A DNA stretch of 61,868 bases, counting the filler, from Dugesia japonica (lineage: Eukaryota): NCBI GenBank assembly GCA_001938525.1. It is 6 parts of 6 records of this genome, joined end to end, with 100 filler letters (N's around TTAATTAATTAA, not from the genome) between each part and the next. Parts side by side here need not be neighbours in the genome. Positions count along the whole stretch, not along the records: positions 1 to 11,256 come from MQRL01497790.1; 5 more parts are not named here. One strand, written 5' to 3'. The notes under the pieces were generated by a model. That model saw only the letters and a list, made by a program, of their open reading frames with translations, made no database searches and had not been told where the DNA came from. This document shows positions 1-61,868 of this stretch, one piece after another (the first letter of the stretch is position 1; each line of letters begins with the position of its first letter). The translations under genes were made by a program, and so were the position numbers.

Positions 1-244
1 ATCATTGTGACGAAAGTTTCAACTTGGGTTTTCCACACCCTCTCCTGATTCTGGGTGGCGGCCATCTCCGCTTTAAAAGTCAGACATTTCCGCTTATAGC
101 GTTTTACCTTAGCTTCGGCCGTGGTGGTTTCCGCTTTCCATCGCCTCTTCGCTAGTTTATAAAGATNCCAGGTAATCTCCTTGTCATCACTATCTTCTCG
201 TAATTTCTTAGTTGGGACCTGGAACCTATTCAAAGACGAATGCA
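1..244 (-). CDS. Cassette ORF3 copy A (partial), coiled-coil protein
   Basis: After acceptor TTTCAG|TG reads xHSSLNRFQVPTKKLREDSDDKEITWxLYKLAKRRWKAE..., homologous to ORF3 of copies B and C; open to the window edge. Confidence 0.7.
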
Positions 245-480
245 CTGAAATATAAACAGGTTTAATATGCTACACTTTACTCAATGTTACTAATACTAGA
301 AAAGTGGGGTAGTCTTGACTACCACCATTACTAAATGAAATGGATCAACCCAACCTCTTTACAAAATAAAACAAAAATATACTAAAATTGAATTATTATC
401 ACCAGTAAACTGCCTCACAAGAAAAGTTGAAAATAACCACAAACGAAACAATTATTTATTTCTAACAAATAACCAAAAGT

Positions 481-837
481 TTAAGAGGGGTTATTACTAG
501 TGTCGGTATTGGGGACGGTATTTTCAACGTCAGCTACCCCATTCGGCTCCCGGACTCCCCAGAGAAGATTAGTGATGAACGTTTGTATCGCAGGAGCTGG
601 GGGAGTAGTGGTAGGTTGATAGGAAAAGGAGGTTGCTAAAGTGCGATCCGGGCCTGTCCACGCCTGGTATCGCTGGCGTTCTCCGAAATCGTTAATGCGG
701 CCAACGATTGATTCGACCGGCGGTAAATTTGCCCGGTTTACTAAGATTCCGGTATCCTGATGATGCGGGTTATGATATCGTCGTAGAGTTAGCCGACGCG
801 TTCGCCTATCGACGAAACGTATCCATATAGAGTCCAT
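481..837 (-). CDS. Cassette ORF2 copy A, 118 aa unknown protein
   Basis: Intact ORF, clearly homologous to 18546-18893 (DRRTRR, NLPPVE, WTGPDRTL, NLLWG.REP); acceptor TTTAG 3 nt before ATG. Confidence 0.75.
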   Translation of the reverse strand: MDSIWIRFVDRRTRRLTLRRYHNPHHQDTGILVNRANLPPVESIVGRINDFGERQRYQAWTGPDRTLATSFSYQPTTTPPAPAIQTFITNLLWGVREPNGVADVENTVPNTDTSNNPS

Positions 838-986
838 TCGCTAAATAAGGGGAATATAGTTTAATTTATGATTGATAACTTTCTTTGAGTTAGTTAAATA
901 TTAATGGAAAGGAACAACAGATATAAACAGCTCAGTCAAAGATCTATTCAGAACAATTAACAATAATGGACAGATTTTATCCCTGC

Positions 987-1181
987 TTAGTAAAATGCAT
1001 TTTCTGCGTCTAGATCTACCAGACCCACTAATGGGAACATTTCCGTGAAACAGCACAAATCCGTTTCATCTGGATGTTCAATGCGTCCTTTTTTGAGGAT
1101 ATGGGCGAGTAATTGTCTTAAACGAGTGGTTTGCCGCCGTCTTTTTATCCATTGGAGAGTACGCCTCAACTCTGCTGGCAT
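987..1181 (-). CDS. Cassette ORF1 copy A, 64 aa basic-helix protein
   Basis: Motif QLLAH...G.(I/V)EHPDETDL.C..E conserved in all four copies. Confidence 0.75.
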   Translation of the reverse strand: MPAELRRTLQWIKRRRQTTRLRQLLAHILKKGRIEHPDETDLCCFTEMFPLVGLVDLDAENAFY

Positions 1182-2586
1182 GACGGAATGAAAGAAAAAT
1201 CGAATTTTAATCGTAATTTAAGGATTAGATCCTCGAGGAGAATTTGTTATATTGCAAATAGATTGCACCGCCTCTAATTCACGTTATTCATTTTGTGGAT
1301 ATTTCAAAGTGAGGTCCTACTGTTACTGTTAAGCTTATCCCGGTCTTACAGCGTTCGGGCAGAAAATTATTAAGTTTAGATTCAACGTTTAATGACGGGC
1401 GCTAAAATTGTTGAGATGGTTGGTCGAGATGGTCATAATTCGTTATATCATTATTATCAATAAAATTTATAAAAAACACCAATTTTATTAATTATAATAT
1501 TAATTAATCCTTGCTAAATTTATGGTTATTAAAACCCGCGCGTGCTATTGTTGCCCAGGAATGTCTTTTCTCTAGGTGATTGAGTCAGTGTATCGTGAGT
1601 AGGTATGCGACACACCCTCTTTTTATGTGGTTATCGTAAGAAATCACCAATTGAGTTTATGTGCTGACTCAAGCGATTGTAATATGTTGTAAAATGTTTT
1701 CTCTGCTTTCATAATGATCGGGTAGCAGCAACGTGGATATTTCTAAAGGCCATCTCATACATTTGTGGAATTTATTTATTAAATAATTATCTGCTATCTG
1801 CGAACCTAAAATTTGTTGTTAGGGGAGCAAAAGATTTTTCTGCGGAATGTTTCCATGGAATTTTCATTCAAAGCTAGCATCGGAATCAGACAGAGTTAAA
1901 GTCAACAACGGCAATTATATTTAGCAACTATTCGATTGCACACATCGTTAGTAGGAATATTGGTAGTTGATTGAGGTGTTTACTGATTCTATTTACACAT
2001 TGTAAATAACACGGATTTACCCTTTATTTCAATGTCAATTCTGGTGATTTCATCGTAATAAATTTTGTTATTCATTTTATTAATTTTTAAAAAAAAATAA
2101 ATCAAGTATAACCGACATTTCTATTCAAATTTTATACATTATATATTTATTAGTTATAAAGAGTAAAAAAGAAAATCTACTAGGTTTAGCATAATAATTT
2201 ATTAACATAACTATTATTCATATACGATGTTAATTAAAATAACATATTACTTGGTGTTGTAGGATTAAAGACTTTCTTCAACGGGTTTTTGGTGGACAAG
2301 ATAGATTAAGTTGACTAGTTCTGATTATTGGTCCGGTATTTCGTTCTTTTCGTCTTCTTGAAACAAGTAATATTAACCGCAACACAAATGAAATGTTAAT
2401 TTACTCTCGATTTCCAATATAGACAAAGTAGTTGCTGCGCGATAACCACGTAATACAACGAATTTCTTGGTACTTCCTTGACTTGTATAAGTTATAATCA
2501 CAAAATTTCAGAGTTACTTTTTGAGTATATAAGTAGGCACAACTTGTGATGATTAGACTGAATAATTCTGCTAAAATCAGGGGTCC

Positions 2587-2790
2587 TTTTATAGGATTTC
2601 TGAGACATCCTGACTTGTTATTGATTTGTTGATTATTTTTGGATCAACGTTTTTCTGTTGTCATTGGTTCTCATGCCATTTTTCTACGATTTTCTATGAA
2701 TTTTGGTGCCATGATTGGCAGCTATTTTTATCCGGACACATGGCATTTGTGTCTTTGTTATATTTTTATTTTTAAATATCTGATTGGTCT
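2587..2790 (-). promoter_or_regulatory. Putative promoter of cassette copy A (TATAAAA plus upstream CCAAT boxes)
   Basis: TATAAAA on minus strand at 2587-2593 in context AAATCAGGGG..TTTATA shared with copy B (7054-7059); several ATTGG boxes upstream, also in copies B and D. Confidence 0.5.
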
Positions 2791-3834
2791 AATCTTGAGG
2801 ACCCTGCAGCAACCCTTTGGAAGGTGGTATGTTTTTCGTTTTTGTAATTTCAGTTGCCCCTTGATGTTCTCTCTTCATTTTTTCTTGTCCAGATTCTTTC
2901 CGACTTCCCTGATCGAAGTTATCTGGATAAAACAGATTTTTAACTAATTTTGCTTCTTTTTTTATTTTAAAATTAATTAATTTTCTTTTGTTAATTAATT
3001 ATTTTCCATAACGTTTTTCTATGTTGTTTATTATTAAATTAATAATTGTTCTTAATTTCCAAAAGTAAGTTGCTTTTATTTTACTCGGTTCATCATATTC
3101 ACCTTTGGTTTTATTTCGTTTCCTTCTCCTGCTGCTTTCATTGCTTCATTTTCCATTATTATTGACTATAATGGTCCTGCCATTCTTGTTTGCTGATTTA
3201 TTTTTCAACCTTAATCTTGTTTAGCGGGTGTTTCACCCCAACAAATATACTGAATAGACTACTTCAAATTAAAGAAGTAATCCTGCTTATTTTCTTTTAA
3301 AATATTTATTGTGCACTGTTAGCAGCTGCTATGTTTTCTCCAGTTTGCATCTAAATATTTATCAATAAATTATATGTTATGAGTAAATCCAGTGAAAATT
3401 AATTCTACCACAAAATAGTAATATTAAAACATTTAATTGTCTTACTTATTTTCTTTTTTTATTTGAAATTTCTTCCATTATTAATACATTTAACTTTTAT
3501 GAAACTCTTTAAGAAATTTATAAAACTTTTCATAAAATTTTTATGTTGGATAATTAAACATCCTAACATGTTTTGGGATTCTACTTAAGTTATGAGCAGA
3601 AAAATTTTAAAAAATAGAAAAAAAACAGCCCTCAGGGGTACCCCTTGAAGAATTTACGCAAGTTCCCTTATTAGGTTCTCGGTGCGAAGCGGTTGACTTC
3701 CATCACATATTTGGAGTTCACACTTGCACACCTTTAGTTCGGGTTCAACATTTCCCATTTTAATAAAGGCTCTTGAAATATTAACCATAAATTAGCAAGA
3801 AAATTTCTTTTACACAAATATGCTTATGTTACAT

Positions 3835-4123
3835 TTAATTTAAAGCTTCAGGGTCAAGCCACTGGGTCGGCTCGTCATTTAAAAAGTCGATTGCGGCCTC
3901 ATCATCATTGTGGTTTCATCTTATCCACGTTTCCGTGATCTGTTTAACTTGCTTAGCTATTTCATCCTGTTTTTTATTGATCAGCTCTAACTTCTTGATT
4001 AACACTGTGTTAGATGTTGACACAGAGAGCGTTTGCAACGTTTAGAGTAATGTCTCTCGACTAGTAGTTTTTGTATTAGCTCATGGCAACATTCGAGGGA
4101 GTTTGGCAATCTGATTCGTGGCA
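3835..4123 (-). pseudogene. Cassette ORF4 copy B (premature stop)
   Basis: TTTTAG|TG CCA CGA ATC...; C-terminus AAIDFLNDEPTQWLDPEALN matches copies C and D. Confidence 0.65.
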
Positions 4124-4226
4124 CTAAAAATAAACATGATAAAAACGAGAACCCGTTACGCAAACAATATGTAGTTAATAACAAGAGTTTGATAATACAA
4201 TTTATTAAAGCAACCAAAAGGAGCAG

Positions 4227-4582
4227 TTAATTTTTTGTCTGAGTCGACTTATCAATCATCAGTAGCTCCAGAGAAATACGCTTACGCAGTTCTAATAATT
4301 AAGTCACCAGTTTATTCTCACAGTCATGGAGGGACCGGATAACGTTAGCAAAAGACTCAAGTTGGCGCTTCCAGATGCTCTCTTACGAATGGAATGCTTC
4401 TGCTTCTACTCTATGTTCTCGGCAACGAGCCTCGTAACGCCCTACTTTGGTCTGGGCGAAAACTACTTCGGCTTCCCATCGGCGTTTTGACAGTTTATAG
4501 ACATCCCAAAACATAGCGATGTTTTCGCTATCCTCTCGCACCTTTTTGGTGAGAGCAACGTAACTGTCTCGTGAATTGTTCA
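4227..4582 (-). pseudogene. Cassette ORF3 copy B (two in-frame stops)
   Basis: WDVYKLSKRRWEAEV...IRSLHDCENKLV...LMIDKSTQTKN, collinear with copy C. Confidence 0.7.
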
Positions 4583-4758
4583 CTAAAAGAAGCTACTAAT
4601 TAATGTTTGCTAGAATTCGCAACGCTAACAGTTTAATATTATTATTCCAAAACCCAACTTAAATGTTTAACGAAATACCAAACACCAAAACGTTGAAGTC
4701 AGATGATAAAAAAATTAACGTAAATACTATTTATTGTCAAGCAAATATTGATGCACGA

Positions 4759-5138
4759 TCAATTCTCGTAACCTCTAATGCTCCACATATAGTCGTTAAT
4801 AGTTTCTCTTATTTCCGAAGGAGTAGGAGAATGAGCGGAAGGATTATGGATTGAAGACGGCTCAACCTGCCAATCTCGTTTAGTATGCTGAAAACCATTC
4901 TCGCCCGTTGTAGTTGTCGTGGTAGCGAAATACGTCACGCGATTACAGTTAGGACCTGTACAATCATAAAAATCCTGCCGCTCAGTTGCGTCCCAATGTA
5001 CTTTGTTATTAGCGTCTTCAACAGATAAATTTCGATCGTTCTGCAAACACACTGGCATTTCTATTAAAAGATTAGTGTACCGTTTAAAAACCATCTGGTT
5101 AGTACGGCGATCCAAGATTAACTCCCATTTAAATTTCA
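4759..5138 (-). CDS. Cassette ORF2 copy B (divergent)
   Basis: Same position as other ORF2; shares W..I.DRRT, TGP..R and 'INDYMWSIR' similar to 'INNLLWGIR'; begins at acceptor TTCAG|TG. Confidence 0.6.
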
Positions 5139-5260
5139 CTGAATACAAGAGAAAAATTATTTTAGATAGAGGAAGTCAGTTAGAATTTCAAACAAAAATA
5201 TTAATTCAATAATTTTTTAATACAGATAATAATTTATTTATAAGCAATAACAAAGCATAG

Positions 5261-5446
5261 TTATAAGTATTGATCTAAATGGACTATAAGTTTTGACGGG
5301 AATATTTCTAAAAAACACTGCAGGTCCGTCTCATCCGGATGTTCAACTTTCCCTAACGACAATATATGGGCCAATAATTGCTTTCGACGTGCCTTCTGTC
5401 TTTCTTTGCGGATCTGTCGGACAGTTTCGTACAAAATTCTGGACAT
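5261..5446 (-). CDS. Cassette ORF1 copy B
   Basis: QLLAHILSLGKVEHPDETDLQCFLEIFP; acceptor TTTAG 4 nt before ATG. Confidence 0.7.
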   Translation of the reverse strand: MSRILYETVRQIRKERQKARRKQLLAHILSLGKVEHPDETDLQCFLEIFPSKLIVHLDQYL

Positions 5447-7860
5447 TTTCCTAAAGTAAGTTTATGAAAAATAAACATAATTGAAATATCATTTGATTTA
5501 TTTTCGGCCTATTTAAAACAAGAGTAAACGAAAATCGATATACCTCAGAATATTAATGAAACTCAAAAACACGAATACCCATCATTATGCAATAATAATA
5601 TTCCTAATGATAACCTTAATAAATTAATATTAATAATGATTAGGCCAGTAATAATATTTTTATCATTAATATTAACAATAATAGTCCTGATAATTGCATA
5701 AATAATAATCGTAAATAAATTATAATAATAATAATAGCAGAACTCGGAAAATTGTTAAAATTTAAAACTGATTAAAACAGAAAGTACTGTTTATTTGACT
5801 ATTAGTGATTGGCGCTATAATTGTAATACTGTCGAAGCGAATATTAGTCAAAACATCGAGACCAAAAGGTCGGTGTAGTGACATCATCGTTATTCAGCCA
5901 AGCGGTGACAAATTTGAGTCCCAGAACTGGATCAACCCAGGAGGTTAAACTATCTAGCAAAACTGATTATCAATGAAGAAAATACTGAATTTGTAAAAGT
6001 TTATAATTGTGCAAGTAAGGTGTTAGTCACCATAGAACTAAAAACCCAAAAAAAGTATTAATTTTAATAATCAATAATTAATTAGCAGTCAGTGTTCGTC
6101 TTAAAATCAACACTAAGGAAATGGTGGTGGAGTATAAAGATTTTACACACTCACTAAATTTTCTACAAATCAGAGTTATTACTATCAGCTACATCGGGAC
6201 ATTAATAACTCGATTAGTTGTAAGACAAACTGTTAATCTGATAATGGATGAGTAATAGGTGTGCGGTCTGCAGTGCAACATGTATACATAAAAAATCGTC
6301 TCCTACAGTTAGTTTGTAGGTTCTTATCAGTCATCGAAAATAGTGTGTAAATTGCTCATTTCCATCATGCCTCATGGTCTGGAATGCATAGCTCGTTTTC
6401 AATGCCATTTCCTAATGCCGATTGAAAATTAATTTTTTCTCATGGATTACAATATATTCAAAGGGAAAGGGTTACGAAGTTGACAAGAATTGAACGAAAA
6501 TTATTAGATCGGAGATAGTCACATTTCACTCTTACGGTAAATTTTTGTTAATTATCAAATAAAGTGTTATACTGCCATTTAGTGAAAGAGAGTACTATGA
6601 TAGTGAAGGAAGCAAATTCTAAACGTCTATCAACAAGGACTTATTAACATTCCACACGTATTCTCAATCGAAAACCTGGACAACTGGAAATTAATGAAGT
6701 AGTGGAATTTCTTAATGATTATGCTAATTTAATTGGATCTGGTTTACCAAACATGTGAATTGTTTCTATGAAATAAAATTTGTGTTCTTATACTACTCAT
6801 TATCATTTTTTACTGGCATGCAACAGATAATCATAGATAAGGTTTGAAAAAGTTTTTATTAAATATTAACACATTATATGGTTAAAATAACAACAAATAA
6901 CATTACTTTTCAAAATTAGGACGGTAAAAGTTGATCCAATTAATTCGTTTATCCAGAATTGCGCACTTCCAAAGAGATTTTCCACGTAATAACCGAGTTG
7001 TAGTATTAACAAATGTAGATTTTTTGGGGGTAAATCAACTGAAATCAGGGGGGTTTATACTTCCTCGTCGACACACCGAATTTTCTACCATTGACCGGTT
7101 ATTTTTATTTTTGGTTAACCGTTTCTGATTGGCAATAACTCCAAAATTTTCAGACTTTCTACGATTTTCTATCATTTTGTTGGTGCCTATTTTTAGAGCA
7201 CTTGCTGATTTTCAGGGCTTTGTTTTCCGTTTATCTTATGGCTTCTCATATGCCTGATCTTTAGACCCTTCTGATGATGGCAATGTTTTCTGTCACCAAA
7301 TTCAATTCCTCCACGTTATTATACCTCTAAACTTTCTTTCCTGGACTTCCTCATATTTTCCTGAGAGAAGATAATTTCCTTTAACTGATTTTCACACAAT
7401 TAAATTCCTTTTTTCAACAAAATTAATTAATTTCTTCCATTATTTTAATTATAATTTTAATAATAATTTTCTTGTGTTTTGATTATAAATTATAATTCTT
7501 GTAATTGGATTTGATTAATATTAATATTTTATTATTTCTGTTACTTCTTTATTCGTTCTGTATTTTCTTCTGGTCATCTGTTGATTATTTATTACAATTT
7601 ATTATCAAGATGACAATTATTATTGATTAATCTCCACGTTTCTTATTGCTTCTTTTTACTACTCAATGTTTGGGTCCCTAGTCATATTTCCTTCTTTGAT
7701 CAGGTGTTTCACCCCAACACATGCACTATTTTTATTAACTTCAAACTTTTACATCTGTTAAAGATACTTCTTTCCTTTTCCCACGAGAAATGCCGATTTT
7801 ATTGTAGCCTCACAGTAAATATGCAATAAAATTTAGCAACTTTTTTTCAACCACATTTGT

Positions 7861-8045
7861 TGGGGTTCCACCTGAGTCGGGTGGTAATAAAAATGAGGCT
7901 GGGGAAAAAACAGCCCTCAAGGGAACCCGTTCAAGAATTAAACCTACCGCCCCTAGGGTAGGTATTCAGTTTATGGTGGTTGACCTCTCCCTTAATGGGA
8001 GGTGCACACCCATAAACCTTTGTATTCGGGTTCAATAGTTTTCCC
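7861..8045. ncRNA. Conserved multi-stem structured terminal element (also ~3574-3756 and ~17375-17557)
   Basis: Stems GGGTTCC/GGAACCC, GGCTG/CAGCC, ACCTACC/GGTAGGT, GTTTATGG/CCATAAAC; stem sequences differ between copies but pairing is retained. Confidence 0.55.
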
Positions 8046-8102
8046 TTAACTTAAACAAAATTTTAAATCAAATAATTCTGGGAACATTTATTAATACAAC
8101 AT

Positions 8103-8500
8103 TTATAGCTCATTTAATACGCTAGGGTCTAGCCATTAATCTGGGTCGTCTATTGTAAAATTGAAGGCGGCGACATCGTCGTCATTGTTCCAATGAATCC
8201 AGGCTGGATTCCGAATCTGTCTGGAGAGGTCAGCTATGTACTGCTTTAAAAAGTCTATTTTTCGTAACAGTAACTGCCTGGTATCGGCCTCTAGGGCTTT
8301 GGTTTGGATTGCAAAGTCGTTTTGCTTACGGACTACCAAATCCAATTTTTTTATGAGTTGATTCCTTTGGTCAAGGTGCTTAAGGAAAGCTTGGTCTGCT
8401 TTGCGTTTTAAGTGTCGCTCTAATAACAGGTGGCGTAAGATGCGGTGGCGTAAGACGCGGTGGCACCTCCTCAAACTAGTAGGAAACGCGATTCGAGACA
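8103..8500 (-). CDS. Cassette ORF4 copy C, basic N-terminus, coiled coil, acidic tail (late premature stop at 8136)
   Basis: ORF track 8136-8501; reading through the TAA gives WLDPSVLNEL as in copy D (QWLDPGVPDEL); starts at TTTAG|TG. Confidence 0.7.
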
Positions 8501-8619
8501 CTAAAGAAAAAGTATAATTAAATTAATGAGTACCTAAGCTACGACGCGGGAAAACAAATAACAGAGAAATTTCATACAATTAAATATTTTATCGTTTCAA
8601 TCAATAATGCAACATCAAG

Positions 8620-8979
8620 CTATGAGAGGCTCGTCTGAGTACTTTTGTCGATCATTAGCGGTTCGAGGGGGATTTTCTCCCGGAGAATCAAAATGTCGTT
8701 AACCAGTTTATTTTCTCGGTCATGGCTGGACCGGATAATCTCTGAAAAAGATTCCACTTGTTTTTTCCAAGTGCGCTCCTGTAAATGGGAGGCCTCCGCT
8801 TCCTTTCTAAAAAGAACACATTTTTTCTTATAACGGAGGACTTTACTATTCGCAGTGGCCACTTCTGCCTCCCAACGTCGTTTGGCGAGTCGGTAGAGGT
8901 CCCACATCATTTCGCGGGCCTCGCTAGTGTCTCGGATTTTCTTGGTTGGAGCTGGGGGGGCGATTTAACGATGAATGCA
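8620..8979 (-). CDS. Cassette ORF3 copy C, coiled coil with C-terminal DKSTQT
   Basis: ORF track 8620-8910; 5' part from acceptor TTTAG|TG at 8979 has a +1 shift in a C7 run. Confidence 0.7.
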
Positions 8980-9182
8980 CTAAACGAAAATATCATAAGA
9001 ATTATTTCTCTTCATCGACTTGCTGATTAATCCTCTTATATTTGTTCAACTCTACTCAAAGCATGAAAACACAGAATAACAATATTAAAGGTAATCTTCC
9101 CAAGGGGCTAAAGAGTATATTAACACTACTTAAGACACTTATTTATTCAAAGAAACACAAATTTTATGATTATGAATAACAT

Positions 9183-9528
9183 CAAGAGTCGGGAGTGGTA
9201 GTATCAGGGGAACTGTATTTTCCACATCCGCCACCCCGGACGGTTCCCTAACACCCCAGAGCATATTAGCTATAAAGGCTTGAACTACTGGTGGAGGAGC
9301 TGGAGGTTGGTACCGGAATGGAGTGGCGTGGCTACACTCAGGACCATTTCACTGGCGATAGTTTAGTCGCTCTCCAAAGCCCTGAATACGAGCAACAGCT
9401 GCTTCGACGGGAGGTAGATTTGATCGGTCTACCAGGATCCCGGCATCTCGAGTGTAGGGATTGTGGTGCCGTCGGAAAATTATTCGACGGGTTCGCCTAT
9501 CCATGACTCGCTCCCATATTGATTCCAT
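9183..9528 (-). pseudogene. Cassette ORF2 copy C (internal frameshift)
   Basis: MESIWERVMDRRTRR..., downstream LWGVREPSGVADVEN is in another frame. Confidence 0.65.
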
Positions 9529-9667
9529 TTCTAAGAATGACGAAATATTAGTAAACTCAATTAACACATTATACAATTACAATAAACACTTAAATGTATG
9601 ATTAACACGCTACGCGGAATTTTATTCAAAAGATCATTTTAACAGATAACTATCACCGAAGTAAATG

Positions 9668-9850
9668 TCATCCCTCATCCCGATCTACGTTCCTTTCCAA
9701 GGGGAATATCTCGGTGAGACAGCACAGGTCTGTCTCGTCTGGGTGTTCAATTGTTCCCTTTGTGAGAAAGTGGGCTAGTAACTGTTTGAACCGGCTAGTC
9801 TGGCGTTGCTTTTTTATCCAACCCAATGCCTGATCTAATTCTGTTGGCAT
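9668..9850 (-). CDS. Cassette ORF1 copy C
   Basis: QLLAHFLTKGTIEHPDETDLCCLTEIFP. Confidence 0.7.
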   Translation of the reverse strand: MPTELDQALGWIKKQRQTSRFKQLLAHFLTKGTIEHPDETDLCCLTEIFPLERNVDRDEG

Positions 9851-11300
9851 GAGCTAAAGAAGAAAATGGTTAACTGTTGTTTTTTCCTTTTGACTTAATT
9901 CCCCGGATCAACTTATTGTAGCAACTTGTTATTTGATGGGGGTCATATCATGGAAGGGTAGAAATTAAAGGAGGATCGTTACCTAGGATCATCGCAACCT
10001 GGTTATGAGGGTAATGTTAATTCTAGCATAAAATGATAGTTAATATCACCGCAAAAGTACGTAACAAAATAATTTTCTTTTCATAATAATATTCGTGATA
10101 AAGATACCTGTTATGGCCCATGGAAGCACGACCATATCGTTGCATCTGATAGTATCACCAATCCTTATTCGGAATGGTAACCAGCCCAATTTTTAATTCA
10201 ATTCTCCGATTACTCTAACAAGTTGACGTCTATTCCCCCCAAAACGCTATTATTACTATTAATGGCCAAATTCCTGTAACACTGGTTATTATAAACGTTA
10301 TAACATTAATTTTCATCAATAAAAGCAACAATAATGATAATATAAGCACAAAAAGGAAAATTAAGATTATTTTCTAGTTTTTCTAATTTTGAATTTCTGC
10401 CTGTTATAGTTGCCTAGTGATATTGTTTAAACGGGGTATATTGGTCTCACTCGTGTGAGTGTGTGCTTGCCAGTTTAATTTCGTATATGTGTGTATAGGC
10501 AGGTAATCTAACTAAAGTAGATAATATCAACTAGTTACATCACTACTAATGATAGGAATCTCGACTGATCAAACTTAGTGATGTTGGGGGATTTTCGCAT
10601 GTCAAAAAACAAAATTTCTTTATAATGTACATACTCAACGAGAAAATTTTTTTCACTCCTATAGAGTCGGGTCACAAAAATTTGGCTGCCACTAAAGATC
10701 ATGGAGATTTTAATAGATCAGAGCGTATTAAGGTTATTTTTGGAAGTTATTTGATTGCCATCTCTCCATGATTTCGTTGGAATCAACTGCAGTGAGTTGT
10801 AATTTATTAATTTTCTTAAATAAATAGTTGGAAATGGTTTTCTTAATTGATTATTTTATTATTATACTTCAGTCTAGGCGTGAATCGTAAAATTATGGAA
10901 AGAGATTAAACCCAGTTTAAATTCTGGAATCTAGCTGTTAGGGTGTGATTAATCCAGCAACATACATTTTAGAATTACCATATTTACGTATATCATATTA
11001 TTTGTGGATATAAAAAGAAAAGCGATTACTTTCTTAATAATCAATAATTTCAAGGGATTCTTAGTTTGAACGGGATTAATGTCACGATGATTCATGATTT
11101 ATTAGTTATCGTTAAGAAATAATAATGTACGTTTTTATAGCATGAACAAATTTTATTAAGATAAATGATATTCATCGTTAAAAATTATACCACTTTTACA
11201 CAATTAAAATAATAATTTACTTTTTAATATTCCTGTAAAATTTTCTGCAACAGGTTNNNNNNNNNNNNNNNNNNNNNNNNNNNNNNNNNNNNNNNNNNNN

Positions 11301-11312
11301 TTAATTAATTAA
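11301..11312. other. Artificial scaffold linker TTAATTAATTAA in N runs (also 22094, 32009, 41317, 51217)
   Basis: Identical palindromic all-frame-stop 12-mer centred in N gaps five times. Confidence 0.9.
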
Positions 11313-11389
11313 NNNNNNNNNNNNNNNNNNNNNNNNNNNNNNNNNNNNNNNNNNNNTATATATATATAAAGCTGTATAATACGAGAAAT

Positions 11390-13400
11390 ACATGTCACAT
11401 TTAAATTATTATGAAGCTGATATACCAATGAATTTAAAAGATATCCCGAAATTTGAAAAAGAAAATTATAGATTATCAATAAATGTCTTATTTTGGAACC
11501 CGCATTGAGGACGATGATGTGGTCATGACACACTATAATCTTGTCATAATACATCGATCGAAAGCTGTTTACAGCGAGAAGATTAATTTATTACGGTTGA
11601 AGGATAATGATGATTTCCATTACACAGCACTATTGAATTTAAACCATGTAATAAATAGAGATCGAACGAATTGTGTAAGAATACAAACATTACGATGTCT
11701 AAATTGTCTGAATGGATTTCACTTGAAGGACAAATTTGTAAAACAGAAGCTAATTTGTGGTTGAATTCAAACGGGCACTACACACTGTATTATGCCGACT
11801 GAAACCAANTTAAAATTCCAAGATTTCAACAAGGCAGTTACTCTCCTTTTTGTATTATATGCTGATTTTGAATTAGTTTTATCTCTCAGATGAAAAATAT
11901 TTCCAGAAATATCTACATGTTTCGGCTGGTCGGTTGTAGGTAAATAATTTTACTAATAAAGTGAAATACAGCAAGTACTTTGGAAATGACTGCTATTTTG
12001 AGCTTTTAAAGTCAGTTAAAGAATAAAATAATAATTTACTAATCCCTATTACAAAAAACATGGTAATAAGCAAATTATAATGTCCCCTCACATGATTGTT
12101 TAGACCAGCCCGAAATTGTTATTTATTTAAACATAAGCTCATAAACCCAGTTCGAGATCACAACCATTTTACAGGAAAGTATAAAGTAGCTGCGTGTAAT
12201 TTTTGTAATTTATCAAGAAGAGTTCATATGCAACTACCGGTTGCGTTTTCTAATTTGAGAGTGGATGATGAGTATATTTATATTTATATTTTATTGCTAC
12301 ATACTCGAATATGGACTCAGCAGATTCCAAAATGAAATATTAGTTGTATTTCTATGACTTTTGAAAAAGTCCTATGTTTAATAGTGCACCAAAAAAAATC
12401 ATCTACTATTAAATTTATTGAGAGTTATCAGTTTATTTTACAGTAAAAGAAGTTCAAGACGGTAGGATAACGATATCAAAGGGAATATTTCCTTATAATT
12501 ACGCAACTAGTTTGCAAGTTTTGGTTGAAATAGTTGACATGCCACAAAAGTTGGAGGAAGTAAATGAAGAAGATTAAAAAAAGGTGATCAAGATGTGGAT
12601 GCTGGCAAGTTGTTATATGTTAGTTTATTTGAAGTTGGATCTGCTTTTGTTAGCGGATTTTTTTCAATAGTTAAGAATTAAATCATTAAATTTAGAGTCT
12701 TTCAATTTTTTCGGAATACCATGGATGAGTTTGGCATCATCATTGATGTCATTAGATGAGCAAATTGAACTGTTGAAAGATAATGACATGTACACATGTT
12801 TTAAAGGTGGAATAAGAAGCGGGCTTACATTCATCAATTAACACCATGTGGCATCTAATGACAATACTGATTTATTGTATATAGATAATCACAATCTATA
12901 TGGTTGGTCATTAAGTCAGAAATTTCTCTATGCAGATTGTGAGTTGGTCTATAATTTATTGGAAACAACGCTGGAAGAATGTAAGACAGGTGACCTCAAC
13001 TTGTTACCAAATTAATACTCATTGGTGGTAGACATGGTTATTTTGGAGGAAATTTACGATTGCCTAAACGATTTCCCAGTAGCAGTGAAACATCATAGTT
13101 CATCAGGATCAAAAATTGATAAATTGTTGTTAACACATTACTCAAAAAATAACTATATTATTTATCGGAGGCTGTTGTAAATGTATATTCAGTTGGGTGA
13201 ACAGATGATAAAAATGCACAGAGGAGTTCAGTTTAGAGAAGGAAATATGTTTAAAAAGTATATAGATATTTATACATAATGGATGTCAAAAGCAAAATCG
13301 TAATTGGAGAAAAATTATTATATATTATTCATTAATAGCTTAAAAGGAAAATCTGTGGAAAATTTGAAGAAAAGAATTAATGTGCGCTTGTGCATTATAA
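11390..13400 (+). pseudogene. Polinton/Maverick protein-primed DNA polymerase B relic
   Basis: YADFE, PVRDHNHFTGKYKVAACNFCNL, GGIRSGLTF, LLYIDNHNLYGW, NSLxGKSVEN; many stops and frameshifts; homologous to 28400-30350. Confidence 0.85.
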
Positions 13401-13709
13401 AGTAATAAGAAACCATCAGTTATATAGCATAAAAAATAATAAAGTTGTACTCAGTAATAACGACGATAACAGAGTGTGGATTCGCAAGAATACATCGATT
13501 TCATTTTGGCACTACACATAAGGTCATATATAAGACCAATTGTAGTATTTTTCTTACAGAACAATTACGACAACAGATAAATCGAAGCTGGTATATTTTT
13601 ATATTATCGTTAAAATTACAATGATTAAAAATTTGTTTTAATATTATTTAGAAATTGTGTAATTTTGATTTATAATAAATATTTAAAAGAAGTCTGATTT
13701 GAAAGTAAC

Positions 13710-16500
13710 TTAACTGGCGACCACGGCAACAACGAAAATTAATTTTAGAAGCCTTGTCTAAGAAGAATTTGGAACTTATTAATTTTAATATTAAAAAATA
13801 TGATTGTAATGATTCTTCATAAGCCTCAGCATGGCTGAAAGAAATCAACGAATAGCTCATTGTGAATGATTTACGCTTGATGGGAATTATCGATGAAGAT
13901 ATTTACGCAATACGGAGAAAGAGTTATTCAAACGTGTTAAAAGGAGACTGAAGTAGTAATGAGAGACGGCCTCAAAACCAGCCGTCAATTAATTTTAAAA
14001 CCAATAATAATGTAAGATATGAAAAACCAAGAACAGAAATTTCAACGTATCAGAGAAAGTTCAACGAAAGGATGTCACAACCGGTAATTACAGAGAACAG
14101 AACGTATGGTTTAAGTAGGAAACTGGCAGTTTCAAGATGTCTTTTTAACAGATATAGAGGATTACCTGAACTACAAGAAGAACGATTACGGGAAGGACAA
14201 TGTTATTGTAGCAGAGAACATGAACACATGCGTTATCAATGTCTAATAAAATATAATTGTTTGATATACGGGAAAGCTGGACACAATTTCCGGCAATACT
14301 ATCTTGTGAAAGTTTGATCTAATAAGGGAAATATTAAAATTCTATGCATCCAGAGGAACAAGAGGTACAAATTGACAAAGATGAAATCTTTGAAATGCAT
14401 GATATTATCAAAGAAAAAAACCAGAACAACTCCGTTGCATACATTTTGTCAGTGGAGTTAACTTAAGAAGAGATAACTTGAATCGAAATAATCAAGACAG
14501 AAGATAGATGTATGAAAAAGAAGACGGAAGAGCGTGAAGAAGAGTAGACATGAATGGAGTAAAATTGGAAATGTTGTGGGATTCGGGAACATTGATTACA
14601 ATTATGAGCGAAGAGTACTGGTTGAAGGTAGGAAAACCAATCTTGTTATGTTGCAATGTCATGTTAAATGGGGTATTTTTGAGCAGTGAAGAGAGGCCGT
14701 TATGATTTGTTGAAGTGAGCGTTAAATGGAATAATACAGTGAGAGTTATTAAAATCATAATTTTTAAAAAGACGATCAAAGTTTATGGATGGCATAGATG
14801 CAGTGAAAATTTTCGGAATAAAACTGACAGAAGTTAATAACATTGAAACAGAATGTTTTGGAAGAAACCACTCAAACGATGATAGAAAGAATTACGCATT
14901 AAATGTCTTCTAAAAAACAAATAACAAAGATCTAAATTATCTAATTTTGAAGTTTGTTGAAATATTCATGGCGATTAATTTTGATATAAAACATACAAAA
15001 CAAATAATATACGAAAAATAAGTATTTGGAGATCCAATTGTTCAACATCCCCGGAGACAACCGATGCACTTGAAAAAGAATATTGACGAAATGATACTGC
15101 GTTTAATAAGTATTGGGATAATTAGCATATGTAAAAGTTGGAAATGGAAAAAAAGATGGGTTGGTAAGAATGTGTGTCGATTATTGACAACTGAATATGA
15201 TCACTGAAAAGTTTCATTTCCGATGCCAGACATCCAGTTATTATTGGCTTGCTTAGCAGGTGCAAAAATACTTTGTTCAATTGATCTAGGACAAGCTTTC
15301 TATCAAGTAGAACTATCAGAAAGCTTGAGAGATGTTGCGGTGTTTAGTACAAAAGAGGGTCAATTTAGGCTCAATTGGATTCTATTTGGGTTAGCAACGG
15401 CAACGTTTCAAAAGTTGATGCATGATTTGATGGCAGGAGTGATTTTTAAAGGTCTCATCGTATATCTAGATGATATATTAGAGTTTGAAAGAACGGTCGA
15501 AGATCATAATGATATTTTGAAAGAATTTTTCAACAAAATAAGAGAATCAGGATTGAGAATAAATCCAGAAAAATGTAACTTTTACCAAAAACAACTGGAC
15601 CTTTTGGGACACACAATAAGTACATGAGTAAAAACAAACGAAACTAAGATTTAGGAAATAAAAAATGCCGAAGAACCAAAATGTTCATCTAAACTCAGAT
15701 CTTTTTGCTTAACGAATTACTACAGGCGTTTTATCAAGGATTACGCTAGAATTGCAAGACCTTTGAAGCTATTTTAAAATGGGAAAAAAGTTTGATGTGG
15801 ACAGAAGCATGCAGAAAACGTTTTGAATGACAAGTTATGTAATGCACCAATCTTAGATTACCCAAGAGAAAATAGAATGTTTATCCTAGATACTGATGTA
15901 AGTTTCGGAGCTATCGGTGCAGTGTTGAGCCAAAGAACAGAAGATAGTGAAGAGGTGGTGATAGCTTATGAATCCAGGAACTTTACTGCTTATGAAAAGG
16001 GATACTGCGTTACAAGAAAAGAATTGCTGGCATTACATGAATATGTGGTACATTTCAAGCAATATCTATATGGAAAGAAATTCTTAGCAAGAAAAGATCA
16101 CAAAGCACTGATATTTATGAATAACAAAAAAACCGATAAGCCCACGATTTCAGACGTGGATAGCAAATCTGGGAGAATATGATTTTGAGTTAAAATATTG
16201 AAAGGGGTTAAAACGCAACAATGCTGATGGATTATCACGAATAAATGAGAGTTTATGCTCACAATACTAAACAGTACATTTGGATTCCATGGAAGAAAAA
16301 TCAAGAGTAAAATATATTAACAACAGAATGAAAACATTATAAAAAAAATTCGGAATGCACAGAAAGATGATTCAATAATACAAAGAATAAATGAAATAAT
16401 TCAAAACGAAGTACGGCTAGTAGAAAAGATCATTCAGGGAAATTATGTGGATCAACTTGATCGCGAATTGAAAATTGATTATGGATTGACGAAATAAAAT
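13710..16500 (+). mobile_element. Decayed Ty3/Gypsy LTR retrotransposon (PBS, gag, PR, RT, RNase H)
   Basis: PBS-like TGGCGACC at ~13715; LWDSGT protease; IDLGQAFYQV and YLDDIL RT (15223-15627); FILDTDVS and KELLAL RNase H (15823-16182). Confidence 0.9.
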
Positions 16501-17293
16501 TTTGATAATAGTGTTAAGCTTCTAGGCTTTTGTTGTTATTTTCTTTTCTTCTCTACTAATCGATTTTGCATCTTTCTGATTAAAATTTACGTCTAGGGGA
16601 TGATACCTAGTAGTCACAAAATTTTTTTTGTTGCCTTCTCCTGCATCCCGATCCCCCATTCTTGAATTCAGCGGGACTATGTGGTATGTCGTATTATGAA
16701 ATAAAATCTCTTTGAATTATCGTGGCTTCAGTGGTATAAACTTAACATTGATAAGTTAAAGAGAAACGACAAGATTAAATTATAATGGAACAAATAATGA
16801 CCACAGTTGTAAGCAGTAATAATACGATATTAATAATATTAAAACTATAAAATAAATTCTATTAATGTAATATATATATACAGGAACTAATCGCTAATTA
16901 AAAGTAATGACATGGAAGCTAATAAAGTGCAATTTCAACTCGGAGAAAAATAATAACAAGAAAAACGTTAAGGCTAAGAATGTTGACGACGATAATACCG
17001 AAATAATCTAGTTTAAAATTCACTGGTTCCGAGTTTAAATGAAGGTTATATTCAGATTGATCATATTCATAACCATCCTTATGATAAAATAATAATAATA
17101 CCAACATAAATAATAAAATTCANNNNNNNNNNNNNNNNNNNNNNNNNNNNNNNNNNNNNNNNNNNNNNNNNNNNNNNNNNNNNNNNNNNNNNNNNNNNNN
17201 NNNNNNNNNNNNNNNNNNNNNNNNNNNNNNNNNNNNNNNNNNNNNNNNNNNNNNNNNNNNNNNNNNNNNNNNNNNNNNNNNNNNNNNNNNNNN

Positions 17294-17309
17294 TAATAAA
17301 AATAATAAA

Positions 17310-17349
<40 letters not shown>

Positions 17350-17371
17350 GTAATAATAATAATAATAGTAA
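17294..17371. repeat. (AAT)n microsatellite interrupted by copy D; resumes at 21421-21475
   Basis: AAT arrays flank both sides of copy D. Confidence 0.85.
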
Positions 17372-17614
17372 TGTTGGGGTTTCACCTGAGTTGGATGGTA
17401 AGTAAATTATGGCTGTTTTTAAAACAGCCCTCAGGGAAACTCTTTCAAGAATTTACCCTGACGTTCTTGGGTCAGGTATTCAGCATATGATGGTTGATCT
17501 CTCTCTTAATGGGAGGTGCATGCCCATAAGCCTTTTATTCGGGTTCACTATTTTCCTTTAACTTACACAAAAGATTTAAACCAATGATACTCGAGACATT
17601 TATTAAAATGACAT

Positions 17615-17957
17615 TTATAATTCGTCTGGTACGCCAGGGTCTAACCACTGGTCTGGGTCAGTCATTAAAAAATGGAAGGCAGCGACAACTGGCGGGAAAG
17701 GTCTGCTATGTATTGTTTTAGGAATTCTATTTTCATTTGTAATAGTTGTTTTGTTTCTGCTTCCAGGGCCTTGGTTTGGGATGCTAGGTCACTCTGTTTC
17801 TTCACTATCAAATCCAGCTTTTTTATTAGTTGGTCTCACTGGGCTAAATGTTTAAGAAGGGCCGGATCGGTCTTACACTTTAAATGTCATTCCAGTAACA
17901 GACGGCGCAGCGTACGATGACATCGGCGAAGACTGTTAGGGAAATTGATATGAGGCA
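17615..17957 (-). pseudogene. Cassette ORF4 copy D
   Basis: TTTCAG|TG CCT CAT ATC AAT TTC CCT..., internal TGA, ends DPDQWLDPGVPDEL. Confidence 0.65.
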
Positions 17958-18075
17958 CTGAAAGAAATTAGATTAGTATATGGTAACTTGACACAAGAAT
18001 TTAAGTAAACATTAAGATAAACTCGTAAGACAGATTGAATGACAAATTTATTTACAACGAAAAATTATTGCAAGT

Positions 18076-18368
18076 TAGTTCCGGTGAGTTTAGTTGACCT
18101 TCTCGATCATCAGTGGTTTGAGAGGCATTCTTTCTCGTAGGAACAATATGTCCTCAACCAGTTTATTTTTTCGGTCATGACTAGACCGCATAACCTCCGC
18201 AAATGACTCAACTTGTCTCTTTCAAGTTCGCTCCTGCAAGTGAGAGGCTACGGCCATCTTTTTAAAAGTGATGCACTTTTTCTTATAGCGAGTCACCTTA
18301 CAGTTGGCAGCAGCTTTCTGTGCCTCCCATCGGCGTTTTTCCAGTCGATATAGGTCCCGGTGAATGCA
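18076..18368 (-). pseudogene. Cassette ORF3 copy D (deleted, acceptor mutated)
   Basis: DLYRLEKRRWEAQ...MRSSHDRKNKLVEDILFLRE. Confidence 0.6.
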
Positions 18369-18545
18369 TTAAAAGAATTTTAAAACCAATCAAACATTAC
18401 AAAGTGAACCGCTATCTCTATGACTGATATTGTCATAGTACATTTACAACTTGCGCTTAAAGTTAATTTCAAAATCAAAAGAAAATATGATGAAACTAAT
18501 CTGAAGACAACAAGATTTTTACGACCAAAACAAAAAAATAAACTC

Positions 18546-18893
18546 CTAATGAGTAGTTGCTGAGTCAGTTGCGGGTGTAGAATTCTCTGAATCCTTGCTA
18601 CCTGATGGTTCTCTTATCCCCCAGAGTAAATTATTGATAAGTGCCTGTACGGCAGGTGCTGGAGCTGCTGGTTGATACTGGAAGGTTGTGACAAGTGTCC
18701 GATCAGGCCCTGTCCAATTATGATGGCTACGCCGCTCCCTGAAATCCTGTATTCGAGCTATGATGGCTTCCACTGGGGGCAGATTAGACCTATCGGCCAA
18801 GATCCCCGCGTCATGATTGTTGGGGTTAAGATGTCGTCGGAAAATCACGCGACGAGTCCGTCGGTCTATTATACGTTCCCATATAGATTCCAT
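18546..18893 (-). CDS. Cassette ORF2 copy D, 115 aa
   Basis: Intact, homologous to 481-837. Confidence 0.75.
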   Translation of the reverse strand: MESIWERIIDRRTRRVIFRRHLNPNNHDAGILADRSNLPPVEAIIARIQDFRERRSHHNWTGPDRTLVTTFQYQPAAPAPAVQALINNLLWGIREPSGSKDSENSTPATDSATTH

Positions 18894-19014
18894 TATCTAA
18901 TTAAAGAATGAGAATAATTATTACAAATAAAAAAAAATTATATAAGTAGCTATAAAAACGCCAACAAGGTGGTACATATATTTTATTTCATGATAGTGAT
19001 GCCAACAAAAGAAA

Positions 19015-19197
19015 TCAATCCGCGTCTAAGTCGACTCCTGCCATTAAGGTGAACATTTCTGCAAAGCAACACAGATCCGTTTCGTCTGGATGCTCAATTG
19101 TCCCTTTAGTCAATAGATGAGCTATTAACTGTCTTAACCGGGCAGTTTGACGTTGCTGTTTTATCCATCGAAGGATACGGCGCAATTCCGCTGGCAT
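19015..19197 (-). CDS. Cassette ORF1 copy D
   Basis: QLIAHLLTKGTIEHPDETDLCCFAEMF. Confidence 0.72.
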   Translation of the reverse strand: MPAELRRILRWIKQQRQTARLRQLIAHLLTKGTIEHPDETDLCCFAEMFTLMAGVDLDAD

Positions 19198-21420
19198 AAA
19201 CTAAAGGATTAAACTGTCAATGCTAGTAATTAAATTCAGGGTTGAACCAAAACAAAATTTCTTGTTACCGCACGAGGACATTTACCATAATAACAAGTTT
19301 AATAATCCCGGGATAATGTTGGTGATGATCATAATAATAAAATTAATAATAGTTGTAGTACGTATATTAATAACCAACAGTTCTAATATATAAGAATAAC
19401 AGTCTTAGAACGTATAATAATAGCCACTGGCACCACCAGTAATGACAGAATCCTTTACTAAAATGATTAAGATAACATCCGGCAAGAACTACACTAATGC
19501 AAGCCATATTAATAGTAATTGTAGTAAGGATAGTAGTATTACTGATAACTGTAACCATGATAACAATACTAATAATCATAGTGCCAATAGCAGCAATAAT
19601 AGTAATCACACCATCAATACCAATAACAATTATCACCATCATGTCAGTAACACTAATATCATGAATACCAATAATGATGATGCTAATAACGGCAGTAATA
19701 ATAATATTAATAATACTAATAATAACAATATTAATAATAGTAGTGATAATATTAATATTAATAATAATAACGATAATAGTGACAACAACATTTATGATGT
19801 TAAGGATACTATATTAGTATAATCAATTTTAGATTATCTTTTGCTCAAATTTGTTAAAATTGGGAGTTGCGCTGAATTTNGTATTTTCCCTCGTAACAAT
19901 AAAATAATATGTTTTTTGTAAACTTTAATGATTTGACCGAAGTTCGCAAATTAATTAATTGTGGGAAGTGGTTGCTTAACAGCCAAAAAATTTGTAATGG
20001 CTAGTATTACACATTATAGTTAAAGGATAGTATGTGTGTATGCAAAAAGGCATTATTGTACATCGATCGATTCACCCTGGTTACTATGGTGAAATTAACC
20101 ACGACGGCAACTTAAGTCACTATAATGAGTAACTAGTTGCTTATTTTTATAGGGAATTTGGGGGTAATTACTCACGCTCATAGCTGGATTAACTCCAACT
20201 AACTCGTTTAATTTGTAGATCCTGTGGTGGGCATATAATTCTTAGATAAACCTATTTGACACAAAAAAATTTAAAATAAAACTCATTTCACTGTAAATAA
20301 AAGGTTTTTTTTTTAATTAATAATTAGAGCTAAAATTCCATTCAATTTATTTTAATTTATTATAACATAACAGAACACTTCCTATCAAGTTTTTGATAAG
20401 ATTTCCGCAACGGGGAATAACAGACGAATGAACTATTTTTCCTTCTTTTAATTGATAACGAAAGTCACAACTTTTGCTGTTTTAGGACAATTGAAAATCA
20501 GCAAGGTTTAATGAATAAAATTACTTTGATGCGCGATAACTGATCACGTCGATTTCTGTTTGTTGATATCGTAACAAAATTCTGCTGAGGGTTTTTCTTT
20601 TGTGAATTACCGAATTGTATATTAGTTTTACGAGAGATTTAGTAGTGTTTTTGTGATGATCTTCTGCTTATTTCATGTTTCCTTAATATATGACTTTTCT
20701 TCGCACCCCAACTTTGTTCATATTTGTTGGTTATTTATAACCGGAATTTTCGGCTTCCTATTGGTTCTAGTGCCAATTTACTAAATTTTTTAGAGTTTTA
20801 GAGTTCAATTGGCGGTTATTTTTAAAACTTCATGTAATCGATTGTGCTTTATCTTTTTTTTATTTTCAGGTTCCTTATTGGCCCAATCTTGAAATTCCTG
20901 CAGCAACCCTCTGGATGGTGGTAAGATTTTCTTCTTAACAAATGTTTCTTACTATTTTCTTTTTGGATTTTCTTACCCGAACTCTTTCTGATTTTCCCAA
21001 GCGAAGTTATTATTTAGATTTAATTTCCATTCAAATTTAATTAATAATTCATCCTTAATTAATTCTTCTTTAAATTTGCTTCTCCTTGTATTTAATATTA
21101 TTTAATATTCTATTCTAATTATTGATTCGATGCAGGTTACATTTGTCCATTAAAGATCTTTTTCCCTTCTATTTCGGTAGATGTTCATTTTTAGTTCTAT
21201 TGTCGGTTGCCCTGAGGTTTTATATTACTTCTTCCAACGCTATTTGTTTGCAATGAGTNNNNNNNNNNNNNNNNNNNNNNNNNNNNNNNNNNNNNNNNNN
21301 NNNNNNNNNNNNNNNNNNNNNNNNNNNNNNNNNNNNNNNNNNNNNNNNNNNNNNNNNNNNNNNNNNNNNNNNNNNNNNNNNNNNNNNNNNNNNNNNNNNN
21401 NNNNNNNNNNNNNNNNNNNN

Positions 21421-21476
<56 letters not shown>

Positions 21477-22249
21477 TAAAATACAAAAGTGAAATTAGCA
21501 ACACCAATCATAATAATCAAGATATTATTAATGATAATAATAAGAACATAATAATATTTTATATAATAGGATTAAGTGGCTATACATTATCCTGTGTATT
21601 TAGTTGGGAAAATTTTTAAGGCTTTTTAGTTGGGAAAAATTTTTTATGGGAATTTTTTAAATAATCCGTGCAAACTGTTCATTTTGTTTAAAAAATATGA
21701 AAATTTAAAAATTTTTAAATCAAATTTTTATGGAAATCCGGGAGAACCTTCGAAACTTCGAAAATTTTTGAAAAATTTTTTTATCGAGATTTTTACATGA
21801 ATCGATGGAGAATTCGATGNNGATTATTTTTCACAAATAAAAATTTTTCGAAAAAATTATTTCTCATCTTTACATAAAATAACTATGTTTATTAGATAGA
21901 AAATTCTTTGCTGATTCTAAATATATAAACCTTAAATCACCAAAGTTTATCCGGAATGAAATAAATAAGGTTTTGTGGTGAAAAATCTCAAAACTCAAAG
22001 TTTAGCGCTCAGAGCTCTGTGCACAGAGAACTGCTATCGACTCAAATTTNNNNNNNNNNNNNNNNNNNNNNNNNNNNNNNNNNNNNNNNNNNNTTAATTA
22101 ATTAANNNNNNNNNNNNNNNNNNNNNNNNNNNNNNNNNNNNNNNNNNNNATCATATAAACCTATATAAAATCCATATAATAACCTATATAAAACTATGTA
22201 ACACTTAGTTTTGCTTAGTAATCTACAATTTGTATTGTTCTTGTTGCAT

Positions 22250-22628
22250 TTTTATTGTTGTTGATGATATGTATTAAGAGGCAAATAAAGAAAAAGATTT
22301 CAATAATTTATTCATAAAAATATCGAGACGTCGTAATGTGACTGTTATATTTATTACTCAAAATCTATTTCGTCAAAGAACCCACAATTTATACGTGCAA
22401 AATTTGGTTCTATTAAAACGTCCTAGAGATCAGACTGTTGTTAATTTTCTAGCAAGACAAGCATATTCAAATAATAGACAATTTTTTATTGAATCATTTC
22501 AAGATGCAACAGAAAAACCACATGGATATCTATTTCTTGACTTTACACAACAATGTACAGATGATTATAGAGTAAGAACAGATATATTCAACCCTAATGG
22601 TATCACAGTATATAAACAAAACGGGTAA
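22250..22628 (+). pseudogene. Polinton A32/FtsK-like packaging ATPase, C-terminal part
   Basis: Walker B-like VDDM, SRRRNVTVIFITQNLF, KPHGYLFLDF. Confidence 0.85.
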
Positions 22629-22647
22629 TTTTTCATAATATAACAAA

Positions 22648-23400
22648 ATGACAAAATTAAAGAAATTTTTAGTTGATCAAGTAACTGATGGTCTTATTAC
22701 AATAATTGTAATTTTAAAAATGGACATCCAGATAATTTACAAACGGATTTGGGTAACTAATTTTATAATTCCAAGGTAAGAGAACTTATAAATCATCTAT
22801 CCATAAATCATTATAGTGTATTCTCACAATATAAAGCTGCACAAGTAGAGAGATTTAATCGTACATTTAGAGATGCTTTGAAAAAGTACTTTGTACATTT
22901 TGGTAATAAGACTTGGATAAATGTTTTACTGAAACTTATTCATAGTTATAATCATTCTGGTCATAATGGATTAAATGGGGCAAGACCGGTTTATGTATGT
23001 ACATACAATCTATTTAAGTTATGGCTATCACGTTAACATTCAAAAGCAAATAAAATATCAAAGTATAAAGTTGGTGATCATGTGAGAATCTCGAAAATTT
23101 CAGCTTCACCATTTGTCAAGATTTCAATAGTAATTGGAGTGATGAAGTCTTTCAAATAACAAAACTAAATACTTAACCAAATCCGGTCATGTATGTTATT
23201 AAAGATTATGAAGATAATATTGTGCAAGGAAAATTCTATGACCAACAATTACAAGTCATTTAATCACCAGAGATACAAAAAATAGAAACAATAATCAAAT
23301 CAAAGGGATCAGGAAAGAATAAACAATACTATGTAAAGTGGCATGAATACGAAAAACCAAGTTGGATATTAGCATCACAAATAGTCAATCCGGAAGAAAA
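22648..23400 (+). pseudogene. Polinton retroviral-like integrase with C-terminal chromodomain
   Basis: LQTDLG, KAAQVERFNRT, YKVGDHVRISK, YYVKWHEY...SW. Confidence 0.85.
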
Positions 23401-23406
23401 TGTAGA

Positions 23407-24435
23407 TGAAATCGAGTAATTTCTTTACACTGTTACCGAGTAATTGCTGTTCACTTATTCATCGGAGAATAATGCTAGTAAATTCATTGTTGAGCTTCAA
23501 AATTCAATTTATATGGATGGTAGTTGAGAAGTTGTTTTGTTAGATTTTACCTTTGTATATCAAACATTTCCTTTATATGGCAATTTTAAAAATTAATACA
23601 TGAAATCTAAAAATATAGTAAATGAAATAACTTTTACGCTTAATCACAAACCAAAAGTCGTGACTGTTAAGAAAAATGAGAATGCTTTTATGTCTTACAT
23701 AGTATATTTAACTCTTACTTGTGAATATCTATATGTACTCACATTTGAACATGAGAAAAGCGCACATAAATTTGGATTCCGATATAAATCTAACCTCATG
23801 GGTAAACGATTGCTTTCTATTATGTATACATTATTTAAAGATGATTCTTCATTAGAAAATGTAAAAATTATAATGGCTTATTCTAAAGTAACCTATCATA
23901 CTGTACAGTTAAAAGATGAATTATACATAACAGAAATAGACCAACTAAGTAACAATTTCACAGAAAGCGGATCTGAACTATTTAATACAATTTCTTTCAA
24001 AGCAAAAACAATCTATTTAGATTCTGACTGAAAGATGATATCAAAATTGTTACATTCGATAAAATCTTGTCAAGAACATTGGGCTTAGAAAAAGAATATT
24101 ATTCAATTGCAGAAATGAAGAATAGTGTAATACAAGTGTAATAATAGAAATCCAAAAATCATTAAGTTACATCAGCAAATGTTCATCTATAGTAGTCTTG
24201 TTGAACCTATAATTGTTTTAGATGTTAGTGTACCTTTGTTGAAATCAGTATGAATAGAAAAGCATGAAACTGATGAAACAGTACAAATAATAGTTGATAA
24301 TCCAATGTATTTACCTATTGCAACATCATGTATAAACAGTATAGAAATTAATATACGCGATGATAACGGAAAATTAATCAAGTTTCGAAAAAATTCAAAA
24401 ATCCATTTAACTTCACATTTCAGAAAACTAAATAA
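23407..24435 (+). pseudogene. Polinton minor capsid (penton)-like gene
   Basis: N-terminal LPSN...N.ASKFIVELQNSI; C-terminal FIYSSLVEP..V..PLL, INSIEINIRDDNGKLI..HFRK. Confidence 0.8.
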
Positions 24436-24870
24436 TGAATCCTGATATTTTTTTCAATGTATAGTACTGGTCAAGCAGGTGGAAAATTACTTTACTTTCT
24501 TGGAAAACAGTATGGATCCGGTTGGTTACGAACAATAGTTAGATTTGTTTTGCCGATTCTTAAAAGTATAATTTTTTTTGGTATGAAAAAAGCTCAGGAT
24601 GTACTAGCTTATGACGGAAAAAATACTACCAACATTGAAATCTAATGCAAAAGCTGCGCTTGGAAATGTTATGTCATCGTTACCTAGCCGAGTAACCAGT
24701 ATGATTTCAAACATATTACCACAAAGTATAACTAACAAAATACCATATGAAATAACTAATATGCTATCAAATTAAGTTAAAACACTACAAAATAGTAGAA
24801 AACGTAAGAAATTTCATGGATTACGTATAAAAAAACGAATGAGAGGCCATGGAACAATATTTGAAAAATG
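24435..24870 (+). pseudogene. Polinton core/PZ-like small basic protein
   Basis: GQAGG, KQYGSGWLRTIVRFVLPILK amphipathic segment, basic tail; lies between penton and major capsid genes. Confidence 0.7.
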
Positions 24871-26050
24871 ATTTGCGGTAAAACGGAATTCTGTATTTTG
24901 AATCAGCCATCTCTTCAAGCTGTAATTGAATGTGATATTTTTGAAGATGTCTTTCCTATAAATTCAATTTCTGAATCACAAAGTGACGTAGAGTTTTTTA
25001 TAAATGGATCTCAAACAGAATATTTGAATTTGAATGATACTTTGTTAGATTTAGCTGACATTCATGATGTAGTTCGGAGGTTTTATATGCTGCATACTCT
25101 TTTCAAGGAGGTAATTCTTTCGTTTAATAATTTCAAAATTAAAAGTGGAAATGGATCTTATCTTCAAAAATCAATAATTGAAATTTCAATAAATTATAAT
25201 GATGATAGTAAACATATCTGTCCTGCAACAATGTGATATGGATCAGAAGCAGATAGAAACAAGTTTATTACAAAATCAAAACAATTATCACTATGTGGTT
25301 CATTGCAACTTGATTTCATGGATCAACCTTAATACGTTATTTCAGGTGTCAATGTTCATATTCGATTGAAACAATAACCTGCTAGATTTTTTTGAAATCT
25401 GCAGCTAGTTAACCAAGATATGTAATACTAGATGCAAAATTAATGATTAGACGTGTACGCGTTGAACCTTTAGTACTAGTTGCTCATCAATTGGGATTAA
25501 AAAAGCAAAATACTGTTTACCCAATAAGAACCAAGGAAGTCATTGCATTTGCAATTAGTAAAGATAGTTCATCATTTTTTAAGGAACAAATCTTTGGCGA
25601 TCATCGAATACCTAGCATTAATCTGGTTACACTTCAAAGTGGTGAACAATATAAGGTAGTTATAAAAGTTCAAGCTCAACATTTCAAAATCTAGATGTTG
25701 TTTCTGTTTCCTTGACAAAAAACACTGATTTTCGAAAAATATATACTCAAGATTTTACAAACGATAATTATGCTATAACATATATGCAATCTATGGTATG
25801 AAATATGGGATATTTAGATAAGAATATGAATTATTGAATAACACTTCAAGAATTTAAGGATAATTATCCCTTCTTTACATTTTTTCTTGCTCCAGATTTT
25901 GATATAAATCAGAGTCAATTATCTCAACAAGGAAATTTGAGATTAGAAATAAAGTTAGCCAAAGCTTTAACAACATCGGCATATGTTATAATTTATGGAG
26001 TATTTGAAAAGGAAATTCTAATTAAAGAAAACGGACCAGTATTAGTGTAA
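24868..26050 (+). pseudogene. Polinton major capsid (double jelly-roll, hexon-like)
   Basis: VEFFINGSQTEYLNLNDT, GVNVHIRL, RRVRVEP, GNLRLEIKLAKAL..VIIYGVFE. Confidence 0.85.
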
Positions 26051-26099
26051 ATAATATGTTGTTTAATTGGTACATGCTATGAAGTAAGTGTTATTATAT

Positions 26100-26420
26100 T
26101 TATGATTTTTATTTTACTAGTACTATTCAGATTGATCGGATTGCATCAAAGTTGCTTAGTTTCCAGTAAAAAATTCCTTAATTGTCAATACGCATACATC
26201 GAATCTAGGTGAAGAACATTATATAGCTGTTTACAATAAAACCTGCTCAAATACTAGTATTCTATTCATTAGCATTTTATAATCCATCAATGTTGGTGTC
26301 ACACTTATCGAAAATATCGAAACCAATAGTCTACAATAATATCCGATATCAAAATACATTTACAACTACATGTTGTCAACCCTGTTTATAATGGTTAAAA
26401 ACACAACATTGTACTTGTCA
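26100..26420 (+). pseudogene. Polinton adenain-like cysteine protease relic
   Basis: IVNTHTSNLGEEHYIAVY and YQNTFTTTCCQPCL resemble the IVNT..GxHWxA and QxxxxxxCG motifs. Confidence 0.65.
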
Positions 26421-27194
26421 ATATTTATTTGTTTTTGTTGAAATCTTTGTTATTTATTAAAACTTAGAATAAAAATAGTAAAATAACAACATTTATTTAT
26501 AAAATATTTGTAAGTAATATGCTAATAACACATGTTTTTTATTATTTTGACACGTTTTATTATCAAAAAGAAATTAATTTAAAATACTGCAACGTAATAT
26601 ATCTGCAATATTTTAAATTAATTTGACATTTTTCAAATACACATATACTTCAATTTGATTTGTTAGATTTGAAAACCTTGAAAAAAGTTATTATTATTAT
26701 TCATCACAATTTTAAATTATATTTGCAAAACCAGTGAACAAATTCAAGAGAGCTTAAAATAATTTATTATTATTATTAACATTATTAACTTTTATTTTTA
26801 GAATTATCATGATTTCGTATAAACAAAATGGAAGAAGATTTATTTCAACTATGAATGCTGTAAGATTGTTATAATTTAGTATTAATAAATTAAATATGTA
26901 ATTGAGAATTTTAGCGAAATGAGACTTTAAGGTGAAGGATCTCGGAAGATTGTGAATGGAGATTCACGTAAGTTTTTTTTATTATGTTTTTTTAAAATAT
27001 TTTTTATAAGTTAAATTTTATTAAAATTTTAAAAACTATTATGAAAACAAATATCTTATGTCGCGTTCTATAATATGTTTCATGATATGTTCTGTGATAT
27101 GATATTATGAAGAAATTCTCTATGTTTTTCTAATGAAAAGGTTCTATGTTTTTTTATCATTTTTCTTCTTTTCATCGCTAATATGTTTTACTTT

Positions 27195-27400
27195 GAAAAA
27201 TTGTAATGCTAATGAGATTTTTTATTAAAAATTGCATCACTAATGAGATGTTTTATTTTAAATTACATCCCTGATGAGATTTTATATTAAAACTTGATTC
27301 ACTAATGTGATGTTCTATTAAAAATGGCATCACTGATGAGATTTTCCATTAAAAATTGCATCACTAACATGATTTTGTATTGAAAATTATCACTCTTATG
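27195..27400. repeat. ~33-bp minisatellite, about 6 units
   Basis: Units like AAAAATTGCATCACTAATGAGATTTTTTATT. Confidence 0.75.
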
Positions 27401-27599
27401 TTTTTTAATGTAAAATATCATAGCTAATATATTTTATAAAGAAATAAAATGTTGTTAAAATCATTATGCTATTATTAAAATTATTATATTATTATTAAAT
27501 TATTAAATTATTTTAGAACATTGCAAATTATTAAATTATTTTAGAATATTGCAAATTATACAACCATTGCGCAAGTGCAAGTCATGGAAGAATAGTATC

Positions 27600-30350
27600 A
27601 TGGAAAGATACTATGGCCACTGGTTTTATTGAAAAAATTATTTTGTGTGTCCTAATTGTAAGGTATTAGATTTATGTGACTACTTAAGTTTTTATAGGAC
27701 ACATAAGAAACACTTGTCATGTTTTAGTAAAAGTAAAAAAATTATATTAAATCAATATTAGATAGGCATATTGATAGTGAATTTTATAAAGAATCATTAA
27801 ATAAGAAAATTCAGATAGGAGAAATAACAGTTAAGGATGAGCCAATTGAAATAATTGTTATTGAAGATGATGTTAAAGAAATAATATTCAAGGATGAGCC
27901 TCTTGAAATAATTGAATATATTGAGAAAATCATTAATTTTGAACCGGAAGAAGAAGAAACTACAAATATTGTACAAGATGCAATAAATATTGAATCAGAT
28001 TATTGGAACAGTTTTGAAATTATTGATGAGCTCAATGAAGAAGATATTGTGTTTCATGAGTTCATGGATGCAGAAGAAGCAGAAAATAATCAAGTTGGTG
28101 GATCAGCAAATATAACTGTGGATGATGGAGTTAATATAGAATCGGATTTGTATCGTTGTCATAGGATTCTTAAAATAGAGGTTTCAAGATGGAATTGTCG
28201 TGAAATAATGTTACCAGAAGCAATAGTCACCAAATTATTTCAGGCAATAGAAGCAATGAAGCAAGTTAAAATTCAAGTTGAGGTACATGTTGAGTTCAAA
28301 AGGATAACAAAAACTGCTGATGGAGAAGAAGAAGAATTTAAAACCTCTAGGATATCAGTAGATAGGATAGGATAGAGCCTTTGCATTAACTGATAACTAT
28401 TTTGAAGATGGGATCAACCAAATGAATGAAAAAAATAACAATAAGAAGCAAACTAGGCTCGAGTTAGATGTTAAACAGAATACTGGAAATTAATTTCAAA
28501 ATTACAAAGGTTGCAAATATTTGTCGACTTTTTGGAAAAGTTATATTCCAACACTGAAACATTTAAAAATTAAAAGGACAATTGTAAACATCAAGAACGA
28601 TGATAATTACGGTTTTATTTACAGTATTCTTGCTATAACTAAAATAGATCAAGTTGGAGAAAATAATAGTAATNNNNNNNNNNNNNNNNNNNNNNNNNNN
28701 NNNNNNNNNNNNNNNNNNNNNNNGGAGAAAATAATAGTAATCGCGTAACATTATATAAAAAATAGAAGACGGAACTTGTATTTGATGAAGAAGATTTGTA
28801 GATGAAACTGAAGGATCTACCAAAGTTCGAGAAGAATAATCCTGGACTATCTATCAATGTTCTATCGTGGAATCAAGAATCAGTGGAGAATGAAGAAGAT
28901 GATATAGTAATGAAACATCAAAATTTGGATATAATAAATCGTTCAAAAGTGGTAGATGGAGAGAAAATATATCTGTTATTACTGGAAAATATCAACAGAT
29001 TTCATTAAACCACAGTAATGTATCTAAATCGCCTATTGACCAGAGATAATAAAAACCAAGATGTTCAAATTCAATAAACATGAGAAACATGAACCAATTT
29101 GCGAAAAAATGCAGACAGGTACTACCATGTATACGATGCAAACAGAGAATAACTTGATTTTTAAGGATTTTTCAAAAACTATAACAACACCTTTTGTTAT
29201 ATAAGCGGACTTTGAGTCAGTTTTATTTCCAGGCGAGAAGCATTTCCAGAAACATTAACTCGGTTTTGCTGGTCTGTTGTTGGTAAATAATTTTACGAAT
29301 GAATCAACATACAGAAAATTTATTGGATATGACTGTGTGTATACGTTTTTAAAGGATGTGGAGGAAATAAGCGAAAACATTGTGTTTCCTTATTATCAAA
29401 CAAAATGAAAAAAGAATGAATTATAATAACAATAGATCAAGATAAAGAATTCAAAGCTGCAAAAATTTCTTACTTATGCAAGAAGGAAATAAGAGATCCT
29501 GTTCGTGACCATGACAATAACCATCTTCATCATATCTTCAAGTATGGTATTAACAAGTCCACGAATTGGGAAATATCATACATCCCAACAACCTGAGAAA
29601 AGTTTCTATGTACGGCAAAATAAAACAAAAATTAAATTCATCGACAGCTATCAGTTCATAAATTTCTCATTGGACTCTGTCAAATCCTTAAAAGCGACAC
29701 CATTGACTACAGAGGAGTTAAAGAATCAGATTATTACCAAGTCAAAGAGGATATTTCCGTACAGTTTTGCAACGAACTTACAGGTTTTGGAAGAAACGAA
29801 GGAAATTCCGCCAAAATGGGAAATGTTAGTAAGAAAGAAAATGAGAAAGTGGGAAATATTCAACTGTACAAATTTGCTGGACTATATGATGTTATATTTA
29901 AAACTGGATGTGTATTTATTAGCTGATATTTTCTAGCAATTCTGTGCAAATTCTTTAGCACACAAGAAATTTGAAAACATTGAATTTCTTTGTAATACCT
30001 AGAATTTCATGGGCATCTGCCTTGATGTCATTGGAAAAACCAATTGAGTTGCTCCAAGATAACGATATGTATACCTTTTTCGAAGGAGGTATAAGAGGAG
30101 GGTTAACATTTGTTAATGAACACCATGTTGCCACTAGTGATAATGTTGACCTTTTGTATATAGATATTCATAATCTATATGGTTGGGCACTTTGCACTTT
30201 GCAAATTTTGAATGGATCTTTAATAAACTAGATGGCGTTTTGGACGAGTGAAAGAATCCAGATCTAGACTTATTACCATATGGAAACACTCTAGAAGTGG
30301 ACCTGGTGATTTCTGCAGATATTCATGATTATTTCAATGATTTACCGTGT
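27600..30350 (+). pseudogene. Polinton pPolB with N-terminal extension, 3' truncated
   Basis: VNIKNDDNYGFIYS, ADFES, FIDSYQF, LKLDVYLLADIF, FEGGIRGG, LLYIDIHNLYGWA. Confidence 0.9.
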
Positions 30351-31224
30351 CCACACGACACTGTCTTTGCTTACCAAATGCAATCAATAGTGCTTGCATT
30401 TTAACATTTGTTCTGTTTATATTAATTATTTCTGGACTCTGATATTGTAAGTCCATGTTCAATTTATTAGTAATGTTAACTTTTTCTTCCTTATAACTCC
30501 TTAATAGCTGTTTTTGGCGCATCAAGTTCAAAAAACCTAACCAAGTTTTTTATCAAAAATGACATGTTTAGGATCGAATGAACTTTAGGATCGAATTGAA
30601 GTTTTTTAATGCTTTCTTCTTTTTTTAATACCTAATTAAATAATAATAACTATTGTATTATTATTAATAATGATATGACCACCAAACAATCAAGAAATTG
30701 AATTTCTATTTAAACATGAAGACCTTTTTGTAGTCTCTTCTCCAACTTATAGCTATACAACAAAATGCCGTTGTTGGATATTTCTGTCATAAAGGGCTCC
30801 AAATTGTATTCTCCTTTTATTCTCTCTGCTTTTTTCACTATATGCCTATTTAAATTGTCCATATAGTTCAGTGTAAAGGTTTGATTGACGATTTATAATA
30901 CTTTGTATCCTGCATTTGGTAGAGAATCTTCATTATCTTATTTGCATATATCTATCTGCTGGAGCATTTCATATTGCTTGTATGATAAATTTCGAATATC
31001 TACCATTTTGAAAATAATGAAATATTTAAAAGAATTTCTATTTATATACATGATGTTTAATATATATATGATGTTTAATTTTATTGGTTGTGGAAGGGAT
31101 AGAAAGCAACCAGGAACCAATAGAAATTCATATAAAGAAAGAACTAATTAGTGAAGAAGAAAAGAAAAATTGTTGTTGTAATAAATGTTTCTTATTGTAA
31201 AAGGTTTTTTATTAATGAATGCAG

Positions 31225-31545
31225 TATGTATGCAATAATTATGCCACACTATAGCAACACATATACACTGAAAATCATGTGACTGGGAATTTTATTGATT
31301 TTTTAAATAAATTCATAATAAATGCAACTCAGATGCAACACACATACAATGAAAATAACGTGACTGGGAATTTTTATTAAAAAATGAAATAGGTATGCAC
31401 CTCAGATGCAAAACACATACACTGAAAATCACGTGCCTGGGAATTTTTTATTAATGAAAGCAATATGTATGCAATAGATATGCAACACAGATGCAACTCA
31501 TATGCAACACACATACATTGAAAATCACGTGACTATGAATTTTAG
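31225..31545. repeat. ~70-90 bp tandem repeat, 4 units
   Basis: ATGCAACACACATACACTGAAAATCACGTGACTGGGAATTTT variants. Confidence 0.75.
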
Positions 31546-34500
31546 ACTGCCCCACCCCTTGCAAAATATCAAGACTGCCCGATATCTCATGCAAAATATA
31601 TAAGTCTTTTCAAAAGAAATTTAATTAAATTTAATTAAGTTCAATTAAGTTTAATTAAATTAAAAAATAAAAGTTTTTTGAATTTCTCACCAAAATGATT
31701 TTCTTTAAATTTTCCGCCAAAAAAGAATGTTTTTTTTAATTTCTTGCCAAAAGAAAACAAAACTCTCTTCTTTCCTCATCAAAAAATATAAAAACCCACC
31801 CTTCCAACTGAAAAATACTCAAAAAATACTCAAAAACATCAAAAACTCCATTATACCATTAGTTTCAATAAATTCATCATTGTAAGCAATATACAGTATT
31901 TTTACACAAAATAAAGATTTCAAAAGATTATTATGTCATACCCACCTGGCAGAAAAATTTCAAANNNNNNNNNNNNNNNNNNNNNNNNNNNNNNNNNNNN
32001 NNNNNNNNTTAATTAATTAANNNNNNNNNNNNNNNNNNNNNNNNNNNNNNNNNNNNNNNNNNNNTTTGGAAAATTATTTTGAAAATAAAAAAATTATTTT
32101 GAATATTTTAAATTAAAAAAATTAAAAATTAACTGAAAATAAATTTTTAAAATATTTAATATTTAGTAAAATAAAATAAATTTTAAAATAAATAAAAAAT
32201 ATTTAAATAAAACTTTAAATTTTTTACAAAATAATACATTTTTAAATACAATCAACCCTCGTTTTACCGCCTCAATTCGTGGAAATTTGTAAACAAAACT
32301 TTATGGCGATGTAATGAGGTATGTTTAAGGATAGAAAATTCAGTATTTCAGTTGCCCCCTTGTGCGACGTAGGTACCACGTTGGGAAACACTGATCTAAA
32401 TTAAACATTAACCATACTTATACGTATTAAATACCTAAATACACGAATTGTTTTTTTTATTAAATTTGGAATAACAATTTCCACTTAAGTCATACGCAAT
32501 CAAAGTAATATGAGCTTGAAAATACTCCACTACGAAAAAATTAAAATTGAACTTACGAAGATTGTATTCTAAATTAATTTGTATTTATTATTTTTACTGT
32601 TTTATATTTAAAATATGTTTCTAATAATATGTTTCTACATTTATTCTCATGTTTTTGAATTGGTCCAATTTTAAATTATGAAATAAAAACATTGGATTTC
32701 TTTTGAACATGATCATTTTATCTGAAAGCATAGTGCAGATTAAATATCGATTTTTTAAAAGAAAACTCAATGTTTTTTAATATATTTTGTAGTATTCTTA
32801 CCAGTATATTATTTATCTATAAAAATGAAAAGTGAAAAATTGAAATNAAAATAAAATTTGAAAGTCAATGATTTAAATATTTTCATTAATTATATAATTA
32901 ACTTTATTTTTTGAGAATTTCATTGTACATGATTGTCTAAACGTGACGAGAAAATCCTTACTTATTTTAATACGTGTTCTATATATGATTTTTCGTTCGA
33001 ACCTTTGATTTCTGGAGGCTTGAACCTGAATTGTTTTAGTTGTAGTTGATCGGATATTAAGTGCCCATGAATCCTTCTTTATTATTGAACCAATTAATTT
33101 TCCAAACTTTATAAAAATTTGGAATAATAAAACAACGAAAGTTCACTTTTCTTTACAGGAGCGATATCTTTCAGTAAATGTATATTAATATCTTAATGCA
33201 TCTATTTTCATTCTATGATTTCTAGAAAATCTTTTAATTATTCCTTATTTTTTATTGAATGCCATCTAAAAATCTTCATCTGCCTAGGTCATTCATTTCA
33301 CCCGATTTATTAGAATTACTTAATATTTCACTTGTTAATGGGATTATAATAAGATAAATCATACAAACATAATGAAAGAAATTACCAAAACGATTATAAT
33401 TGGGTTCTATTGGTATTATGCTCGATTGAATCTTTTTGAATAAATAAAACAAAGTGTCCTCTGAACCTCTTAAATATTCGCAAGAATTGAACATCCCTGC
33501 TTTCGATGTTCGAGGGCGCGTTGGCGATTCTTATTTACATCGGGTGCATACACGACTCTGGTTTTCTACAATCTATTTCTTGATTGGAATTATAGATCGT
33601 AATCTAGTCGTTGCTCTGTAATCCTTTACATTATTTAAATTCGGGTCTTTGACCTGCCACTTCAATTCAACACTTATTTCGACAATATATTTCTCAAGGC
33701 ACGATAACCTTGTTATTAATTACCTACTTTCAACACGCTTGTTTAAATGTATAAACAAAAAAATCATTTTTCAAAAACATAGTAAAGTATTACTAATAAT
33801 ATTTGCCTAGCATTGTCAAAGTTCATTGTTAAACATCCTTTACATTAACGTTATTGTTTAGTTTGCTTATAATAAATTGGCAGACATTATTTATATGGTT
33901 TTCACTCAGTTTATTTATGAAATAATAATTAACTTATTTCTTATGTAAGGTTAGAAACCTTAATTAGGAAGTACCTGGTATTTTTAATGTTGGAAAAATT
34001 TATTATGAATAAATTATTTCACATGAAGCCGAAAAGTTAATATATTGCGACAATGTGGTATCTATTTATATAAACCATTATTTTTTATATTTTTATAACC
34101 TCAAATTTTACATTTACATAAAATTTTCACTGATAAGTTTTATTTCAGAGATTTTTAATGGAGAATCTTATCAATGTCTTGTTGATCATCATCATGATTA
34201 AACTCATTTAATTTTGTTTGATAGTTTAACAAATGATAATTTTTTATTATCAATGAATGTTTGTTATACCTATTACAAAAACTTGAATGCTACAAAAGTT
34301 TGACACTCATTTTAGATTTTATGTTCAGAACTGAAGAGGTTTCAAGTAGTGCTCTTCTATATAATTTTTTTTATTTCTTAATCCTGATAACATGTGAAAA
34401 TCCTTTAAAGATATTCTTTTTTCCTTCAATTTCGTGTGTGAGATTTGTAAATTTAAAAATAGTAAATGGAATTAAATTGATAGTTTTTGAATAATATTTA

Positions 34501-34549
34501 AATTGTTGGATACTCAAATCTAAAGACTGTTTAGTAACAAATATTAGTA

Positions 34550-37500
34550 TTAAGGTAATCACGCTTATAAACCAGGGGGTAGGTCCGAATTCGTGCAAAG
34601 GGCATAAACGATACTTTGTGAGCTCAAGCGATATCAGTACAACAAAGATCATTACCACTGGAACAGAAATTAAGCAGTGATTACATAGGAAAAAAGAAGG
34701 TAATCATTACCAGGAGAACAGAGTTTGGTACTATCGTAAGGCGCAAGCGATACCAGTACAATAACCTTAAGAATAAAAATTAATAAAAGGTTTGGTCTTT
34801 GGCTTGTATTTGTATGTTAGATTTTATTTGTGGAAGTTTCTAGCTTGTTGCCAAAAAATATTAGCGTGGGCGCCATCGCACATTTGCTGTATATTAAAAT
34901 TTGACAATAATAAACTTTTAAATTGGAATATTATACATAATGCTGATATTTGATATTTTTTGCTTTGAATATAAATTTTTAAATTTGTTTAAAAAAAGCA
35001 AATTAGTAGTTTTTTGTGAATAAATTTTCTATTGAATTGAGCTTTGATATAAATGATCCTATTATTACTTCAAACTCATCTAACAGTTTGAATTTTCGTT
35101 ATTTTTATTTTCAAATTATTCATTAGAAAACAATTTATTTTTATATCTCAAGCTGTTCATTAACACCGATGCGATCACAGAGAGATTCTTGCCAAAAGTA
35201 TTTTGCAATGGCGATGATCTAGAGAAATATAATGTGAAATAAAGTTTGAATAGAAGAATATCGTTATTAAGAAAGACCAGAAACTCTTAATAACATGTTT
35301 GTTGGATGACGTTTTGATGGAAGCATATATGAAAACATTGAAGAAAGCTGACGTATATCGATAGAGATTGCAATAAGCTTCTGGGATAAAAAAATTTGTA
35401 ATAACAGATTTACGGTAGCGAAGAACTTGAGGTGTTCTTTAAAAAAAGTTGACAATTTAGTCGATAGATTTTTAGCAACTGAAGAGCTGACGAAAGAAAT
35501 ATTCTTGTCTGAAATGCTAATAATTTGTTGAGATAGTAGAAGAGATAATCATGCAAAAATTGAGAAAGTAGAAGATATAAAAGAAACACTATCATTAGTT
35601 AAAAATAATAGAAAGAAAAGAACCTATTAATGTAGTAAAGAGTTACGCGGGTGTAAGACGTAGAAAACATACCGGAGACAGGAGATAAAATATCGAGAGA
35701 GTTATAAAAATAACAGAATCACAATGTTGGACATGCCAGAGTTATAGGCTCAAAACAAAATAGTGTCCAGAAAATTCAGAAGTGGCATGTTGGACTAGTC
35801 ACAAGACAGCATTTAAATAGAAATTGTCCAAACAAGAATCCACCAAAATTCTTTGGATGTAGTACCAATGGTGACATCAGAAGGATAGTTTAATAGATTT
35901 AGGAGCAAGAATAAATGTAATGAGCATGAAAACATTTAGTAGACTTGGAAAAAAAATGTTAGAGAAAAGCGAGAAACAATTTTATTTCATGAATAACAGC
36001 ACATTGGATACAATTGGAAAGATACGTGTGGAAGTTGTAGTTTCAGAAATGTGCAAGGAAGTAACATTTGTAATATAAATAAACTACCACCACATCTAAT
36101 TGGTGAATTTGAAGTTCAAAATATTTTTGGGTATCATCTTCAAAAAACATCAATAATCAACGAGATAAATTTGTTTGCAACAATGAGGAAAAGTTTGGAA
36201 GGCAAATAAAAACAAGCAAACAGTTGAGATATGCAAAAGAGATTCTAGAAATTAACAAAGATAATAAATTGACTGCGATTTTTCAGAATAATAAGGATGT
36301 AATTATGATGGATATATGGAACATTGGATTCACACATTCTTAACAAAGCAGCGAATAATCACGAAGGGATATTCAATCAACATAAAACCGTATCTTCAGC
36401 TAATAAATCTAGAAAGAAAGATTGAAGAGCCCATCAAGAATTTGTATTATAATGGTGTAATTATTAAGTGTAATTTTCAATGGAATACGCCATTATTCTG
36501 CGTTTGAAAAAAAGAAAAAACGTATTTACGATTATGCTAAACTTTAGAAGAGATCAATGCAATAACAGAAATACAAGCTTTTCCTATGCAGAATGTGGAC
36601 GAAATGCTTGATGCTTTAAAAGGTGCACAGTATTTTAGCTCAATAGACATGATAAATGCATACTATTGTTGAGATACCCTGGGGGATTTGGCCAAGATAA
36701 ATCAACAATACGTGAGTTTAAATATTAATCAAAACAATCCAAATATATTATGATCTATATTGAATTCTATTTACCTTAATATGCTTAATATAGATACAAT
36801 GATATTAATTATATATAAAGTATATAGTGTTCCTTGATAAAAAAGACTTTACAAATAAATAATAGTGATTCCTACAGTTAATAAATTTTTCCTTTAGTTG
36901 TATATCTCAGAAGATATAAACTGTTGAACAGGATTAGATTGGTAGTGAAAATGAAAAATAGTCCACTATTTATACTAGTGGCTTAACTTATCATGCATAT
37001 AACTTATAAAATTTTCCATAATAATTACAAATTTACATTAAAAATTTACCGATTATCATAATTCCATTAAAATTAATAAAAATTTTTCCATATTAATATT
37101 AATAATAAAGTTCAGATTTTGTAAATCAATTTCAATTATTAATAATAAAGTTCACGAAAATCAATTCCAGTTATTTACAATATTATAAAAAATAAAAATA
37201 AAAATACAAAAAAATAAAATTGTTCAAATCACAAATAAAAATATTGAATTGTTAATAATAAATATTCAAATTAATTGTTAACATTGGAAATTGATCAGAT
37301 TAATCACAAATATTCAAATTGATAAATGATCTTGAACAGTTGTTATCTGTTGATCTTGAGTTAGGTGGCTGAGGTACTGGTTGTTCCGATTATGTTTCGT
37401 ATTATGTTTAGTATATGTGTATGTGAGTTGTTTGTTGTGTATGCACGTGAGTGCTTATTTTCCTTTTGTTTTTGATTTTCCCCAACACTATCAAGTAGAA

Positions 37501-38100
37501 CTCAGTGAAGATTCTCAAACAAGAATCGACTAAACAAGGGCAATTTTGTTTCAATAGAATGGTTTTTGGAATTGCGGCAGCATCAGGCACATTTCAAGAA
37601 ATTATGAATAAAGTAATCATGAAAATAAATGTGGCAATGGTTTATCTAGATAATATTCTCCTGTTTACATCAAACAAATGAGTAACACTATGAAGTAATC
37701 AATAAAGTATTGACAGAAGTTAAGAGTGTCTGTCTTAAAGTCAATCCGGAGAAATGTCAATTCATGCGAAAAGAGATCAAATTTCTGCGACACATTATCA
37801 GTAAAGAAGGTGTCAAAACAGATCCAACTAAAATAAAAGCAATTAAGAACTTTAGTAAACCAAAATGCGTAAAGAAATTTTACTACTTTTGTATTCATTT
37901 CAAACATTACTTATATAGTAATAGATTTATCCTCAAAACAGACCATTAGACTTTTATGCTAAATACCAAAAAACGATCACACCACAGTTTTAAATTTAGA
38001 TTAATTATTTGAGCAGTTTAAATATAAAAATTGAATATATAGAAGGATCGCTTCATGCAAACCAGAGCATAGAAAAAATAGATTGAGATTCAGAAAATCA
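34550..38100 (+). mobile_element. Decayed Ty3/Gypsy element interrupted by a solo LTR
   Basis: LTR-like 34550-34865 then TGGGCGCC; CCHC-like knuckles ~35720-35830; LIDLGA protease; RT NAYY|QVELSEDS, YLDNIL, NPEKCQF. Confidence 0.8.
36667..37487. mobile_element. Solo LTR, 821 bp, TSD CTAT
   Basis: TGTTG...CAACA ends; CTAT at 36663-36666 and 37488-37491; removing it restores the RT motif. Confidence 0.9.
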
Positions 38101-38199
38101 GAAACGAATTACAAGATCAAGCTTTCACGGATTAACAATTGAAGACTTTATACTAAAGGATTCATAAATCAAACGTAATAAGTCTCGTGCCGCGAGAAA

Positions 38200-40200
38200 G
38201 AAATGCAAAACCAATCTTTATCTCAATCCAAAATGAGAACTCTACGAGTTAGAAAATTCAGACCTTGACAAACCAGAACATACATTTTATCCACATATAC
38301 TAGATACAATCAGTTCTAACAGTAGCTTTAGTGATAAAAACAATAGGCACACCAAGAAACAAACAACATGTACGTCTTCATCAGGTACAGATAGAACAAG
38401 TGAAGTAGAATACTATTTGGAAAAAATAGAACTAACAGAACCTATAGTCGATAACCAAAAGGAGACAGAAACTGCAGACATAAAAAACAAGAATAAAAAA
38501 GAAGAATTACGCTTATCGATAAATTACCAGAAAAGTGAGACAAATTCCTACCAAAATCCGAAATGTACACTAAAACATGCTGATCGGATATTGAAGCTAA
38601 TGTTGGGTATTTCTACACAACAAAATGATTTTATGGTTCGTTGATTTTGAACTATTGTATGATACTATGTGTATTAGTTTAAGGATATTGGTTTTTCCCT
38701 TGATGTGTTGATACAATATTATATACTAGATATTTTAATCAAAGCGTATANATATGGTAATATAGTGTAATCGTTTTCCTATATAAATAAACAAACAATT
38801 AACCTTTTAATATTTATTTTTGGTGTATACAAATATAAGTATTTCAGCTATAATTCCTATACGTAGAAATTTAATTTAGTAGAGGACTGCTAGTCAAAGA
38901 GGTTAGAGTCTCTGCAAATAAATGAAAATTCATCAGATTCAATCAGTATTTATACTGAATTGAACACCACATACAACCTCAATATTTTTCATGCACATAT
39001 CTACATTTATTTATATAAATCAATTATTTTTTTACCAAAATGAAATTTTTCTCTCTTATTTAAATGTCACTTTAATTATCAGATACATTTTTTTAAGGTC
39101 AACAATGATTTGTTTTTCCAAAATTGAAATCAACTGAAAATGAAAGATAAACTAATTGTACATAAATTATTTCATGACCTTAAATTAAAAATAGAAAATA
39201 AACTTACTGTACATAAATTAAAAATAAAATAATTGAAATAAACTAAAATAATTAAAATAAATAATTCTGTACATCAGAAGTAATTAGAGTAACCAAAACT
39301 GTCATTCACAACACGCTCAAGAAAATCAAATAAATGTTTAAATCGAAATGTCTAGGTTGAAAATTCCAAATGTCTAAAATAAATGTTTGAATCAAGAATT
39401 TCTAGATTGAAGTTCTGACTGAGACTGACTGATGGTTGAATTAATCGAATAACGAATTCACATATCAAGTTTTCAAAATAAGTGAATTGATAGAGGATTG
39501 ATTGGATCTTTCCAAATGTTGGACTGAATCTGGTGATGTGTGATGCTATGTTTGCATGTTGTGTTTTGTATGTTGGTCATTCTCAATTCTCAACACTAAG
39601 AAAAAGCGATTAATTGAAACCTATTTCTTTACAAATCCAATGACATGCTACAAATGCAACAAACGGGACATTTGGTAAAAAATTGCCGTAGCAGAAATCA
39701 ATAAAATTATAACAATCGAAATCCTCATATAAACCTTAATTAACCTGATGCAAGAAAATGAGAGAATACATCAAATAATAAACGAAAATCGAGGACAGGT
39801 TAATTCAGTACAACATATGGATACACTAAAGCTAGGCAAGAAAATGAATGACTCAAATGGCAAAAAGAGAATTTTAGAGTATAACAAGAAAGACTAGCAA
39901 AGAAAAATTTGCTAAACAAAACACATAAAGGTTATTGCAATATGATTAGGACAAAGAGACAAATTTTTAACTAACATGAGGAACAAAAAATTGACATAGT
40001 AGAACTAGAAGATACAACGAGAAGAATCCACACCGGAGTTTGAAATGACAAATGAAATCATATATAAAACAATAAACCCGACAACCATCACAATAGGAAG
40101 AAGAACGGTAATGAATCCATTTCTCAGCCTGTATCAACATCCACAAGTACAAGCTAGAGTAAAAGCTAATTGACAGCAAGTAATAATGGATAACATCACA
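38200..40200 (+). pseudogene. gag-like relic with CCHC zinc knuckle, split by a solo LTR
   Basis: CYKCNK.GHLVKNC (frameshifted) near 39645-39690. Confidence 0.5.
38601..39595. mobile_element. Solo LTR, 995 bp, TSD CTAA
   Basis: TGTTG...CAACA ends; CTAA at 38597-38600 and 39596-39599. Confidence 0.85.
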
Positions 40201-40244
40201 GAACTATATGAAAACACCTCACTGAAAAATTATTAATTCATAAA

Positions 40245-41272
40245 ATTATTTCTTCTGCACTTATTTTGTGTCTCAAAAAGACGAGTTGGTTTTGGTAAAA
40301 TTTGCATTTTAATTTGATCTATCCTCACTCCTGATAATCTGATTCTGTTAAAAACTTCTTTCAAAATTTCATTATTATCTTCGATCGTCTTTTCATACAT
40401 ATATCATCTAGATATACAATGACAACTTTAAAAACTACCCCTGCAACATATCATGCATCAACTTTGGAAATGTAGCCAGTGCCATTGCTAATCCTAATGG
40501 GATCCGATTGAATTTTAATTGACCTTCTTTTGTAATAAAAGACGTAATATCTCACGAGCTTTCTGATTAATCTACTTCGTAGTAAGCTTGATCTAGATTA
40601 ATTGAAGAAAGTAATTTTGCATCTGCTAAGCAATCCAATAATAACTGGATATCTTGCATCAGAAATGAAACTTTTTCCGTGATCATATTCAGTTGTCGAT
40701 AATCGACACATATTCTTATCGAACCAATTACTAACAATTACTAAAGGTGAATTCCATGGACTTTTATATTTGTTAATTACCCCAATACTTATTAAATTCT
40801 TTATCATTTCGTCAATTTTCTTTTCTAAGTGCATCTGTTGTCTCCGGGATGTTGAACAATTTGATCTCTAAATACTTTTATTTCGTGTATTCCTGGTTTT
40901 GTATGTTCTATATCAAACTTAGATACCATGAATATTTCACTAAACTTCGAAATTAAATCATTTAAATCTTTGTTATTTGTTTCTTTGAAGACATTTAATG
41001 CATATCATCGTTTGAGTGGTATTTTCCGAGACATTCAGTTTCAATGTTATTAACCTTTGTCAGTTTTATTCCTAAAAGTTTCAATGCATCTATTCCACCA
41101 ATAAATTGTGGTTGTATATTTTTAACAATTAAGATTTTATTAACTTTCACTTTATTATTCCATTTAACGCTCAGTTCTACACTTCCCAACGGCATCTCTC
41201 CACTTCTCGAAAATACCCCATATAATATGACCTTGCAACATAACAAGGATGATTTTCCTACCTTCAACCAGT
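40245..41272 (-). mobile_element. Gypsy pol fragment (PR-RT), same family as 14600-15600
   Basis: KSPWNSPLVIV, YLDD; collinear sequence similarity to the 14.6-15.6 kb region. Confidence 0.85.
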
Positions 41273-41879
41273 NNNNNNNNNNNNNNNNNNNNNNNNNNNN
41301 NNNNNNNNNNNNNNNNTTAATTAATTAANNNNNNNNNNNNNNNNNNNNNNNNNNNNNNNNNNNNNNNNNNNNTATTCTTTTATTGATTTGCCACAAAAAA
41401 ATTCCCCGAATCAATCTGTCTATTTAATTTACCTCACATTTATATTGGTTAGTTTTGATATGACGGTAAAAATAATATGTTTAACTTTATTCGATACGAT
41501 TGTAATTATACCTAAAAATATCAATCTGTATATTAATCATGTGTTTTAGTTTTAATTTGATATATAATGATAATATTATTGATGAATTGCATTTAAACTT
41601 AAAATCTCCACTCGTTTTGCTAATCATATGTTTCAGTTTTAGAATTTTGTGTATAATAATACTATCACTGACAAGAGGACCATTCGTTATTTTGAGAGAA
41701 TTGGATATCCCGGATACTTGAAATAGCGAGATAGAAATTTATGCGAGCGCAATAGCCTTAATAAAGGAGAGAAGGAATGATGATGAATGTAATGAACAAC
41801 ACGGTTGATCCAATTCTCTTTTCAATGACGAGTGATCGATGGTCTGTCAAAGAAAAAACGACTGCTAAAATATTAAATA

Positions 41880-42470
41880 AATATTATTAAATATTATAAA
41901 TAATTGGATTTTTAAATGTGGTGCATCGAGAATAATACATACAGATCGTGGGAGAAAAATTAATTAAATTTATTCCAACAATTGGCTAATGAATGTAATT
42001 GTGAAATTCAATACTCAAGTCCATGTCATCATAGTAGTAATGGAATAATTGAAAGACAATTTCGAACTATAGGAGATACAATTCATATTCGTCTACAGGA
42101 TAAGAAAATGCAAGGCTAGGCAGCAATTTTACCAGAAATAGAATTTTTGATGAACACCACTATTCAAAGAACGACGAATGTATCTCTCACTGAAATTGTT
42201 TTTGGGAAAAATTTAAACAAATAATAGATTGATAGGAATGGTCGAAAAATTTAAAGGAAAGAAATCTTAAGTGTAAACGAATTATAAACAATTTAAATAA
42301 CTATTAAAATTCCAAAAATTTAGAAAAGAATAATAAAATTAGAAAATTTAATATTGGTGACGATGTTTTAATGAAAAGAGAAAGTCCACACAAAAATGAA
42401 AACAGATATGAAGGACCAGCAAAAATTATAGAGAAAATACACGATAGAAGTTTTAAATTGGGGAATGTGA
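41880..42470 (+). pseudogene. Gypsy integrase fragment
   Basis: IIHTDRG, SSPCHHSSNGIIERQFRTI, RYEGPAKI. Confidence 0.8.
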
Positions 42471-42734
42471 AATATGACTAAGAATTGTATAATATTACTA
42501 TATTGACCTTTGAAATAGTAACTTGACATATATATTTTATAATATGTGAATGCGTGATTGCATATATAAATGCGTGTATATTTTGTAGTGCTCGAACATT
42601 ATTACATTACCGATCAATCAAAAGCTATATTTGTTAAAGTGTNNNNNNNNNNNNNNNNNNNNNNNNNNNNNNNNNNNNNNNNNNNNNNNNNNNNNNNNNN
42701 NNNNNNNNNNNNNNNNNNNNNNNNNNNNNNNNNN

Positions 42735-42791
<57 letters not shown>

Positions 42792-42802
42792 ATTATTATT
42801 AT
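42735..42802. repeat. (ATT)n microsatellite
   Basis: Direct observation. Confidence 0.9.
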
Positions 42803-42959
42803 GATTAAGGTTATGTTTGCTGCGAAGTCACAAAATATATTACAATGTACTACATTAAAATATTAGGTTTTTCAAATTGAATATTAGTATTTTTGAGAAA
42901 ACAAATTTATTTATACAAATATATAAATGATGCTTATCAATTATATATTCGTCATTTTA

Positions 42960-43620
42960 TCTACAACATATTGTCAACATTTGATTAAACTTTCGGAATA
43001 AATAGTAATCTGAAGATTCGAATTCTGAATACTTGGGGACCTAGCATTGCTTCCCACTAAAAGGCTTTTAGGTTTTGCTGCGCCTTTTAGCAGTGTATGG
43101 ATTAGCCCCGTCATCATGGAAAATTATTTTTCCTTCTATTAATCAAAACATTCTTTTTCATCTTCAGCTATATTCCGTTTAAAGAAATTTTCTTTAATAG
43201 GAAAAGACTTCTGAATGGCATATCTGGCCTCAAAATATGTAACATTCTGTGCTTAAATCATGAAGAACCCATTACACTACACTTATTGCTTTTTACGATC
43301 CGTTTCACGTGATTTCATGCACTGCTGGAATTCACTGTAGATGAACATACAATTCTTCTTATGTATGTTTCGTGTCTCTTTCGATAATGATCTTCAACAT
43401 ATCATTATATATCGCCGATTGTCACTGCCCTCTTAGTTAGTTATGCAAACTACAACTGCCATTACAAAACCTATCAAACCATTTTTATAAATTTCGGACA
43501 TAAAGAACTTCAGCAAAACCATTGTTCGTATTTTCAGAGGTAACTGGAATTCTATCCGCGTTTAAACTCATGAAGAATGCAGTGGCGAATATGATTTGTA
43601 TTTTGGAAATTTATACTCAT
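42960..43620 (-). mobile_element. Decayed mariner transposase
   Basis: N-terminal HIRHCILHEFKRG; FHDDGANPYTA and SSDYYLFR resemble mariner HDNARPH and SDYHLF. Confidence 0.7.
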
Positions 43621-43731
43621 TTGTATACATGTATTGTGTATGTTGATTGTAATTAATCTACATAGTTTATATTAGACTTTTATTTAAATTTGATTTTCAT
43701 TATTAATTAAACAAATCCATAACAGCAGTAG

Positions 43732-46700
43732 CAGAGGCATATTCATAGGGTTACGATGGGAGTGATTGCTCCTTTTACGATATTTGAAATGGGTTTTATT
43801 TAATACATTTATTGTTTAAATTGGCAGCACTTTAACACTGTTTTAGTATTAATGTATAATACCAACAAAAGCATTATTTTCGACTTGTCGAATAAAGTTT
43901 TCTAAATAAAGTTTAGAAAAAAATAAAAACATTTGTATTAATGTTATCAAATACAAAAGTATTCGATTTGTATTTGAATTTCTTTAAATAAAGATTAATT
44001 AAACATTATAAAAGTTTAGTATCGTTGAGTAATGAAAAGTTTGACTAGTATAATTTCCACTATCTACTACCTTGAAGGTTCATGAATATAGCACCGTATA
44101 ACACAAAATGTAGGTTACAATTTCTTGATTTCGAAAAATGCCCAATTACACTTTTAAATTTCACTAGAATGTCTCTGTCTACATTAAGCAATGGCAGTCC
44201 AACTAGTCAATCTTGGATCATTCGTGTTCTTAGTCTAGTTTTAATTGTTCTCAGAATTAAAAAACTTCATTCAGCACTGGCAACATTAATAAAGTATATC
44301 ATAGTTATTTGGAACAACTTGTGTGTGAATGAATTTTATACTTGGTCACATAATTCAAAACCAATTGAAAGATCAGTAGGTAGGGATTTAACTCCTTCCA
44401 CTTTCATTCTCAACTGTTTATTTTGCCATATTTCAACTAAGAATGTAAGTTCAAATGCAGATAAGGGTTGGGTACTAAGTCCAATAATAGTGCAATAGAC
44501 ATTACTTATTGCTAAAACTGTTTTTTCAATATCTAATTGATTTAGTTTAATAATATTTTCTGGCATTAAAGAATTGATTTGATGGCACTGCAATTTTCTT
44601 TAGAAAAGTGAGTATTTATTTCTATTAATAATGCATCATGAAAAGGAACGTGAACTGAACGCCTGTGATATTCTTCCAACGTATTTGAAGAAACATTTCC
44701 CAAGCATATGTGTCATTGCACTATTCTTTTGTAAGTGAAACTACCATATTTTTTAATTATTGGTTTTAACGCCACTCTAAAAATTTTGACAATTATTTAT
44801 TCGCAGCGTTCTTCTTTTTGTTCTTAGACATTCAATAGGTCTACAATGCAATTCTTTACTTCAAGTAAATCAAAACATTTTTGAATTAGTACACTGCAGC
44901 TTTTAGTTAGTGAGAACAAATTCACAGCACAGCCTACAGAAACCAAAAAATCAATTTCTTAAATCGCTGATAATAAGGTTCTTGCTTTGGATGAAGTTGT
45001 TATGTCATTCCATTTAGATATATTATTTAGTGAATCAATTAAATGTGACAGTTGATCACTAATCGTTAATAACGCACCATGTCTTTAAACCCATCTTGTT
45101 TCGAAAAGAGTAACAGGTAGTGAATTTGATTCAATTCTTTCAAGTTGATAATTTGTATCATGCAAGTCCAATAATCCAACAGAATCGTTGTGAACTGATC
45201 CATAAGGCATTATATAACGTAATATTACAGTTATTTGTGATGCATCAGTTGTTCCTGTCCTGGATATCCCCGTCAATAATGTCACGTGATTCTGTTATCT
45301 CTTGTTCAAGACGTTAGGTATTCAAACTTGCCAATATTGCCATTGATGTGGTTGACAGATCAGCAGTGTTACTAACTTCAATATTAGTGTTAGATGAGTT
45401 TGAAGTAATCATCAGATCATTAATATCCAAACTCGATTCCATAGAAAATTTCTTCATGCAACAAAACTATAACCAAAGCTACTTGTTTATTCAAACAAAT
45501 TAAAATCCATGTTTTAATGTGTGATTGCTTTTCAAATTTTTTTAAAATTGATTTAAGGCTATTTAAATTTTTCATTCAAATTTTAAAACAAATTTTTACT
45601 TTATTGTAATTTAAAATTCAAAGAAAAGACTCATTTGTCATTTAAATTTTTCATCTACAATTTAAATTTTTTTTAATAAAAGATTTTAAGAAAAACGATC
45701 ACCAACCACACAAAAATTTCAACTCGCTTTTCAAAACATACACACAATTAGGAATAATTATAAATGCTTTAGCAGACCTTTTATCTTCACTGTAACAAAT
45801 AAATCCAAATTATGGTTGAACAGTATTGGTTGTCTTCATGTAAACAAATGTATTCCAACCATTTTATTCGACGAAACTTCCGAAAGGAAATATTTTTCCG
45901 CCGAAAACCGCTAAAAATATATGACGTCATACGTTTTGATTAGTGTATTTGAAGCACGTGATTTTACCGAATTTAAAGATTTTATTTTATCCATAATATA
46001 TATAAAATTGCATTTTTATATCCAATTTATATTAATATTGTAAATTTTGCTATAATATTTTATCAATCTGATATTTTAATAAGACAATACACTACTCCAT
46101 ATTTTCATGTAAAATTCATTTTATAGATGATTTCCATTTTTCGTGGTTTTTGGCTGAGCAAATAATAATCACTTGCGGAATCCTTCTCAACATTCCAAGG
46201 AGCTCCAGGGTACCGCGGAGCCCAGGTTAAAGACCTATGACTATCGCAATAAAATGTTATTTTTATTGTTAATATAGATTATAGCAGCAGCGTATATTAG
46301 TAACTAATAATAACTCATACTAATAATATTATTATTATTATATTATTTTATCATAAGTGTTAGGAAGTAATTATTAGATAAACATGATAATGATTGATAT
46401 TCTGTTTATTAAATAATTATAATCAGTATTGGAATTATTTTAATTTTGTCAAATTGGACAATTGGATTATTGTGGCTCAGTGGATCTTTTTGCTAAAATA
46501 AGATTGAATTTAATTGAAGAATTTTATTAGTGGAGTTGCTTTATTGAAGAAGTAAATTGTCAATTGTGGAGTTATTTGAAACAGTATTTTACGTAAGTTT
46601 TTATCTATTAAAAGAAATTTGTAATAGTAATTAATTAAGTGTGATTAATTTTATTTGTTATCTTGTAATTTGTCATTTAAATTGTATTTACTAATATTGT

Positions 46701-46837
46701 TATTTTCTGTGGATTGTAAATTATAGTTAATAAATTTAATCATTATAATTTGTATATTGAACATGCATCAAGAAAAATATAACAATAAGAATAGGTTCAA
46801 ATCGCTCCCCTTATTAGATAGCTTGGATCCGCCTCTG
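43732..46837 (-). mobile_element. Decayed hAT DNA transposon
   Basis: C-terminal ASAExSF..LRTIKTRLRTRM.Q..L.GL.LL dimerisation motif (~44170-44290); FETRWV; imperfect TIRs CAGAGGC...GGGAG(T/C)GATT; no clean 8-bp TSD. Confidence 0.75.
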
Positions 46838-46990
46838 GTCACAGTATTAAACCAACAATATTCAATAAAACTTTCAATTTGAAAAATCTAATATATCAAG
46901 ATTATTACAGAAATTCCATGTGATGTTTATATTTTTTAAATTATGTGATAAAAAACATTTATTTTCTAAGTTCTAATTATGATAACTTAC

Positions 46991-47331
46991 ATTTGGAAAT
47001 TAGTTGATCCATGTATGTATTTTTAGGTTTTCTTGATTTTTTCTGAATCACTTTGTTATTAATATTGGTTCTTTGCAAAAGTAGAATTTCTTGCGAGTCT
47101 GTTTTATTATGGCCTTGACAGTTCCAAACGTGGTTTAAAAATTGAAACTGGCATTCGTTTATTCCAAGCATAAATCCGGAAATTACACTTGGCATTAAAG
47201 GAAAATGTTCTTCACATAAAAGTTTTTGATTTTTCAAAACGTTTCTGCATATTTTTGAAGTTGACAAAAAATCATTTGTAAAAGGATTTTGAAATCCTTG
47301 ATGTCTGACACCAATTTTATGAATTTTAATC
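46991..47331 (-). CDS. Wnt: Internal exon of a Wnt-family ligand gene
   Basis: C...Q..LC....GINECQFQFLNHVWNC Wnt N-terminal signature; flanked by TTGCAG| and |GTAAGT; subfamily not assignable. Confidence 0.85.
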
Positions 47332-50300
47332 CTGCAAAATGTTTAAAAACGATTACTTTTTTGAATATATTACAGAAGTTTTCAAAAACTTTAATATATT
47401 GATAGTTATATTTTTAATTTCTACTATTAACTAATTATTTTCATTGTCACTTGTGAAAGAAAATTGGTAAATTACATAGATTTATAAATGAGTAACAATT
47501 TATAAAAAATTGAAAGATTTTTTTGGAAAAACGAAAACCATTTTACGAAAATATTGAAAAACTTGGTTAATTTCTAAAATACTTTAAAATAATCAATTGA
47601 AATAAAAGGTTATATTACAAAAGGACTTAACTAAATAAAATCAAAAATTTTTAATTCAACAATTTTAATGTAAATTAATAAATCTAAAATATATCGTACG
47701 CCAGTGGCTTATTTTAATTTTTCCACAGAAATTTTGCCTGTGGCTTATTTAGGGAAAATTTATCAAGTAAAATTATTATTTAAAAAATATTTAATTTTGA
47801 TTTGTAAATAATTCGTAAAAAATTCATTTAATATTCATAATGCTGCTATTTTATCCTTTGATTTTCGGTATGGATTTACTGATTGATAATATTTGGTTAT
47901 ATGTACATTTAACATCAGTATCAATTTTTAAACTATATCTCAGGGGCTTACTTTTGATATAGGATTTATAATAATAAATAAAATATCACCTAAGGCTTAC
48001 TTTTGGAGAAATAATTAACATATGTATAAAAATATAACTTTTACAAAAAAGTAATTTAACAACCTTTTACTAAAGAATAGTATTAAGTAATTGCTTAGAA
48101 AAAATATCTTTGTATTACATTGTTGTTGCCAGTGATTACTGAAGATTTAGCTTTCTCAATATTTTTAAGTTTCTTCTTTTACTTTTATTAGCATAATAAG
48201 GATTTAGCATTTTGATATTTTTCTGTTCAATGTTTAAGATTGAATATTAAATTTGGCCTTGATAGACTAATTTTTCAATGTTACGCTTGAAGTATATTTA
48301 TTCGTATAAAACAATTCAAATTTCTGGTTTCGGAAAATAAGGAAAATTTGATTAACGAATATTTCCTTATTATGATTAACAACAATCAACATATGGAAAA
48401 GTTTTACGGTTCTTGGTTTTTTAAATTTTGGTTCATAATTGAGTTTCGATGGACCTAGTCTTAACTACAGGTCTTTTTTCTTTGTTAGTTGGTAATCAAA
48501 TTTTTTAATTACATAAAATGTATTATTATTATTACTTAAAAATTATTACTTTAAATTGTTATTATATATTTTTATAATTATCTATTGGTTTAGTCGAAGT
48601 TATATTATAAATAACAATACATTTTTCAAAGGTTTTCTAGAATTTTTAATGTAATGGAAGTCACTATTGATTTTAACGAAAGTTCTATACTTGAAAAAAA
48701 TATTTGTGCAGCATTAAAGCGGTTTATTCATATCAAATAATCGTTAATTAATTTATATAATTCTCTTATAAGATCCATTAGTATATTCAACCATTTTACA
48801 ATGTTGAAAATTTAATGAATTATTTTTTTGAAATAATGCAATATTGAAAAGGATTAAATGTTAATAAGATCAAATAAAAAAGTCAAAATATTGAAAAGTA
48901 AAACTCTTTAAGTGGTTAGTCAGCCACATTTTGAAAAGCGGAATTTGAAGTAATTACAATTACTTATCATCAATTTATTGTAAGTCAAAAAAGATTTTTA
49001 AATACTAATTTGTTTTTTGATTTATACTAGTAGAATTTTAAAATATATCAACCAAAATTTGTAATTTACTTCAAGTATATGTCTGATCAAGTTTATATAT
49101 GATCTTATACTTTGAAGTTATTAGAGTTGTGAAAGTTTGTGTAAATAATATATCAATAGCAGTTTGTAAATAATGGTTGAAAGAACTCAACCTATTGATA
49201 GACGTTAAATAGTTTGTAACACATGCACAGGATTTATTCCATTATTAATTTTCCACAATCAGTTTAATTTTCTTTATTTCATTATCGTTTTGAAATATTT
49301 TATGTAATTTTGTATCGGTTGTAAGGTTTCTAAACTCAACATATTTATTTGGTTTTATCAAAATACCCTGTCTCTTCAACATTTATAATATATGAGATAT
49401 GTTTTCAACCCGCTGTGCCCATTCAAGTTATGCGCAATTTATACATTACATAATTTATATAAATTATATTTTTTACATAATTTATAATTTTGAAAGTATT
49501 CCACTCCCAAACTTCTTTTAACTTTTAAATAAATTTTAAAAAAATATGATCTAAAATATTTTTCAGCGTTAGGTTCAACTGATTCTTTTGGCGATGTAAA
49601 ATGTTAACGCCGAAAGACTAAAACGATTATAATAATGAAAAATATTGAAAATTTATGATTGCTTTAGAGAACACTTTAACGAAAATTAATATTAATCTTT
49701 TTATGAAAAATTCTTATATTTCAGCGGAGCCTAATCTTTTTGCAATGGAATCCCTTTTTAGTTTAATTTTAATGATAAACAAATGAATATTATTTGCGCA
49801 ATGGTGGTATTACTTTTATCGTATTTGTTTGAATTTAAAATATTGTTCACAATCTTCTACAACTCGTCATGTTTATAGGCATAATCCAGTTTTAAATATA
49901 ATATTATCCTCGAAAGAATTTTAATTTTTTGCCAATCAACTATAAAATTTGTTTCCATAGACGAGTTTGGCACCATTGTTATAAGTATTAATATAATTCC
50001 AAAAAAGAATTATGGAATCATAATTTATAAAAAAACAAATTGCAATATATTTATTTTCGATCCAAATATTGAATTTATACACTTAAATCAACAAATTTTA
50101 TAGCATAAGAATATTTTTTACTAATATTGGTGTTTGTATTTCTAATCTCTATCTGCACTGTTTAATTTAATTATTAAATTAACGTTTATGAATAAAATCA
50201 AATTATCCGAATTTTGAAAATTTATATATTACAGGCATTTTCATAGTTAAATATCAATATTGAATAAATCTAAATTATTTTCATAGCTATAAATCATATT

Positions 50301-51234
50301 TTCAAAACTATAAACCAATTTTTCAAATTAATAAACCAATATTTCACAATTTTAAATCAATTCTAATGTTTCTTCAATAAATTTAACAGAATGATTTTGT
50401 GGTTTCAGTATTTTAATTATCTAACTTTTTTCTAGGTTTTTTTCAGTATTTTCTTGACTTTCCAATGTTCATTATATTATCAACATTATTCATTTGGTCT
50501 TTTTTAGTTTAATTAATTTATAATTTTGAAATATTGGCTTGTAATTTTTCAAAATATGATTTATAATTATGAAAAAATAATTTATAGTTATGCAATATTG
50601 ATATATAATATAAAAAATCCTGTAATATGTTGTTAAATTAGAACGAATATTATAAAACCAGTATAACATGATTATCCGTATTAAATAAAATAACAACCTA
50701 TTTTAACAAAGTCAGTTATTGACTTCTATATGATATTAAAGTAATTTTTTAATAAGGTATTCAGAAAATATTGAAAAGACAGTCTCTTTTTGCGACAGGG
50801 TTTATACCCTGTGATGTATAAACCACGAAATTAGTATTTAAAAAATTATTAGATTTAATACTGTATTTTTCATTAAAATAAAGAAAAGCTTCTATCAAAA
50901 TAAAATGTATTTTTTTAGAAATTTAAATTTTCGACACTTGTCTTCTTCAGGAATGATGACTTTTTGATAGATTCAAAGCGATAATAGATCTTTATTACAA
51001 AATTCTTTATATTTTATCAAAATTTTATTGGTTTGAAATTTTTTTATTTTAAATTAAATCTCAAAAAAAATTTTTTTTAATTAAATTGAATTGAAAATCT
51101 TTCAAATGTTTAAAAAAACAAATATATTAAAATATTAAAACGTTAAAATACTAAAACATCAAAATACTAAAANNNNNNNNNNNNNNNNNNNNNNNNNNNN
51201 NNNNNNNNNNNNNNNNTTAATTAATTAANNNNNN

Positions 51235-54200
51235 NNNNNNNNNNNNNNNNNNNNNNNNNNNNNNNNNNNNNNTTACTTGCAAATGGTGGAAAAAGTTTTT
51301 TAAAGGTATCGACATCGACAGATCCATAATTGAACATAACATATTCGTAACGGTAAAATAATTCCAATAATTTTTCACCTAAAGTCGATTTACTCATTTG
51401 ATAAACAGCCTAAATAATATTATTTTCATTAAAAATTTAAATATTCAACTTTTAAAGGTAGCCAATTAACAAATGTTTTCATAATTCTAAAATATGCTAA
51501 CGAAATTTGAGGAACGTAAACTTTAAAATCAATTGATGCTTCATCCAGATTCATGTTGAATTTACTTTCTTCTATTTTAATAAAATTTAGAAAAGCCTCT
51601 TTGTATTTCATGGATCGGATTAATTGAATAGTTTTCACTAGGTTTTTCACTGTATTTGTTGATTTGAAATATTCGAGTGTTGTATTTTTCTAAAAGAAAA
51701 AAATAGAATTTCTACATTTTAAAATTTATGAAAACAAATATCACTGTAATATTTGAAATAGTCATATTTTTAAAGTATGTTCGAATAGTATTGAATAAAT
51801 AAAATATTCGAAATAAAACATTTTTAATTTTTCAATCTACTGAAAAGTTTTAATAGAAAAGTAAAATTGATAAGTATTTTTCATTTATTGCATTCAACAT
51901 TACAAAAAAACCATTAAAAGTTTACTTAAAGTTAAAAGTTTTTTTTTTGAAAAATTCTAAGAATTAAATAATACGAAAGAAAGTTAAAATTTTATTTGTT
52001 AAGAAATTCTGCCAATTTTTATTTCTATTTCAAACTNTCTACATTGTTCTCAATCATTCTTTTAATTTAAGACAAAAATAAGTTAAATTTCTTTTTTTCT
52101 TATTAAGAAGCTAATTTTCATACTTGTTAAAATAAAATTTACCCTTTATTTATTTTTAGAAAGTTATATTCTGAAAGTATAATTATAAGCAATAAAGTAA
52201 ACTTACAAATGTTATAATAAGGTTTATGATGTCTTGTGAATTTTGAAGTGCATCTTGATAGTATTGAATTCGTTGTTTAACAATGTCTGATTTCATAATC
52301 TTTTGAAATAAATTTAAAATTTCTGTTCTAATTTCTTCTAAAATTGGTAAAATATCCATAATCAACGAATTCTTGTAAAGATTTTGAAAGGTTTCTTTAA
52401 AGCTTGAAGATAATATAGCTATATTTTTAGCTTTGTCTGAAATCATGATTAAATAAAATATTTATCAAAAACCAATTAAAAATGTTCTCATTACCACTAA
52501 TTATATCCAACACATCACCGATTTTATAAATTAAAACTTTAAAGATTTCAAAACCATTTTGACAAAGATTAACCATTTTTGTTATTCCACTTTTAACTTG
52601 ATCATAACTAAATGAATCTAAATTATTCTAAATATTCAATAGTAAAATTTTGATAAAATTCTTTATTAATTTACTTTTATTGGTTCATATAACATGGTAT
52701 ATAGTTTAGCGTCAATGAACCAATCATATAAACCATTAAATACAACATTTCGAAGTTCGCTACATGTTGTCTGAAATTTATTCAACTTTGTAGAAAGATC
52801 TAAATTTGTTAAGTAATTAGTGAATTTTTCCAGCATGGTTTTCATGTAATAATCATCATTTTCATAGCTTAAAGCAATAGATTTTGGAAAAGTTTCCCAA
52901 TCGTTTGCAATTCCTTTCGCAAATTCCAGACTCATAGGTATATTCATATTTTTTATTACATCTGTTTTTACAACAGATAAATATTTGTTTAGCTGATTTT
53001 CACTATTTTGATAAACTTGAACCATAAGTACTTTCATATTGTCGGGTTTAAATATCATTCCGAAAAGTTTCTAATTAATAAATAATTATTCAGGATACGA
53101 GTATTAATTTAATTTTAAATTAGATTAATTTAGTGATGTTAATTAAATGATTTCAATAAATATTGTCATAAACACTTGAAAAACAATACAAAGGAATATT
53201 CTAAAACAAAGAAACAAAAGCAAAAATGAAATGATTTCGTNNNNNNNNNNNNNNNNNNNNNNNNNNNNNNNNNNNNNNNNNNNNNNNNNNNNNNNNNNNN
53301 NNNNNNNNNNNNNNNNNNNNNNNNNNNNNNNNNNNNNNNNNNNNNNNNNNNNNNNNNNNNNNNNNNNNNNNNNNNNNNNNNNNNNNNNNNNNNNNNNNNN
53401 NNNNNNNNNNNNNNNNNNNNNNNNNNNNNNNNNNNNNNNNNTAGTAGTAGTAGTAGTAGTAGTAGTAGTATTATACTCTGTAATACTGTTTTAAGGAAAT
53501 TTCTGTACTAGTATTGAAATACAATAAATTACACACATACAAACACGTGGTCTCGGTTATCTGTATAGATCCAAAGATAACAATGTAATTGAAATCAAAT
53601 AATTAGTTGGTTATGCCTAGAAGACAATGTCGGGACATGAGTTACAACCGAACTAATAAATGTTAAATGTGTTGCAGGCAAAAAGAACTAGAGAATGTCA
53701 GACTGTATAACATCAAGAAAATTCTTTCATTATGCTAACGTTTATTGAGTGGTAAACTAATCATGGTTTTTTTACTGCTTGTTTCAAAAACATGTTGCTT
53801 CTACTGGTAATTATATAATTTTATTTGAATGATACATGACATTTGTGTTTGCATTAACTAAATATAAAATAAGACTACATATTTATCGTATATGATCAAC
53901 TTTAAAGCGTAAATTATTTCAGAATCTAAAAATTAAATAATTGTGGTTGAATAATTTTTCAGTGTTTATCACTTTCATAGTTTAATATAAATAAAATAGT
54001 AATTTACTAATACTATTTTTTTTATTTTCTGTTAAAAGCTTAATTTAATTTTAACTAATTTATGTACGTATTTTAATGGAATAATTTTTTAAATTATACA
54101 ATATTTTGATATTTCTTTGGTTTATTTTTAATCTAGTACGACCGTGGTAATATTTAAATTTAACGAAATATTAAGAGTACTTATTTTGGTACCCGGACAT

Positions 54201-57200
54201 TTGACATAATATATTTTTGACATAAAATATTTTTGACAAAATATTGACATAAAATTCAAGGTGCTGTTCAATCTAAACATGTGAATATTTGGAATTTTTT
54301 GAATTTATTAAAAAAGATAAATGTGAAAACGAGCGATCAATTATATGGTTGCAAATTTAGTTCGCTGTTATGATGAATTTAAAAGAAACCACGAAGTTCT
54401 CGTTTATTTGCAACAGATAGGCAAAGAGCCATGACATGAAGAAAACATTATTAAATAAATAGTTTTTTTTAATTTAAAATCAATTTTATGTAAAATATTT
54501 TTTATGTCAAAAAAAAATTTTGTCAAATGTCTGTGGATTAAAATGTTTTGGAATATTAAATTGGCATAATTTTTTNNNNNNNNNNNNNNNNNNAAATATT
54601 TGTATATCAAAAAATTAAAATTAAAATTAACAAATTGAAATTATATAAACTAAAACTTTTACTTTTATTTGATCAAATAATCCTGGTTGCCAATAAAGTT
54701 TAGAGGATAAAATATTTTTTTCATCAATATTTATTTTTAGAGATGCATCTACTATTTTTTTGTCAGATGTTTTTCTGTAAATTTCCCCTACAATAACATT
54801 TCCAACCGGTCTTAAATGAATAACCGTTTCTAAAGTTATTCCTTTCAATCAAATTAGTAATTAAAATAATTTTACTTTCAACTTGTGTATTGAGCTCTGC
54901 ATAATATCTCATAGGACTTCTAGTAAATGTAGAAAATGCAGTAATATCAATGTCTTTTGATCCTAATTTTAATACATATTCATTTCTAAAGCCATATTGA
55001 TAGATATTTCGATTTAGTAGAATTTTAAAATCTTTTTTGTTCTAAAAATATAAGTAAATAAAAAATTAAAAAAATATCAAGTTTTACAGTCAGATGAAAT
55101 TTCCTGAATGGAATGTATTGTAACAAAAATTCACTTGCTGGCATATCACTTTGTTCTAATTTGTACTCTAAATATTTAATGATTATCAAAACATAAATTT
55201 TTAAATTTTAAACCTATTGTCATTTCCTCAGATGCAAATATTGTTGCTATAGTTAAAGTTGCAAATCTGTCGTAGTTTGTACTCTGTAATTTTATTTCAT
55301 AACTTCTCGTAGAAAGTTGTCTGAGGTAGCCGGTTAATTTAAAAAACGGAGTTTTCTCATTAACAAACATAGCTTTGACATCGAGGGCATAAATATCCCC
55401 AATATCCAAACTGATATCTCTTTTAATTAACAAATTGATTTCCTTAAAATTATTAATAAAATCATTTGACCGCAAATTTCTAATTTACTTTATGCATCAA
55501 TGATGTATTCAATTTTAAATTCAANNNNNNNNNNNNNNNNNNNNNNNNNNNNNNNNNNNNNNNNNNNNNNNNNNNNNNNNNNNNNNNNNNNNNNNNNNNN
55601 NNNNNNNNNNNNNNNNNNNNNNNNNNNNNNNNNNNNNNNNNNNNNNNNNNNACTTGGGAAGATGTCAAACGAATTTTGTTTATTGGATTTTCGAATGAAA
55701 TATATTTTTCCATATTTCTTCTGTTAACTGTTAAAATCAAACTTTGTTCCTTTGTTTTATGCCAGGTCAATTCAAATCGTTTAAAATCATTTTCCCAGTC
55801 GAATCCAATGACCTTTTCTCTAACAGTATTTTTATGATTCAAGTAACAATTGATTTTATTTTTAAATTTACAACTCGATGTACAAGTCCACAATTCTGTT
55901 TTAAAGTTTCCGTCTTTAACTGTAATTGAATGACTGAATTCATAGTTCTCCGTGTTCAGATTTAATTCCCCTTTAATATTAGTGTTTCCCTTGTAATTGA
56001 TTTTTAACTGGTGAGGTTTATTTTTCATTGCAACAGAAAATGTCAAAGTTAAATCTGATATTAACTTTTTATTTAATTTTATGTATATATTTAGTTTATA
56101 GTTTTTCTCTAATCGTTTATTATCCAGAGATAATTTAAAATTAAAGTCTTTAATATTTTCAAATGCAGAACTGCCTTTCAATTCAATTCCGAATTTCGAA
56201 TCAGTTTTATCTATACTGATTTTCATTTTTATAGGTTGAATCCAATCATAATTGAAAATGATATCAAATTCCATATCCTTTTTACGAATAATTCTTAATT
56301 CGTATTTTTTCGAAATTTCGAAATAATATTCTTTATCAATAGGGAAATAATTATTATCATTAACTTTTAATAAATTTCCAATATTAGTACTCGCGGTATA
56401 ATTATTTTTCGAATAAGCTAAATGAATATTTAAATCATTGGTAGTTCTAATATTTTTAAATCCAACTCCAAAAACAAATTCTTGTTGAGGTAATCCAAAA
56501 CCGATATTTGTCTGAACTATATTTTCATTATACAATGCTAATAAATCCCAATTATATTTATCCATTGTGCTTGATTTTATAATAACCATAAAATCACTTT
56601 TTGATGCGAATTTTACTTTGATTGATTTATCAATTTTCATTTTTTTATCAATATTTAAAAGAATACTTCCTTCCGATTCGAATTTGGGATAGTTTCTGTC
56701 AAAAAGAAATGTTGTTTTCAAAATTATTGGTTTTGAAGATTCAATATCCATTTCGTTACTAAAATAGCTTTTGATACCTCCTGGATATTCTACACTCTCC
56801 AAATGATAAATTTCTGTTTTTCGTTTTATATTAATATCAAATATTTTACCAACCACCTCAGTTTTTATGTGGATACCTTTTTTAGATTTCATTAATCCTT
56901 TGATTATATCAGTTATCGTTTGAATATCACTAGGTAATTTTATATTTGTATTGACTTGTAAATTAAAGATACTTTTCTCTTTAAATGTTAAATCTAATTT
57001 ACCCGATCTCTTTTCAGTTGACTCAGAAATAATGTTAACATTAAGATTTAATAATTTATCTGCCATTATTTTTAAAACAAAGTTGTCTTGAAAATTATAT
57101 GATATATCAATAATTTTTGGTTCAGAATTTGGAGATACTGCTTCAACTAAAAGATTTAGTTTATTTATTCCAAAGTATTCATATTTAAATTGATAATGAT

Positions 57201-60200
57201 GCATTTTATATTTAGCAGTTCCTTTATAAACATTTTCAGAAGCTTTTTGCAATTCAATGTTCAAAGCGATTTCATCTAATTTTATTTGAAGAACTGGAAT
57301 GTTAATATTTAATGCTAGACTTCCTTTCAACATGTCTTTATCGATAAAGACAATTTTTTTGAACAGCACATCTTTGTATTGGTAATTTATTTTACAAAAC
57401 CACATTGCTTCACCAAATCCTTCTATTGTTTTTGAATTTTCATCTTTAATTTTTCGAAAATAAATCAGCTCGAATTCAGTTTTATCAAAATATGGCTCTG
57501 CCAAAAATTTGTATTTAAAATTCATGTTTCTTATGGAAATAAAATTGTATTTAAGATCAAATTGAAGATTATTCATTGGCCAATTTTTAATAAACTGACC
57601 CAATTTACTATCGATTTTTATTTCTCCTGATGGTAAGTCAATTTTATATACTTGAAGACTTTTGCCTTTGGATTTGGAATTTAAATTTGCTTTGTATGAG
57701 TTAAAAAAATTTTCCTTTTCATAATAACTGTTAACTACAATTGCAAATTCATCAAATATTTCATTACTAGATAACAAAGTCATTGAAAAATCAAAAGATC
57801 TAATATTATTTTCAATTGACCAGTTAATTTTGGAATCGGAAATTTTTAGAAACTTATCTTGGTAACCGAATTCAGAATTAATTGTGAATGAATTTTCTGC
57901 TAACCTTGAAAAAGATAAGGAAAATTTTACAGGAATAATAATGTACGATTCAGCAAATGCTTTCAACTCATTTGATTTTTTGTTAAAGGAAAATTTCAAA
58001 TTAATTTTTTTTGAATTTTTATAATGTAAACTTAAATTGATTTGCAAATTACCATTTTTTGAAACTAAAATTCCATACACATACGAACCAGAATCCAAAT
58101 ACGGAATATTCGAAACCCATTTAACATTACTAACCCAATCTAATCCATTGTTTAAATCAAGTTTTCTAACTTGAGTTATTTCTATATTATAGGACTTTGT
58201 TGATACTAAATTAAAATTACTTTTTCCTTGAAATGTTGTACCAATACTCTTGAATTCTGATGATAAAGTTAATTCCTTTAAAAGTTCATTTGATGTTTTT
58301 ATTGACATTAATAATATGGAATTTTCAAGATCTTTTGCATTTATATTTAATTTCATTAATAAATTGCTTTTGTCATAAATAAATGAGAAATTAGATGAAA
58401 AATATCGAGTACTTACTTTAATATTTGTATTTATTTCTAATAATTTATTCAATGATGAATCTTTGACAAGTAATGCTTCCAATTCAATAAAACTTTCTTT
58501 TGAAAAATTTAATTCGTAATTTCCTTTAATTTTCAACTCGTAATACTTTGCAGTTCTTTCTCCTTCCAATTGCCATTTGACTAAAATATTTGAAATGATT
58601 TTACCTTTATCATTTAAAAGTGGATCTAGACGAAAATTTATTCCGAAAATAAATTTCGCAATTTTTATTCTGGATAATAATGGATGACTTATATCAAAAT
58701 TTATGTCAAATTGATTCATTCCAGTACCAAAATATTTTATAGAACCTTGAAAGGGAATCAAATCAGATTTGGATGATTTACCATATTCTCCTTTCCAAGT
58801 TAATGAATACCTTTCATTTTTTTTGTAAAGTGTTATCATGTTATTTTTATAGAAAAAGTTATATTTTTCATTTGACTTTAAATCGACTGATGCTAAAACT
58901 GATGAAGTTATTTTTTCATCTTCACAAATTATTTTCCATAGAAATTCCGAAACTAAATACGAACTTGAATCAATTGTCAATCCAAATAGATATTTTTTAT
59001 TCATTTTATTGAATTTAATAGCATATTTACTTTCTGTGGAACCTTTATATATAATTGTTTTATATTGTGAAAATGATTCAGGAGACTTAATTCTTTCAGC
59101 AATAAACTCATATCCATATCTTTTTTTCTCTTTATTTTGATAAATAAATTTGCTTTCAAACATTTTATCTTCCATATTTATTTTACCATCAATTTTAATA
59201 TTAGCAAAGTGCTTCGTTTCAATATTAAAATCAATTTCATTGCCCGGAATTTTCATTTCTATTTTGGAAAAAAAATCGTAATTTATTTTATTTCGAGTGA
59301 TATCACTTTTTAATTGACTTTCAAGATTTAATAAATAAAGGTCTTTTTCGGGAGTTTTTCCAATACTTCGAAAAGAAAATAAAGCCTTTTTGTAATCAAA
59401 TGCGGCTGTATTAGTAATCGTTGCTATTACTTTACTGTTTAATTTTATATCATGACTTACACTGGAAATAAAAGGTGATGTACTCTTTGTATCCACTTTT
59501 GAATCTATTATTAATGTATTTTCAGGCCAAGAAACTGTTAAAATGTGACTTTTTGGTAAGGACAGTTCACTATTTATTTTGAAAATTGTCTTTTTTGCAA
59601 TAATCTCCAATGAAGAAACTCCAATTTGTGTTGACGTAAATTTATGTTTCAATAGTAATTTTAACAATTCACTTTCTGTGATTTCAGCTTCTAGATCATA
59701 CATTCCTAATGTGTTTTGTTTCCAACTTGCTTTTGCATTTAAATTCTGATATATTTTCTAAAAATAATTTATTATTTAAAAAAATGAATTTCTAATATTT
59801 TTAATAAACTATATTGAATTTATCTTTATCCAATAACCGCACATATGAAGATTTTAATACTTTATTTTTAATATTTTTTAAATTTATGGAGTAATATTTT
59901 TATATTAAAACAGATATTATAAAATTATTTTTACTTAGTGTCAAGTTAACCAATAAATAACCAAATTCATATAGTCTATTGATGGTTAAAATTAAATACA
60001 TTTAAATACACTTACCCATCCAGGATGATTTATATAATTTTGTAAAATAACAGTTCCGTCTAAAGATTTTTTGATATCGACAAACAGCTTTGAATTTATT
60101 TGACGAACAAATGATTTTTTAAGTTTATCAAAAGTTTCTAGTTTGAAAATAATTAGAGACGGTTTATCCTCAAAAAGTGATAAGCTGTTTGAAATGAAAT

Positions 60201-61594
60201 AATTGATTTCATGGTCCATATTAAATCTTTAAATAGAAATTATTAAAATTAAAAACGAAGAATTAACAACTTTTTATCAGAAACCTCAAATCTTTGACTT
60301 CTAAATTCAAAAGTTAATTATTGTATTTCATTTAATAAATAGAAACTTACAAAGAAATTGTATAATTTACTCCACTAACAGGTAAAATACTTTTATCAAC
60401 AACTGAATATTTAGACCAAAAATATTCTTGTTTTATGAAAAAATTATTTTTGGATTTAGTTTTATAATATGTTTCAAAAGCTGCTTTATTTTCCTTTACC
60501 GGGTTATTAGCTTTGTCTCTTGATATTTTAAACATAAATTCGTTTTCTCCAGAGAATTTTATAGTGGTTGAATGTCGAAATCTTTCAAAATAATTGAAAA
60601 GCTTATGGTCACTAAGTTTCATTGTCGTTATAGCTAAATGGAACATTATAAAAGCATCAAATTTAAGTAAATAATTTATTTACAAGATAAACTGAATTCT
60701 TTATCAATTTTCTTGGAAGCTTCCAAAGTTAATTGTAAACCCTGATCATAAGACTGTTTGAAAACCACATTCATTTCGTCATTTGTGGTTTTAATCGTTA
60801 TTTTTGCTAATGATGAAACTATACCTTTATATTCAATAGATCCGCTTAACTCCGCTTTATTTTCGCCATATCTAAATTCACCCGATATTTGATTTTTATC
60901 AATATCAACTGGAAAAAGAATAAAATCTGTTCATCTGAATTAATTCATTTACGTTTTGCATAAATATCTTTGTTCCATAAAGAAACCTCGTACATCGATT
61001 TCAATGTTTTAACATCTCTTTGAAATTGAAATTTAAACGTTTCTTTTTCGCCACCTTGAAACGAAGTTAATATCAGTAAATTAATTAGTTTTTTAATTGG
61101 TTTTTGAATATCCTGTTTTAAAAATTGAAATCGAAATCCATTGAATTTTTTGATATTAATTTCAGCTTTTAAATTTGGAAAAAATGAATTATATTTTGGA
61201 GCTGAAGAGACCGCCGCACAGATTTTGATACCTCTTAATTCTAGAAATGCGTTTCCAGAGCATTTATCCAATACTGTAGAATATATTGGTTTTGTTTCCA
61301 AAGCTTTTAAATTGTGAACTAAACTTAGTTCATTTCTAAAGAAAATTGAAACTTTTCCAGTATTTAAAATAAATTAATCAATCTTACGAAATTGAAATTA
61401 ATTTTTTATCATCTGGAATTTTTTTGATTTCAAACTGATAATCTGTCAAAATTATATTCTCTGATTTTAATCCATTAACCGATTTTAATTTCCCTCCAAA
61501 TTCAGCGTCAGTTGACACAGTACCAAACGACTGAATCCCAATCTTTGTACAGTGACCATTAATTTGTAGTTTTCCAGTAATTTGAATAGCAACA
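51235..61594 (-). CDS. Large multi-exon gene, probable large lipid transfer protein (apoB/apolipophorin/vitellogenin-like); incomplete
   Basis: ~4.2 kb exon (to 59757) of amphipathic beta-strand-like sequence, followed by amphipathic helical exons (51.4-53.1 kb); short GT-AG introns; diagnostic LLT/vWD domains not seen. Confidence 0.6.
54190..54540. mobile_element. MITE-like element in an intron
   Basis: Inverted ends GACATTTGACA...ACATAAAATT and AATTTTATGT...TGTCAAATGTC. Confidence 0.55.
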
Positions 61595-61868
61595 CTAATT
61601 TTAGTTAAAAATAATATTATTTTATNATTGTTTTATATTGATTATTTTTTTCAACATTCGAAAATTATTTTAACTAATTATTAATACTAGCTGTAACCCG
61701 CCAAATTTGACGAAAAGAAAGATCCATATATTATAAAAAAAATTATATTACAGTGCAGTCCCATTAACCTGTGCCTCGTTAACCCATGATTCTACTTAAC
61801 CCGCGGTTCTGCCTTGGCTCCCGAATTTACACATACATAGCAATAATCAGCATAGTAACAATATATAA

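Follow-up and report, generated by a model that had tools for sequence, protein, structure and literature searches.

The window, the whole stretch of 61,868 nucleotides of Dugesia japonica DNA that was analyzed, contains four homologous copies (A to D) of a repeat in a single orientation (4/4), carrying four collinear minus-strand ORFs (a to d; about 60, 115, 115, and 120 aa) in the same order. In the following list, the slash in AG/TG marks the predicted splice point.

1..3243, minus strand: copy A; the window cuts inside ORF c, right end exact
3567..3570: target-site duplication CATG, left of copy B
3571..7719, minus strand: copy B, 4149 bp, the sole copy having both ends, with a degenerate left end (TTTTGGGA) and the right end CCCCAACA
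7720..7723: target-site duplication CATG, right of copy B
7858..11256, minus strand: copy C; left end exact, right part lost in the assembly gap at 11257
17372..21258, minus strand: copy D, between (TAA)n tracts; left end exact, right end in the gap at 21259
5261..5446, minus strand: ORF a of copy B, 61 aa, open; also A 987-1181, C 9668-9850, D 19015-19197
4759..5138, minus strand: ORF b of copy B, open; also A 481-837 and D 18546-18893, both open, and C from 9528, stop-broken
4227..4582, minus strand: ORF c of copy B, begins AG/TG, two stops; also A from 244 on, open up to the window edge; C 8620-8979, frameshifted early; and D, which carries a deletion and a stop and lacks an acceptor
3850..4123, minus strand: ORF d of copy B, begins AG/TG, broken; also C 8136-8500, open (121 codons), and D from 17957, two stops

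DNA identity between the copies is 50 to 64% (about 64 to 69% for C versus D). Comparison by tblastn gave E values of 1e-11 to 1e-40 between most copies, which excludes chance likeness; the weakest matches were those of ORFs b and d of copy B (1e-4 to 1e-7). The right ends, GGTG..CCCCAACA, are exact at 3243 (A) and 7719 (B), and the left ends, TGTTGGGG, are exact at 7858 (C) and 17372 (D). The left end of copy B reads TTTTGGGATTCTACTT, of which 12 of 16 letters agree with the end of copy C, so that copy B is TT..CA and not TG..CA. Thus, the TG..CA termini described in the first-pass annotation stand at 3243, 7719, 7858, and 17372 but not at the left end of copy B (TTTTGGGA instead of TGTTGGGG). 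Similarly, the 4-bp duplication CATG that it reported around copy B matches on both flanks and holds if the second letter of the left end is a mutated G; it is the only testable duplication (1/4 copies). The element termini are TGTTGGG..CCCAACA, and the LTR-consensus ends TGTTRNR..YNYAACA are exact in four of five ends, the exception being the degenerate left end of copy B. The two ends share a short inverted repeat of 9 nt, with 7 nt more out of register, and similarity is gone by about base 18 to 20; beyond base 20, none of six end pairs beat shuffles (59 to 475 of 500 shuffles were equally good).

Sharp ends at 7719 and 7858 were also seen family-wide in DNA sequencing runs. Together with the homology of copies A to D, they bear out the proposed four-copy element. 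In run X1, the summed contig depth was about 4100 and 6400 inside the ends versus 6 in the spacer, and in run X5 it was about 3400 and 4400 versus 7. The resulting inside/spacer ratios were about 700 and 1060 (X1) and 470 and 600 (X5); run X3 had zero spacer cover and gave none. The copy number is roughly hundreds to a thousand. Contig flanks at both ends were mixed and AT-rich (agreement, 0.51 to 0.63, among the top matches listed, with contigs and not copies counted). Mixed flanks are expected of solo LTRs, and contig counting could hide a common interior flank; nevertheless, they lend the solo-LTR reading no support. These data already contradict the idea that the copies are a host gene family or segmental duplicates with ends arising by chance. 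Three copies lying 327 bp (A to B) and 138 bp (B to C) apart in one orientation would suit it, but the sharp family-wide ends, the mixed flanks, the hundreds of copies, the duplication around copy B, and the unrelated spacers make it extremely improbable.

The fixed order of four small ORFs noted in the first-pass annotation was found on the minus strand in all copies, but no window copy shows all four whole. ORF a is open in 4/4 copies, ORF b in 3/4, and ORF d in 1/3, and ORF c is complete in no copy, its copy A version being open as far as the window edge. The copies in the window are old and in part degraded. For ORFs a to c, dN/dS was 0.08 to 0.26 in 8 pairs and below 0.05 to 0.23 in 10 saturated pairs, and codon position 2 was better conserved than position 3 in 18/18 pairs. 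We conclude that ORFs a to c evolved under purifying selection (dN/dS at most 0.26); the dN/dS check that had been suggested thus gave values not near 1. ORF d is supported by the protein identity between copies C and D (70% over 69 aa).

The proteins offer no clue to function. The ORF a product has a basic helix followed by an EHPDETDL motif, and a membrane segment was absent from all four tested ORF products. Searches of Pfam (10 ORF stretches of the copies) and PHROGs, which were also the scope for ORF d, yielded sub-threshold matches only. Inside the copies, the Pfam search of the 10 stretches confirmed the reported absence of gag, pol, and transposase, and an integrase-like transposase was found neither as an ORF nor as a Pfam match. 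When the ORF a profile was run against 1.84 billion representatives, one match was obtained, the unnamed protein P0001 on a 1041-nt contig, which is the one homolog. No match was found for ORF a among longer proteins (0/3408) or for the profiles of ORF b (0/644 candidates) and ORF c (0/154 candidates). Exact look-ups (0/10), viral contigs (0/65 and 0/41 candidates), and prokaryote genomes (0/87) gave none either, the best E value among PDB sequences was 0.64, and the Atlas held no usable match to ORF a. The predicted fold consists of two helices for ORF a (pLDDT 62), and the ORF b prediction had a pLDDT of 45; the fold search that the first-pass annotation had proposed returned nothing usable (best Z, 5.1). 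A heptad score did not set ORFs c and d apart from ORF b. Rfam gave no match across positions 1 to 22000, and no tRNA was detected in the window. A lone metagenome match to the left-end motif was a bacterial gene matching by chance.

The most informative feature, missed by the first-pass annotation, is the layout of splice acceptors and poly(A) signals. In 13 of 15 ORF starts (12 at a strict pyrimidine cutoff), a splice acceptor lies 0 to 4 nt ahead of the start, as against 22 of 1220 background ATGs. Seven ORF starts read AG/TG, without the A of ATG, and therefore completion of the start codon would require a leader whose last base is A. The ORF b start is AG/TG in copy B; at the same place, copies A, C, and D have AG, 2 to 3 nt, and ATG. 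Furthermore, 9 of the 13 stops tested are followed by AATAAA at a distance of up to 50 nt; of the 26 background windows (150 nt each), 7 contain it. The candidate control signals are as follows.

2590..2790, minus strand: candidate promoter of copy A, with three CCAAT boxes (2783, 2714, 2663) and TATAAAA (2593)
7054..7200, minus strand: candidate promoter of copy B, with an exact CCAAT (7128), CCAAC at the aligned place, and TATAAA (7054-7059)
6899..6907, minus strand: weak candidate leader splice donor A/GTAA of copy B; also A 2404, C 11220, D 20524
3733..3747, minus strand: conserved TGAACCCG plus poly(A)-signal motif of copy B, then a G/T-rich stretch
8101..8107, minus strand: putative second TATA-like box TATAAAT of copy C, 248 to 250 nt from the left end in C and D

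The CCAAT and TATA motifs are situated roughly 600 nt inward from one end, with the conserved poly(A) signal near the other. Copy D repeats the three-CCAAT spacing of copy A (20877, 20808, 20760), and the TATA box is exact by pattern in copy A only. The candidate donors are not top-scoring, other GT sites being equal or better. Located 168 to 169 nt from the left end, the end poly(A) signal is present at the motif level in 3/3 copies, canonical in one (AATAAA in D, 17539) and variant in two (ACTAAA in B and AATACA in C, 8026). The second TATA-like box in C and D is a candidate start of a short R region. Further acceptor-led ORFs common to the copies were not found in the long intron. Among 241 and 69 RNA reads, all diverged and partly fitting, none contained a splice joint, an RNA start, or an RNA end. 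RNA strand skew differed between two runs and was given no weight. Folding of the left 210 to 230 nt was strong in copy C alone (z of -3.9, compared to -1.1 in B and -1.7 in D), and a conserved RNA structure there was set aside.

Closely spaced genes, each with an acceptor and a poly(A) signal, would also be found in a host-type operon resolved by spliced-leader trans-splicing and carried as passive cargo of the repeat. Such trans-splicing occurs in flatworms, and the leaders reported in the sections of PMC12582326 cited here end in ATG. However, at the seven AG/TG sites the frame of a leader ATG is open for 0, 4, 0, 4, 15, 9, and 25 codons, while the xTG frame, which is the conserved one, is open for 126, 81, 66, 18, 41, 121, and 23 codons. 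We regard this origin as very unlikely.

Both readings offered in the first-pass annotation, gene-bearing solo LTRs and a non-autonomous element mobilized by a borrowed integrase, survive, and the first is favored. The consensus ends, the short inverted repeat, the one-way promoter-to-poly(A) layout, and the selected ORFs suggest that the copies are probably solo LTRs of a giant Ty3/Gypsy-type element, with four selected genes predicted to be read from one promoter via a spliced non-coding leader. The sharp ends of integrase type, the CATG duplication around copy B, the 4-nt spacers of the junctions described below, and the high copy number are in line with this. The parent retrotransposon would insert by means of the integrase it encodes, and its 4-kb LTRs would recombine with each other, leaving single LTRs behind. 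A shared leader would be spliced to four alternative last exons, each with a separate poly(A) site at its end, so that four short mRNAs would result. This leader, ending in A and derived from the candidate donor 1.2 to 1.5 kb upstream of ORF a or from the 5' region of the parent, would complete A/TG, so that ORFs c and d would be made from spliced RNA only. The products are small, have a basic patch, and lack a membrane segment; they would serve as regulators of the element, in the nucleus or at the RNA level, and might, like Rev- or Tat-type proteins, enable full-length RNA to bypass the internal splice sites and poly(A) sites. This regulator role is the weakest step of the proposal. Several internal poly(A) signals would hinder full-length RNA, which counts against the solo-LTR reading. 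Within the window, no PBS, PPT, gag, or pol was found beside any of the five ends. The possibility that copies C and D are the LTR pair of a Gypsy pol fragment at 13.9 to 16.5 kb was rejected, because the fragment is on the other strand and C and D show just the likeness given above.

The second reading, which we consider possible though clearly less probable, is a stand-alone non-autonomous 4-kb element that was never an LTR and uses a borrowed integrase of retroviral type, which could be Ginger-like or come from a DNA virus or a retroelement; the four genes would be a program of the element itself. It is consistent with the self-contained promoter-to-poly(A) layout and with all four copies being alone, with mixed flanks at both ends. 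In addition, four distinct junctions joining copies head to tail across 4-nt spacers were detected, one of which recurred in three runs, with junction sides spanning just 18 to 23 letters; random insertion would give fewer than 0.05 (an illustrative figure with assumed genome sizes). In the parts of bioRxiv 10.1101/158386 cited here, this pattern is described for DNA transposons that inserted at the same site twice; LTR elements in tandem instead have one LTR in common. TGTNR termini and 4-bp duplications would suit Ginger as well; indeed, the cited sections of PMC2836005 give these features and lengths of 2.6 to 7 kb for Ginger1 and Ginger2. According to the same sections, however, their inverted repeats are 40 to 270 bp and their target is CCGG/CCGT, neither of which applies here, where terminal similarity stops at about base 18; moreover, our copies lack an integrase. 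Long purifying selection on four genes would be less readily accounted for if the element were passive DNA, and the junctions could arise from full-length LTR elements at one site or from integrated two-LTR circles. More tentative still is a mobile satellite of a new type and not an LTR, in which a self-contained four-gene unit, expressed from one spliced leader in the manner of a complex virus, would have reached about a thousand copies on a borrowed retroviral-type integrase, with a preference for insertion beside other copies of itself.

The use of a single leader with alternative last exons is known from the adenovirus late unit and from complex retroviruses. Such virus-like economy, the orphan proteins, and Polinton-like debris nearby (weak matches) would agree with an integrated segment or satellite of a DNA virus of animals not known so far, whose integrase leaves TG..CA ends and whose early or accessory unit is the cassette. 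This is unlikely, since no capsid, polymerase, or other viral hallmark was found, the ends and poly(A) placement suit an LTR, and hundreds of copies are dispersed.

Retrotransposon LTRs are viewed as control regions without coding function. In retroviruses, MMTV sag and HIV nef are U3 genes, coding inside the LTR and expressed from spliced or internally promoted RNA; each is one gene in an LTR of near 1 kb or less and shows no sequence relation to the ORFs described here. We found no published account of genes of this kind borne in LTRs, and the primary Burro paper may describe the repeat. As in the Metaviridae and retroviral LTRs covered in the cited part of PMC3601003, the repeat has TGTTRNR..YNYAACA ends, AATAAA together with a G/T-rich stretch close to the 3' end, and a TATA-like stretch; unlike them, it measures about 4 kb and contains acceptors, poly(A) signals in its interior, and four ORFs under selection. 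LTRs this large exist, those of Ogre being 1.9 to 6.5 kb (PMC6431247, in part). The same source describes Burro/GYPSM1, planarian Gypsy-like giants (Burro, over 30 kb with a 25-kb interior) with thousands of copies and, as implied by their size, multi-kb LTRs. It gives them many accessory functions and an AT-rich animal host, as here, but in the sections cited it places the extra domains in the interior polyprotein or an upstream ORF and names no LTR genes. In the portion cited, the supplement of PMC13524379 has six rows for S. mediterranea, none with LTR coordinates. The link to Burro is by size and abundance only, and the repeat itself may already be catalogued under that name.

Completion of a start codon by splicing, as predicted here, is described for env of springer-subclade errantiviruses in Drosophila (bioRxiv 10.1101/2023.08.03.551782, in part). 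There, the junction is AU/G, experimentally mapped, and concerns one gene outside the LTR, whereas in our case it would be A/TG, a prediction that concerns genes inside the repeat, three of the four at most. Similar to the present ORFs, sORF1 and sORF2 of the Gypsy-type MDG1 group are selected accessory ORFs of 70 to 110 aa with alternative poly(A) between them; in contrast, they lie between the LTR and gag and are unspliced, and sORF2 is a membrane protein (PMC11952523, in the sections cited).

If the favored reading is true, a 4-kb LTR with four selected genes and splice-completed starts would provide a regulatory layer resembling that of complex retroviruses in an invertebrate retrotransposon. 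Solo LTRs would each keep promoter, genes, and poly(A) sites, and hundreds of remnants could therefore still make proteins, which could act on the host or on intact elements. If instead the unit is stand-alone, it would represent a new class of gene-carrying element. A match in a Burro library would cancel the novelty of the repeat but not that of its genes, and four orphan protein families become testable.

The window holds four copies of one repeat family, all in the same orientation:

Copy A, 1-3243: cut by the window; right end exact
Copy B, 3571-7719: right end exact; left end TTTTGGGA
Copy C, from 7858 into the gap at 11257: left end exact
Copy D, from 17372 into the gap at 21259: left end exact

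DNA identity among the copies was 50-64% of aligned columns. The defined ends proposed in the first-pass annotation were found exactly at the right of A and B and at the left of C and D, but the left end of B had to be read as TTTTGGGA. With this start, CATG stands on either side of B, which bears out the claimed target-site duplication in the one copy in which it can be checked. Positions 1-21258 carry one-orientation copies of four distant lineages, three of them only 138-327 bp apart (A-B spacer, 327 bp; B-C spacer, 138 bp; the two are unrelated). Conjecturally, this crowding could mark a hot spot for landing, or else a small-RNA cluster confined to one strand. Copy D lies between (TAA)n tracts (17294-17371 and 21421-21483), and TAA/TTA richness recurs in several of the family's contig flanks and junction spacers; the family may prefer TAA-rich tracts. 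The 100-base gap markers at 11257-11356, 22050-22149 and three more places have TTAATTAATTAA at their centre and are assembly linkers, which account for the 100% "repeats".

From the right end, four small minus-strand ORFs follow in the order a, b, c, d, confirming the fixed order claimed for the diverged copies. ORF a is open in four of four copies, b in three of four and d in one of three, while c is interrupted in B, C and D and, in A, continues past the window edge. In unbroken stretches of ORFs a, b and c (18 pairs), pS was 0.65-0.96 and pN 0.13-0.47. The resulting dN/dS was not near 1: it was 0.08-0.26 in 8 pairs, with upper bounds of 0.05-0.23 in the 10 saturated pairs, values that are rough owing to saturation but clear in direction. 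For ORF d, C and D were 70% identical over 69 aa. Compared with each other, the four ORFs showed no paralogy. As judged from the dN/dS values of ORFs a, b and c, the copies represent old, separate lineages that have retained these proteins. Within ORF d of copy C, a 15-bp tandem duplication (8429-8464) keeps the frame.

The sole outside homolog was P0001, an unnamed protein 55% identical to ORF a and encoded on a 1041-nt contig; Pfam, PHROGs, PDB sequences, protein profiles, viral contigs and prokaryote genomes yielded no other. Predicted structure models were too poor for comparison. Each of four proteins tested had a basic patch (6-7 K/R in 15 residues), and none had a membrane segment.

The stretch was found, whole or in part, in one organism's runs from six studies, with a small share in a second organism. 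In four runs, contigs aligned to 7680-7900 stopped sharply at 7719 and 7858. Summed contig depth inside these ends was about 4100 and 6400 in run X1 versus 6 in the spacer, and 3400 and 4400 versus 7 in run X5; the ratios (about 470-1060) are a rough guide only, since summed depth is not copy number. Inner parts reached higher values (48,559 over ORF c of copy C in run X3). Both ends were also present in the second organism (15 contigs). The outer flanks were mixed and AT-rich (agreement, 0.51-0.63).

Among right-end-to-left-end junctions, whose sides are short at 18-23 letters, four different ones had exactly 4 letters between the ends, and one of these recurred in three runs; in the remainder the spacing was 7 or 19 letters, or no letters were listed. 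The 4-letter pattern is that of double insertion at one target, as described in bioRxiv 10.1101/158386, and by an estimate on assumed genome sizes random insertion would not yield it. At junctions of 7719 or 3243 to 7856-7858, GT starts three of the four 4-letter spacers, and also D's left flank; this may reflect either target preference or unprocessed ends of two-LTR circles.

The element ends agree with the LTR consensus, and a poly(A) signal and a G/T-rich stretch are placed as in LTRs (both according to excerpts of PMC3601003). Similarity between the two ends ceases near base 18, whereas Ginger DNA transposons have inverted repeats of 40-270 bp (PMC2836005, in part). LTRs of 2-6.5 kb exist, and Burro elements of planarians are more than 30 kb long, of which 25 kb form the interior (PMC6431247). 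Because of the LTR-like ends and poly(A) placement, the short end similarity and the known multi-kb LTRs, we favour, as moderately probable, the reading that each copy is a solo LTR left by a giant element of the Gypsy type. The tandem junctions suit a stand-alone element, not an LTR, at least as well; we regard this alternative as rather unlikely. Neither PBS nor PPT was seen beside any element end within the window.

Of 15 homologous starts, 13 have a pyrimidine tract with YAG 0-4 nt upstream (the exceptions are A's ORF a and D's ORF c); elsewhere in the window, the figure is 22 of 1220 ATGs. Seven starts lack the A and read AG/TG, the acceptor directly preceding TG: ORF b in copy B, ORF c in every copy but D, and ORF d in B, C and D. 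Copy B shows this start in ORF b where the other copies carry ATG, and acceptor-to-ATG spacing differs in phase between copies; therefore, the upstream exon would be non-coding and end in A. Flatworm spliced leaders reportedly end in ATG (PMC12582326, in part); such a leader would give the wrong frame at AG/TG starts.

AATAAA occurred no more than 50 nt past 9 of the 13 stops tested, versus 7 of 26 background windows. Some 450-650 nt in from the right end, A and D each have three CCAAT boxes, with spacing that agrees between the two copies, and B has one exact box; TATA-like boxes lie downstream. All four copies have a candidate donor, A/GTAA, 1.2-1.5 kb upstream of ORF a, and other donors score as well. 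TGAACCCG and a poly(A) signal are shared by B, C and D 168-169 nt from the left terminus, preceded by 80 nt in C and D by TATAAAT. We propose that transcripts from a single promoter would join a short non-coding leader to any of four alternative last exons, yielding four small mRNAs, with c and d translated only from spliced RNA. A full-length RNA would have to traverse several poly(A) and splice sites, and the simplest role for the small basic proteins would be to regulate that site choice or the promoter. A splice-completed start codon, as predicted here, is described for springer env (bioRxiv 10.1101/2023.08.03.551782, in part), and small accessory ORFs for the MDG1 group (PMC11952523, in part).

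In two oligo-dT RNA runs, 241 and 69 reads aligned, every one fitting only partly and none with a splice joint. Short RNA matches were concentrated at two places, 3620-3656 and, within ORF c, 4306-4340, suggesting transcription of diverged relatives. The former is the best-conserved non-coding motif (also at 7905-7939 and 17421-17456; 86-89% over 35 nt). This motif lies some 60 nt in from the left end and contains a short palindrome and, on the minus strand, a T run; it had no Rfam match.

The repeat itself, being so abundant, is probably already in a curated library. LTR-borne genes of this kind did not figure in the papers listed by literature searches, which lay apart from the primary Burro description, and go unmentioned for these elements in the accessible portions of PMC8532177, PMC11410931, PMC13238120, PMC13309565 and PMC13524379 with its supplement rows. 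The window adds the four-copy selection test, the ORF b ATG-AG/TG swap, the sharpness of the ends across the family and the tandem junctions with 4-letter spacers.

Other features of the window are as follows:

13950-16500, plus strand: decayed fragment of a Gypsy-type gag-pol, with matches to RT (E 3.5e-21) and RNase H (E 2.7e-26)
About 40290-41270, minus strand: second copy of this fragment, in opposite orientation, arms 75-87% alike
11480-13500, 22200-25700 and 27700-30200: debris that includes two stretches related to each other (72-73% alike)
27209-27388 and 31322-31474: 31-bp and 73-bp tandem repeats
55654-59703, minus strand: 1350-codon open frame, flanked by further exon-like frames (52183-53070, 60347-61373)

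No connection of the gag-pol fragment to the four-gene cassette was seen. The debris, which may be Polinton-like, matched protein-primed polymerase B (E 0.008) and endonuclease VII (E 0.018) only weakly. The long open frame and its surrounding exon-like frames had no Pfam or PDB match; the former may belong to a large lipid-transport protein, as its tail.

Follow-up and report, generated by a model that had tools for sequence, protein, structure and literature searches.

What kind of element is a repeat of about 4.15 kb in Dugesia japonica that carries four ORFs, and how might one such unit express all of them? The window analysed here, the whole 61,868-nt stretch of joined genomic parts, holds four copies (A to D; Table 1). 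As initially described, they are collinear and on the minus strand, with an identical order of ORF1 to ORF4. A, B, and C are clustered head-to-tail. The initial annotation had read them as a virus-like transcription unit in which one promoter and leader serve four alternative terminal exons. The overall anatomy of the four-ORF unit is real. Our reading, which we consider moderately probable, is of a mobile element 4.15 kb long, likely a giant Gypsy-type retrotransposon's solo LTR, whose four selection-conserved genes are predicted to be expressed by splicing of the leader.

Copies, termini, and conservation of the unit

The element's ends, overlooked in the initial annotation, are TG..CA, as expected of a solo Ty3/Gypsy LTR. 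The 5' end reads TGTTGGGG in copies A (3243) and B (7719), and the 3' end reads CCCCAACA in copies C (7858) and D (17372) and is decayed in B (3571). Because the terminus pattern was derived from these same ends, the only informative part of its search is the lack of other matches. CATG, a candidate target-site duplication, flanks copy B on both sides in an ungapped end alignment (4 bp; 1/1 testable copies, one end being decayed). For C and D, but not for the decayed copy B, a terminal stem-loop is predicted (z -2.75 and -2.80, 0/200 shuffles). Judged by sequence match only, the repeat has the solo-LTR feature of an internal CCAAT/TATA promoter and poly(A) signal, with about 230 nt separating the last AATAAA from the 3' end in C and D. 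Neither PBS, PPT, nor gag-pol adjoins the five visible unit ends; Rfam gave no match in positions 1-22000, and a tRNA search found none. Polinton remnants lie near the unit. A Gypsy element between C and D carries a PBS-like site of its own and differs in its LTR end; C and D as its paired LTRs were rejected on that site, on their identity of 67-75%, and on saturated synonymous sites.

Table 1. Coordinates of the unit and its features (a slash marks the splice site).
Feature	Position	Strand	Remarks
Copy A	1..3243	-	5' terminus 3243; ORF3 cut by the window edge
Copy A landmarks		-	CCAAT 2787/2718/2667; TATA 2593; donor 2251; ORF1 1181; ORF2 837-481; ORF3 acceptor 244
Copy B	3571..7719	-	4149 nt; only copy with both ends
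Copy B landmarks		-	CCAAT 7132; TATA 7059; donor 6907; ORF1 5446; ORF3 4582; ORF4 4123
Copy B ORF2 acceptor	5138	-	AG/TG
Copy C	7858..11256	-	5' part not visible; promoter in or beyond the N run that starts at 11257
Copy C leader exon, visible 3' end	11221..11256	-	donor A/GTAA, last exon base 11221
Copy C first intron, predicted	9854..11220	-	1367 nt; not conserved between copies
Copy C ORF1 exon	9668..9853	-	60 aa, intact; invariant EHPDETDL; AG/CTC ATG
Copy C AATAAA after ORF1	9621..9626	-	
Copy C ORF2 exon	9139..9530	-	AG/AA ATG; in-frame stop 9349-9351; 115-126 aa in intact A, B, D
Copy C AATAAA of ORF2	9142-9147	-	
Copy C ORF3 exon	8620..8979	-	about 120 aa; AG/TG; frameshifted in a C run close to the start
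IDKSTQT, LC8/DYNLL-type docking motif (candidate), ORF3 C-terminus	copy C 8632..8652; copy B 4236-4256	-	
Copy C ORF4 exon	8103..8500	-	about 130 aa; AG/TG; late in-frame stop 8136-8138
Copy C AATAAA after ORF4	8087..8092	-	
Copy C terminal stem-loop	7863..7928	-	predicted
Copy C 3' terminus	7858..7877	-	ends CCCCAACA; imperfect inverted match of about 19 bp to the A/B 5' terminus
Copy D	17372..21258	-	5' end in N run; (AAT)n tracts on both sides
Copy D landmarks		-	CCAAT 20881/20812/20764; donor 20525; ORF1 19197; ORF2 18893; ORF4 17957; ORF3 acceptor lost

Decay is present in every copy, and public runs contain many diverged relatives that share the unit's terminus. Purifying selection on the ORFs is evident in 19/19 pairwise comparisons (pS 0.70-0.98 vs pN 0.14-0.49), a set without B-ORF1, which is 50% identical to C-ORF1; between copies, divergence at flanks and synonymous sites has reached saturation. 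Collection scans gave chance hits only, and three candidate loci (L001-L003) were set aside as chance matches.

Leader, splice signals, and putative split start codons

The CCAAT boxes claimed for A, B, and D are present, as is TATAWA in A and B, but copy D has only a TATA-like box, TATATTAA near 20689, chosen by its spacing; the last CCAAT and the TATA-type box are 73-74 nt apart in all three. All four copies have the donor AA/GTAA, though not at the comparable position first proposed, since its distance downstream of TATA is 342 nt in A, 152 nt in B, and 164 nt in D. The donor region of C aligns in register with that of A (score reached by 5/300 shuffles) and, more weakly, with that of B (20/300), whereas that of D is not in register with C (182/300) and matches A weakly at a different place (39/300); the copy D donor is a weakly supported candidate. 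From TATA+25 to the donor, A, B, and D are ATG-free over 318, 128, and 140 nt (shuffle p 0.003, 0.11, and 0.16; joint p 6e-5, for donors picked beforehand by eye), and the first intron contains 20-32 ATGs. The acceptor-to-ATG distance varies from 2 to 4 nt in ORF1 and ORF2, as noted before, and a coding leader was rejected because the leader has no ATG and these offsets vary.

A pyrimidine tract plus YAG, at first ascribed to every ORF, is found at 13/15 ORF starts and is missing at A-ORF1 and D-ORF3 (YAG at most 6 nt from the start, at least 8/14 pyrimidines; chance 0.058 per start); with at least 10/14 pyrimidines, 10/15 starts qualify (chance 0.019). That the ORFs are mostly followed by AATAAA is borne out at 10/14 stops (background 0.197, p 4e-5; window -20..+60 nt of the stop, five stop anchors being a few bases off and well within it), and C-ORF3 has only GATAAA near its stop. 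These acceptors and poly(A) signals, with a donor register shared by A, C, and weakly B, match the conserved signals expected of an alternatively spliced multi-gene unit. When the copies are compared, no promoter-like block is conserved between the ORFs. A single CCAAT/TATA promoter would drive a short leader that is spliced onto one or another of the four acceptors, with a separate poly(A) signal for every exon, and ORF1-4 would act as accessory proteins of the parent element.

A feature missed earlier is that the ORF3 and ORF4 exons begin AG/TG and have no ATG after the acceptor. AG/TG with a conserved frame from +3 occurs at 6/7 ORF3/ORF4 starts and at B-ORF2, so that the ORF2 start differs among copies (AG/NNN ATG or AG/TG). 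None of the six AG/TG starts checked has an in-frame ATG upstream, and copy C ORF4 has no in-frame ATG anywhere, including downstream over 120 codons. All four donors end in A. Since ORF3 and ORF4 begin AG/TG, splicing would build their ATG: we infer that the leader's last A and the exon's TG form the start codon of ORF3, ORF4, and B-ORF2. The leader, proposed to be non-coding, is indeed ATG-free but would contribute the A of these start codons. With a start codon assembled by the splice, the ORF3 and ORF4 proteins would come only from correctly spliced RNA, and two proteins would be invisible to ORF callers because their ATG arises only upon splicing. AG/TG also reads as an in-frame GTG.

The scheme in which one promoter serves four terminal exons by alternative splicing and polyadenylation has good comparative support from DNA, strengthened by the dependence of the ORF3 and ORF4 start codons on a splice, but no leader-to-ORF joint is among the joints listed for seven runs, in which raw-read cover is thin and comes from diverged relatives. 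The raw runs X13, X14, and X17 gave 57, 241, and 69 matching reads, all partial (0, 4, and 1 at at least 99%). Read strand bias at the 3' terminus varied between runs, and therefore no orientation was drawn from the reads. No RNA record containing copy C was among those listed, an outcome that does not bear on its expression. The other runs in the junction check are contigs whose RNA nature is only guessed; such contigs bridge ORF1-ORF2 and ORF2-ORF3 unspliced and also cover the intron, and they are DNA, pre-mRNA, or read-through.

Identity of the element and rival explanations

One consideration that counts against an LTR is that its genomic RNA would need to read through four poly(A) sites, or the LTR would have to be read oppositely. 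The layout of an LTR is U3-R-U5, and the unit matches it in having its promoter near the 5' end and about 230 nt between the last poly(A) signal and a structured 3' end. This match speaks against a rather unlikely explanation that keeps the splicing unit but makes the element a non-autonomous Ginger1-type cut-and-paste transposon, served in trans by an integrase-like transposase. Ginger1 elements likewise show TG..CA termini and a 4-bp duplication (PMC6839031, in part), the two unit ends show an inverted match, and PBS, PPT, and gag-pol are not seen here; however, the inverted match is only about 19 bp, imperfect, and LTR-end-like, the four copies hold no transposase remnant, and Pfam at E 0.01 matches none of ORF1-4, a result that is compatible with a non-autonomous derivative. 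An origin as a host gene that was duplicated in tandem and uses alternative last exons, or as a piece of an unknown DNA virus or Polinton-associated element, would fit the head-to-tail, same-strand order of A, B, and C, the Polinton remnants nearby, and the absence of homologs from the libraries searched. We find such an origin very improbable given the sharp mobile-element ends, the decay of every copy, and the many diverged relatives in public runs, and there is no viral protein or fold match. The genes for pPolB, integrase, and capsid of Polinton/Maverick elements are also absent from the unit, and Polintons have AG... ends and 6-bp duplications where the unit has TG..CA and a candidate duplication of 4 bp (PMC6839031, in part).

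The ORFs could also be real yet read from unspliced RNAs, separately started or read-through, with GTG as the start of ORF3 and ORF4. The in-frame GTG at AG/TG sites, the unspliced bridging contigs, and the lack of joints among those listed would all suit this, and an early poly(A) site and expression without splicing are known from MDG1-group sORFs (PMC11952523, in part). We nevertheless judge it quite unlikely: the pyrimidine tract and YAG are kept even at ORF1 and ORF2, which start with ATG, despite saturated flanks and synonymous sites; ORF2 alternates between the two kinds of start; the ATGs of the first intron would block scanning on unspliced RNA; and the ORFs have no conserved promoter-like block between them.

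Four predicted proteins and comparison with known systems

Word searches found homologs among 0 of 7, 163, and 5 candidates for ORF2, the ORF3 alignment, and the ORF1 alignment, and nothing significant was found for the unit's ORFs in PHROGs, PDB sequences, or the ESM Atlas, nor for ORF1-4 at E 0.01 in Pfam. HMMER with the ORF2 alignment against 1.84 billion representatives gave two hits: P0001 (94 aa, E 2.6e-15, unnamed, on a 512-nt contig) is taken as a true ORF2 relative, and P0002 was dropped as a short motif within an unrelated repeat protein. The AlphaFold model of ORF1 (pLDDT 75) is a predicted helix-loop-helix that has no PDB match with Foldseek, and that of ORF2 (pLDDT 58) has no BFVD match under E 0.001. 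The ORF4 product is likely helical or coiled coil and the ORF3 product likely a coiled coil, the latter from composition and weak sub-threshold Pfam hits; paralogy between ORF3 and ORF4 is not detectable.

At its end ORF3 carries IDKSTQT, a near-consensus candidate LC8 docking motif, in B and C only, D being broken there (2/3 copies reaching the position). Across all six frames of the 61.9 kb, the LC8 pattern matches twice, each time at the end of ORF3, against a chance expectation of 0.003 per four-ORF set, and [D/S]Kx[T/V/I]Q[T/V] stands beside a putative dimerisation segment in ORF3 of B and C. In the portion of PMC3078936 drawn on here, the natural LC8-binding consensus is given as DKSTQTD, with higher affinity when position -5 holds a branched residue (VDKSTQTD, 0.07 uM); ORF3 resembles such LC8/DYNLL clients in ending I-D-K-S-T-Q-T next to a likely coiled coil, and differs from them at position +2, which is S or K, not D/E. 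Through IDKSTQT, a coiled-coil ORF3 may dock on host LC8, which would either clamp it as a dimer or connect it with transport or silencing complexes that depend on LC8; in Drosophila, the SFiNX complex has LC8 as a core subunit. The fuller picture of an LTR-packed four-gene spliced and polyadenylated unit, with splice-made starts for two proteins and an LC8-clamped coiled coil engaging dynein transport or piRNA silencing, would make each solo LTR a self-contained gene cassette and ORF3 a transposon-encoded host-manipulation factor; it is possible but on balance doubtful.

Solo LTRs are usually regarded as non-coding promoters, and LTR elements become de-repressed in animals depleted of PIWI. 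If our reading of the unit is correct, a very abundant repeat family would be a dispersed source of four unannotated proteins, and complex-retrovirus-style gene regulation would exist in an invertebrate retrotransposon; the LC8 motif would be the first testable handle on the accessory proteins' host effects.

The adenovirus major late unit, to which the unit was first likened along with complex retroviruses, uses one promoter, a common leader, and alternative acceptors and poly(A) sites to yield monocistronic mRNAs. The likeness is in logic alone, since the unit has no adenoviral gene, protein-primed ends, or adenoviral size. TG..CA ends and one candidate 4-bp duplication point to part of an integrase-mobilised retroelement and so make complex retroviruses the better comparison. 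In the literature searched, a spliced multi-ORF cassette inside an LTR is not described; Grohme 2018 with its supplements and Repbase lie outside that search and may describe the repeat. The comparisons that follow draw on portions of the sources cited. MMTV sag and complex retroviruses likewise have an LTR-encoded protein or several accessory proteins per provirus, but MMTV has one LTR ORF, a membrane superantigen (PMC11998498), whereas the unit has four ORFs for soluble proteins, an acceptor and a poly(A) signal accompany every one of them, and the donor too lies within the unit. The MDG1-group sORF1/sORF2 (412, Mdg1, Blood, Stalker), compared by description, are small selection-conserved accessory ORFs of Gypsy elements with an internal poly(A) site; they differ in lying between LTR and gag, in being unspliced, and in being two, one of them membrane fusogen-like (PMC11952523). 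The planarian giant Gypsy elements Burro/GYPSM1 (>30 kb in total, up to 25 kb internal) share implied very long LTRs, accessory ORFs, and an AT-rich animal host, and, as described, their accessory ORFs and domains are in the internal region, with none inside the LTR (PMC6431247). In springer-subclade Drosophila errantiviruses, also Gypsy-type, a splice junction completes the AU/G start codon of env (bioRxiv 10.1101/2023.08.03.551782); there the splice attaches AU to a single internal-region ORF, env, whereas in the present case only an A would be contributed, to two or three of the four alternative small ORFs of a terminal-repeat-like unit.

A start codon predicted to be divided by the splice junction

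The strongest argument in the DNA for the proposal of the initial annotation, that one short first exon (the leader) is spliced to four alternative terminal exons, is a start codon that would be split across the junction. ORF3 and ORF4 of the ~4.15-kb repeated unit open with AG|TG (the bar marking the exon junction) in six of seven cases, the exception being ORF3 of copy D, whose acceptor is gone, and ORF2 of copy B opens likewise. At these starts the conserved frame begins at exon base 3 with no in-frame ATG upstream, and ORF4 of copy C lacks an in-frame ATG across 120 codons. Because all four donors end in A and the exons begin with TG, joining leader to exon would give A|TG, so that the splice would be necessary for these proteins. 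Alternatively, ORF3 and ORF4 could start at GTG on unspliced RNA. In springer-clade errantiviruses the env start codon is documented as a spliced AU|G (available text of bioRxiv 10.1101/2023.08.03.551782). We regard the splicing model as very probable.

The annotated CCAAT boxes of copies A, B, and D are present, with a TATA-type box 73-74 nt downstream of the last CCAAT in all three and CCAAT spacing kept between A and D. The stretches between TATA+25 and the donor, of 318, 128, and 140 nt in A, B, and D, are free of ATG (joint shuffle p 6e-5, a value owed mainly to A and obtained with donors picked beforehand); first introns hold 20-32 ATGs. At 13 of 15 ORF starts (10 of 15 by a stricter cut) a pyrimidine tract with YAG is found no more than 6 nt away, so the tract said to precede each ORF directly is present at most starts and, at the looser cut, missing from ORF1 of A and ORF3 of D. 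AATAAA does mostly trail the ORFs (10 of 14 stops have one nearby; background rate 0.197). The donor is less uniformly placed than the "comparable position in all copies" first described: it lies 342, 152, and 164 nt past TATA (A, B, D), and in 300-shuffle tests the donor region of C is in register with A (score reached by 5 shuffles) and B (20), while that of D gives no in-register alignment with C. A further donor-like AAA|GTAA occurs in copy A at 2518 (-), listed alongside position 2432 (-), and in copy D the donor may be followed by a mini-intron of 48 nt (20477-20524, -); the leader of some lineages may comprise more than one exon. The first introns of D (19300-19800) and B (5590-5740) both carry an (AAT)-like low-complexity stretch, which in D gives a plus-strand, Asn-rich frame of 126 codons and is probably a decayed microsatellite.

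RNA mapping gave the proposed leader-to-ORF joints no direct support. No leader joint is among the best-supported joints of three raw RNA runs, whose cover is thin, partial, and from diverged relatives. Four public contig sets, whose RNA nature is presumed and which may contain DNA, hold 506 (X8), 413 (X9), 211 (X11), and 467 (X12) related pieces; none of their 12 best-supported joints runs from donor to acceptor, and single contigs span ORF1-ORF2 and ORF2-ORF3 unspliced or sit in the intron. Since these are the best-supported joints and the runs may hold DNA, the mapping neither shows nor excludes splicing. One contig of X9 connects 8533 with 11200 across 20 letters of other sequence, and may represent a shorter relative keeping donor and ORF4 acceptor ~75 nt apart.

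Selection on the ORFs and a motif in ORF3

Judged by their sequences, all four ORFs are genes. All 19 pairwise ORF comparisons, which leave out ORF1 of B (intact, 50% identical to ORF1 of C), put pS at 0.70-0.98, near saturation, against a pN of 0.14-0.49. Because pS is near saturation and pN is not, the copies represent old and distinct lineages, in which selection maintained the ORFs until the current insertions started to decay. Every copy is now damaged at some point. Copy C keeps an intact ORF1 and carries one in-frame stop in ORF2, another in ORF4, and a frameshift close to the start of ORF3. Word, alignment, Pfam, PHROGs, PDB-sequence, and ESM Atlas searches returned no named relatives of the ORF1-4 proteins, the sole homolog being an unnamed ORF2-like protein of 94 aa (P0001), and predicted folds of ORF1 and ORF2 with structure searches gave nothing informative.

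In B and C, two copies with saturated synonymous sites, the C-terminus of ORF3 reads MIDKSTQT. These ends are the only two matches to the LC8 pattern in six frames of the whole window (expectation 0.003 per four-ORF set). Available portions of PMC3078936 give DKSTQTD as the natural LC8 consensus, with tighter binding for a branched residue at -5, and LC8 motifs frequently flanking coiled coils. ORF3 is likely a coiled coil, its Pfam matches all lying below threshold. LC8 acts in dynein transport, with viral proteins, and in the Drosophila SFiNX piRNA silencing complex (PMC7919418, in part); docking of ORF3 on LC8, and its purpose, are predictions. Our literature search found no retrotransposon precedent for the motif.

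Ends and identity of the unit

Copies of the unit and neighbouring features in the window
Feature	Position	Strand	Remarks
Copy A	<1-3243	-	diverged copy of unit
Copy B	3571-7719	-	both ends present, 4149 nt
Copy C (flagged)	7858->11256	-	own promoter not visible
Copy D	17372->21258	-	diverged copy of unit
Polinton-type DNA polymerase B fragment, decayed	11483-13500	+	73-75% identity to 29192-30189; occupies site expected for copy C promoter, past two N runs
Gypsy gag-pol, decayed	13700-16500	+	PBS-like TGGCGACC near 13714; RT, RNase H by Pfam
Second Gypsy gag-pol copy	40256-41272	-	81% identity to first, opposite strand
Polinton/Maverick, decayed	22278-30300	+	packaging-ATPase-like, integrase-like, capsid-like frames by eye, no Pfam match to these; weak DNA_pol_B_2 match at 29511-29933
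Wnt-family gene exon	46980-47342	-	PF00110, E 1.5e-9
Host gene	52183-60646	-	4.2-kb exon; 1407-aa frame, beta-rich, by eye resembling a large lipid-transfer protein; no Pfam match

The four-ORF unit is real, and lies in AT-rich animal DNA. It has two sharp termini absent from the initial annotation: the 5' end is TGTTGGGGTGAAACACC at 3243 and 7719, the 3' end ..GGTG(A/G)AACCCCAACA at 7858 and 17372. The two termini form an imperfect inverted match of ~19 bp, and CATG flanks copy B on both sides, given an ungapped alignment of its decayed end. The terminal 70 nt are predicted to form a stem-loop on the minus strand in C (z -2.75) and D (z -2.80), with 0 of 200 shuffles for both and plus-strand z of -1.29 and -2.63; the same test gave none in B. 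An X8 contig runs from 5' to 3' terminus through just 18 AT-rich letters (compare 7719/7857), so head-to-tail neighbours occur elsewhere too. Copy D has (AAT)n tracts on either side, and a preference for AT microsatellites or other copies is possible.

The unit is most likely a solo LTR, a reading that fits its TG..CA ends, inverted match, single apparent 4-bp duplication, and promoter and poly(A) placement: the promoter lies ~650 nt inside one end and the last poly(A) signal ~230 nt ahead of the structured other end. LTRs of similar magnitude, together with accessory ORFs, occur in the Burro elements of planarians (available text of PMC6431247). None of the unit ends visible in the window abuts a PBS, PPT, or gag-pol, and the neighbouring Gypsy element (13.7-16.5 kb) differs from the unit in its LTR end and carries a PBS-like TGGCGACC of its own. 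The unit could instead be a Ginger1-type transposon, a type with such ends and with 4-bp duplications (PMC6839031, in part). We consider LTR identity likely, and give LTR identity combined with splicing a somewhat better than even chance.

Comparison with known systems

The adenovirus major late unit follows a logic similar to that of the cassette, a likeness with no claim of membership. Our literature search, which extended to sources other than Repbase and Grohme 2018 (supplements included), found no LTR described as housing a spliced four-gene cassette, and none appears in the available portions of PMC11410931, PMC13524379, PMC8532177, or bioRxiv 10.64898/2025.12.11.693146. The cassette may run sense or antisense to the genomic RNA of its parent element; plant Retand elements are described as carrying accessory ORFs in antisense close to the 3' LTR. 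MMTV sag is LTR-encoded (PMC11998498, in part). In its workings the unit resembles the accessory genes of complex retroviruses, with no claim of membership, and likewise, without being placed among them, the MDG1 sORFs, where a poly(A) site is likewise internal (PMC11952523, in part).

Follow-up and report, generated by a model that had tools for sequence, protein, structure and literature searches.

A conserved structured element at an LTR-like terminus of a planarian repeat and its possible role in tRNA-primed reverse transcription

Work on primer-activation switches has centred on vertebrate retroviruses and on yeast and fly elements. In HIV-1, the primer activation signal (PAS) lies in U5, pairs with tRNA positions 48–55 and is masked by intramolecular pairing, as described in the available excerpts of PMC1865047 and PMC3675109. 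Similarly, excerpts of PMC5371799 and PMC1635307 report for three retrotransposons, Ty1, Ty3 and Drosophila Gypsy, that the element RNA contacts the T arm of the tRNA by base pairing at sites other than the primer binding site (PBS). Structured RNA within an LTR, associated with small spliced accessory genes, is instead exemplified by the HTLV-1 RxRE and the HERV-K RcRE (excerpts of PMC3694450 and PMC11379458). In planarians, the giant gypsy-like Burro/GYPSM1 elements are present in thousands of copies and are longer than 30 kb, of which the internal region takes up to 25 kb, thus leaving room for multi-kb LTRs; the available portions of their descriptions (PMC6431247, PMC11410931) mention neither LTR genes nor an LTR RNA structure. 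All six Schmidtea errantiviruses in the table of PMC13524379, in the part available, are without LTR and PBS entries.

The planarian segment described here would resemble the HIV-1 U5/PBS region in having a structured putative U5 beside the presumed primer site and a short block, a candidate partner of the T arm, that is predicted in one copy to be masked by intramolecular pairing. On the contrary, its position, tRNA and function are those that we infer, the block lies about 170 nt from the LTR end, and no sequence similarity with HIV-1 is claimed. Differently from RxRE and RcRE, the LTR itself carries the genes and the structure occupies its extreme end, with a protein partner that is only hypothetical. 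The likeness to Burro/GYPSM1, i.e., thousands of copies and room for multi-kb LTRs, is a comparison by description and not by LTR sequence. No account of this structure turned up in a literature search; the 2018 paper on the planarian genome and its supplements, which lay outside the reach of that search, may describe these LTRs.

The window, i.e., the whole stretch analysed (61,868 nt from Dugesia japonica), is AT-rich animal DNA with gaps. Its self-comparison identified a repeat unit of ~4.15 kb, bounded by TG...CA and present in four diverged copies, having 58–66% mutual identity over long stretches by self-BLAST:

Window start to 3243: copy A, with its right end at 3243.
3569–7719, minus strand: copy B, the sole copy with both ends.
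7711–7719, minus strand: the other terminus of copy B, a 9-bp inverted repeat of the structured end as found in C and D.
7858–11256, minus strand: copy C, defined by self-BLAST, termini and flanks, and cut by the gap at 11257.
17372 to the gap at 21259, minus strand: copy D, adjoining an AAT microsatellite.

Copies C and D start with TGTTGGGG, of which the B start is a variant, and the right ends of A and B finish in CCCCAACA. TG...CA ends and a short inverted repeat, as in copy B (3569 and 7719), are features of the LTRs of Ty3/gypsy-type retrotransposons. In two whole-genome runs, 2,213 and 2,330 variant contigs lie on 231 bases around the structured segment, and 45 and 46 contigs, respectively, pass at 7858 into unlike AT-rich flanks. 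These unlike flanks, together with the matching termini, confirm 7858 as the end of the element, where a previous sequence-only reading had correctly placed the segment. Summed contig depth does not equal copy number. The repeat is very abundant in the genome of an animal, a planarian. The same variants were found under a second organism label, and one contig links a unit end to a unit start via 18 AT-rich letters.

Neither PBS, polypurine tract (PPT) nor gag-pol was found in the three left and two right flanks of the copies in the window, as expected for solo LTRs, and none of the three left flanks has a convincing PBS. For none of the copies in the window was a link with gag-pol or with a primer site seen. 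The flanks of B, an old copy in AT-rich DNA, differ and show no 4–6 bp target duplication, while A, C and D are each without one end. The simplest reading of the unit, and the probable one for copy C, is a solo LTR; the unit is likely the LTR of a retrotransposon with minus as its sense strand. A TGG is present at 7851–7853, 4 nt past the terminal CA of C on the minus strand, with no matching tRNA end in the one table searched; the same 4-nt spacing is reported for the PBS of the cestode ta-TRIM in the available part of PMC4558846. Past the right end of A, the flank 3244–3270 resembles the loose-end letters of five reads of run X12 at 7719, perhaps owing to a shared target.

The structured segment and its parts, with positions of helices given in copy C, are as follows:

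7858–8046, minus strand: structured terminal segment of copy C, putatively the last ~190 nt of U5.
17372–17558, minus strand: structured end of copy D.
3569–3757, minus strand: structured end of copy B, more diverged.
7862–7929: helix P1 (7862–7876 with 7916–7929, one bulge), including the terminal bases; double change between C and D at 7868/7923.
7897–7915: hairpin P2, 5 bp, within the P1 loop; 7877–7896 is length-variable in the family.
7935–7967: hairpin P3, with two double changes between C and D; both sides of 7947/7958 vary in the family.
7969–8017: P4, a long hairpin with interruptions, in which family members vary on both sides of the pairs 7970/8016, 7977/8008 and 7987/7999.
8021–8026, minus strand: hexamer like a poly(A) signal, flanked by P4 and the invariant block, which reads AATACA in C, AATAAA in D and, shifted on by one base, ACTAAA in B, and which may be due to chance.
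8025–8046, minus strand: conserved upstream block, GAACCCG and GGGAAA with a variable spacer; alternative partner of 7919–7929 and candidate partner of the tRNA T arm.

In the fold model, the terminal helix P1 encloses a variable loop and hairpin P2, and is followed by P3, P4 and the conserved block, where the invariant TTCGGGTTCA is found at 8025 (C), 17538 (D) and 3738 (B). The motifs on which the sequence-only reading had based its pairing stems were all retrieved in place, in C (7942/7957, 7969/8010, 7863/7922), in D (17457/17471, 17376/17436) and in B (3681/3723). The C segment folds beyond chance on both strands (z −2.80 on plus, −2.56 on minus), with single-copy values of −1.98 for D and −0.88 for B. 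Folding of the alignment gave a structure conservation of 0.80 (C+D) and 0.78 (C+D+B), more than in any other of the 10 segments compared along the unit, and z scores of −6.4 and −8.5 against column shuffles, a lenient null. In second place, 9378–9568 on the plus strand, opposite to ORF X1, has a good fold for C and D, with a conservation of 0.69 and z −5.6, and a weaker one when B is added (z −2.5 in three copies). Identity between C and D is 75–85% in the structured segment versus 33–77% elsewhere, and the unpaired blocks are likewise conserved in the family. The long stem of B requires a bulge, and several common family variants break the outer part of P4. A covariance model of the structured end did not detect a fourth copy of that end in the window. 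A conserved structured element is thus present at the LTR-like terminus, and its stems, by motif positions, fold z scores and structure conservation, are real and keep pairing while their sequence changes, as previously proposed.

Evidence of covariation was weaker than that of the fold. Both sides change in 9 of the 56 modelled pairs, a count matched by 2 of 500 shuffles with a model fitted to these same sequences. When the structure was derived from one copy alone, double changes gave p 0.004–0.06 for C versus D on the plus strand and p 0.07–0.54 with B included. In the family data, both partners vary at four pairs, counted among 21 variable paired positions, and all four are complementary (2.3 expected by chance, p 0.16); variant shares match for 7987/7999 in all four runs and for 7947/7958 in two of four. 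These figures are from 40 of the 57 variant rows; by the counts per kind, the remainder could add for run X7 no more than a single A>C, a single G>A and a single T>C, and variants near 8014–8016 were perhaps under-counted through alignment clipping. The p values are not significant with B or family-wide. The fold is thus well supported and its covariation only moderately; the covarying stems of the sequence-only reading hold for C versus D and weaken with B and across the family.

A switch had also been proposed in copy C, and there the alternative pairing is indeed predicted: the middle strand prefers the upstream block with a probability of 0.86–0.99 (0.91 on the minus strand) and P1 is near zero. 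On the contrary, P1 is favoured by 5 kcal/mol in D, where the probability of the other pairing is 0, as in B, which forms neither of the two; the alternative helix retains only 5 of 7 pairs in D and B. The C letter at 7920, within the competing helix, is present in about 1–3% of family depth, so C overstates the switch. Since none of the listed variants (40 of 57 rows) falls in 7863–7869, 7923–7928 or 8028–8033, both pairings remain possible in most copies. The sole double change from C to D in this region follows the terminal helix P1 and not the alternative helix, for which no separate covariation is seen among C, D and B. A switch between P1 and the upstream-block pairing is possible; the alternative dominates in C only. 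In D, changes in the middle strand are matched by changes in the terminal one, with the upstream block kept fixed. This fixity, as its internal partner changes in D and B, suggests that the upstream block may have an external partner; its complement is also present inside the element.

The unit carries four small open reading frames (ORFs) and polymerase II-type motifs on the minus strand:

7054–7132, minus strand: TATA-like (7054–7059) and CCAAT (7128–7132) module near the other end of B.
8087–8092, minus strand: AATAAA that follows the last small gene and, in the minus sense, shortly precedes the structure.
8139–8522, minus strand: small ORF V, 128 aa stop to stop, with an acceptor at about 8501.
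8623–8964, minus strand: small ORF W, 114 aa stop to stop.
9142–9528, minus strand: small ORF X1, in two pieces in C and open in A and D.
9671–9850, minus strand: small ORF X2, ~60 aa, helical, without known family.

An acceptor-like AG precedes 12 of the 14 small-ORF copies and an A(A/T)TAAA lies near the end of 10 of them, always on the minus strand. CCAAT is found about 70 nt before the TATA-like box on the minus strand of all three right ends (A, 2587–2667; B; D, 20683–20764), whose plus strand shows no common TATA match; an internal polymerase II promoter, another LTR feature, is thus seen at motif level only. As regards the fold, one-sided family variants in well-supported helices give G-U pairs on minus in five cases and on plus in one (p 0.11), the tally becoming five versus five when five variants in doubtful helices are added. 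The changes of D itself favour plus (five G-U versus one) and its fold is better on plus (−55 versus −41). Raw reads numbered 3, 59 and 3 in three poly(A)/cDNA runs sampled in part, numbers too low to decide the strand; run X8 may be DNA. On the functional strand, left uncertain in the sequence-only reading, minus is probably the sense; this lean comes from promoter and splice-site polarity and not from the fold. With minus as sense, the structure would be the U5 end, 40 nt beyond the last poly(A) signal (8087–8092).

None of the four small ORFs matched a Pfam family, and homolog searches with X1 and X2 found no relative. A profile search gave two matches, namely a plausible 94-aa relative on a lone 512-bp contig and a spurious repeat protein, which was discarded; none of the 166 pattern matches of a protein-led locus search was confirmed. 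The structure model of X2 (pLDDT 64) had only weak helix-turn-helix-type matches (Z at most 4.0), that of X1 was unusable (pLDDT 39), and Atlas matches (RHS repeat, low recognition) were treated as noise. The small ORFs carry moderate basic stretches, with 5–7 R/K per 12 residues. The ORF in the X1 slot of copy B (4762–5175, minus strand) bears an insertion and is far more diverged, at 30% identity. Inside ORF W, a short stretch with a small inverted repeat (8702–8742) coincides with one of the two coverage peaks of run X8, the other being the structured segment, and is the best covered part in run X12; it is possibly a second conserved RNA or DNA motif.

Searches for known RNA classes did not return a family. 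Infernal against Rfam gave no match at the gathering score and three at E 0.27–7.9, all far below the cut-off, and resemblances to Dicistrovirus IRES, RNase P/MRP, 5S, SRP and group II domain V were unsupported by Rfam. Core motifs of hammerhead, HDV and twister were absent, as were the other core motifs considered except for one edge 6-mer; a ribozyme of a known kind is thus unsupported. The hairpin-loop palindromes of C, D and B differ in place and sequence and none is common to the three, so that a kissing-loop dimerisation signal was set aside. A type 2 polymerase III gene likewise found no support, since neither an A nor a B box occurs on either strand in the three copies, where a T run is present, and ARAGORN predicted no gene. 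A pattern scan retrieved no match in viral contigs and four in metagenome contigs, all attributable to chance and without BLAST or covariance-model support.

Among the packaging, priming and dimerisation roles originally listed for a signal near the LTR end, dimerisation thus lost ground and priming/packaging now leads. We tentatively propose, at somewhat less than an even chance, that the 190-base segment acts as a gate, controlling both the packaging of full-length RNA and its reverse transcription from a tRNA primer, a reading favoured by the fixed upstream block, its T-arm complementarity and the precedents of HIV-1 PAS, Ty3 and Gypsy. Transcription would start about 650 nt into the LTR and the small-gene mRNAs would end before the structure, so that only read-through genomic RNA would carry it; in a 5' LTR, the structure would abut the primer binding site. 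On the minus strand, P1 covers the bases directly before the terminal CA, which would be the first template bases for reverse transcriptase, and would hide them. The middle strand might leave its terminal partner and pair with the invariant upstream block instead; when free, this block would pair with the T arm of the primer tRNA as the HIV-1 signal does. The segment would therefore work like known U5 signals if our reading holds, and is a candidate PAS. Against this reading, the R-U5 region would be very long, ~3.4 kb.

With 15 bacterial tRNAs used post hoc as proxies, the upstream block was the best 24-nt window for tRNA positions 48–58 in all three copies (C, D and B), and the best site in C for 8 of the 15 distinct E. 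coli tRNAs. Using the whole arm (positions 48–65), the block ranked top only in B, and the top window was on the plus strand in C and D. The block is complementary to GGTTC, present in the T arm of 12 of the 15 E. coli tRNAs. In an extended form of the proposal, which we regard as rather unlikely, a gene-carrying giant LTR would contain a tRNA-mimic switch: an internal strand copying the T-arm sequence would alternately hide the first template bases or fill the invariant two-part site, which otherwise would clamp the primer T arm on both sides of its loop. As only read-through RNA would bear it, the choice between small-gene mRNA and genomic RNA would be coupled to priming. If the priming role is true, a conserved version of primer activation in a very high-copy animal family would provide thousands of natural variants for a covariation map, on an RNA short enough for easy probing. 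The orientation and anatomy of the multi-kb LTRs of planarians, left unannotated in the available part of a recent survey (PMC13524379), would be settled as well.

Other explanations could account for part of these data. The structure might mark unspliced RNA as a Rex/Rec-type response element, bound by a small LTR-encoded protein for nuclear export. Small spliced genes indeed adjoin the structure, which lies beyond their poly(A) signals, and their products carry the basic stretches mentioned above (5–7 R/K in 12 residues). As reported in the available excerpts, RcRE and RxRE lie in LTRs (PMC11379458, PMC3694450) and an invertebrate LTR retrotransposon exports its RNA via a spliced accessory protein (PMC10309623). 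We consider this unlikely, as no small ORF matches a known family, the X2 matches are weak (Z at most 4.0), the basic stretches are only moderate, and the inclusion of the terminal bases in a helix is left unexplained. A quite unlikely reading takes the plus strand as sense, so that the structure would be the U3 start just past the polypurine tract, a transport or 3' element, with the small genes antisense. Against it, the promoter module is on minus in all three copies with no conserved promoter on plus, and no PBS-like sequence occurs past either right end examined. Folding is slightly stronger on plus and D has its G-U changes there; transport elements near the PPT and 3' LTR are described in excerpts of PMC11379458 and, for MusD, of PMC3362945, and the 59 X12 reads over the right end are mostly in one direction, in a library whose strandedness is not known. 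A possible 7-bp loop-tail pseudoknot in C, in which a common variant is G-U on plus, is 57% paired over the three copies and holds only in C.

That the genomic RNA ends here, with P4 and P3 looped out to bring a weak hexamer near the cleavage site and U-rich elements, appears improbable to us. A hexamer variant does stand directly before P4 on the minus strand in all three copies, an ATTAAA-type form occurs in loose ends, U runs are downstream on minus, and the HTLV-1 R structure is a precedent (available part of PMC3694450). Nevertheless, the canonical AATAAA is in D only, variants of the hexamer are likely given the A-rich context, and AT-rich DNA often contains such hexamers by chance; the R region would measure about 3.3 kb, and no pile-up of RNA ends was observed at a very low depth. 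Slightly more improbable is the lack of any RNA function, the segment being either a structure at the DNA level, at the end of a TGT...ACA element of the Ginger-like kind, or a set of inverted repeats whose complementarity is maintained by template switching. With it agree the TGT...ACA ends, the absence of a visible internal region, the weak covariation and the nearly equal folding of both strands; against it, the inverted repeat is just 9 bp, the helices retain bulges and wobbles in place of perfect symmetry, and the unpaired blocks are conserved too. A self-cleaving ribozyme of a new kind, or a separate RNA made by polymerase III, would fit the compact multi-helix fold with invariant joining segments and the T run found at the same place on minus in all three copies. 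It is very improbable considering that no Rfam match, known core motif, A box or B box was found, that the letters after a B-box-like start vary, and that cleavage beside the primer site would destroy the template.

Besides the repeat, the window contains a Wnt-family exon:

46980–47342, minus strand: Wnt-family exon (Pfam E 1.5e-9).

Decayed fragments of gypsy-type RT/RNase H occur at 13950–16300 (plus strand), 36541–37946 and 40236–41272, the first and the last being 81% identical and inverted; the first lies near repeat copies, and no link with this repeat family is claimed. Two decayed related fragments (11380–13010 and 28800–30230), 72–75% identical and with a weak DNA polymerase B match, are probably Polinton-like. 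An open frame of 1,425 codons (55480–59757, minus strand), without Pfam match, may resemble a large lipid-transfer protein. Finally, tandem arrays are present at 27144–27415 and 31205–31544, with units of 31 and about 73–96 bp, respectively.

Follow-up and report, generated by a model that had tools for sequence, protein, structure and literature searches.

The DNA analysed here, hereafter the window, is a stretch of 61,868 nucleotides (filler included) from the planarian Dugesia japonica, in which self-comparison and alignment revealed four diverged copies, A to D, of a unit of about 4.1 kb that begins with TG and ends with CA. Copy A (<1-3243; no strand is assigned to the units) extends beyond the left edge of the window and, like copy B (3571-7719, 4149 bp, with a decayed left terminus), closes on the right with CCCCAACA. 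Copies C (7858-11256) and D (17372-21258) both open on the left with TGTTGGGG and are cut at the other end by a gap of Ns, the end of copy D being computed at 21238, 20 bases before the gap. On their minus strand the units carry four small open reading frames, ORF1 to ORF4, whose order is constant across copies and whose start sites are the main subject of this work.

Nature of the repeat unit

The ends of the units form an exact inverted repeat of 9 bp in all four pairings of copies C or D with copies A or B. Copy B, the sole copy with both ends, is bordered on either side by the 4-bp target duplication CATG (1 of 1). Terminal TG...CA, a short inverted repeat and a duplication of 4-6 bp are features of a solo LTR of the Ty3/gypsy type, and all of them are present. 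Judging from the termini and the one target duplication, the four units are likely to be solo LTRs of a large gypsy-type planarian retrotransposon; no gag-pol, PBS or PPT linked to the units was found in the window, and no internal region adjoins the four copies. A non-autonomous TIR DNA transposon was also considered and rejected. Elements of this kind, such as Ginger, have terminal inverted repeats tens of bases long, and the exact terminal match of the units spans just 9 bp, with 16-19 of 40 terminal bases agreeing in ungapped comparison.

Contig comparison disclosed many related copies of the unit in contig runs, and in one contig of related copies about 18 bases connect a right end with a left end. 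The units are clustered in positions 1-11256 of the window, where A and B are 327 bases apart and B and C 138 bases, while copy D lies within 17294-21480 and is placed between AAT repeats. Conservation among B, C and D is good over some 300 non-coding bases at the TGTTGGGG end (3571-3860, 7858-8140 and 17372-17650, respectively), and RNA reads of relatives extend to this terminus.

The four-ORF cassette

The exons are best described in copy C, all on the minus strand. The ORF1 exon (9668-9853) has an acceptor AG, three bases and an ATG at 9850, encodes 60 codons and is followed by AATAAA at 9626. In the ORF2 exon (9208-9530) two bases separate the acceptor AG from an ATG at 9528; a premature stop occurs at 9349-9351 and AATAAA at 9147. 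The ORF3 exon (8620-8979) begins with AG|TG at 8979, its frame is broken within the first ~10 codons, and its product is basic with one long predicted helix. The ORF4 exon (8136-8500) begins with AG|TG at 8500 and comprises 120 open codons without an ATG, with AATAAA at 8092. The corresponding minus-strand features are, in copy A, an ORF1 ATG at 1181 with no AG just before it, an ORF2 acceptor at 840 and an ORF3 AG|TG at 244; in copy B, an ORF1 acceptor at 5450 and AG|TG at 5138 (ORF2), 4582 (ORF3) and 4123 (ORF4); and in copy D, acceptors of ORF1 and ORF2 at 19200 and 18896 and an ORF4 AG|TG at 17957, the ORF3 start having been removed by a deletion. A YAG lies just upstream of 13 ORF starts, the exceptions being ORF1 of copy A, which has none, and the deleted ORF3 start of copy D. 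AATAAA or a variant follows most of the ORFs on their 3' side, and from there to the next acceptor the distance is 83-216 bases. The offset from acceptor to ATG varies (4, 3 and 3 for ORF1; 3, -1, 2 and 3 for ORF2), with the result that the frame differs between copies.

Across 22 pairwise ORF comparisons the amino-acid identity was 34-77%, with pS of 0.69-1.16 and pN of 0.13-0.49, and four-fold sites were identical in 113 of 327 comparisons (35%), which is to say that synonymous sites are saturated. Saturated silent sites together with pN below pS indicate that the lineages are old and that, on this comparison of four copies, the ORFs evolved under purifying selection. All present copies carry stops or frame breaks. 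Within ORF3 there is an island of synonymous constraint at 8703-8735 (also at ~4307-4339 and ~18158-18190), where B, C and D agree at 6 of the 7 degenerate codons of 8706-8733, as against 4 of 31 elsewhere. On the minus strand the island contains AATAAA and a 5-bp inverted repeat, and on the plus strand it resembles an initiator with downstream elements; it would be a second, overlapping cis element, possibly the main promoter of the element. Ile/Leu-rich open frames located directly upstream of ORF1 in B (5565-5754), C (10232-10373) and D (19367-19813) probably derive from ATT-type simple repeats.

Protein searches with single sequences and with alignments found no homologue of ORF3. The ORF2 profile gave two matches among 1.84 billion proteins, one of which, P0001, is real (E 2.6e-15) and sits on a single 512-base contig; the other, P0002, is a repeat protein and was judged spurious. 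Viral and metagenome contigs yielded no related locus, whether queried with ORF2 or with a terminal DNA motif, and scans of the cassette against Pfam, PHROGs and PDB sequences returned sub-threshold matches only. Structure prediction rendered ORF3 residues 14-97 (84 residues) as a single basic helix at pLDDT 87, so that its product is likely to be a putative coiled-coil regulatory or scaffold protein; the ORF2 model is of low confidence (pLDDT 54).

Putative split start sites and a candidate leader

The original prediction held that ORF3 and ORF4 have no ATG at their homologous start and begin instead with an in-frame AG|TG, as does ORF2 in copy B. At all seven positions concerned (244, 4123, 4582, 5138, 8500, 8979 and 17957, each denoting the T of TG on the minus strand) the sequence reads [C/T]AG|TG, and 9-12 of the 14 bases before each YAG are pyrimidines. 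The frame of an A|TG start stays open for 80 codons at 244 (to the window edge), 40 at 4123, 65 at 4582, 125 at 5138, 120 at 8500, 17 at 8979 and 22 at 17957, and at six of these sites it runs straight into the conserved ORF. Position and motif were therefore as predicted throughout, and the frame fails at one site, 8979, which lies in the very interval that had been flagged: there the A|TG frame is shut after 17 codons and differs from the ORF3 frame, copy C being disrupted within ~10 codons at a break point where contigs of related copies (runs X1, X2 and X3) vary in length.

No ATG was found at the homologous ORF3 and ORF4 starts, in agreement with the prediction, and copy C ORF4 has none within 120 codons; ORF3, however, carries a Met in frame some 23 codons after its start, within the motif M-x-W, in copies B and C; copy A lacks it. 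The ORF3 residues preceding this later Met (TKK-x-R) are conserved with synonymous changes. In ORF2 a Met stands four residues before an invariant Trp in A, C, D and P0001, and it is at this column, in frame, that copy B shows the predicted AG|TG at 5138. The 45 bases upstream of it hold no other AG, and decay of an ATG at this place would also need the old acceptor to have been lost and a new one created.

YAG|TG is kept at 3 of 3 ORF3 starts, among the copies that have this start, and at 3 of 3 ORF4 starts, and the next bases vary. YAGTG by itself is common, with 30 minus-strand sites in the four units, seven of them at ORF starts; elsewhere in the window TG follows 8 of 136 acceptor-like sites (5.9%). 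What goes beyond chance is the conservation of YAG|TG at homologous starts and not the motif itself. By our own arithmetic, an invariant third-position G would have a rough chance of 0.35^4, or about 0.015, if the position were free. If xTG encoded Leu or Val, its third position could vary freely; the invariant G fits Met rather than either of these. TYAGT as an initiator instead of an acceptor was considered and discarded, given that ORF1 and ORF2 have an AG without the T-G pattern after it.

A candidate leader donor, AAA|GTAA, was identified by comparison on the minus strand of copy C (11217-11223), where the intron would start at 11220, and on the same strand of A, B and D, with the G of GT at 2517, 6906 and 20524. 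The original prediction named no coordinates for its leader; with these sites a candidate leader ending in A exists in 4 of 4 copies, as had been claimed. An A precedes about half of the upstream donor-like sites (39 of 76), so that this ending means little without a positional test. When all NNN|GTNN words were tested, AAA|GTAA was the sole one common to the four copies at 1330-1463 bases before ORF1. Any shared word arose in 3-5 of 1000 circular shifts with windows of 135-200 bases, in 26 of 1000 at 300 bases, in 91 of 1000 at 500 bases and in 2 of 500 block shuffles (0.4%), figures that flatter AAA|GTAA, as the window and the anchor (distance to ORF1) were picked after the candidate had been seen. 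The same test, which deals with upstream regions that barely align and with just 36 surviving bases of the copy C leader, found no shared NNN|GTNN word on the plus strand. A vertebrate-style donor matrix recovered no donor common to the copies; a host wnt exon in the window ends T|GTAAGT, and a G before the donor is thus not required in this host.

TATA-like boxes occur upstream of the donor, TATAAAA at 76 bases in A, TATAAA at 153 bases in B and a weaker one at 97 bases in D, and no ATG lies between box and donor in A and B or within 152 bases in D. Whether the upstream exon might be coding in phase 1 had been raised along with the prediction, and the copies give a divided answer: in D this frame is shut six codons before the donor is reached, and in B it is without a Met, but in A it is open for 33 codons, with a Met that lies upstream of the TATA-like box. 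No likeness between copies is evident in this frame. The state of the phase-1 frame, the lack of an ATG from box to donor and the ORF1 and ORF2 offsets that change frame between copies together favour a non-coding leader in the stretch before the candidate donor. In 3 of 4 copies such a leader would place an A at -3 of the rebuilt AUG. Upstream of the candidate leader there is a conserved Lys-rich minus-strand stretch (2624-2922, 20722-21010 and, more weakly, ~7100-7400; 68% between A and D), possibly a further decayed ORF or a promoter region.

Among the sequencing runs listed as containing the stretch, none is recorded as RNA, which counts neither for nor against transcription. Raw oligo-dT or cDNA reads under the same species label that could be aligned numbered 184 in run X6, 53 in X9 and 35 in X5 (88% likeness), and 43 in X7 and 58 in X8 (80%). 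All of them fit only in part and pile up on the conserved middle of ORF3, with strand not resolvable, which identifies their source as more distant members of the family. RNA depth is near zero at the acceptors and the leader. In animals with an impaired piRNA pathway (smedwi-2 RNAi), LTR elements are reported to increase (PMC8532177). Junction reads had been proposed as the check on the prediction; intron-type (CT..AC) ends were seen at 0 of 11 and 0 of 15 of the joints listed (0 of 26), where RNA reads hardly cover the junctions. The contigs of X2 and X3, which we can only guess to be RNA, read through the acceptors of ORF3 and ORF4 without a splice.

Proposed origin of the start codons and comparison with known systems

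We consider that the pattern of start sites is real and non-random and that it probably reflects splice-assembled start codons: one cis-spliced leader, alternative last exons and an AUG made as A|TG, a reading to which we assign a probability of roughly 0.72. Under this proposal a promoter inside the unit, upstream of the donor and perhaps marked by the TATA-like boxes of A and B and the weaker one of D, would produce a pre-mRNA whose short non-coding leader, ending AAA|GTAA, would be cis-spliced onto one of four acceptors; the introns removed before ORF3 and ORF4 would measure about 2.2-2.8 kb. Each mRNA would carry one ORF as an alternative last exon that ends at its own poly(A) signal; the last A of the leader would complete the A|TG start of ORF3, of ORF4 and, in lineage B, of ORF2, and initiation would take place at the rebuilt AUG in an A-rich upstream context given by the leader. 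The claim that splicing creates the AUG is supported by the DNA comparison as far as an A-ending non-coding leader joined to AG|TG is concerned, and it stays an inference in view of the joints mentioned above.

Four other explanations were weighed against this proposal. ORF3 and ORF4 could be internal exons of the usual phase-1 kind, spliced to a coding exon further upstream or in the internal part of the element, with xTG as a split internal codon. Such codons are commonplace, a donor could lie in the internal part of the element, which is outside the window, and the phase-1 frame of copy A is open with a Met; yet the early closure of that frame in D, the missing Met in B, the invariant third-position G and the ORF1 and ORF2 offsets, which shift the frame between copies in a way that a common coding exon would not tolerate, make this improbable. 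A near-cognate GUG could serve for initiation, whether the RNA is left unspliced or joined at a G-ending donor, and ORF3 could alternatively start at its later Met. In favour of this are a GUG whose frame is right at six sites with no splicing at all, unspliced contigs that span both acceptors (X2 and X3) and the M-x-W Met of ORF3 in B and C. Given this GUG, and the later AUG in ORF3 of two copies, the prediction that unspliced RNA cannot initiate these proteins was too strong; what such RNA lacks at that site is an AUG. The pyrimidine tracts and YAG before the ORFs nevertheless point to splicing, the sole shared donor ends in A, and the later Met of ORF3 is missing in A, the residues before it being conserved as coding, so that we hold GUG initiation to be very unlikely.

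The cassette might also be an operon whose transcript is resolved by trans-splicing of a spliced leader, each acceptor receiving the leader's terminal AUG. The host is a flatworm, and flatworm leaders are described as ending in ATG and often sharing acceptors with cis-splicing (PMC12582326); just 83-216 bases separate each poly(A)-type hexamer from the next acceptor, and at the ATG-type acceptors of ORF1 and ORF2 an added leader AUG would match the frame in 4 of 6 cases. At the AG|TG sites, however, it opens the wrong frame in 7 of 7 cases, for 0-25 codons and with an immediate stop twice, as the original prediction had anticipated, and copy C ORF4 would be left without any AUG. Trans-splicing has, in our judgement, a similarly slight chance of explaining the cassette; unable to provide the starts of ORF3 and ORF4, it may still take place on the side at ORF1 and ORF2. 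That the AG|TG starts are the product of decay (ATG to GTG) or of coincidence in dead repeats is suggested by the stops or frame breaks in all copies and by the 30 occurrences of YAGTG in the four units, but for six homologous starts to share this state in lineages whose synonymous sites are saturated, identical mutations would have had to recur, each also making a good acceptor, and this we find hardly credible.

Returning to the cis-spliced leader, the varying acceptor-to-ATG offsets of ORF1 and ORF2 suggest that acceptors slide, and a leader ending in A would let an acceptor slide into the ATG. The split start could possibly have been selected as a "lock" against translation of unspliced or read-through RNA, which the proposal does not require. 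The minus strand has strong poly(A) and acceptor signals, which suggests that it may be antisense to the genomic RNA of the element. A more ambitious version can be advanced only tentatively, and we doubt it: in a giant retroelement of planarians, the terminal repeat itself would constitute a transcription unit like that of a complex virus, with the last A of the leader shared by several start codons as an obligatory part. This would amount to a selected splice gate that prevents translation of the putative coiled-coil proteins ORF3 and ORF4 from genomic, unspliced or read-through RNA. The gate would have arisen repeatedly, ORF2 of lineage B being a further instance, and would operate in all solo LTRs whose promoter is preserved.

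If the proposal is true, an abundant planarian repeat contains a four-gene cassette that is invisible to ATG-based annotation and was maintained by selection across lineages with saturated silent sites. It would also offer a natural series, with the ATG 4, 3 and 2 bases behind the acceptor and then split, in which to ask how split starts arise, by neutral slide or under selected control. Solo LTRs, by this view, could stay protein-coding units in a stem-cell-rich host.

The HIV-1 accessory genes and the adenovirus major late unit use one leader and several acceptors with one ORF per mRNA, and HTLV-1 HBZ belongs to an antisense unit started in the LTR; in most ORFs of these units the AUG lies complete within a single exon. 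The layout proposed for the planarian cassette, with its common leader, is similar, and no protein homology was found. The split-start mechanism itself is not new. In Drosophila melanogaster the gypsy env start codon is reported to be made by splicing AT to G (PMC2585583), and in the springer subclade of insect errantiviruses env is described as spliced to an AU dinucleotide (bioRxiv 10.1101/2023.08.03.551782). The likeness lies in an ORF of an LTR retroelement that has no ATG of its own and receives its start from a 5' exon spliced to the acceptor. Those cases, as described, involve an AT|G split in one ORF, env, of the internal region, with an experimentally mapped junction, whereas the planarian cassette, known by DNA comparison, has an A|TG split in two or three of four small ORFs inside a terminal-repeat-like unit, a poly(A)-type signal per ORF and an ORF2 whose start is ATG or split according to lineage. 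A|TG in this unusual multi-gene setting would be a new form of a known device, and the cassette is not an env.

Burro/GYPSM1 elements, giant gypsy-like LTR retrotransposons of Dugesiidae for which accessory ORFs are described (PMC6431247), share with the units the host family, multi-kilobase TG...CA units and abundant old, decayed copies. By description they are the obvious host-family candidates for these units; ORFs inside LTRs or split starts are not mentioned in the available part of that account (PMC6431247), and the two available Schmidtea rows of the PMC13524379 supplements hold no LTR coordinates. The sORF1 and sORF2 of the Drosophila MDG1 group, which are separated by an alternative poly(A) site, are likewise small accessory ORFs of gypsy-type elements; they are reported as unspliced (PMC11952523), and acceptors precede the ORFs only in the planarian cassette. 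Flatworm spliced-leader operons resemble the cassette in their closely spaced ORFs and in the order of poly(A) site and acceptor (PMC12582326), and differ from it in the frame of the leader's terminal AUG at all seven AG|TG sites. We found no relevant description of the cassette in the literature; Repbase entries or the supplement of the Schmidtea genome paper may already describe its ORFs.

The rest of the window holds other elements and host genes. Decayed Polinton-like genes at 11400-13500 and 22200-30300 include pieces of a protein-primed polymerase B and an integrase (weak Pfam matches) and, by eye, ATPase-like and capsid-like frames. A decayed gypsy pol at 13700-16500, with a second copy at ~40256-41272, has Pfam matches to RT and RNase H, and no link to the units was seen. 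The wnt exon mentioned above (46992-47330) is a single wnt11/wntP-2 exon with 97% identity to Dugesia japonica wnt11 and 74% to Schmidtea wntP-2, and no other exons of this protein were found in the window. A large host gene on the minus strand (52183-61868) has a 1425-codon open exon with no Pfam match, and our guess is that it is apolipoprotein/vitellogenin-like.

Follow-up and report, generated by a model that had tools for sequence, protein, structure and literature searches.

A candidate LC8-binding motif beside a predicted coiled coil in a decayed small gene of a Dugesia japonica mobile element

A 4.1-kb multi-copy element of the planarian Dugesia japonica carries four same-strand small genes, and the third of these, ORF3, encodes a predicted coiled coil followed by a short tail with the hexapeptide DKSTQT, a motif of the LC8-binding type. 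The best reading, given slightly better than even chances, is that ORF3 would be a mobile-element coiled-coil dimer whose two IDKSTQT tails a single LC8 dimer of the host holds together as a clamp. An earlier, sequence-only reading of this DNA had proposed an accessory protein of a transposon, in which a coiled coil stands beside a canonical LC8 motif; the predicted helix and its heptads support that description.

The stretch analysed ("the window") comprises 61,868 nucleotides of assembly GCA_001938525.1, filler included. Its pieces are joined by N44-TTAATTAATTAA-N44 linkers at 11257-11356, 22050-22149, 31965-32064, 41273-41372 and 51173-51272; because these linkers tie together pieces of about 10 kb, neighbourhood across one of them is no evidence. 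Four copies of the element, c1 to c4, are distinguished below, and a slash in AG/TG and similar strings marks a putative splice point.

The DKSTQT motif

The motif is found in two copies, on the minus strand in both. In c3 it lies at 8632-8649, as residues 106-111 of a 114-residue open frame, with Ile at -5, Ser at +2 and a stop three residues past the motif; in c2 it lies at 4236-4253, with Ile at -5 and Lys at +2. Both sites and their codons are as the sequence-only reading had given them, as is its count of four synonymous codon changes in six (c3 and c2 respectively: GAC and GAT, AAA and AAG, AGT and TCG, ACG and ACA, with ACT and CAG unchanged). Judged from the sequences, the two are one homologous site, with no independent origin.

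A search of the window for [KR]xTQT in six frames gave two matches, both within ORF3 homologues, against a mean of 0.6 and a maximum of 2 in 25 block shuffles of the window; D[KR]xTQT is expected at a mean of 0.04 by the same number of block shuffles. When the ORF3 residues were themselves shuffled 50,000 times, [KR]xTQT arose in 0.16% of the shuffles and the exact DKSTQT in none, so the motif is unlikely to have appeared in ORF3 by chance. Between c2 and c3, 64/113 ORF3 residues are identical and synonymous sites are saturated (pS 0.79, pN 0.30); retention of all six given residues at that identity has p=0.033. The motif falls inside the longest identical run of the pair, which is 9 residues long.

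One possibility is that the motif is nevertheless incidental or confined to a single lineage, with ORF3 a self-sufficient coiled coil whose tail was kept for another reason or by descent. A 9-residue identical run anywhere in ORF3 is non-significant at the identity of this pair (p=0.21), an 8-residue identical run is present in the helix too, one readable copy (c4) lacks TQT, and an 84-residue heptad helix may do without LC8. This reading is considered rather improbable: the exact consensus from -4 to +1 together with a favoured -5 residue is rare by chance, as the 0/50,000 shuffles for DKSTQT indicate, the motif stands where it would be expected, in the tail directly past the dimerisation helix, and the counter-example c4 is heavily decayed.

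State of the ORF3 copies

ORF3 is present in all four copies in the window, and is decayed in each. In c3 (8620..8979, minus) there is an open frame at 8964-8623, an acceptor-like AG/TG at 8979 and a frameshift between 8979 and 8964. The c2 gene (4227..4583, minus) has an in-frame AG/TG start and two in-frame stops upstream of the motif; that of c4 (18075..18370, minus) has a 5' deletion, internal stops and a tail without TQT; and that of c1 (1..245, minus), also with an in-frame AG/TG start, consists of the 5' part only, truncated by the start of the window before the tail is reached. The T-Q-T anchor at -1, 0 and +1 is intact in c3 and c2 and missing in c4, the nearest relative of c3 (pN 0.17), where the place of the motif reads EKVN-stop-T, differing at -1 and at 0, and no TQT occurs in the ORF3 tail in any frame. 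Conservation of the motif in intact copies had been put forward as a test of the earlier proposal; no copy is intact, and since c4 is without TQT and c1 ends before the tail, the motif is kept in two of the three readable copies.

The extent first given for the gene was 8620..8910; 8910 is probably an internal Met, with the conserved family start at the AG/TG at 8979. The internal Met is found in c2 and c3 and is absent from c1; alternatively, ORF3 could start there.

ORF1-3 were under purifying selection. For ORF3, pS is 0.72-0.89 and pN 0.17-0.37 over six copy pairs; amino acids are likewise conserved, and synonymous sites saturated, over six pairs of ORF1 and three of ORF2, c2 being excluded from the latter owing to a 25-residue insertion. 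It is close to certain that ORF3 is a real former gene, and the cassette copies are, on their sequences, genes of long-separated subfamilies.

Predicted structure and orphan status

AlphaFold2, run on the four-copy alignment, predicts one helix at residues 14-97 (84 residues, pLDDT about 98), followed by a tail with pLDDT 49-60 that carries the motif about 8 residues past the helix end. The best heptad register has 18/25 hydrophobic residues, against 5-12 in the other six, and the N-terminal half of the helix is basic, with 11 K/R against 3 D/E in residues 22-54. That ORF3 forms a coiled coil is very probable on this model; dimerisation is inferred from the heptad pattern, the AlphaFold2 model being of a single chain.

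Searches with ORF3 left it an orphan: a word search of 5.8 billion proteins yielded one candidate and no match, an HMM built from the four copies found no match among 1.84 billion representatives, and there were none among viral contigs or PDB sequences. Matches in the ESM Atlas were weak, with low recognition, and to unnamed clusters alone; those in Pfam were coiled-coil matches only, below threshold. For ORF2, 0/1857 candidates were homologues, no Pfam family rose above threshold and the structure model was unusable (pLDDT 43.7); the impression of a WW domain at its N-terminus is unsupported by Pfam. Relatives of ORF1 and ORF4 were sought in Pfam alone. For no gene of the cassette was a functional handle found other than DKSTQT.

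Comparison with known LC8 clients

The natural LC8 consensus is [D/S]-K-x-[T/V/I]-Q-[T/V]-[D/E], and Val or Ile at -5 raises affinity: the peptide Ac-DKSTQTD binds LC8 at 5.6 uM, or at 0.07 uM with Val at -5, and zipper-dimerised peptides of the DKSTQT type bind at <0.01 uM, in the low nM range (PMC3078936). The ORF3 sequence I-D-K-S-T-Q-T satisfies the published rules from -5 to +1, with an apolar residue at -5, Asp at -4 and the large Lys at -3, and has neither an internal proline nor an aromatic residue at -2 (PMC6607443, PMC3078936). At +2, where P, D or E is preferred, though not required, ORF3 has Ser (c3) or Lys (c2), neither of them hydrophobic (PMC6607443). The motif also sits in a predicted disordered segment, beside the predicted dimerisation helix. 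Many TQT peptides fail to bind LC8 (PMC6607443); because the ORF3 motif matches a peptide measured to bind (PMC3078936), it is likely that the ORF3 tail would bind LC8 in vitro.

The sequence-only reading had placed the hexapeptide in Bim and in rabies virus P, and it is present in both (PMC6607443, Table 1; PMC11750543). In Bim (BCL2L11) and cellular coiled-coil clients the same core stands in a flexible segment, and the layout of coiled coil plus motif is typical of LC8 clients, as in ORF3; those clients are host proteins (PMC6607443, PMC3078936). ORF3 lacks the preferred P/D/E at +2 but has the favoured apolar residue at -5. Rabies P and other viral LC8 clients share the DKSTQT core and have a dimerisation domain shortly N-terminal of the motif, and rabies P resembles ORF3, as predicted here, in being a selfish-element protein that uses host LC8 (PMC12017986, PMC11750543). 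ORF3 repeats the rabies P arrangement on a smaller scale, with the motif about 8 residues after the helix, against about 15 residues from dimerisation domain to motif in rabies P (PMC12017986). The two differ in what follows: LC8 aligns downstream domains in rabies P (PMC12017986), whereas the ORF3 motif is at the C-terminus, with no domain behind it. No sequence homology was found between them, and ORF3, of about 115 aa, belongs to a genomic mobile element.

Possible roles of LC8 binding

Dimerisation, transport and a decoy function had all been offered as roles, and of these dimerisation fits best. As a rule, an LC8 complex contains a client in two copies (PMC12017986), and for this reason a dimer clamp is favoured over cargo transport. 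In the simplest model, LC8 would bind ORF3 2:2 at the C-terminal end and thereby stabilise a parallel dimer. The working surface, for nucleic acid or for a host protein, would then be the N-terminal half of the helix, which is basic, and would serve expression or persistence of the element. The chance that LC8 binding is kept in vivo as such a clamp is put a little above even.

In a transport role, ORF3 would use LC8 to attach element RNA or a particle to dynein. The basic region of ORF3 could bind nucleic acid, and a coiled-coil motif of foamy virus Gag has been described as a docking site for the dynein complex (PMC7828637). LC8 structures, however, argue against a cargo role (PMC12017986), and in rabies P loss of LC8 binding affects transcription and leaves nervous-system entry unaffected (PMC11750543); transport is thought very unlikely.

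As a decoy, ORF3 would titrate LC8, and a host defence that depends on LC8 would be weakened, for example piRNA silencing or the control of apoptosis of the Bim type. LC8 takes part in the Drosophila SFiNX silencing complex, which counts for this idea, and is an abundant hub, which counts against it. Also against it is the scarcity of RNA from the element family, with 13.6 million records (X13) giving 305 reads on 10 kb. A dimer with DKSTQT could bind LC8 at low nM (PMC3078936), planarian LTR elements are repressed by PIWI (PMC8532177), and Burro elements carry apoptosis-related domains (PMC6431247); even so, no evidence for a decoy was found, and little credence is given to it. The dimer clamp remains the preferred role.

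The carrier element

Both ends of the element are seen in c2, at 3571..7719 (4149 bp), between CATG flanks at 3567-3570 and 7720-7723. This 4-bp target duplication is present in 1/1 copies with both ends in the window, and the left end of that copy is decayed in its first bases, aligning without gaps to c3 at 15/20 positions. The left end of c3, TGTTGGGGT..., is at 7858..7877 (plus), with the same end at 17372 for c4, and its inverted form closes the right ends at 3243 (c1) and 7719 (c2). The ends are thus of TG..CA type, with a short inverted repeat that is perfect over 9 bp and imperfect over about 20 bp. A further conserved block lies about 1.5 kb upstream of ORF1 (2624..2947, also 7148-7261 and 20722-21010).

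All four copies in the window share one orientation, and positions 1-7900 hold three highly diverged copies head to tail, with spacers of 327 and 138 bp; the head-to-tail arrangement may stem from a hot spot of insertion or from a pile that resembles a piRNA cluster. The family is large, since the contigs of one RNA run place 713 records on c3.

It is reasonably probable that the element is a giant solo LTR, a confidence held to that level because no primer-binding site, polypurine tract or gag-pol was found beside the five element ends inspected. Planarians are known to have LTR elements of giant size, with accessory ORFs (PMC6431247). Among these, the gypsy-like Burro and GYPSM1 come from the same host group and have long terminal repeats, accessory ORFs and high copy number, with decayed fragments reported in Dugesia japonica; they differ in having gag-pol and, in the excerpted account, no row of small LTR genes, and are likened here by description only (PMC6431247).

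TG..CA-type ends and a 4-bp duplication describe Ginger too (PMC2836005), and another possibility is that the carrier is a non-autonomous DNA element, with no LTR, mobilised by an integrase of retroviral type (Ginger-like or Polinton-assisted). There is no LTR partner or internal region in the window, and Polinton-like remains lie nearby. Their core, however, is on a separate assembly piece, beyond a linker; no transposase or gypsy-like integrase ORF was recognised in 3571-7719; and only 9 bp of the terminal repeat are perfect, where Ginger has repeats of 40-270 bp (PMC2836005). The ends suit a solo LTR better than Ginger, and a DNA element is regarded as possible but doubtful.

Two further assignments were rejected. 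The neighbouring Polinton was not taken to include the cassette, given that c2 has two ends and a target duplication of its own and that the core-like genes at 22278-30350 are across a linker. Nor was c4 assigned to the gypsy remnant at 13950-16200 as its 3' LTR, since the two are separated by an N gap and a microsatellite and there is no purine tract.

Cassette genes and their expression signals

Upstream of ORF3 in c3, ORF1 (9668..9850, minus) encodes 60 aa with a conserved EHPDETDL block and has homologues at 987-1181, 5258-5446 and 19015-19197, and ORF2 (9208..9528, minus) has one in-frame stop and homologues at 481-837, 4759-5139 and 18546-18893. Downstream, ORF4 (8103..8501, minus) has an AG/TG start and 121 codons without Met (8501-8139); its homologues begin at 4124 and 17958.

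A YAG lies within 0-4 nt of 13/15 gene starts. Where genes have their own ATG its offset is variable, at 2-4 nt, and genes without ATG show an in-frame AG/TG in 7/7 cases (7/15 starts overall). T-rich-AG/TG starts are seen at 245, 4124, 4583, 5139, 8501, 8979 and 17958 (minus), where other copies have ATG. At the other end of the genes, AATAAA stands at +10 to +44 in 9/12 gene ends examined, against a background of 2.9 per kb; none was found in the 160 nt after c2 ORF4. From these signals, most cassette genes have their own putative splice acceptor and poly(A) signal. The AG/TG starts suggest a start codon built by splicing, with a leader ending in A joined at this point: the ORF3 mRNA would carry a leader spliced onto the acceptor preceding the gene, and the leader probably gives the A of the start codon.

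A start of this kind has a precedent in Drosophila gypsy, whose env start AT/G comes from splicing; gypsy and springer env resemble the AG/TG-start genes of the cassette, as read here, in being LTR-element genes with no genomic ATG and a start at the splice junction (PMC2585583; bioRxiv 10.1101/2023.08.03.551782). There, one gene is concerned, the split is AT/G and it has been mapped on RNA (PMC2585583; bioRxiv 10.1101/2023.08.03.551782), whereas in the planarian cassette the split would be A/TG and would recur in a number of small genes that have separate poly(A) signals, as inferred from DNA alone. Flatworm operons resolved by spliced leader (SL) are also similar, with same-strand genes <300 bp apart and an acceptor placed after a poly(A) signal, but the leaders reported for flatworms end in AUG (PMC12582326, PMC9851317). 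At the AG/TG sites of the cassette this AUG would fall out of frame, with 0-25 codons open in its phase. It was therefore rejected as the start of ORF3 or ORF4, and plain SL trans-splicing gives no start for these two genes.

Poly(A) RNA contains reads from diverged relatives that align to parts of ORF3, for example at 4306-4340 and 8702-8742, and their aligned parts end short of the motif. All but one of 1,038 RNA reads on 1-10150 fit only partially, and most are <95% alike; the reads are therefore ascribed to relatives of the window copies. None of these 1,038 reads contained a leader or splice joint, none of the RNA reads examined (6-26% of each raw run) showed expression of the window copies themselves, and no RNA source was listed for 7800-10000. 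Subterminal motifs at 3620-3656 and 7858-7877 are common to many diverged relatives in poly(A) RNA, where one run reaches a depth of about 100, and are candidate cis-elements of the element end.

Other features of the window

Decayed Polinton-like remains at 22278-30350 and 11380-13080 give weak Pfam matches to DNA_pol_B_2 (E 0.0096) and rve_3 (E 0.024) and include two polB fragments that are 70-75% alike; other fragments in these two regions are presumably ATPase-like and capsid-like. Short tandem repeat arrays at 27175-27440 and 31205-31545 adjoin the Polinton-like region. Decayed gypsy-type remains at 13950-16200 and 40256-41272, 81% alike, match RT and RNase H at E 1e-21 to 1e-26. Host sequence is represented by a Wnt exon at 47088-47318 (minus), whose identity is 100% with a wnt11 protein of Dugesia japonica and 83% with wntP-2 of Schmidtea, and by a large gene at 52000-61400 (minus). 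One exon of this gene runs to about 1,400 codons; the gene has no Pfam match and gives the impression, and only that, of being lipoprotein-like.

Significance

Use of LC8 by viruses is well known, and the motif alone would be a further example of a known trick. What is unusual is the setting: an orphan protein in a row of selected small genes, within a probable giant LTR, in an animal that is a model for regeneration. A search of the literature found no report of a transposon accessory protein as an LC8 client; the primary description of Burro may cover LTR ORFs.

A more far-reaching possibility, thought unlikely, is that giant planarian LTRs carry an operon of accessory genes, with an A-ending leader spliced to several acceptors, in which ORF3 would be an LC8-clamped basic zipper regulating the element or blunting its silencing; the regulatory proteins of complex retroviruses would be the model for ORF3 in such an operon. 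If the LC8 reading is true, ORF3 would be a transposon-encoded LC8 client, and its element a parasite of the genome that has co-opted a dimerisation hub of its host; this would raise the question of the function of such LTR genes in planarian cells, in which elements of this kind are repressed by PIWI (PMC8532177).
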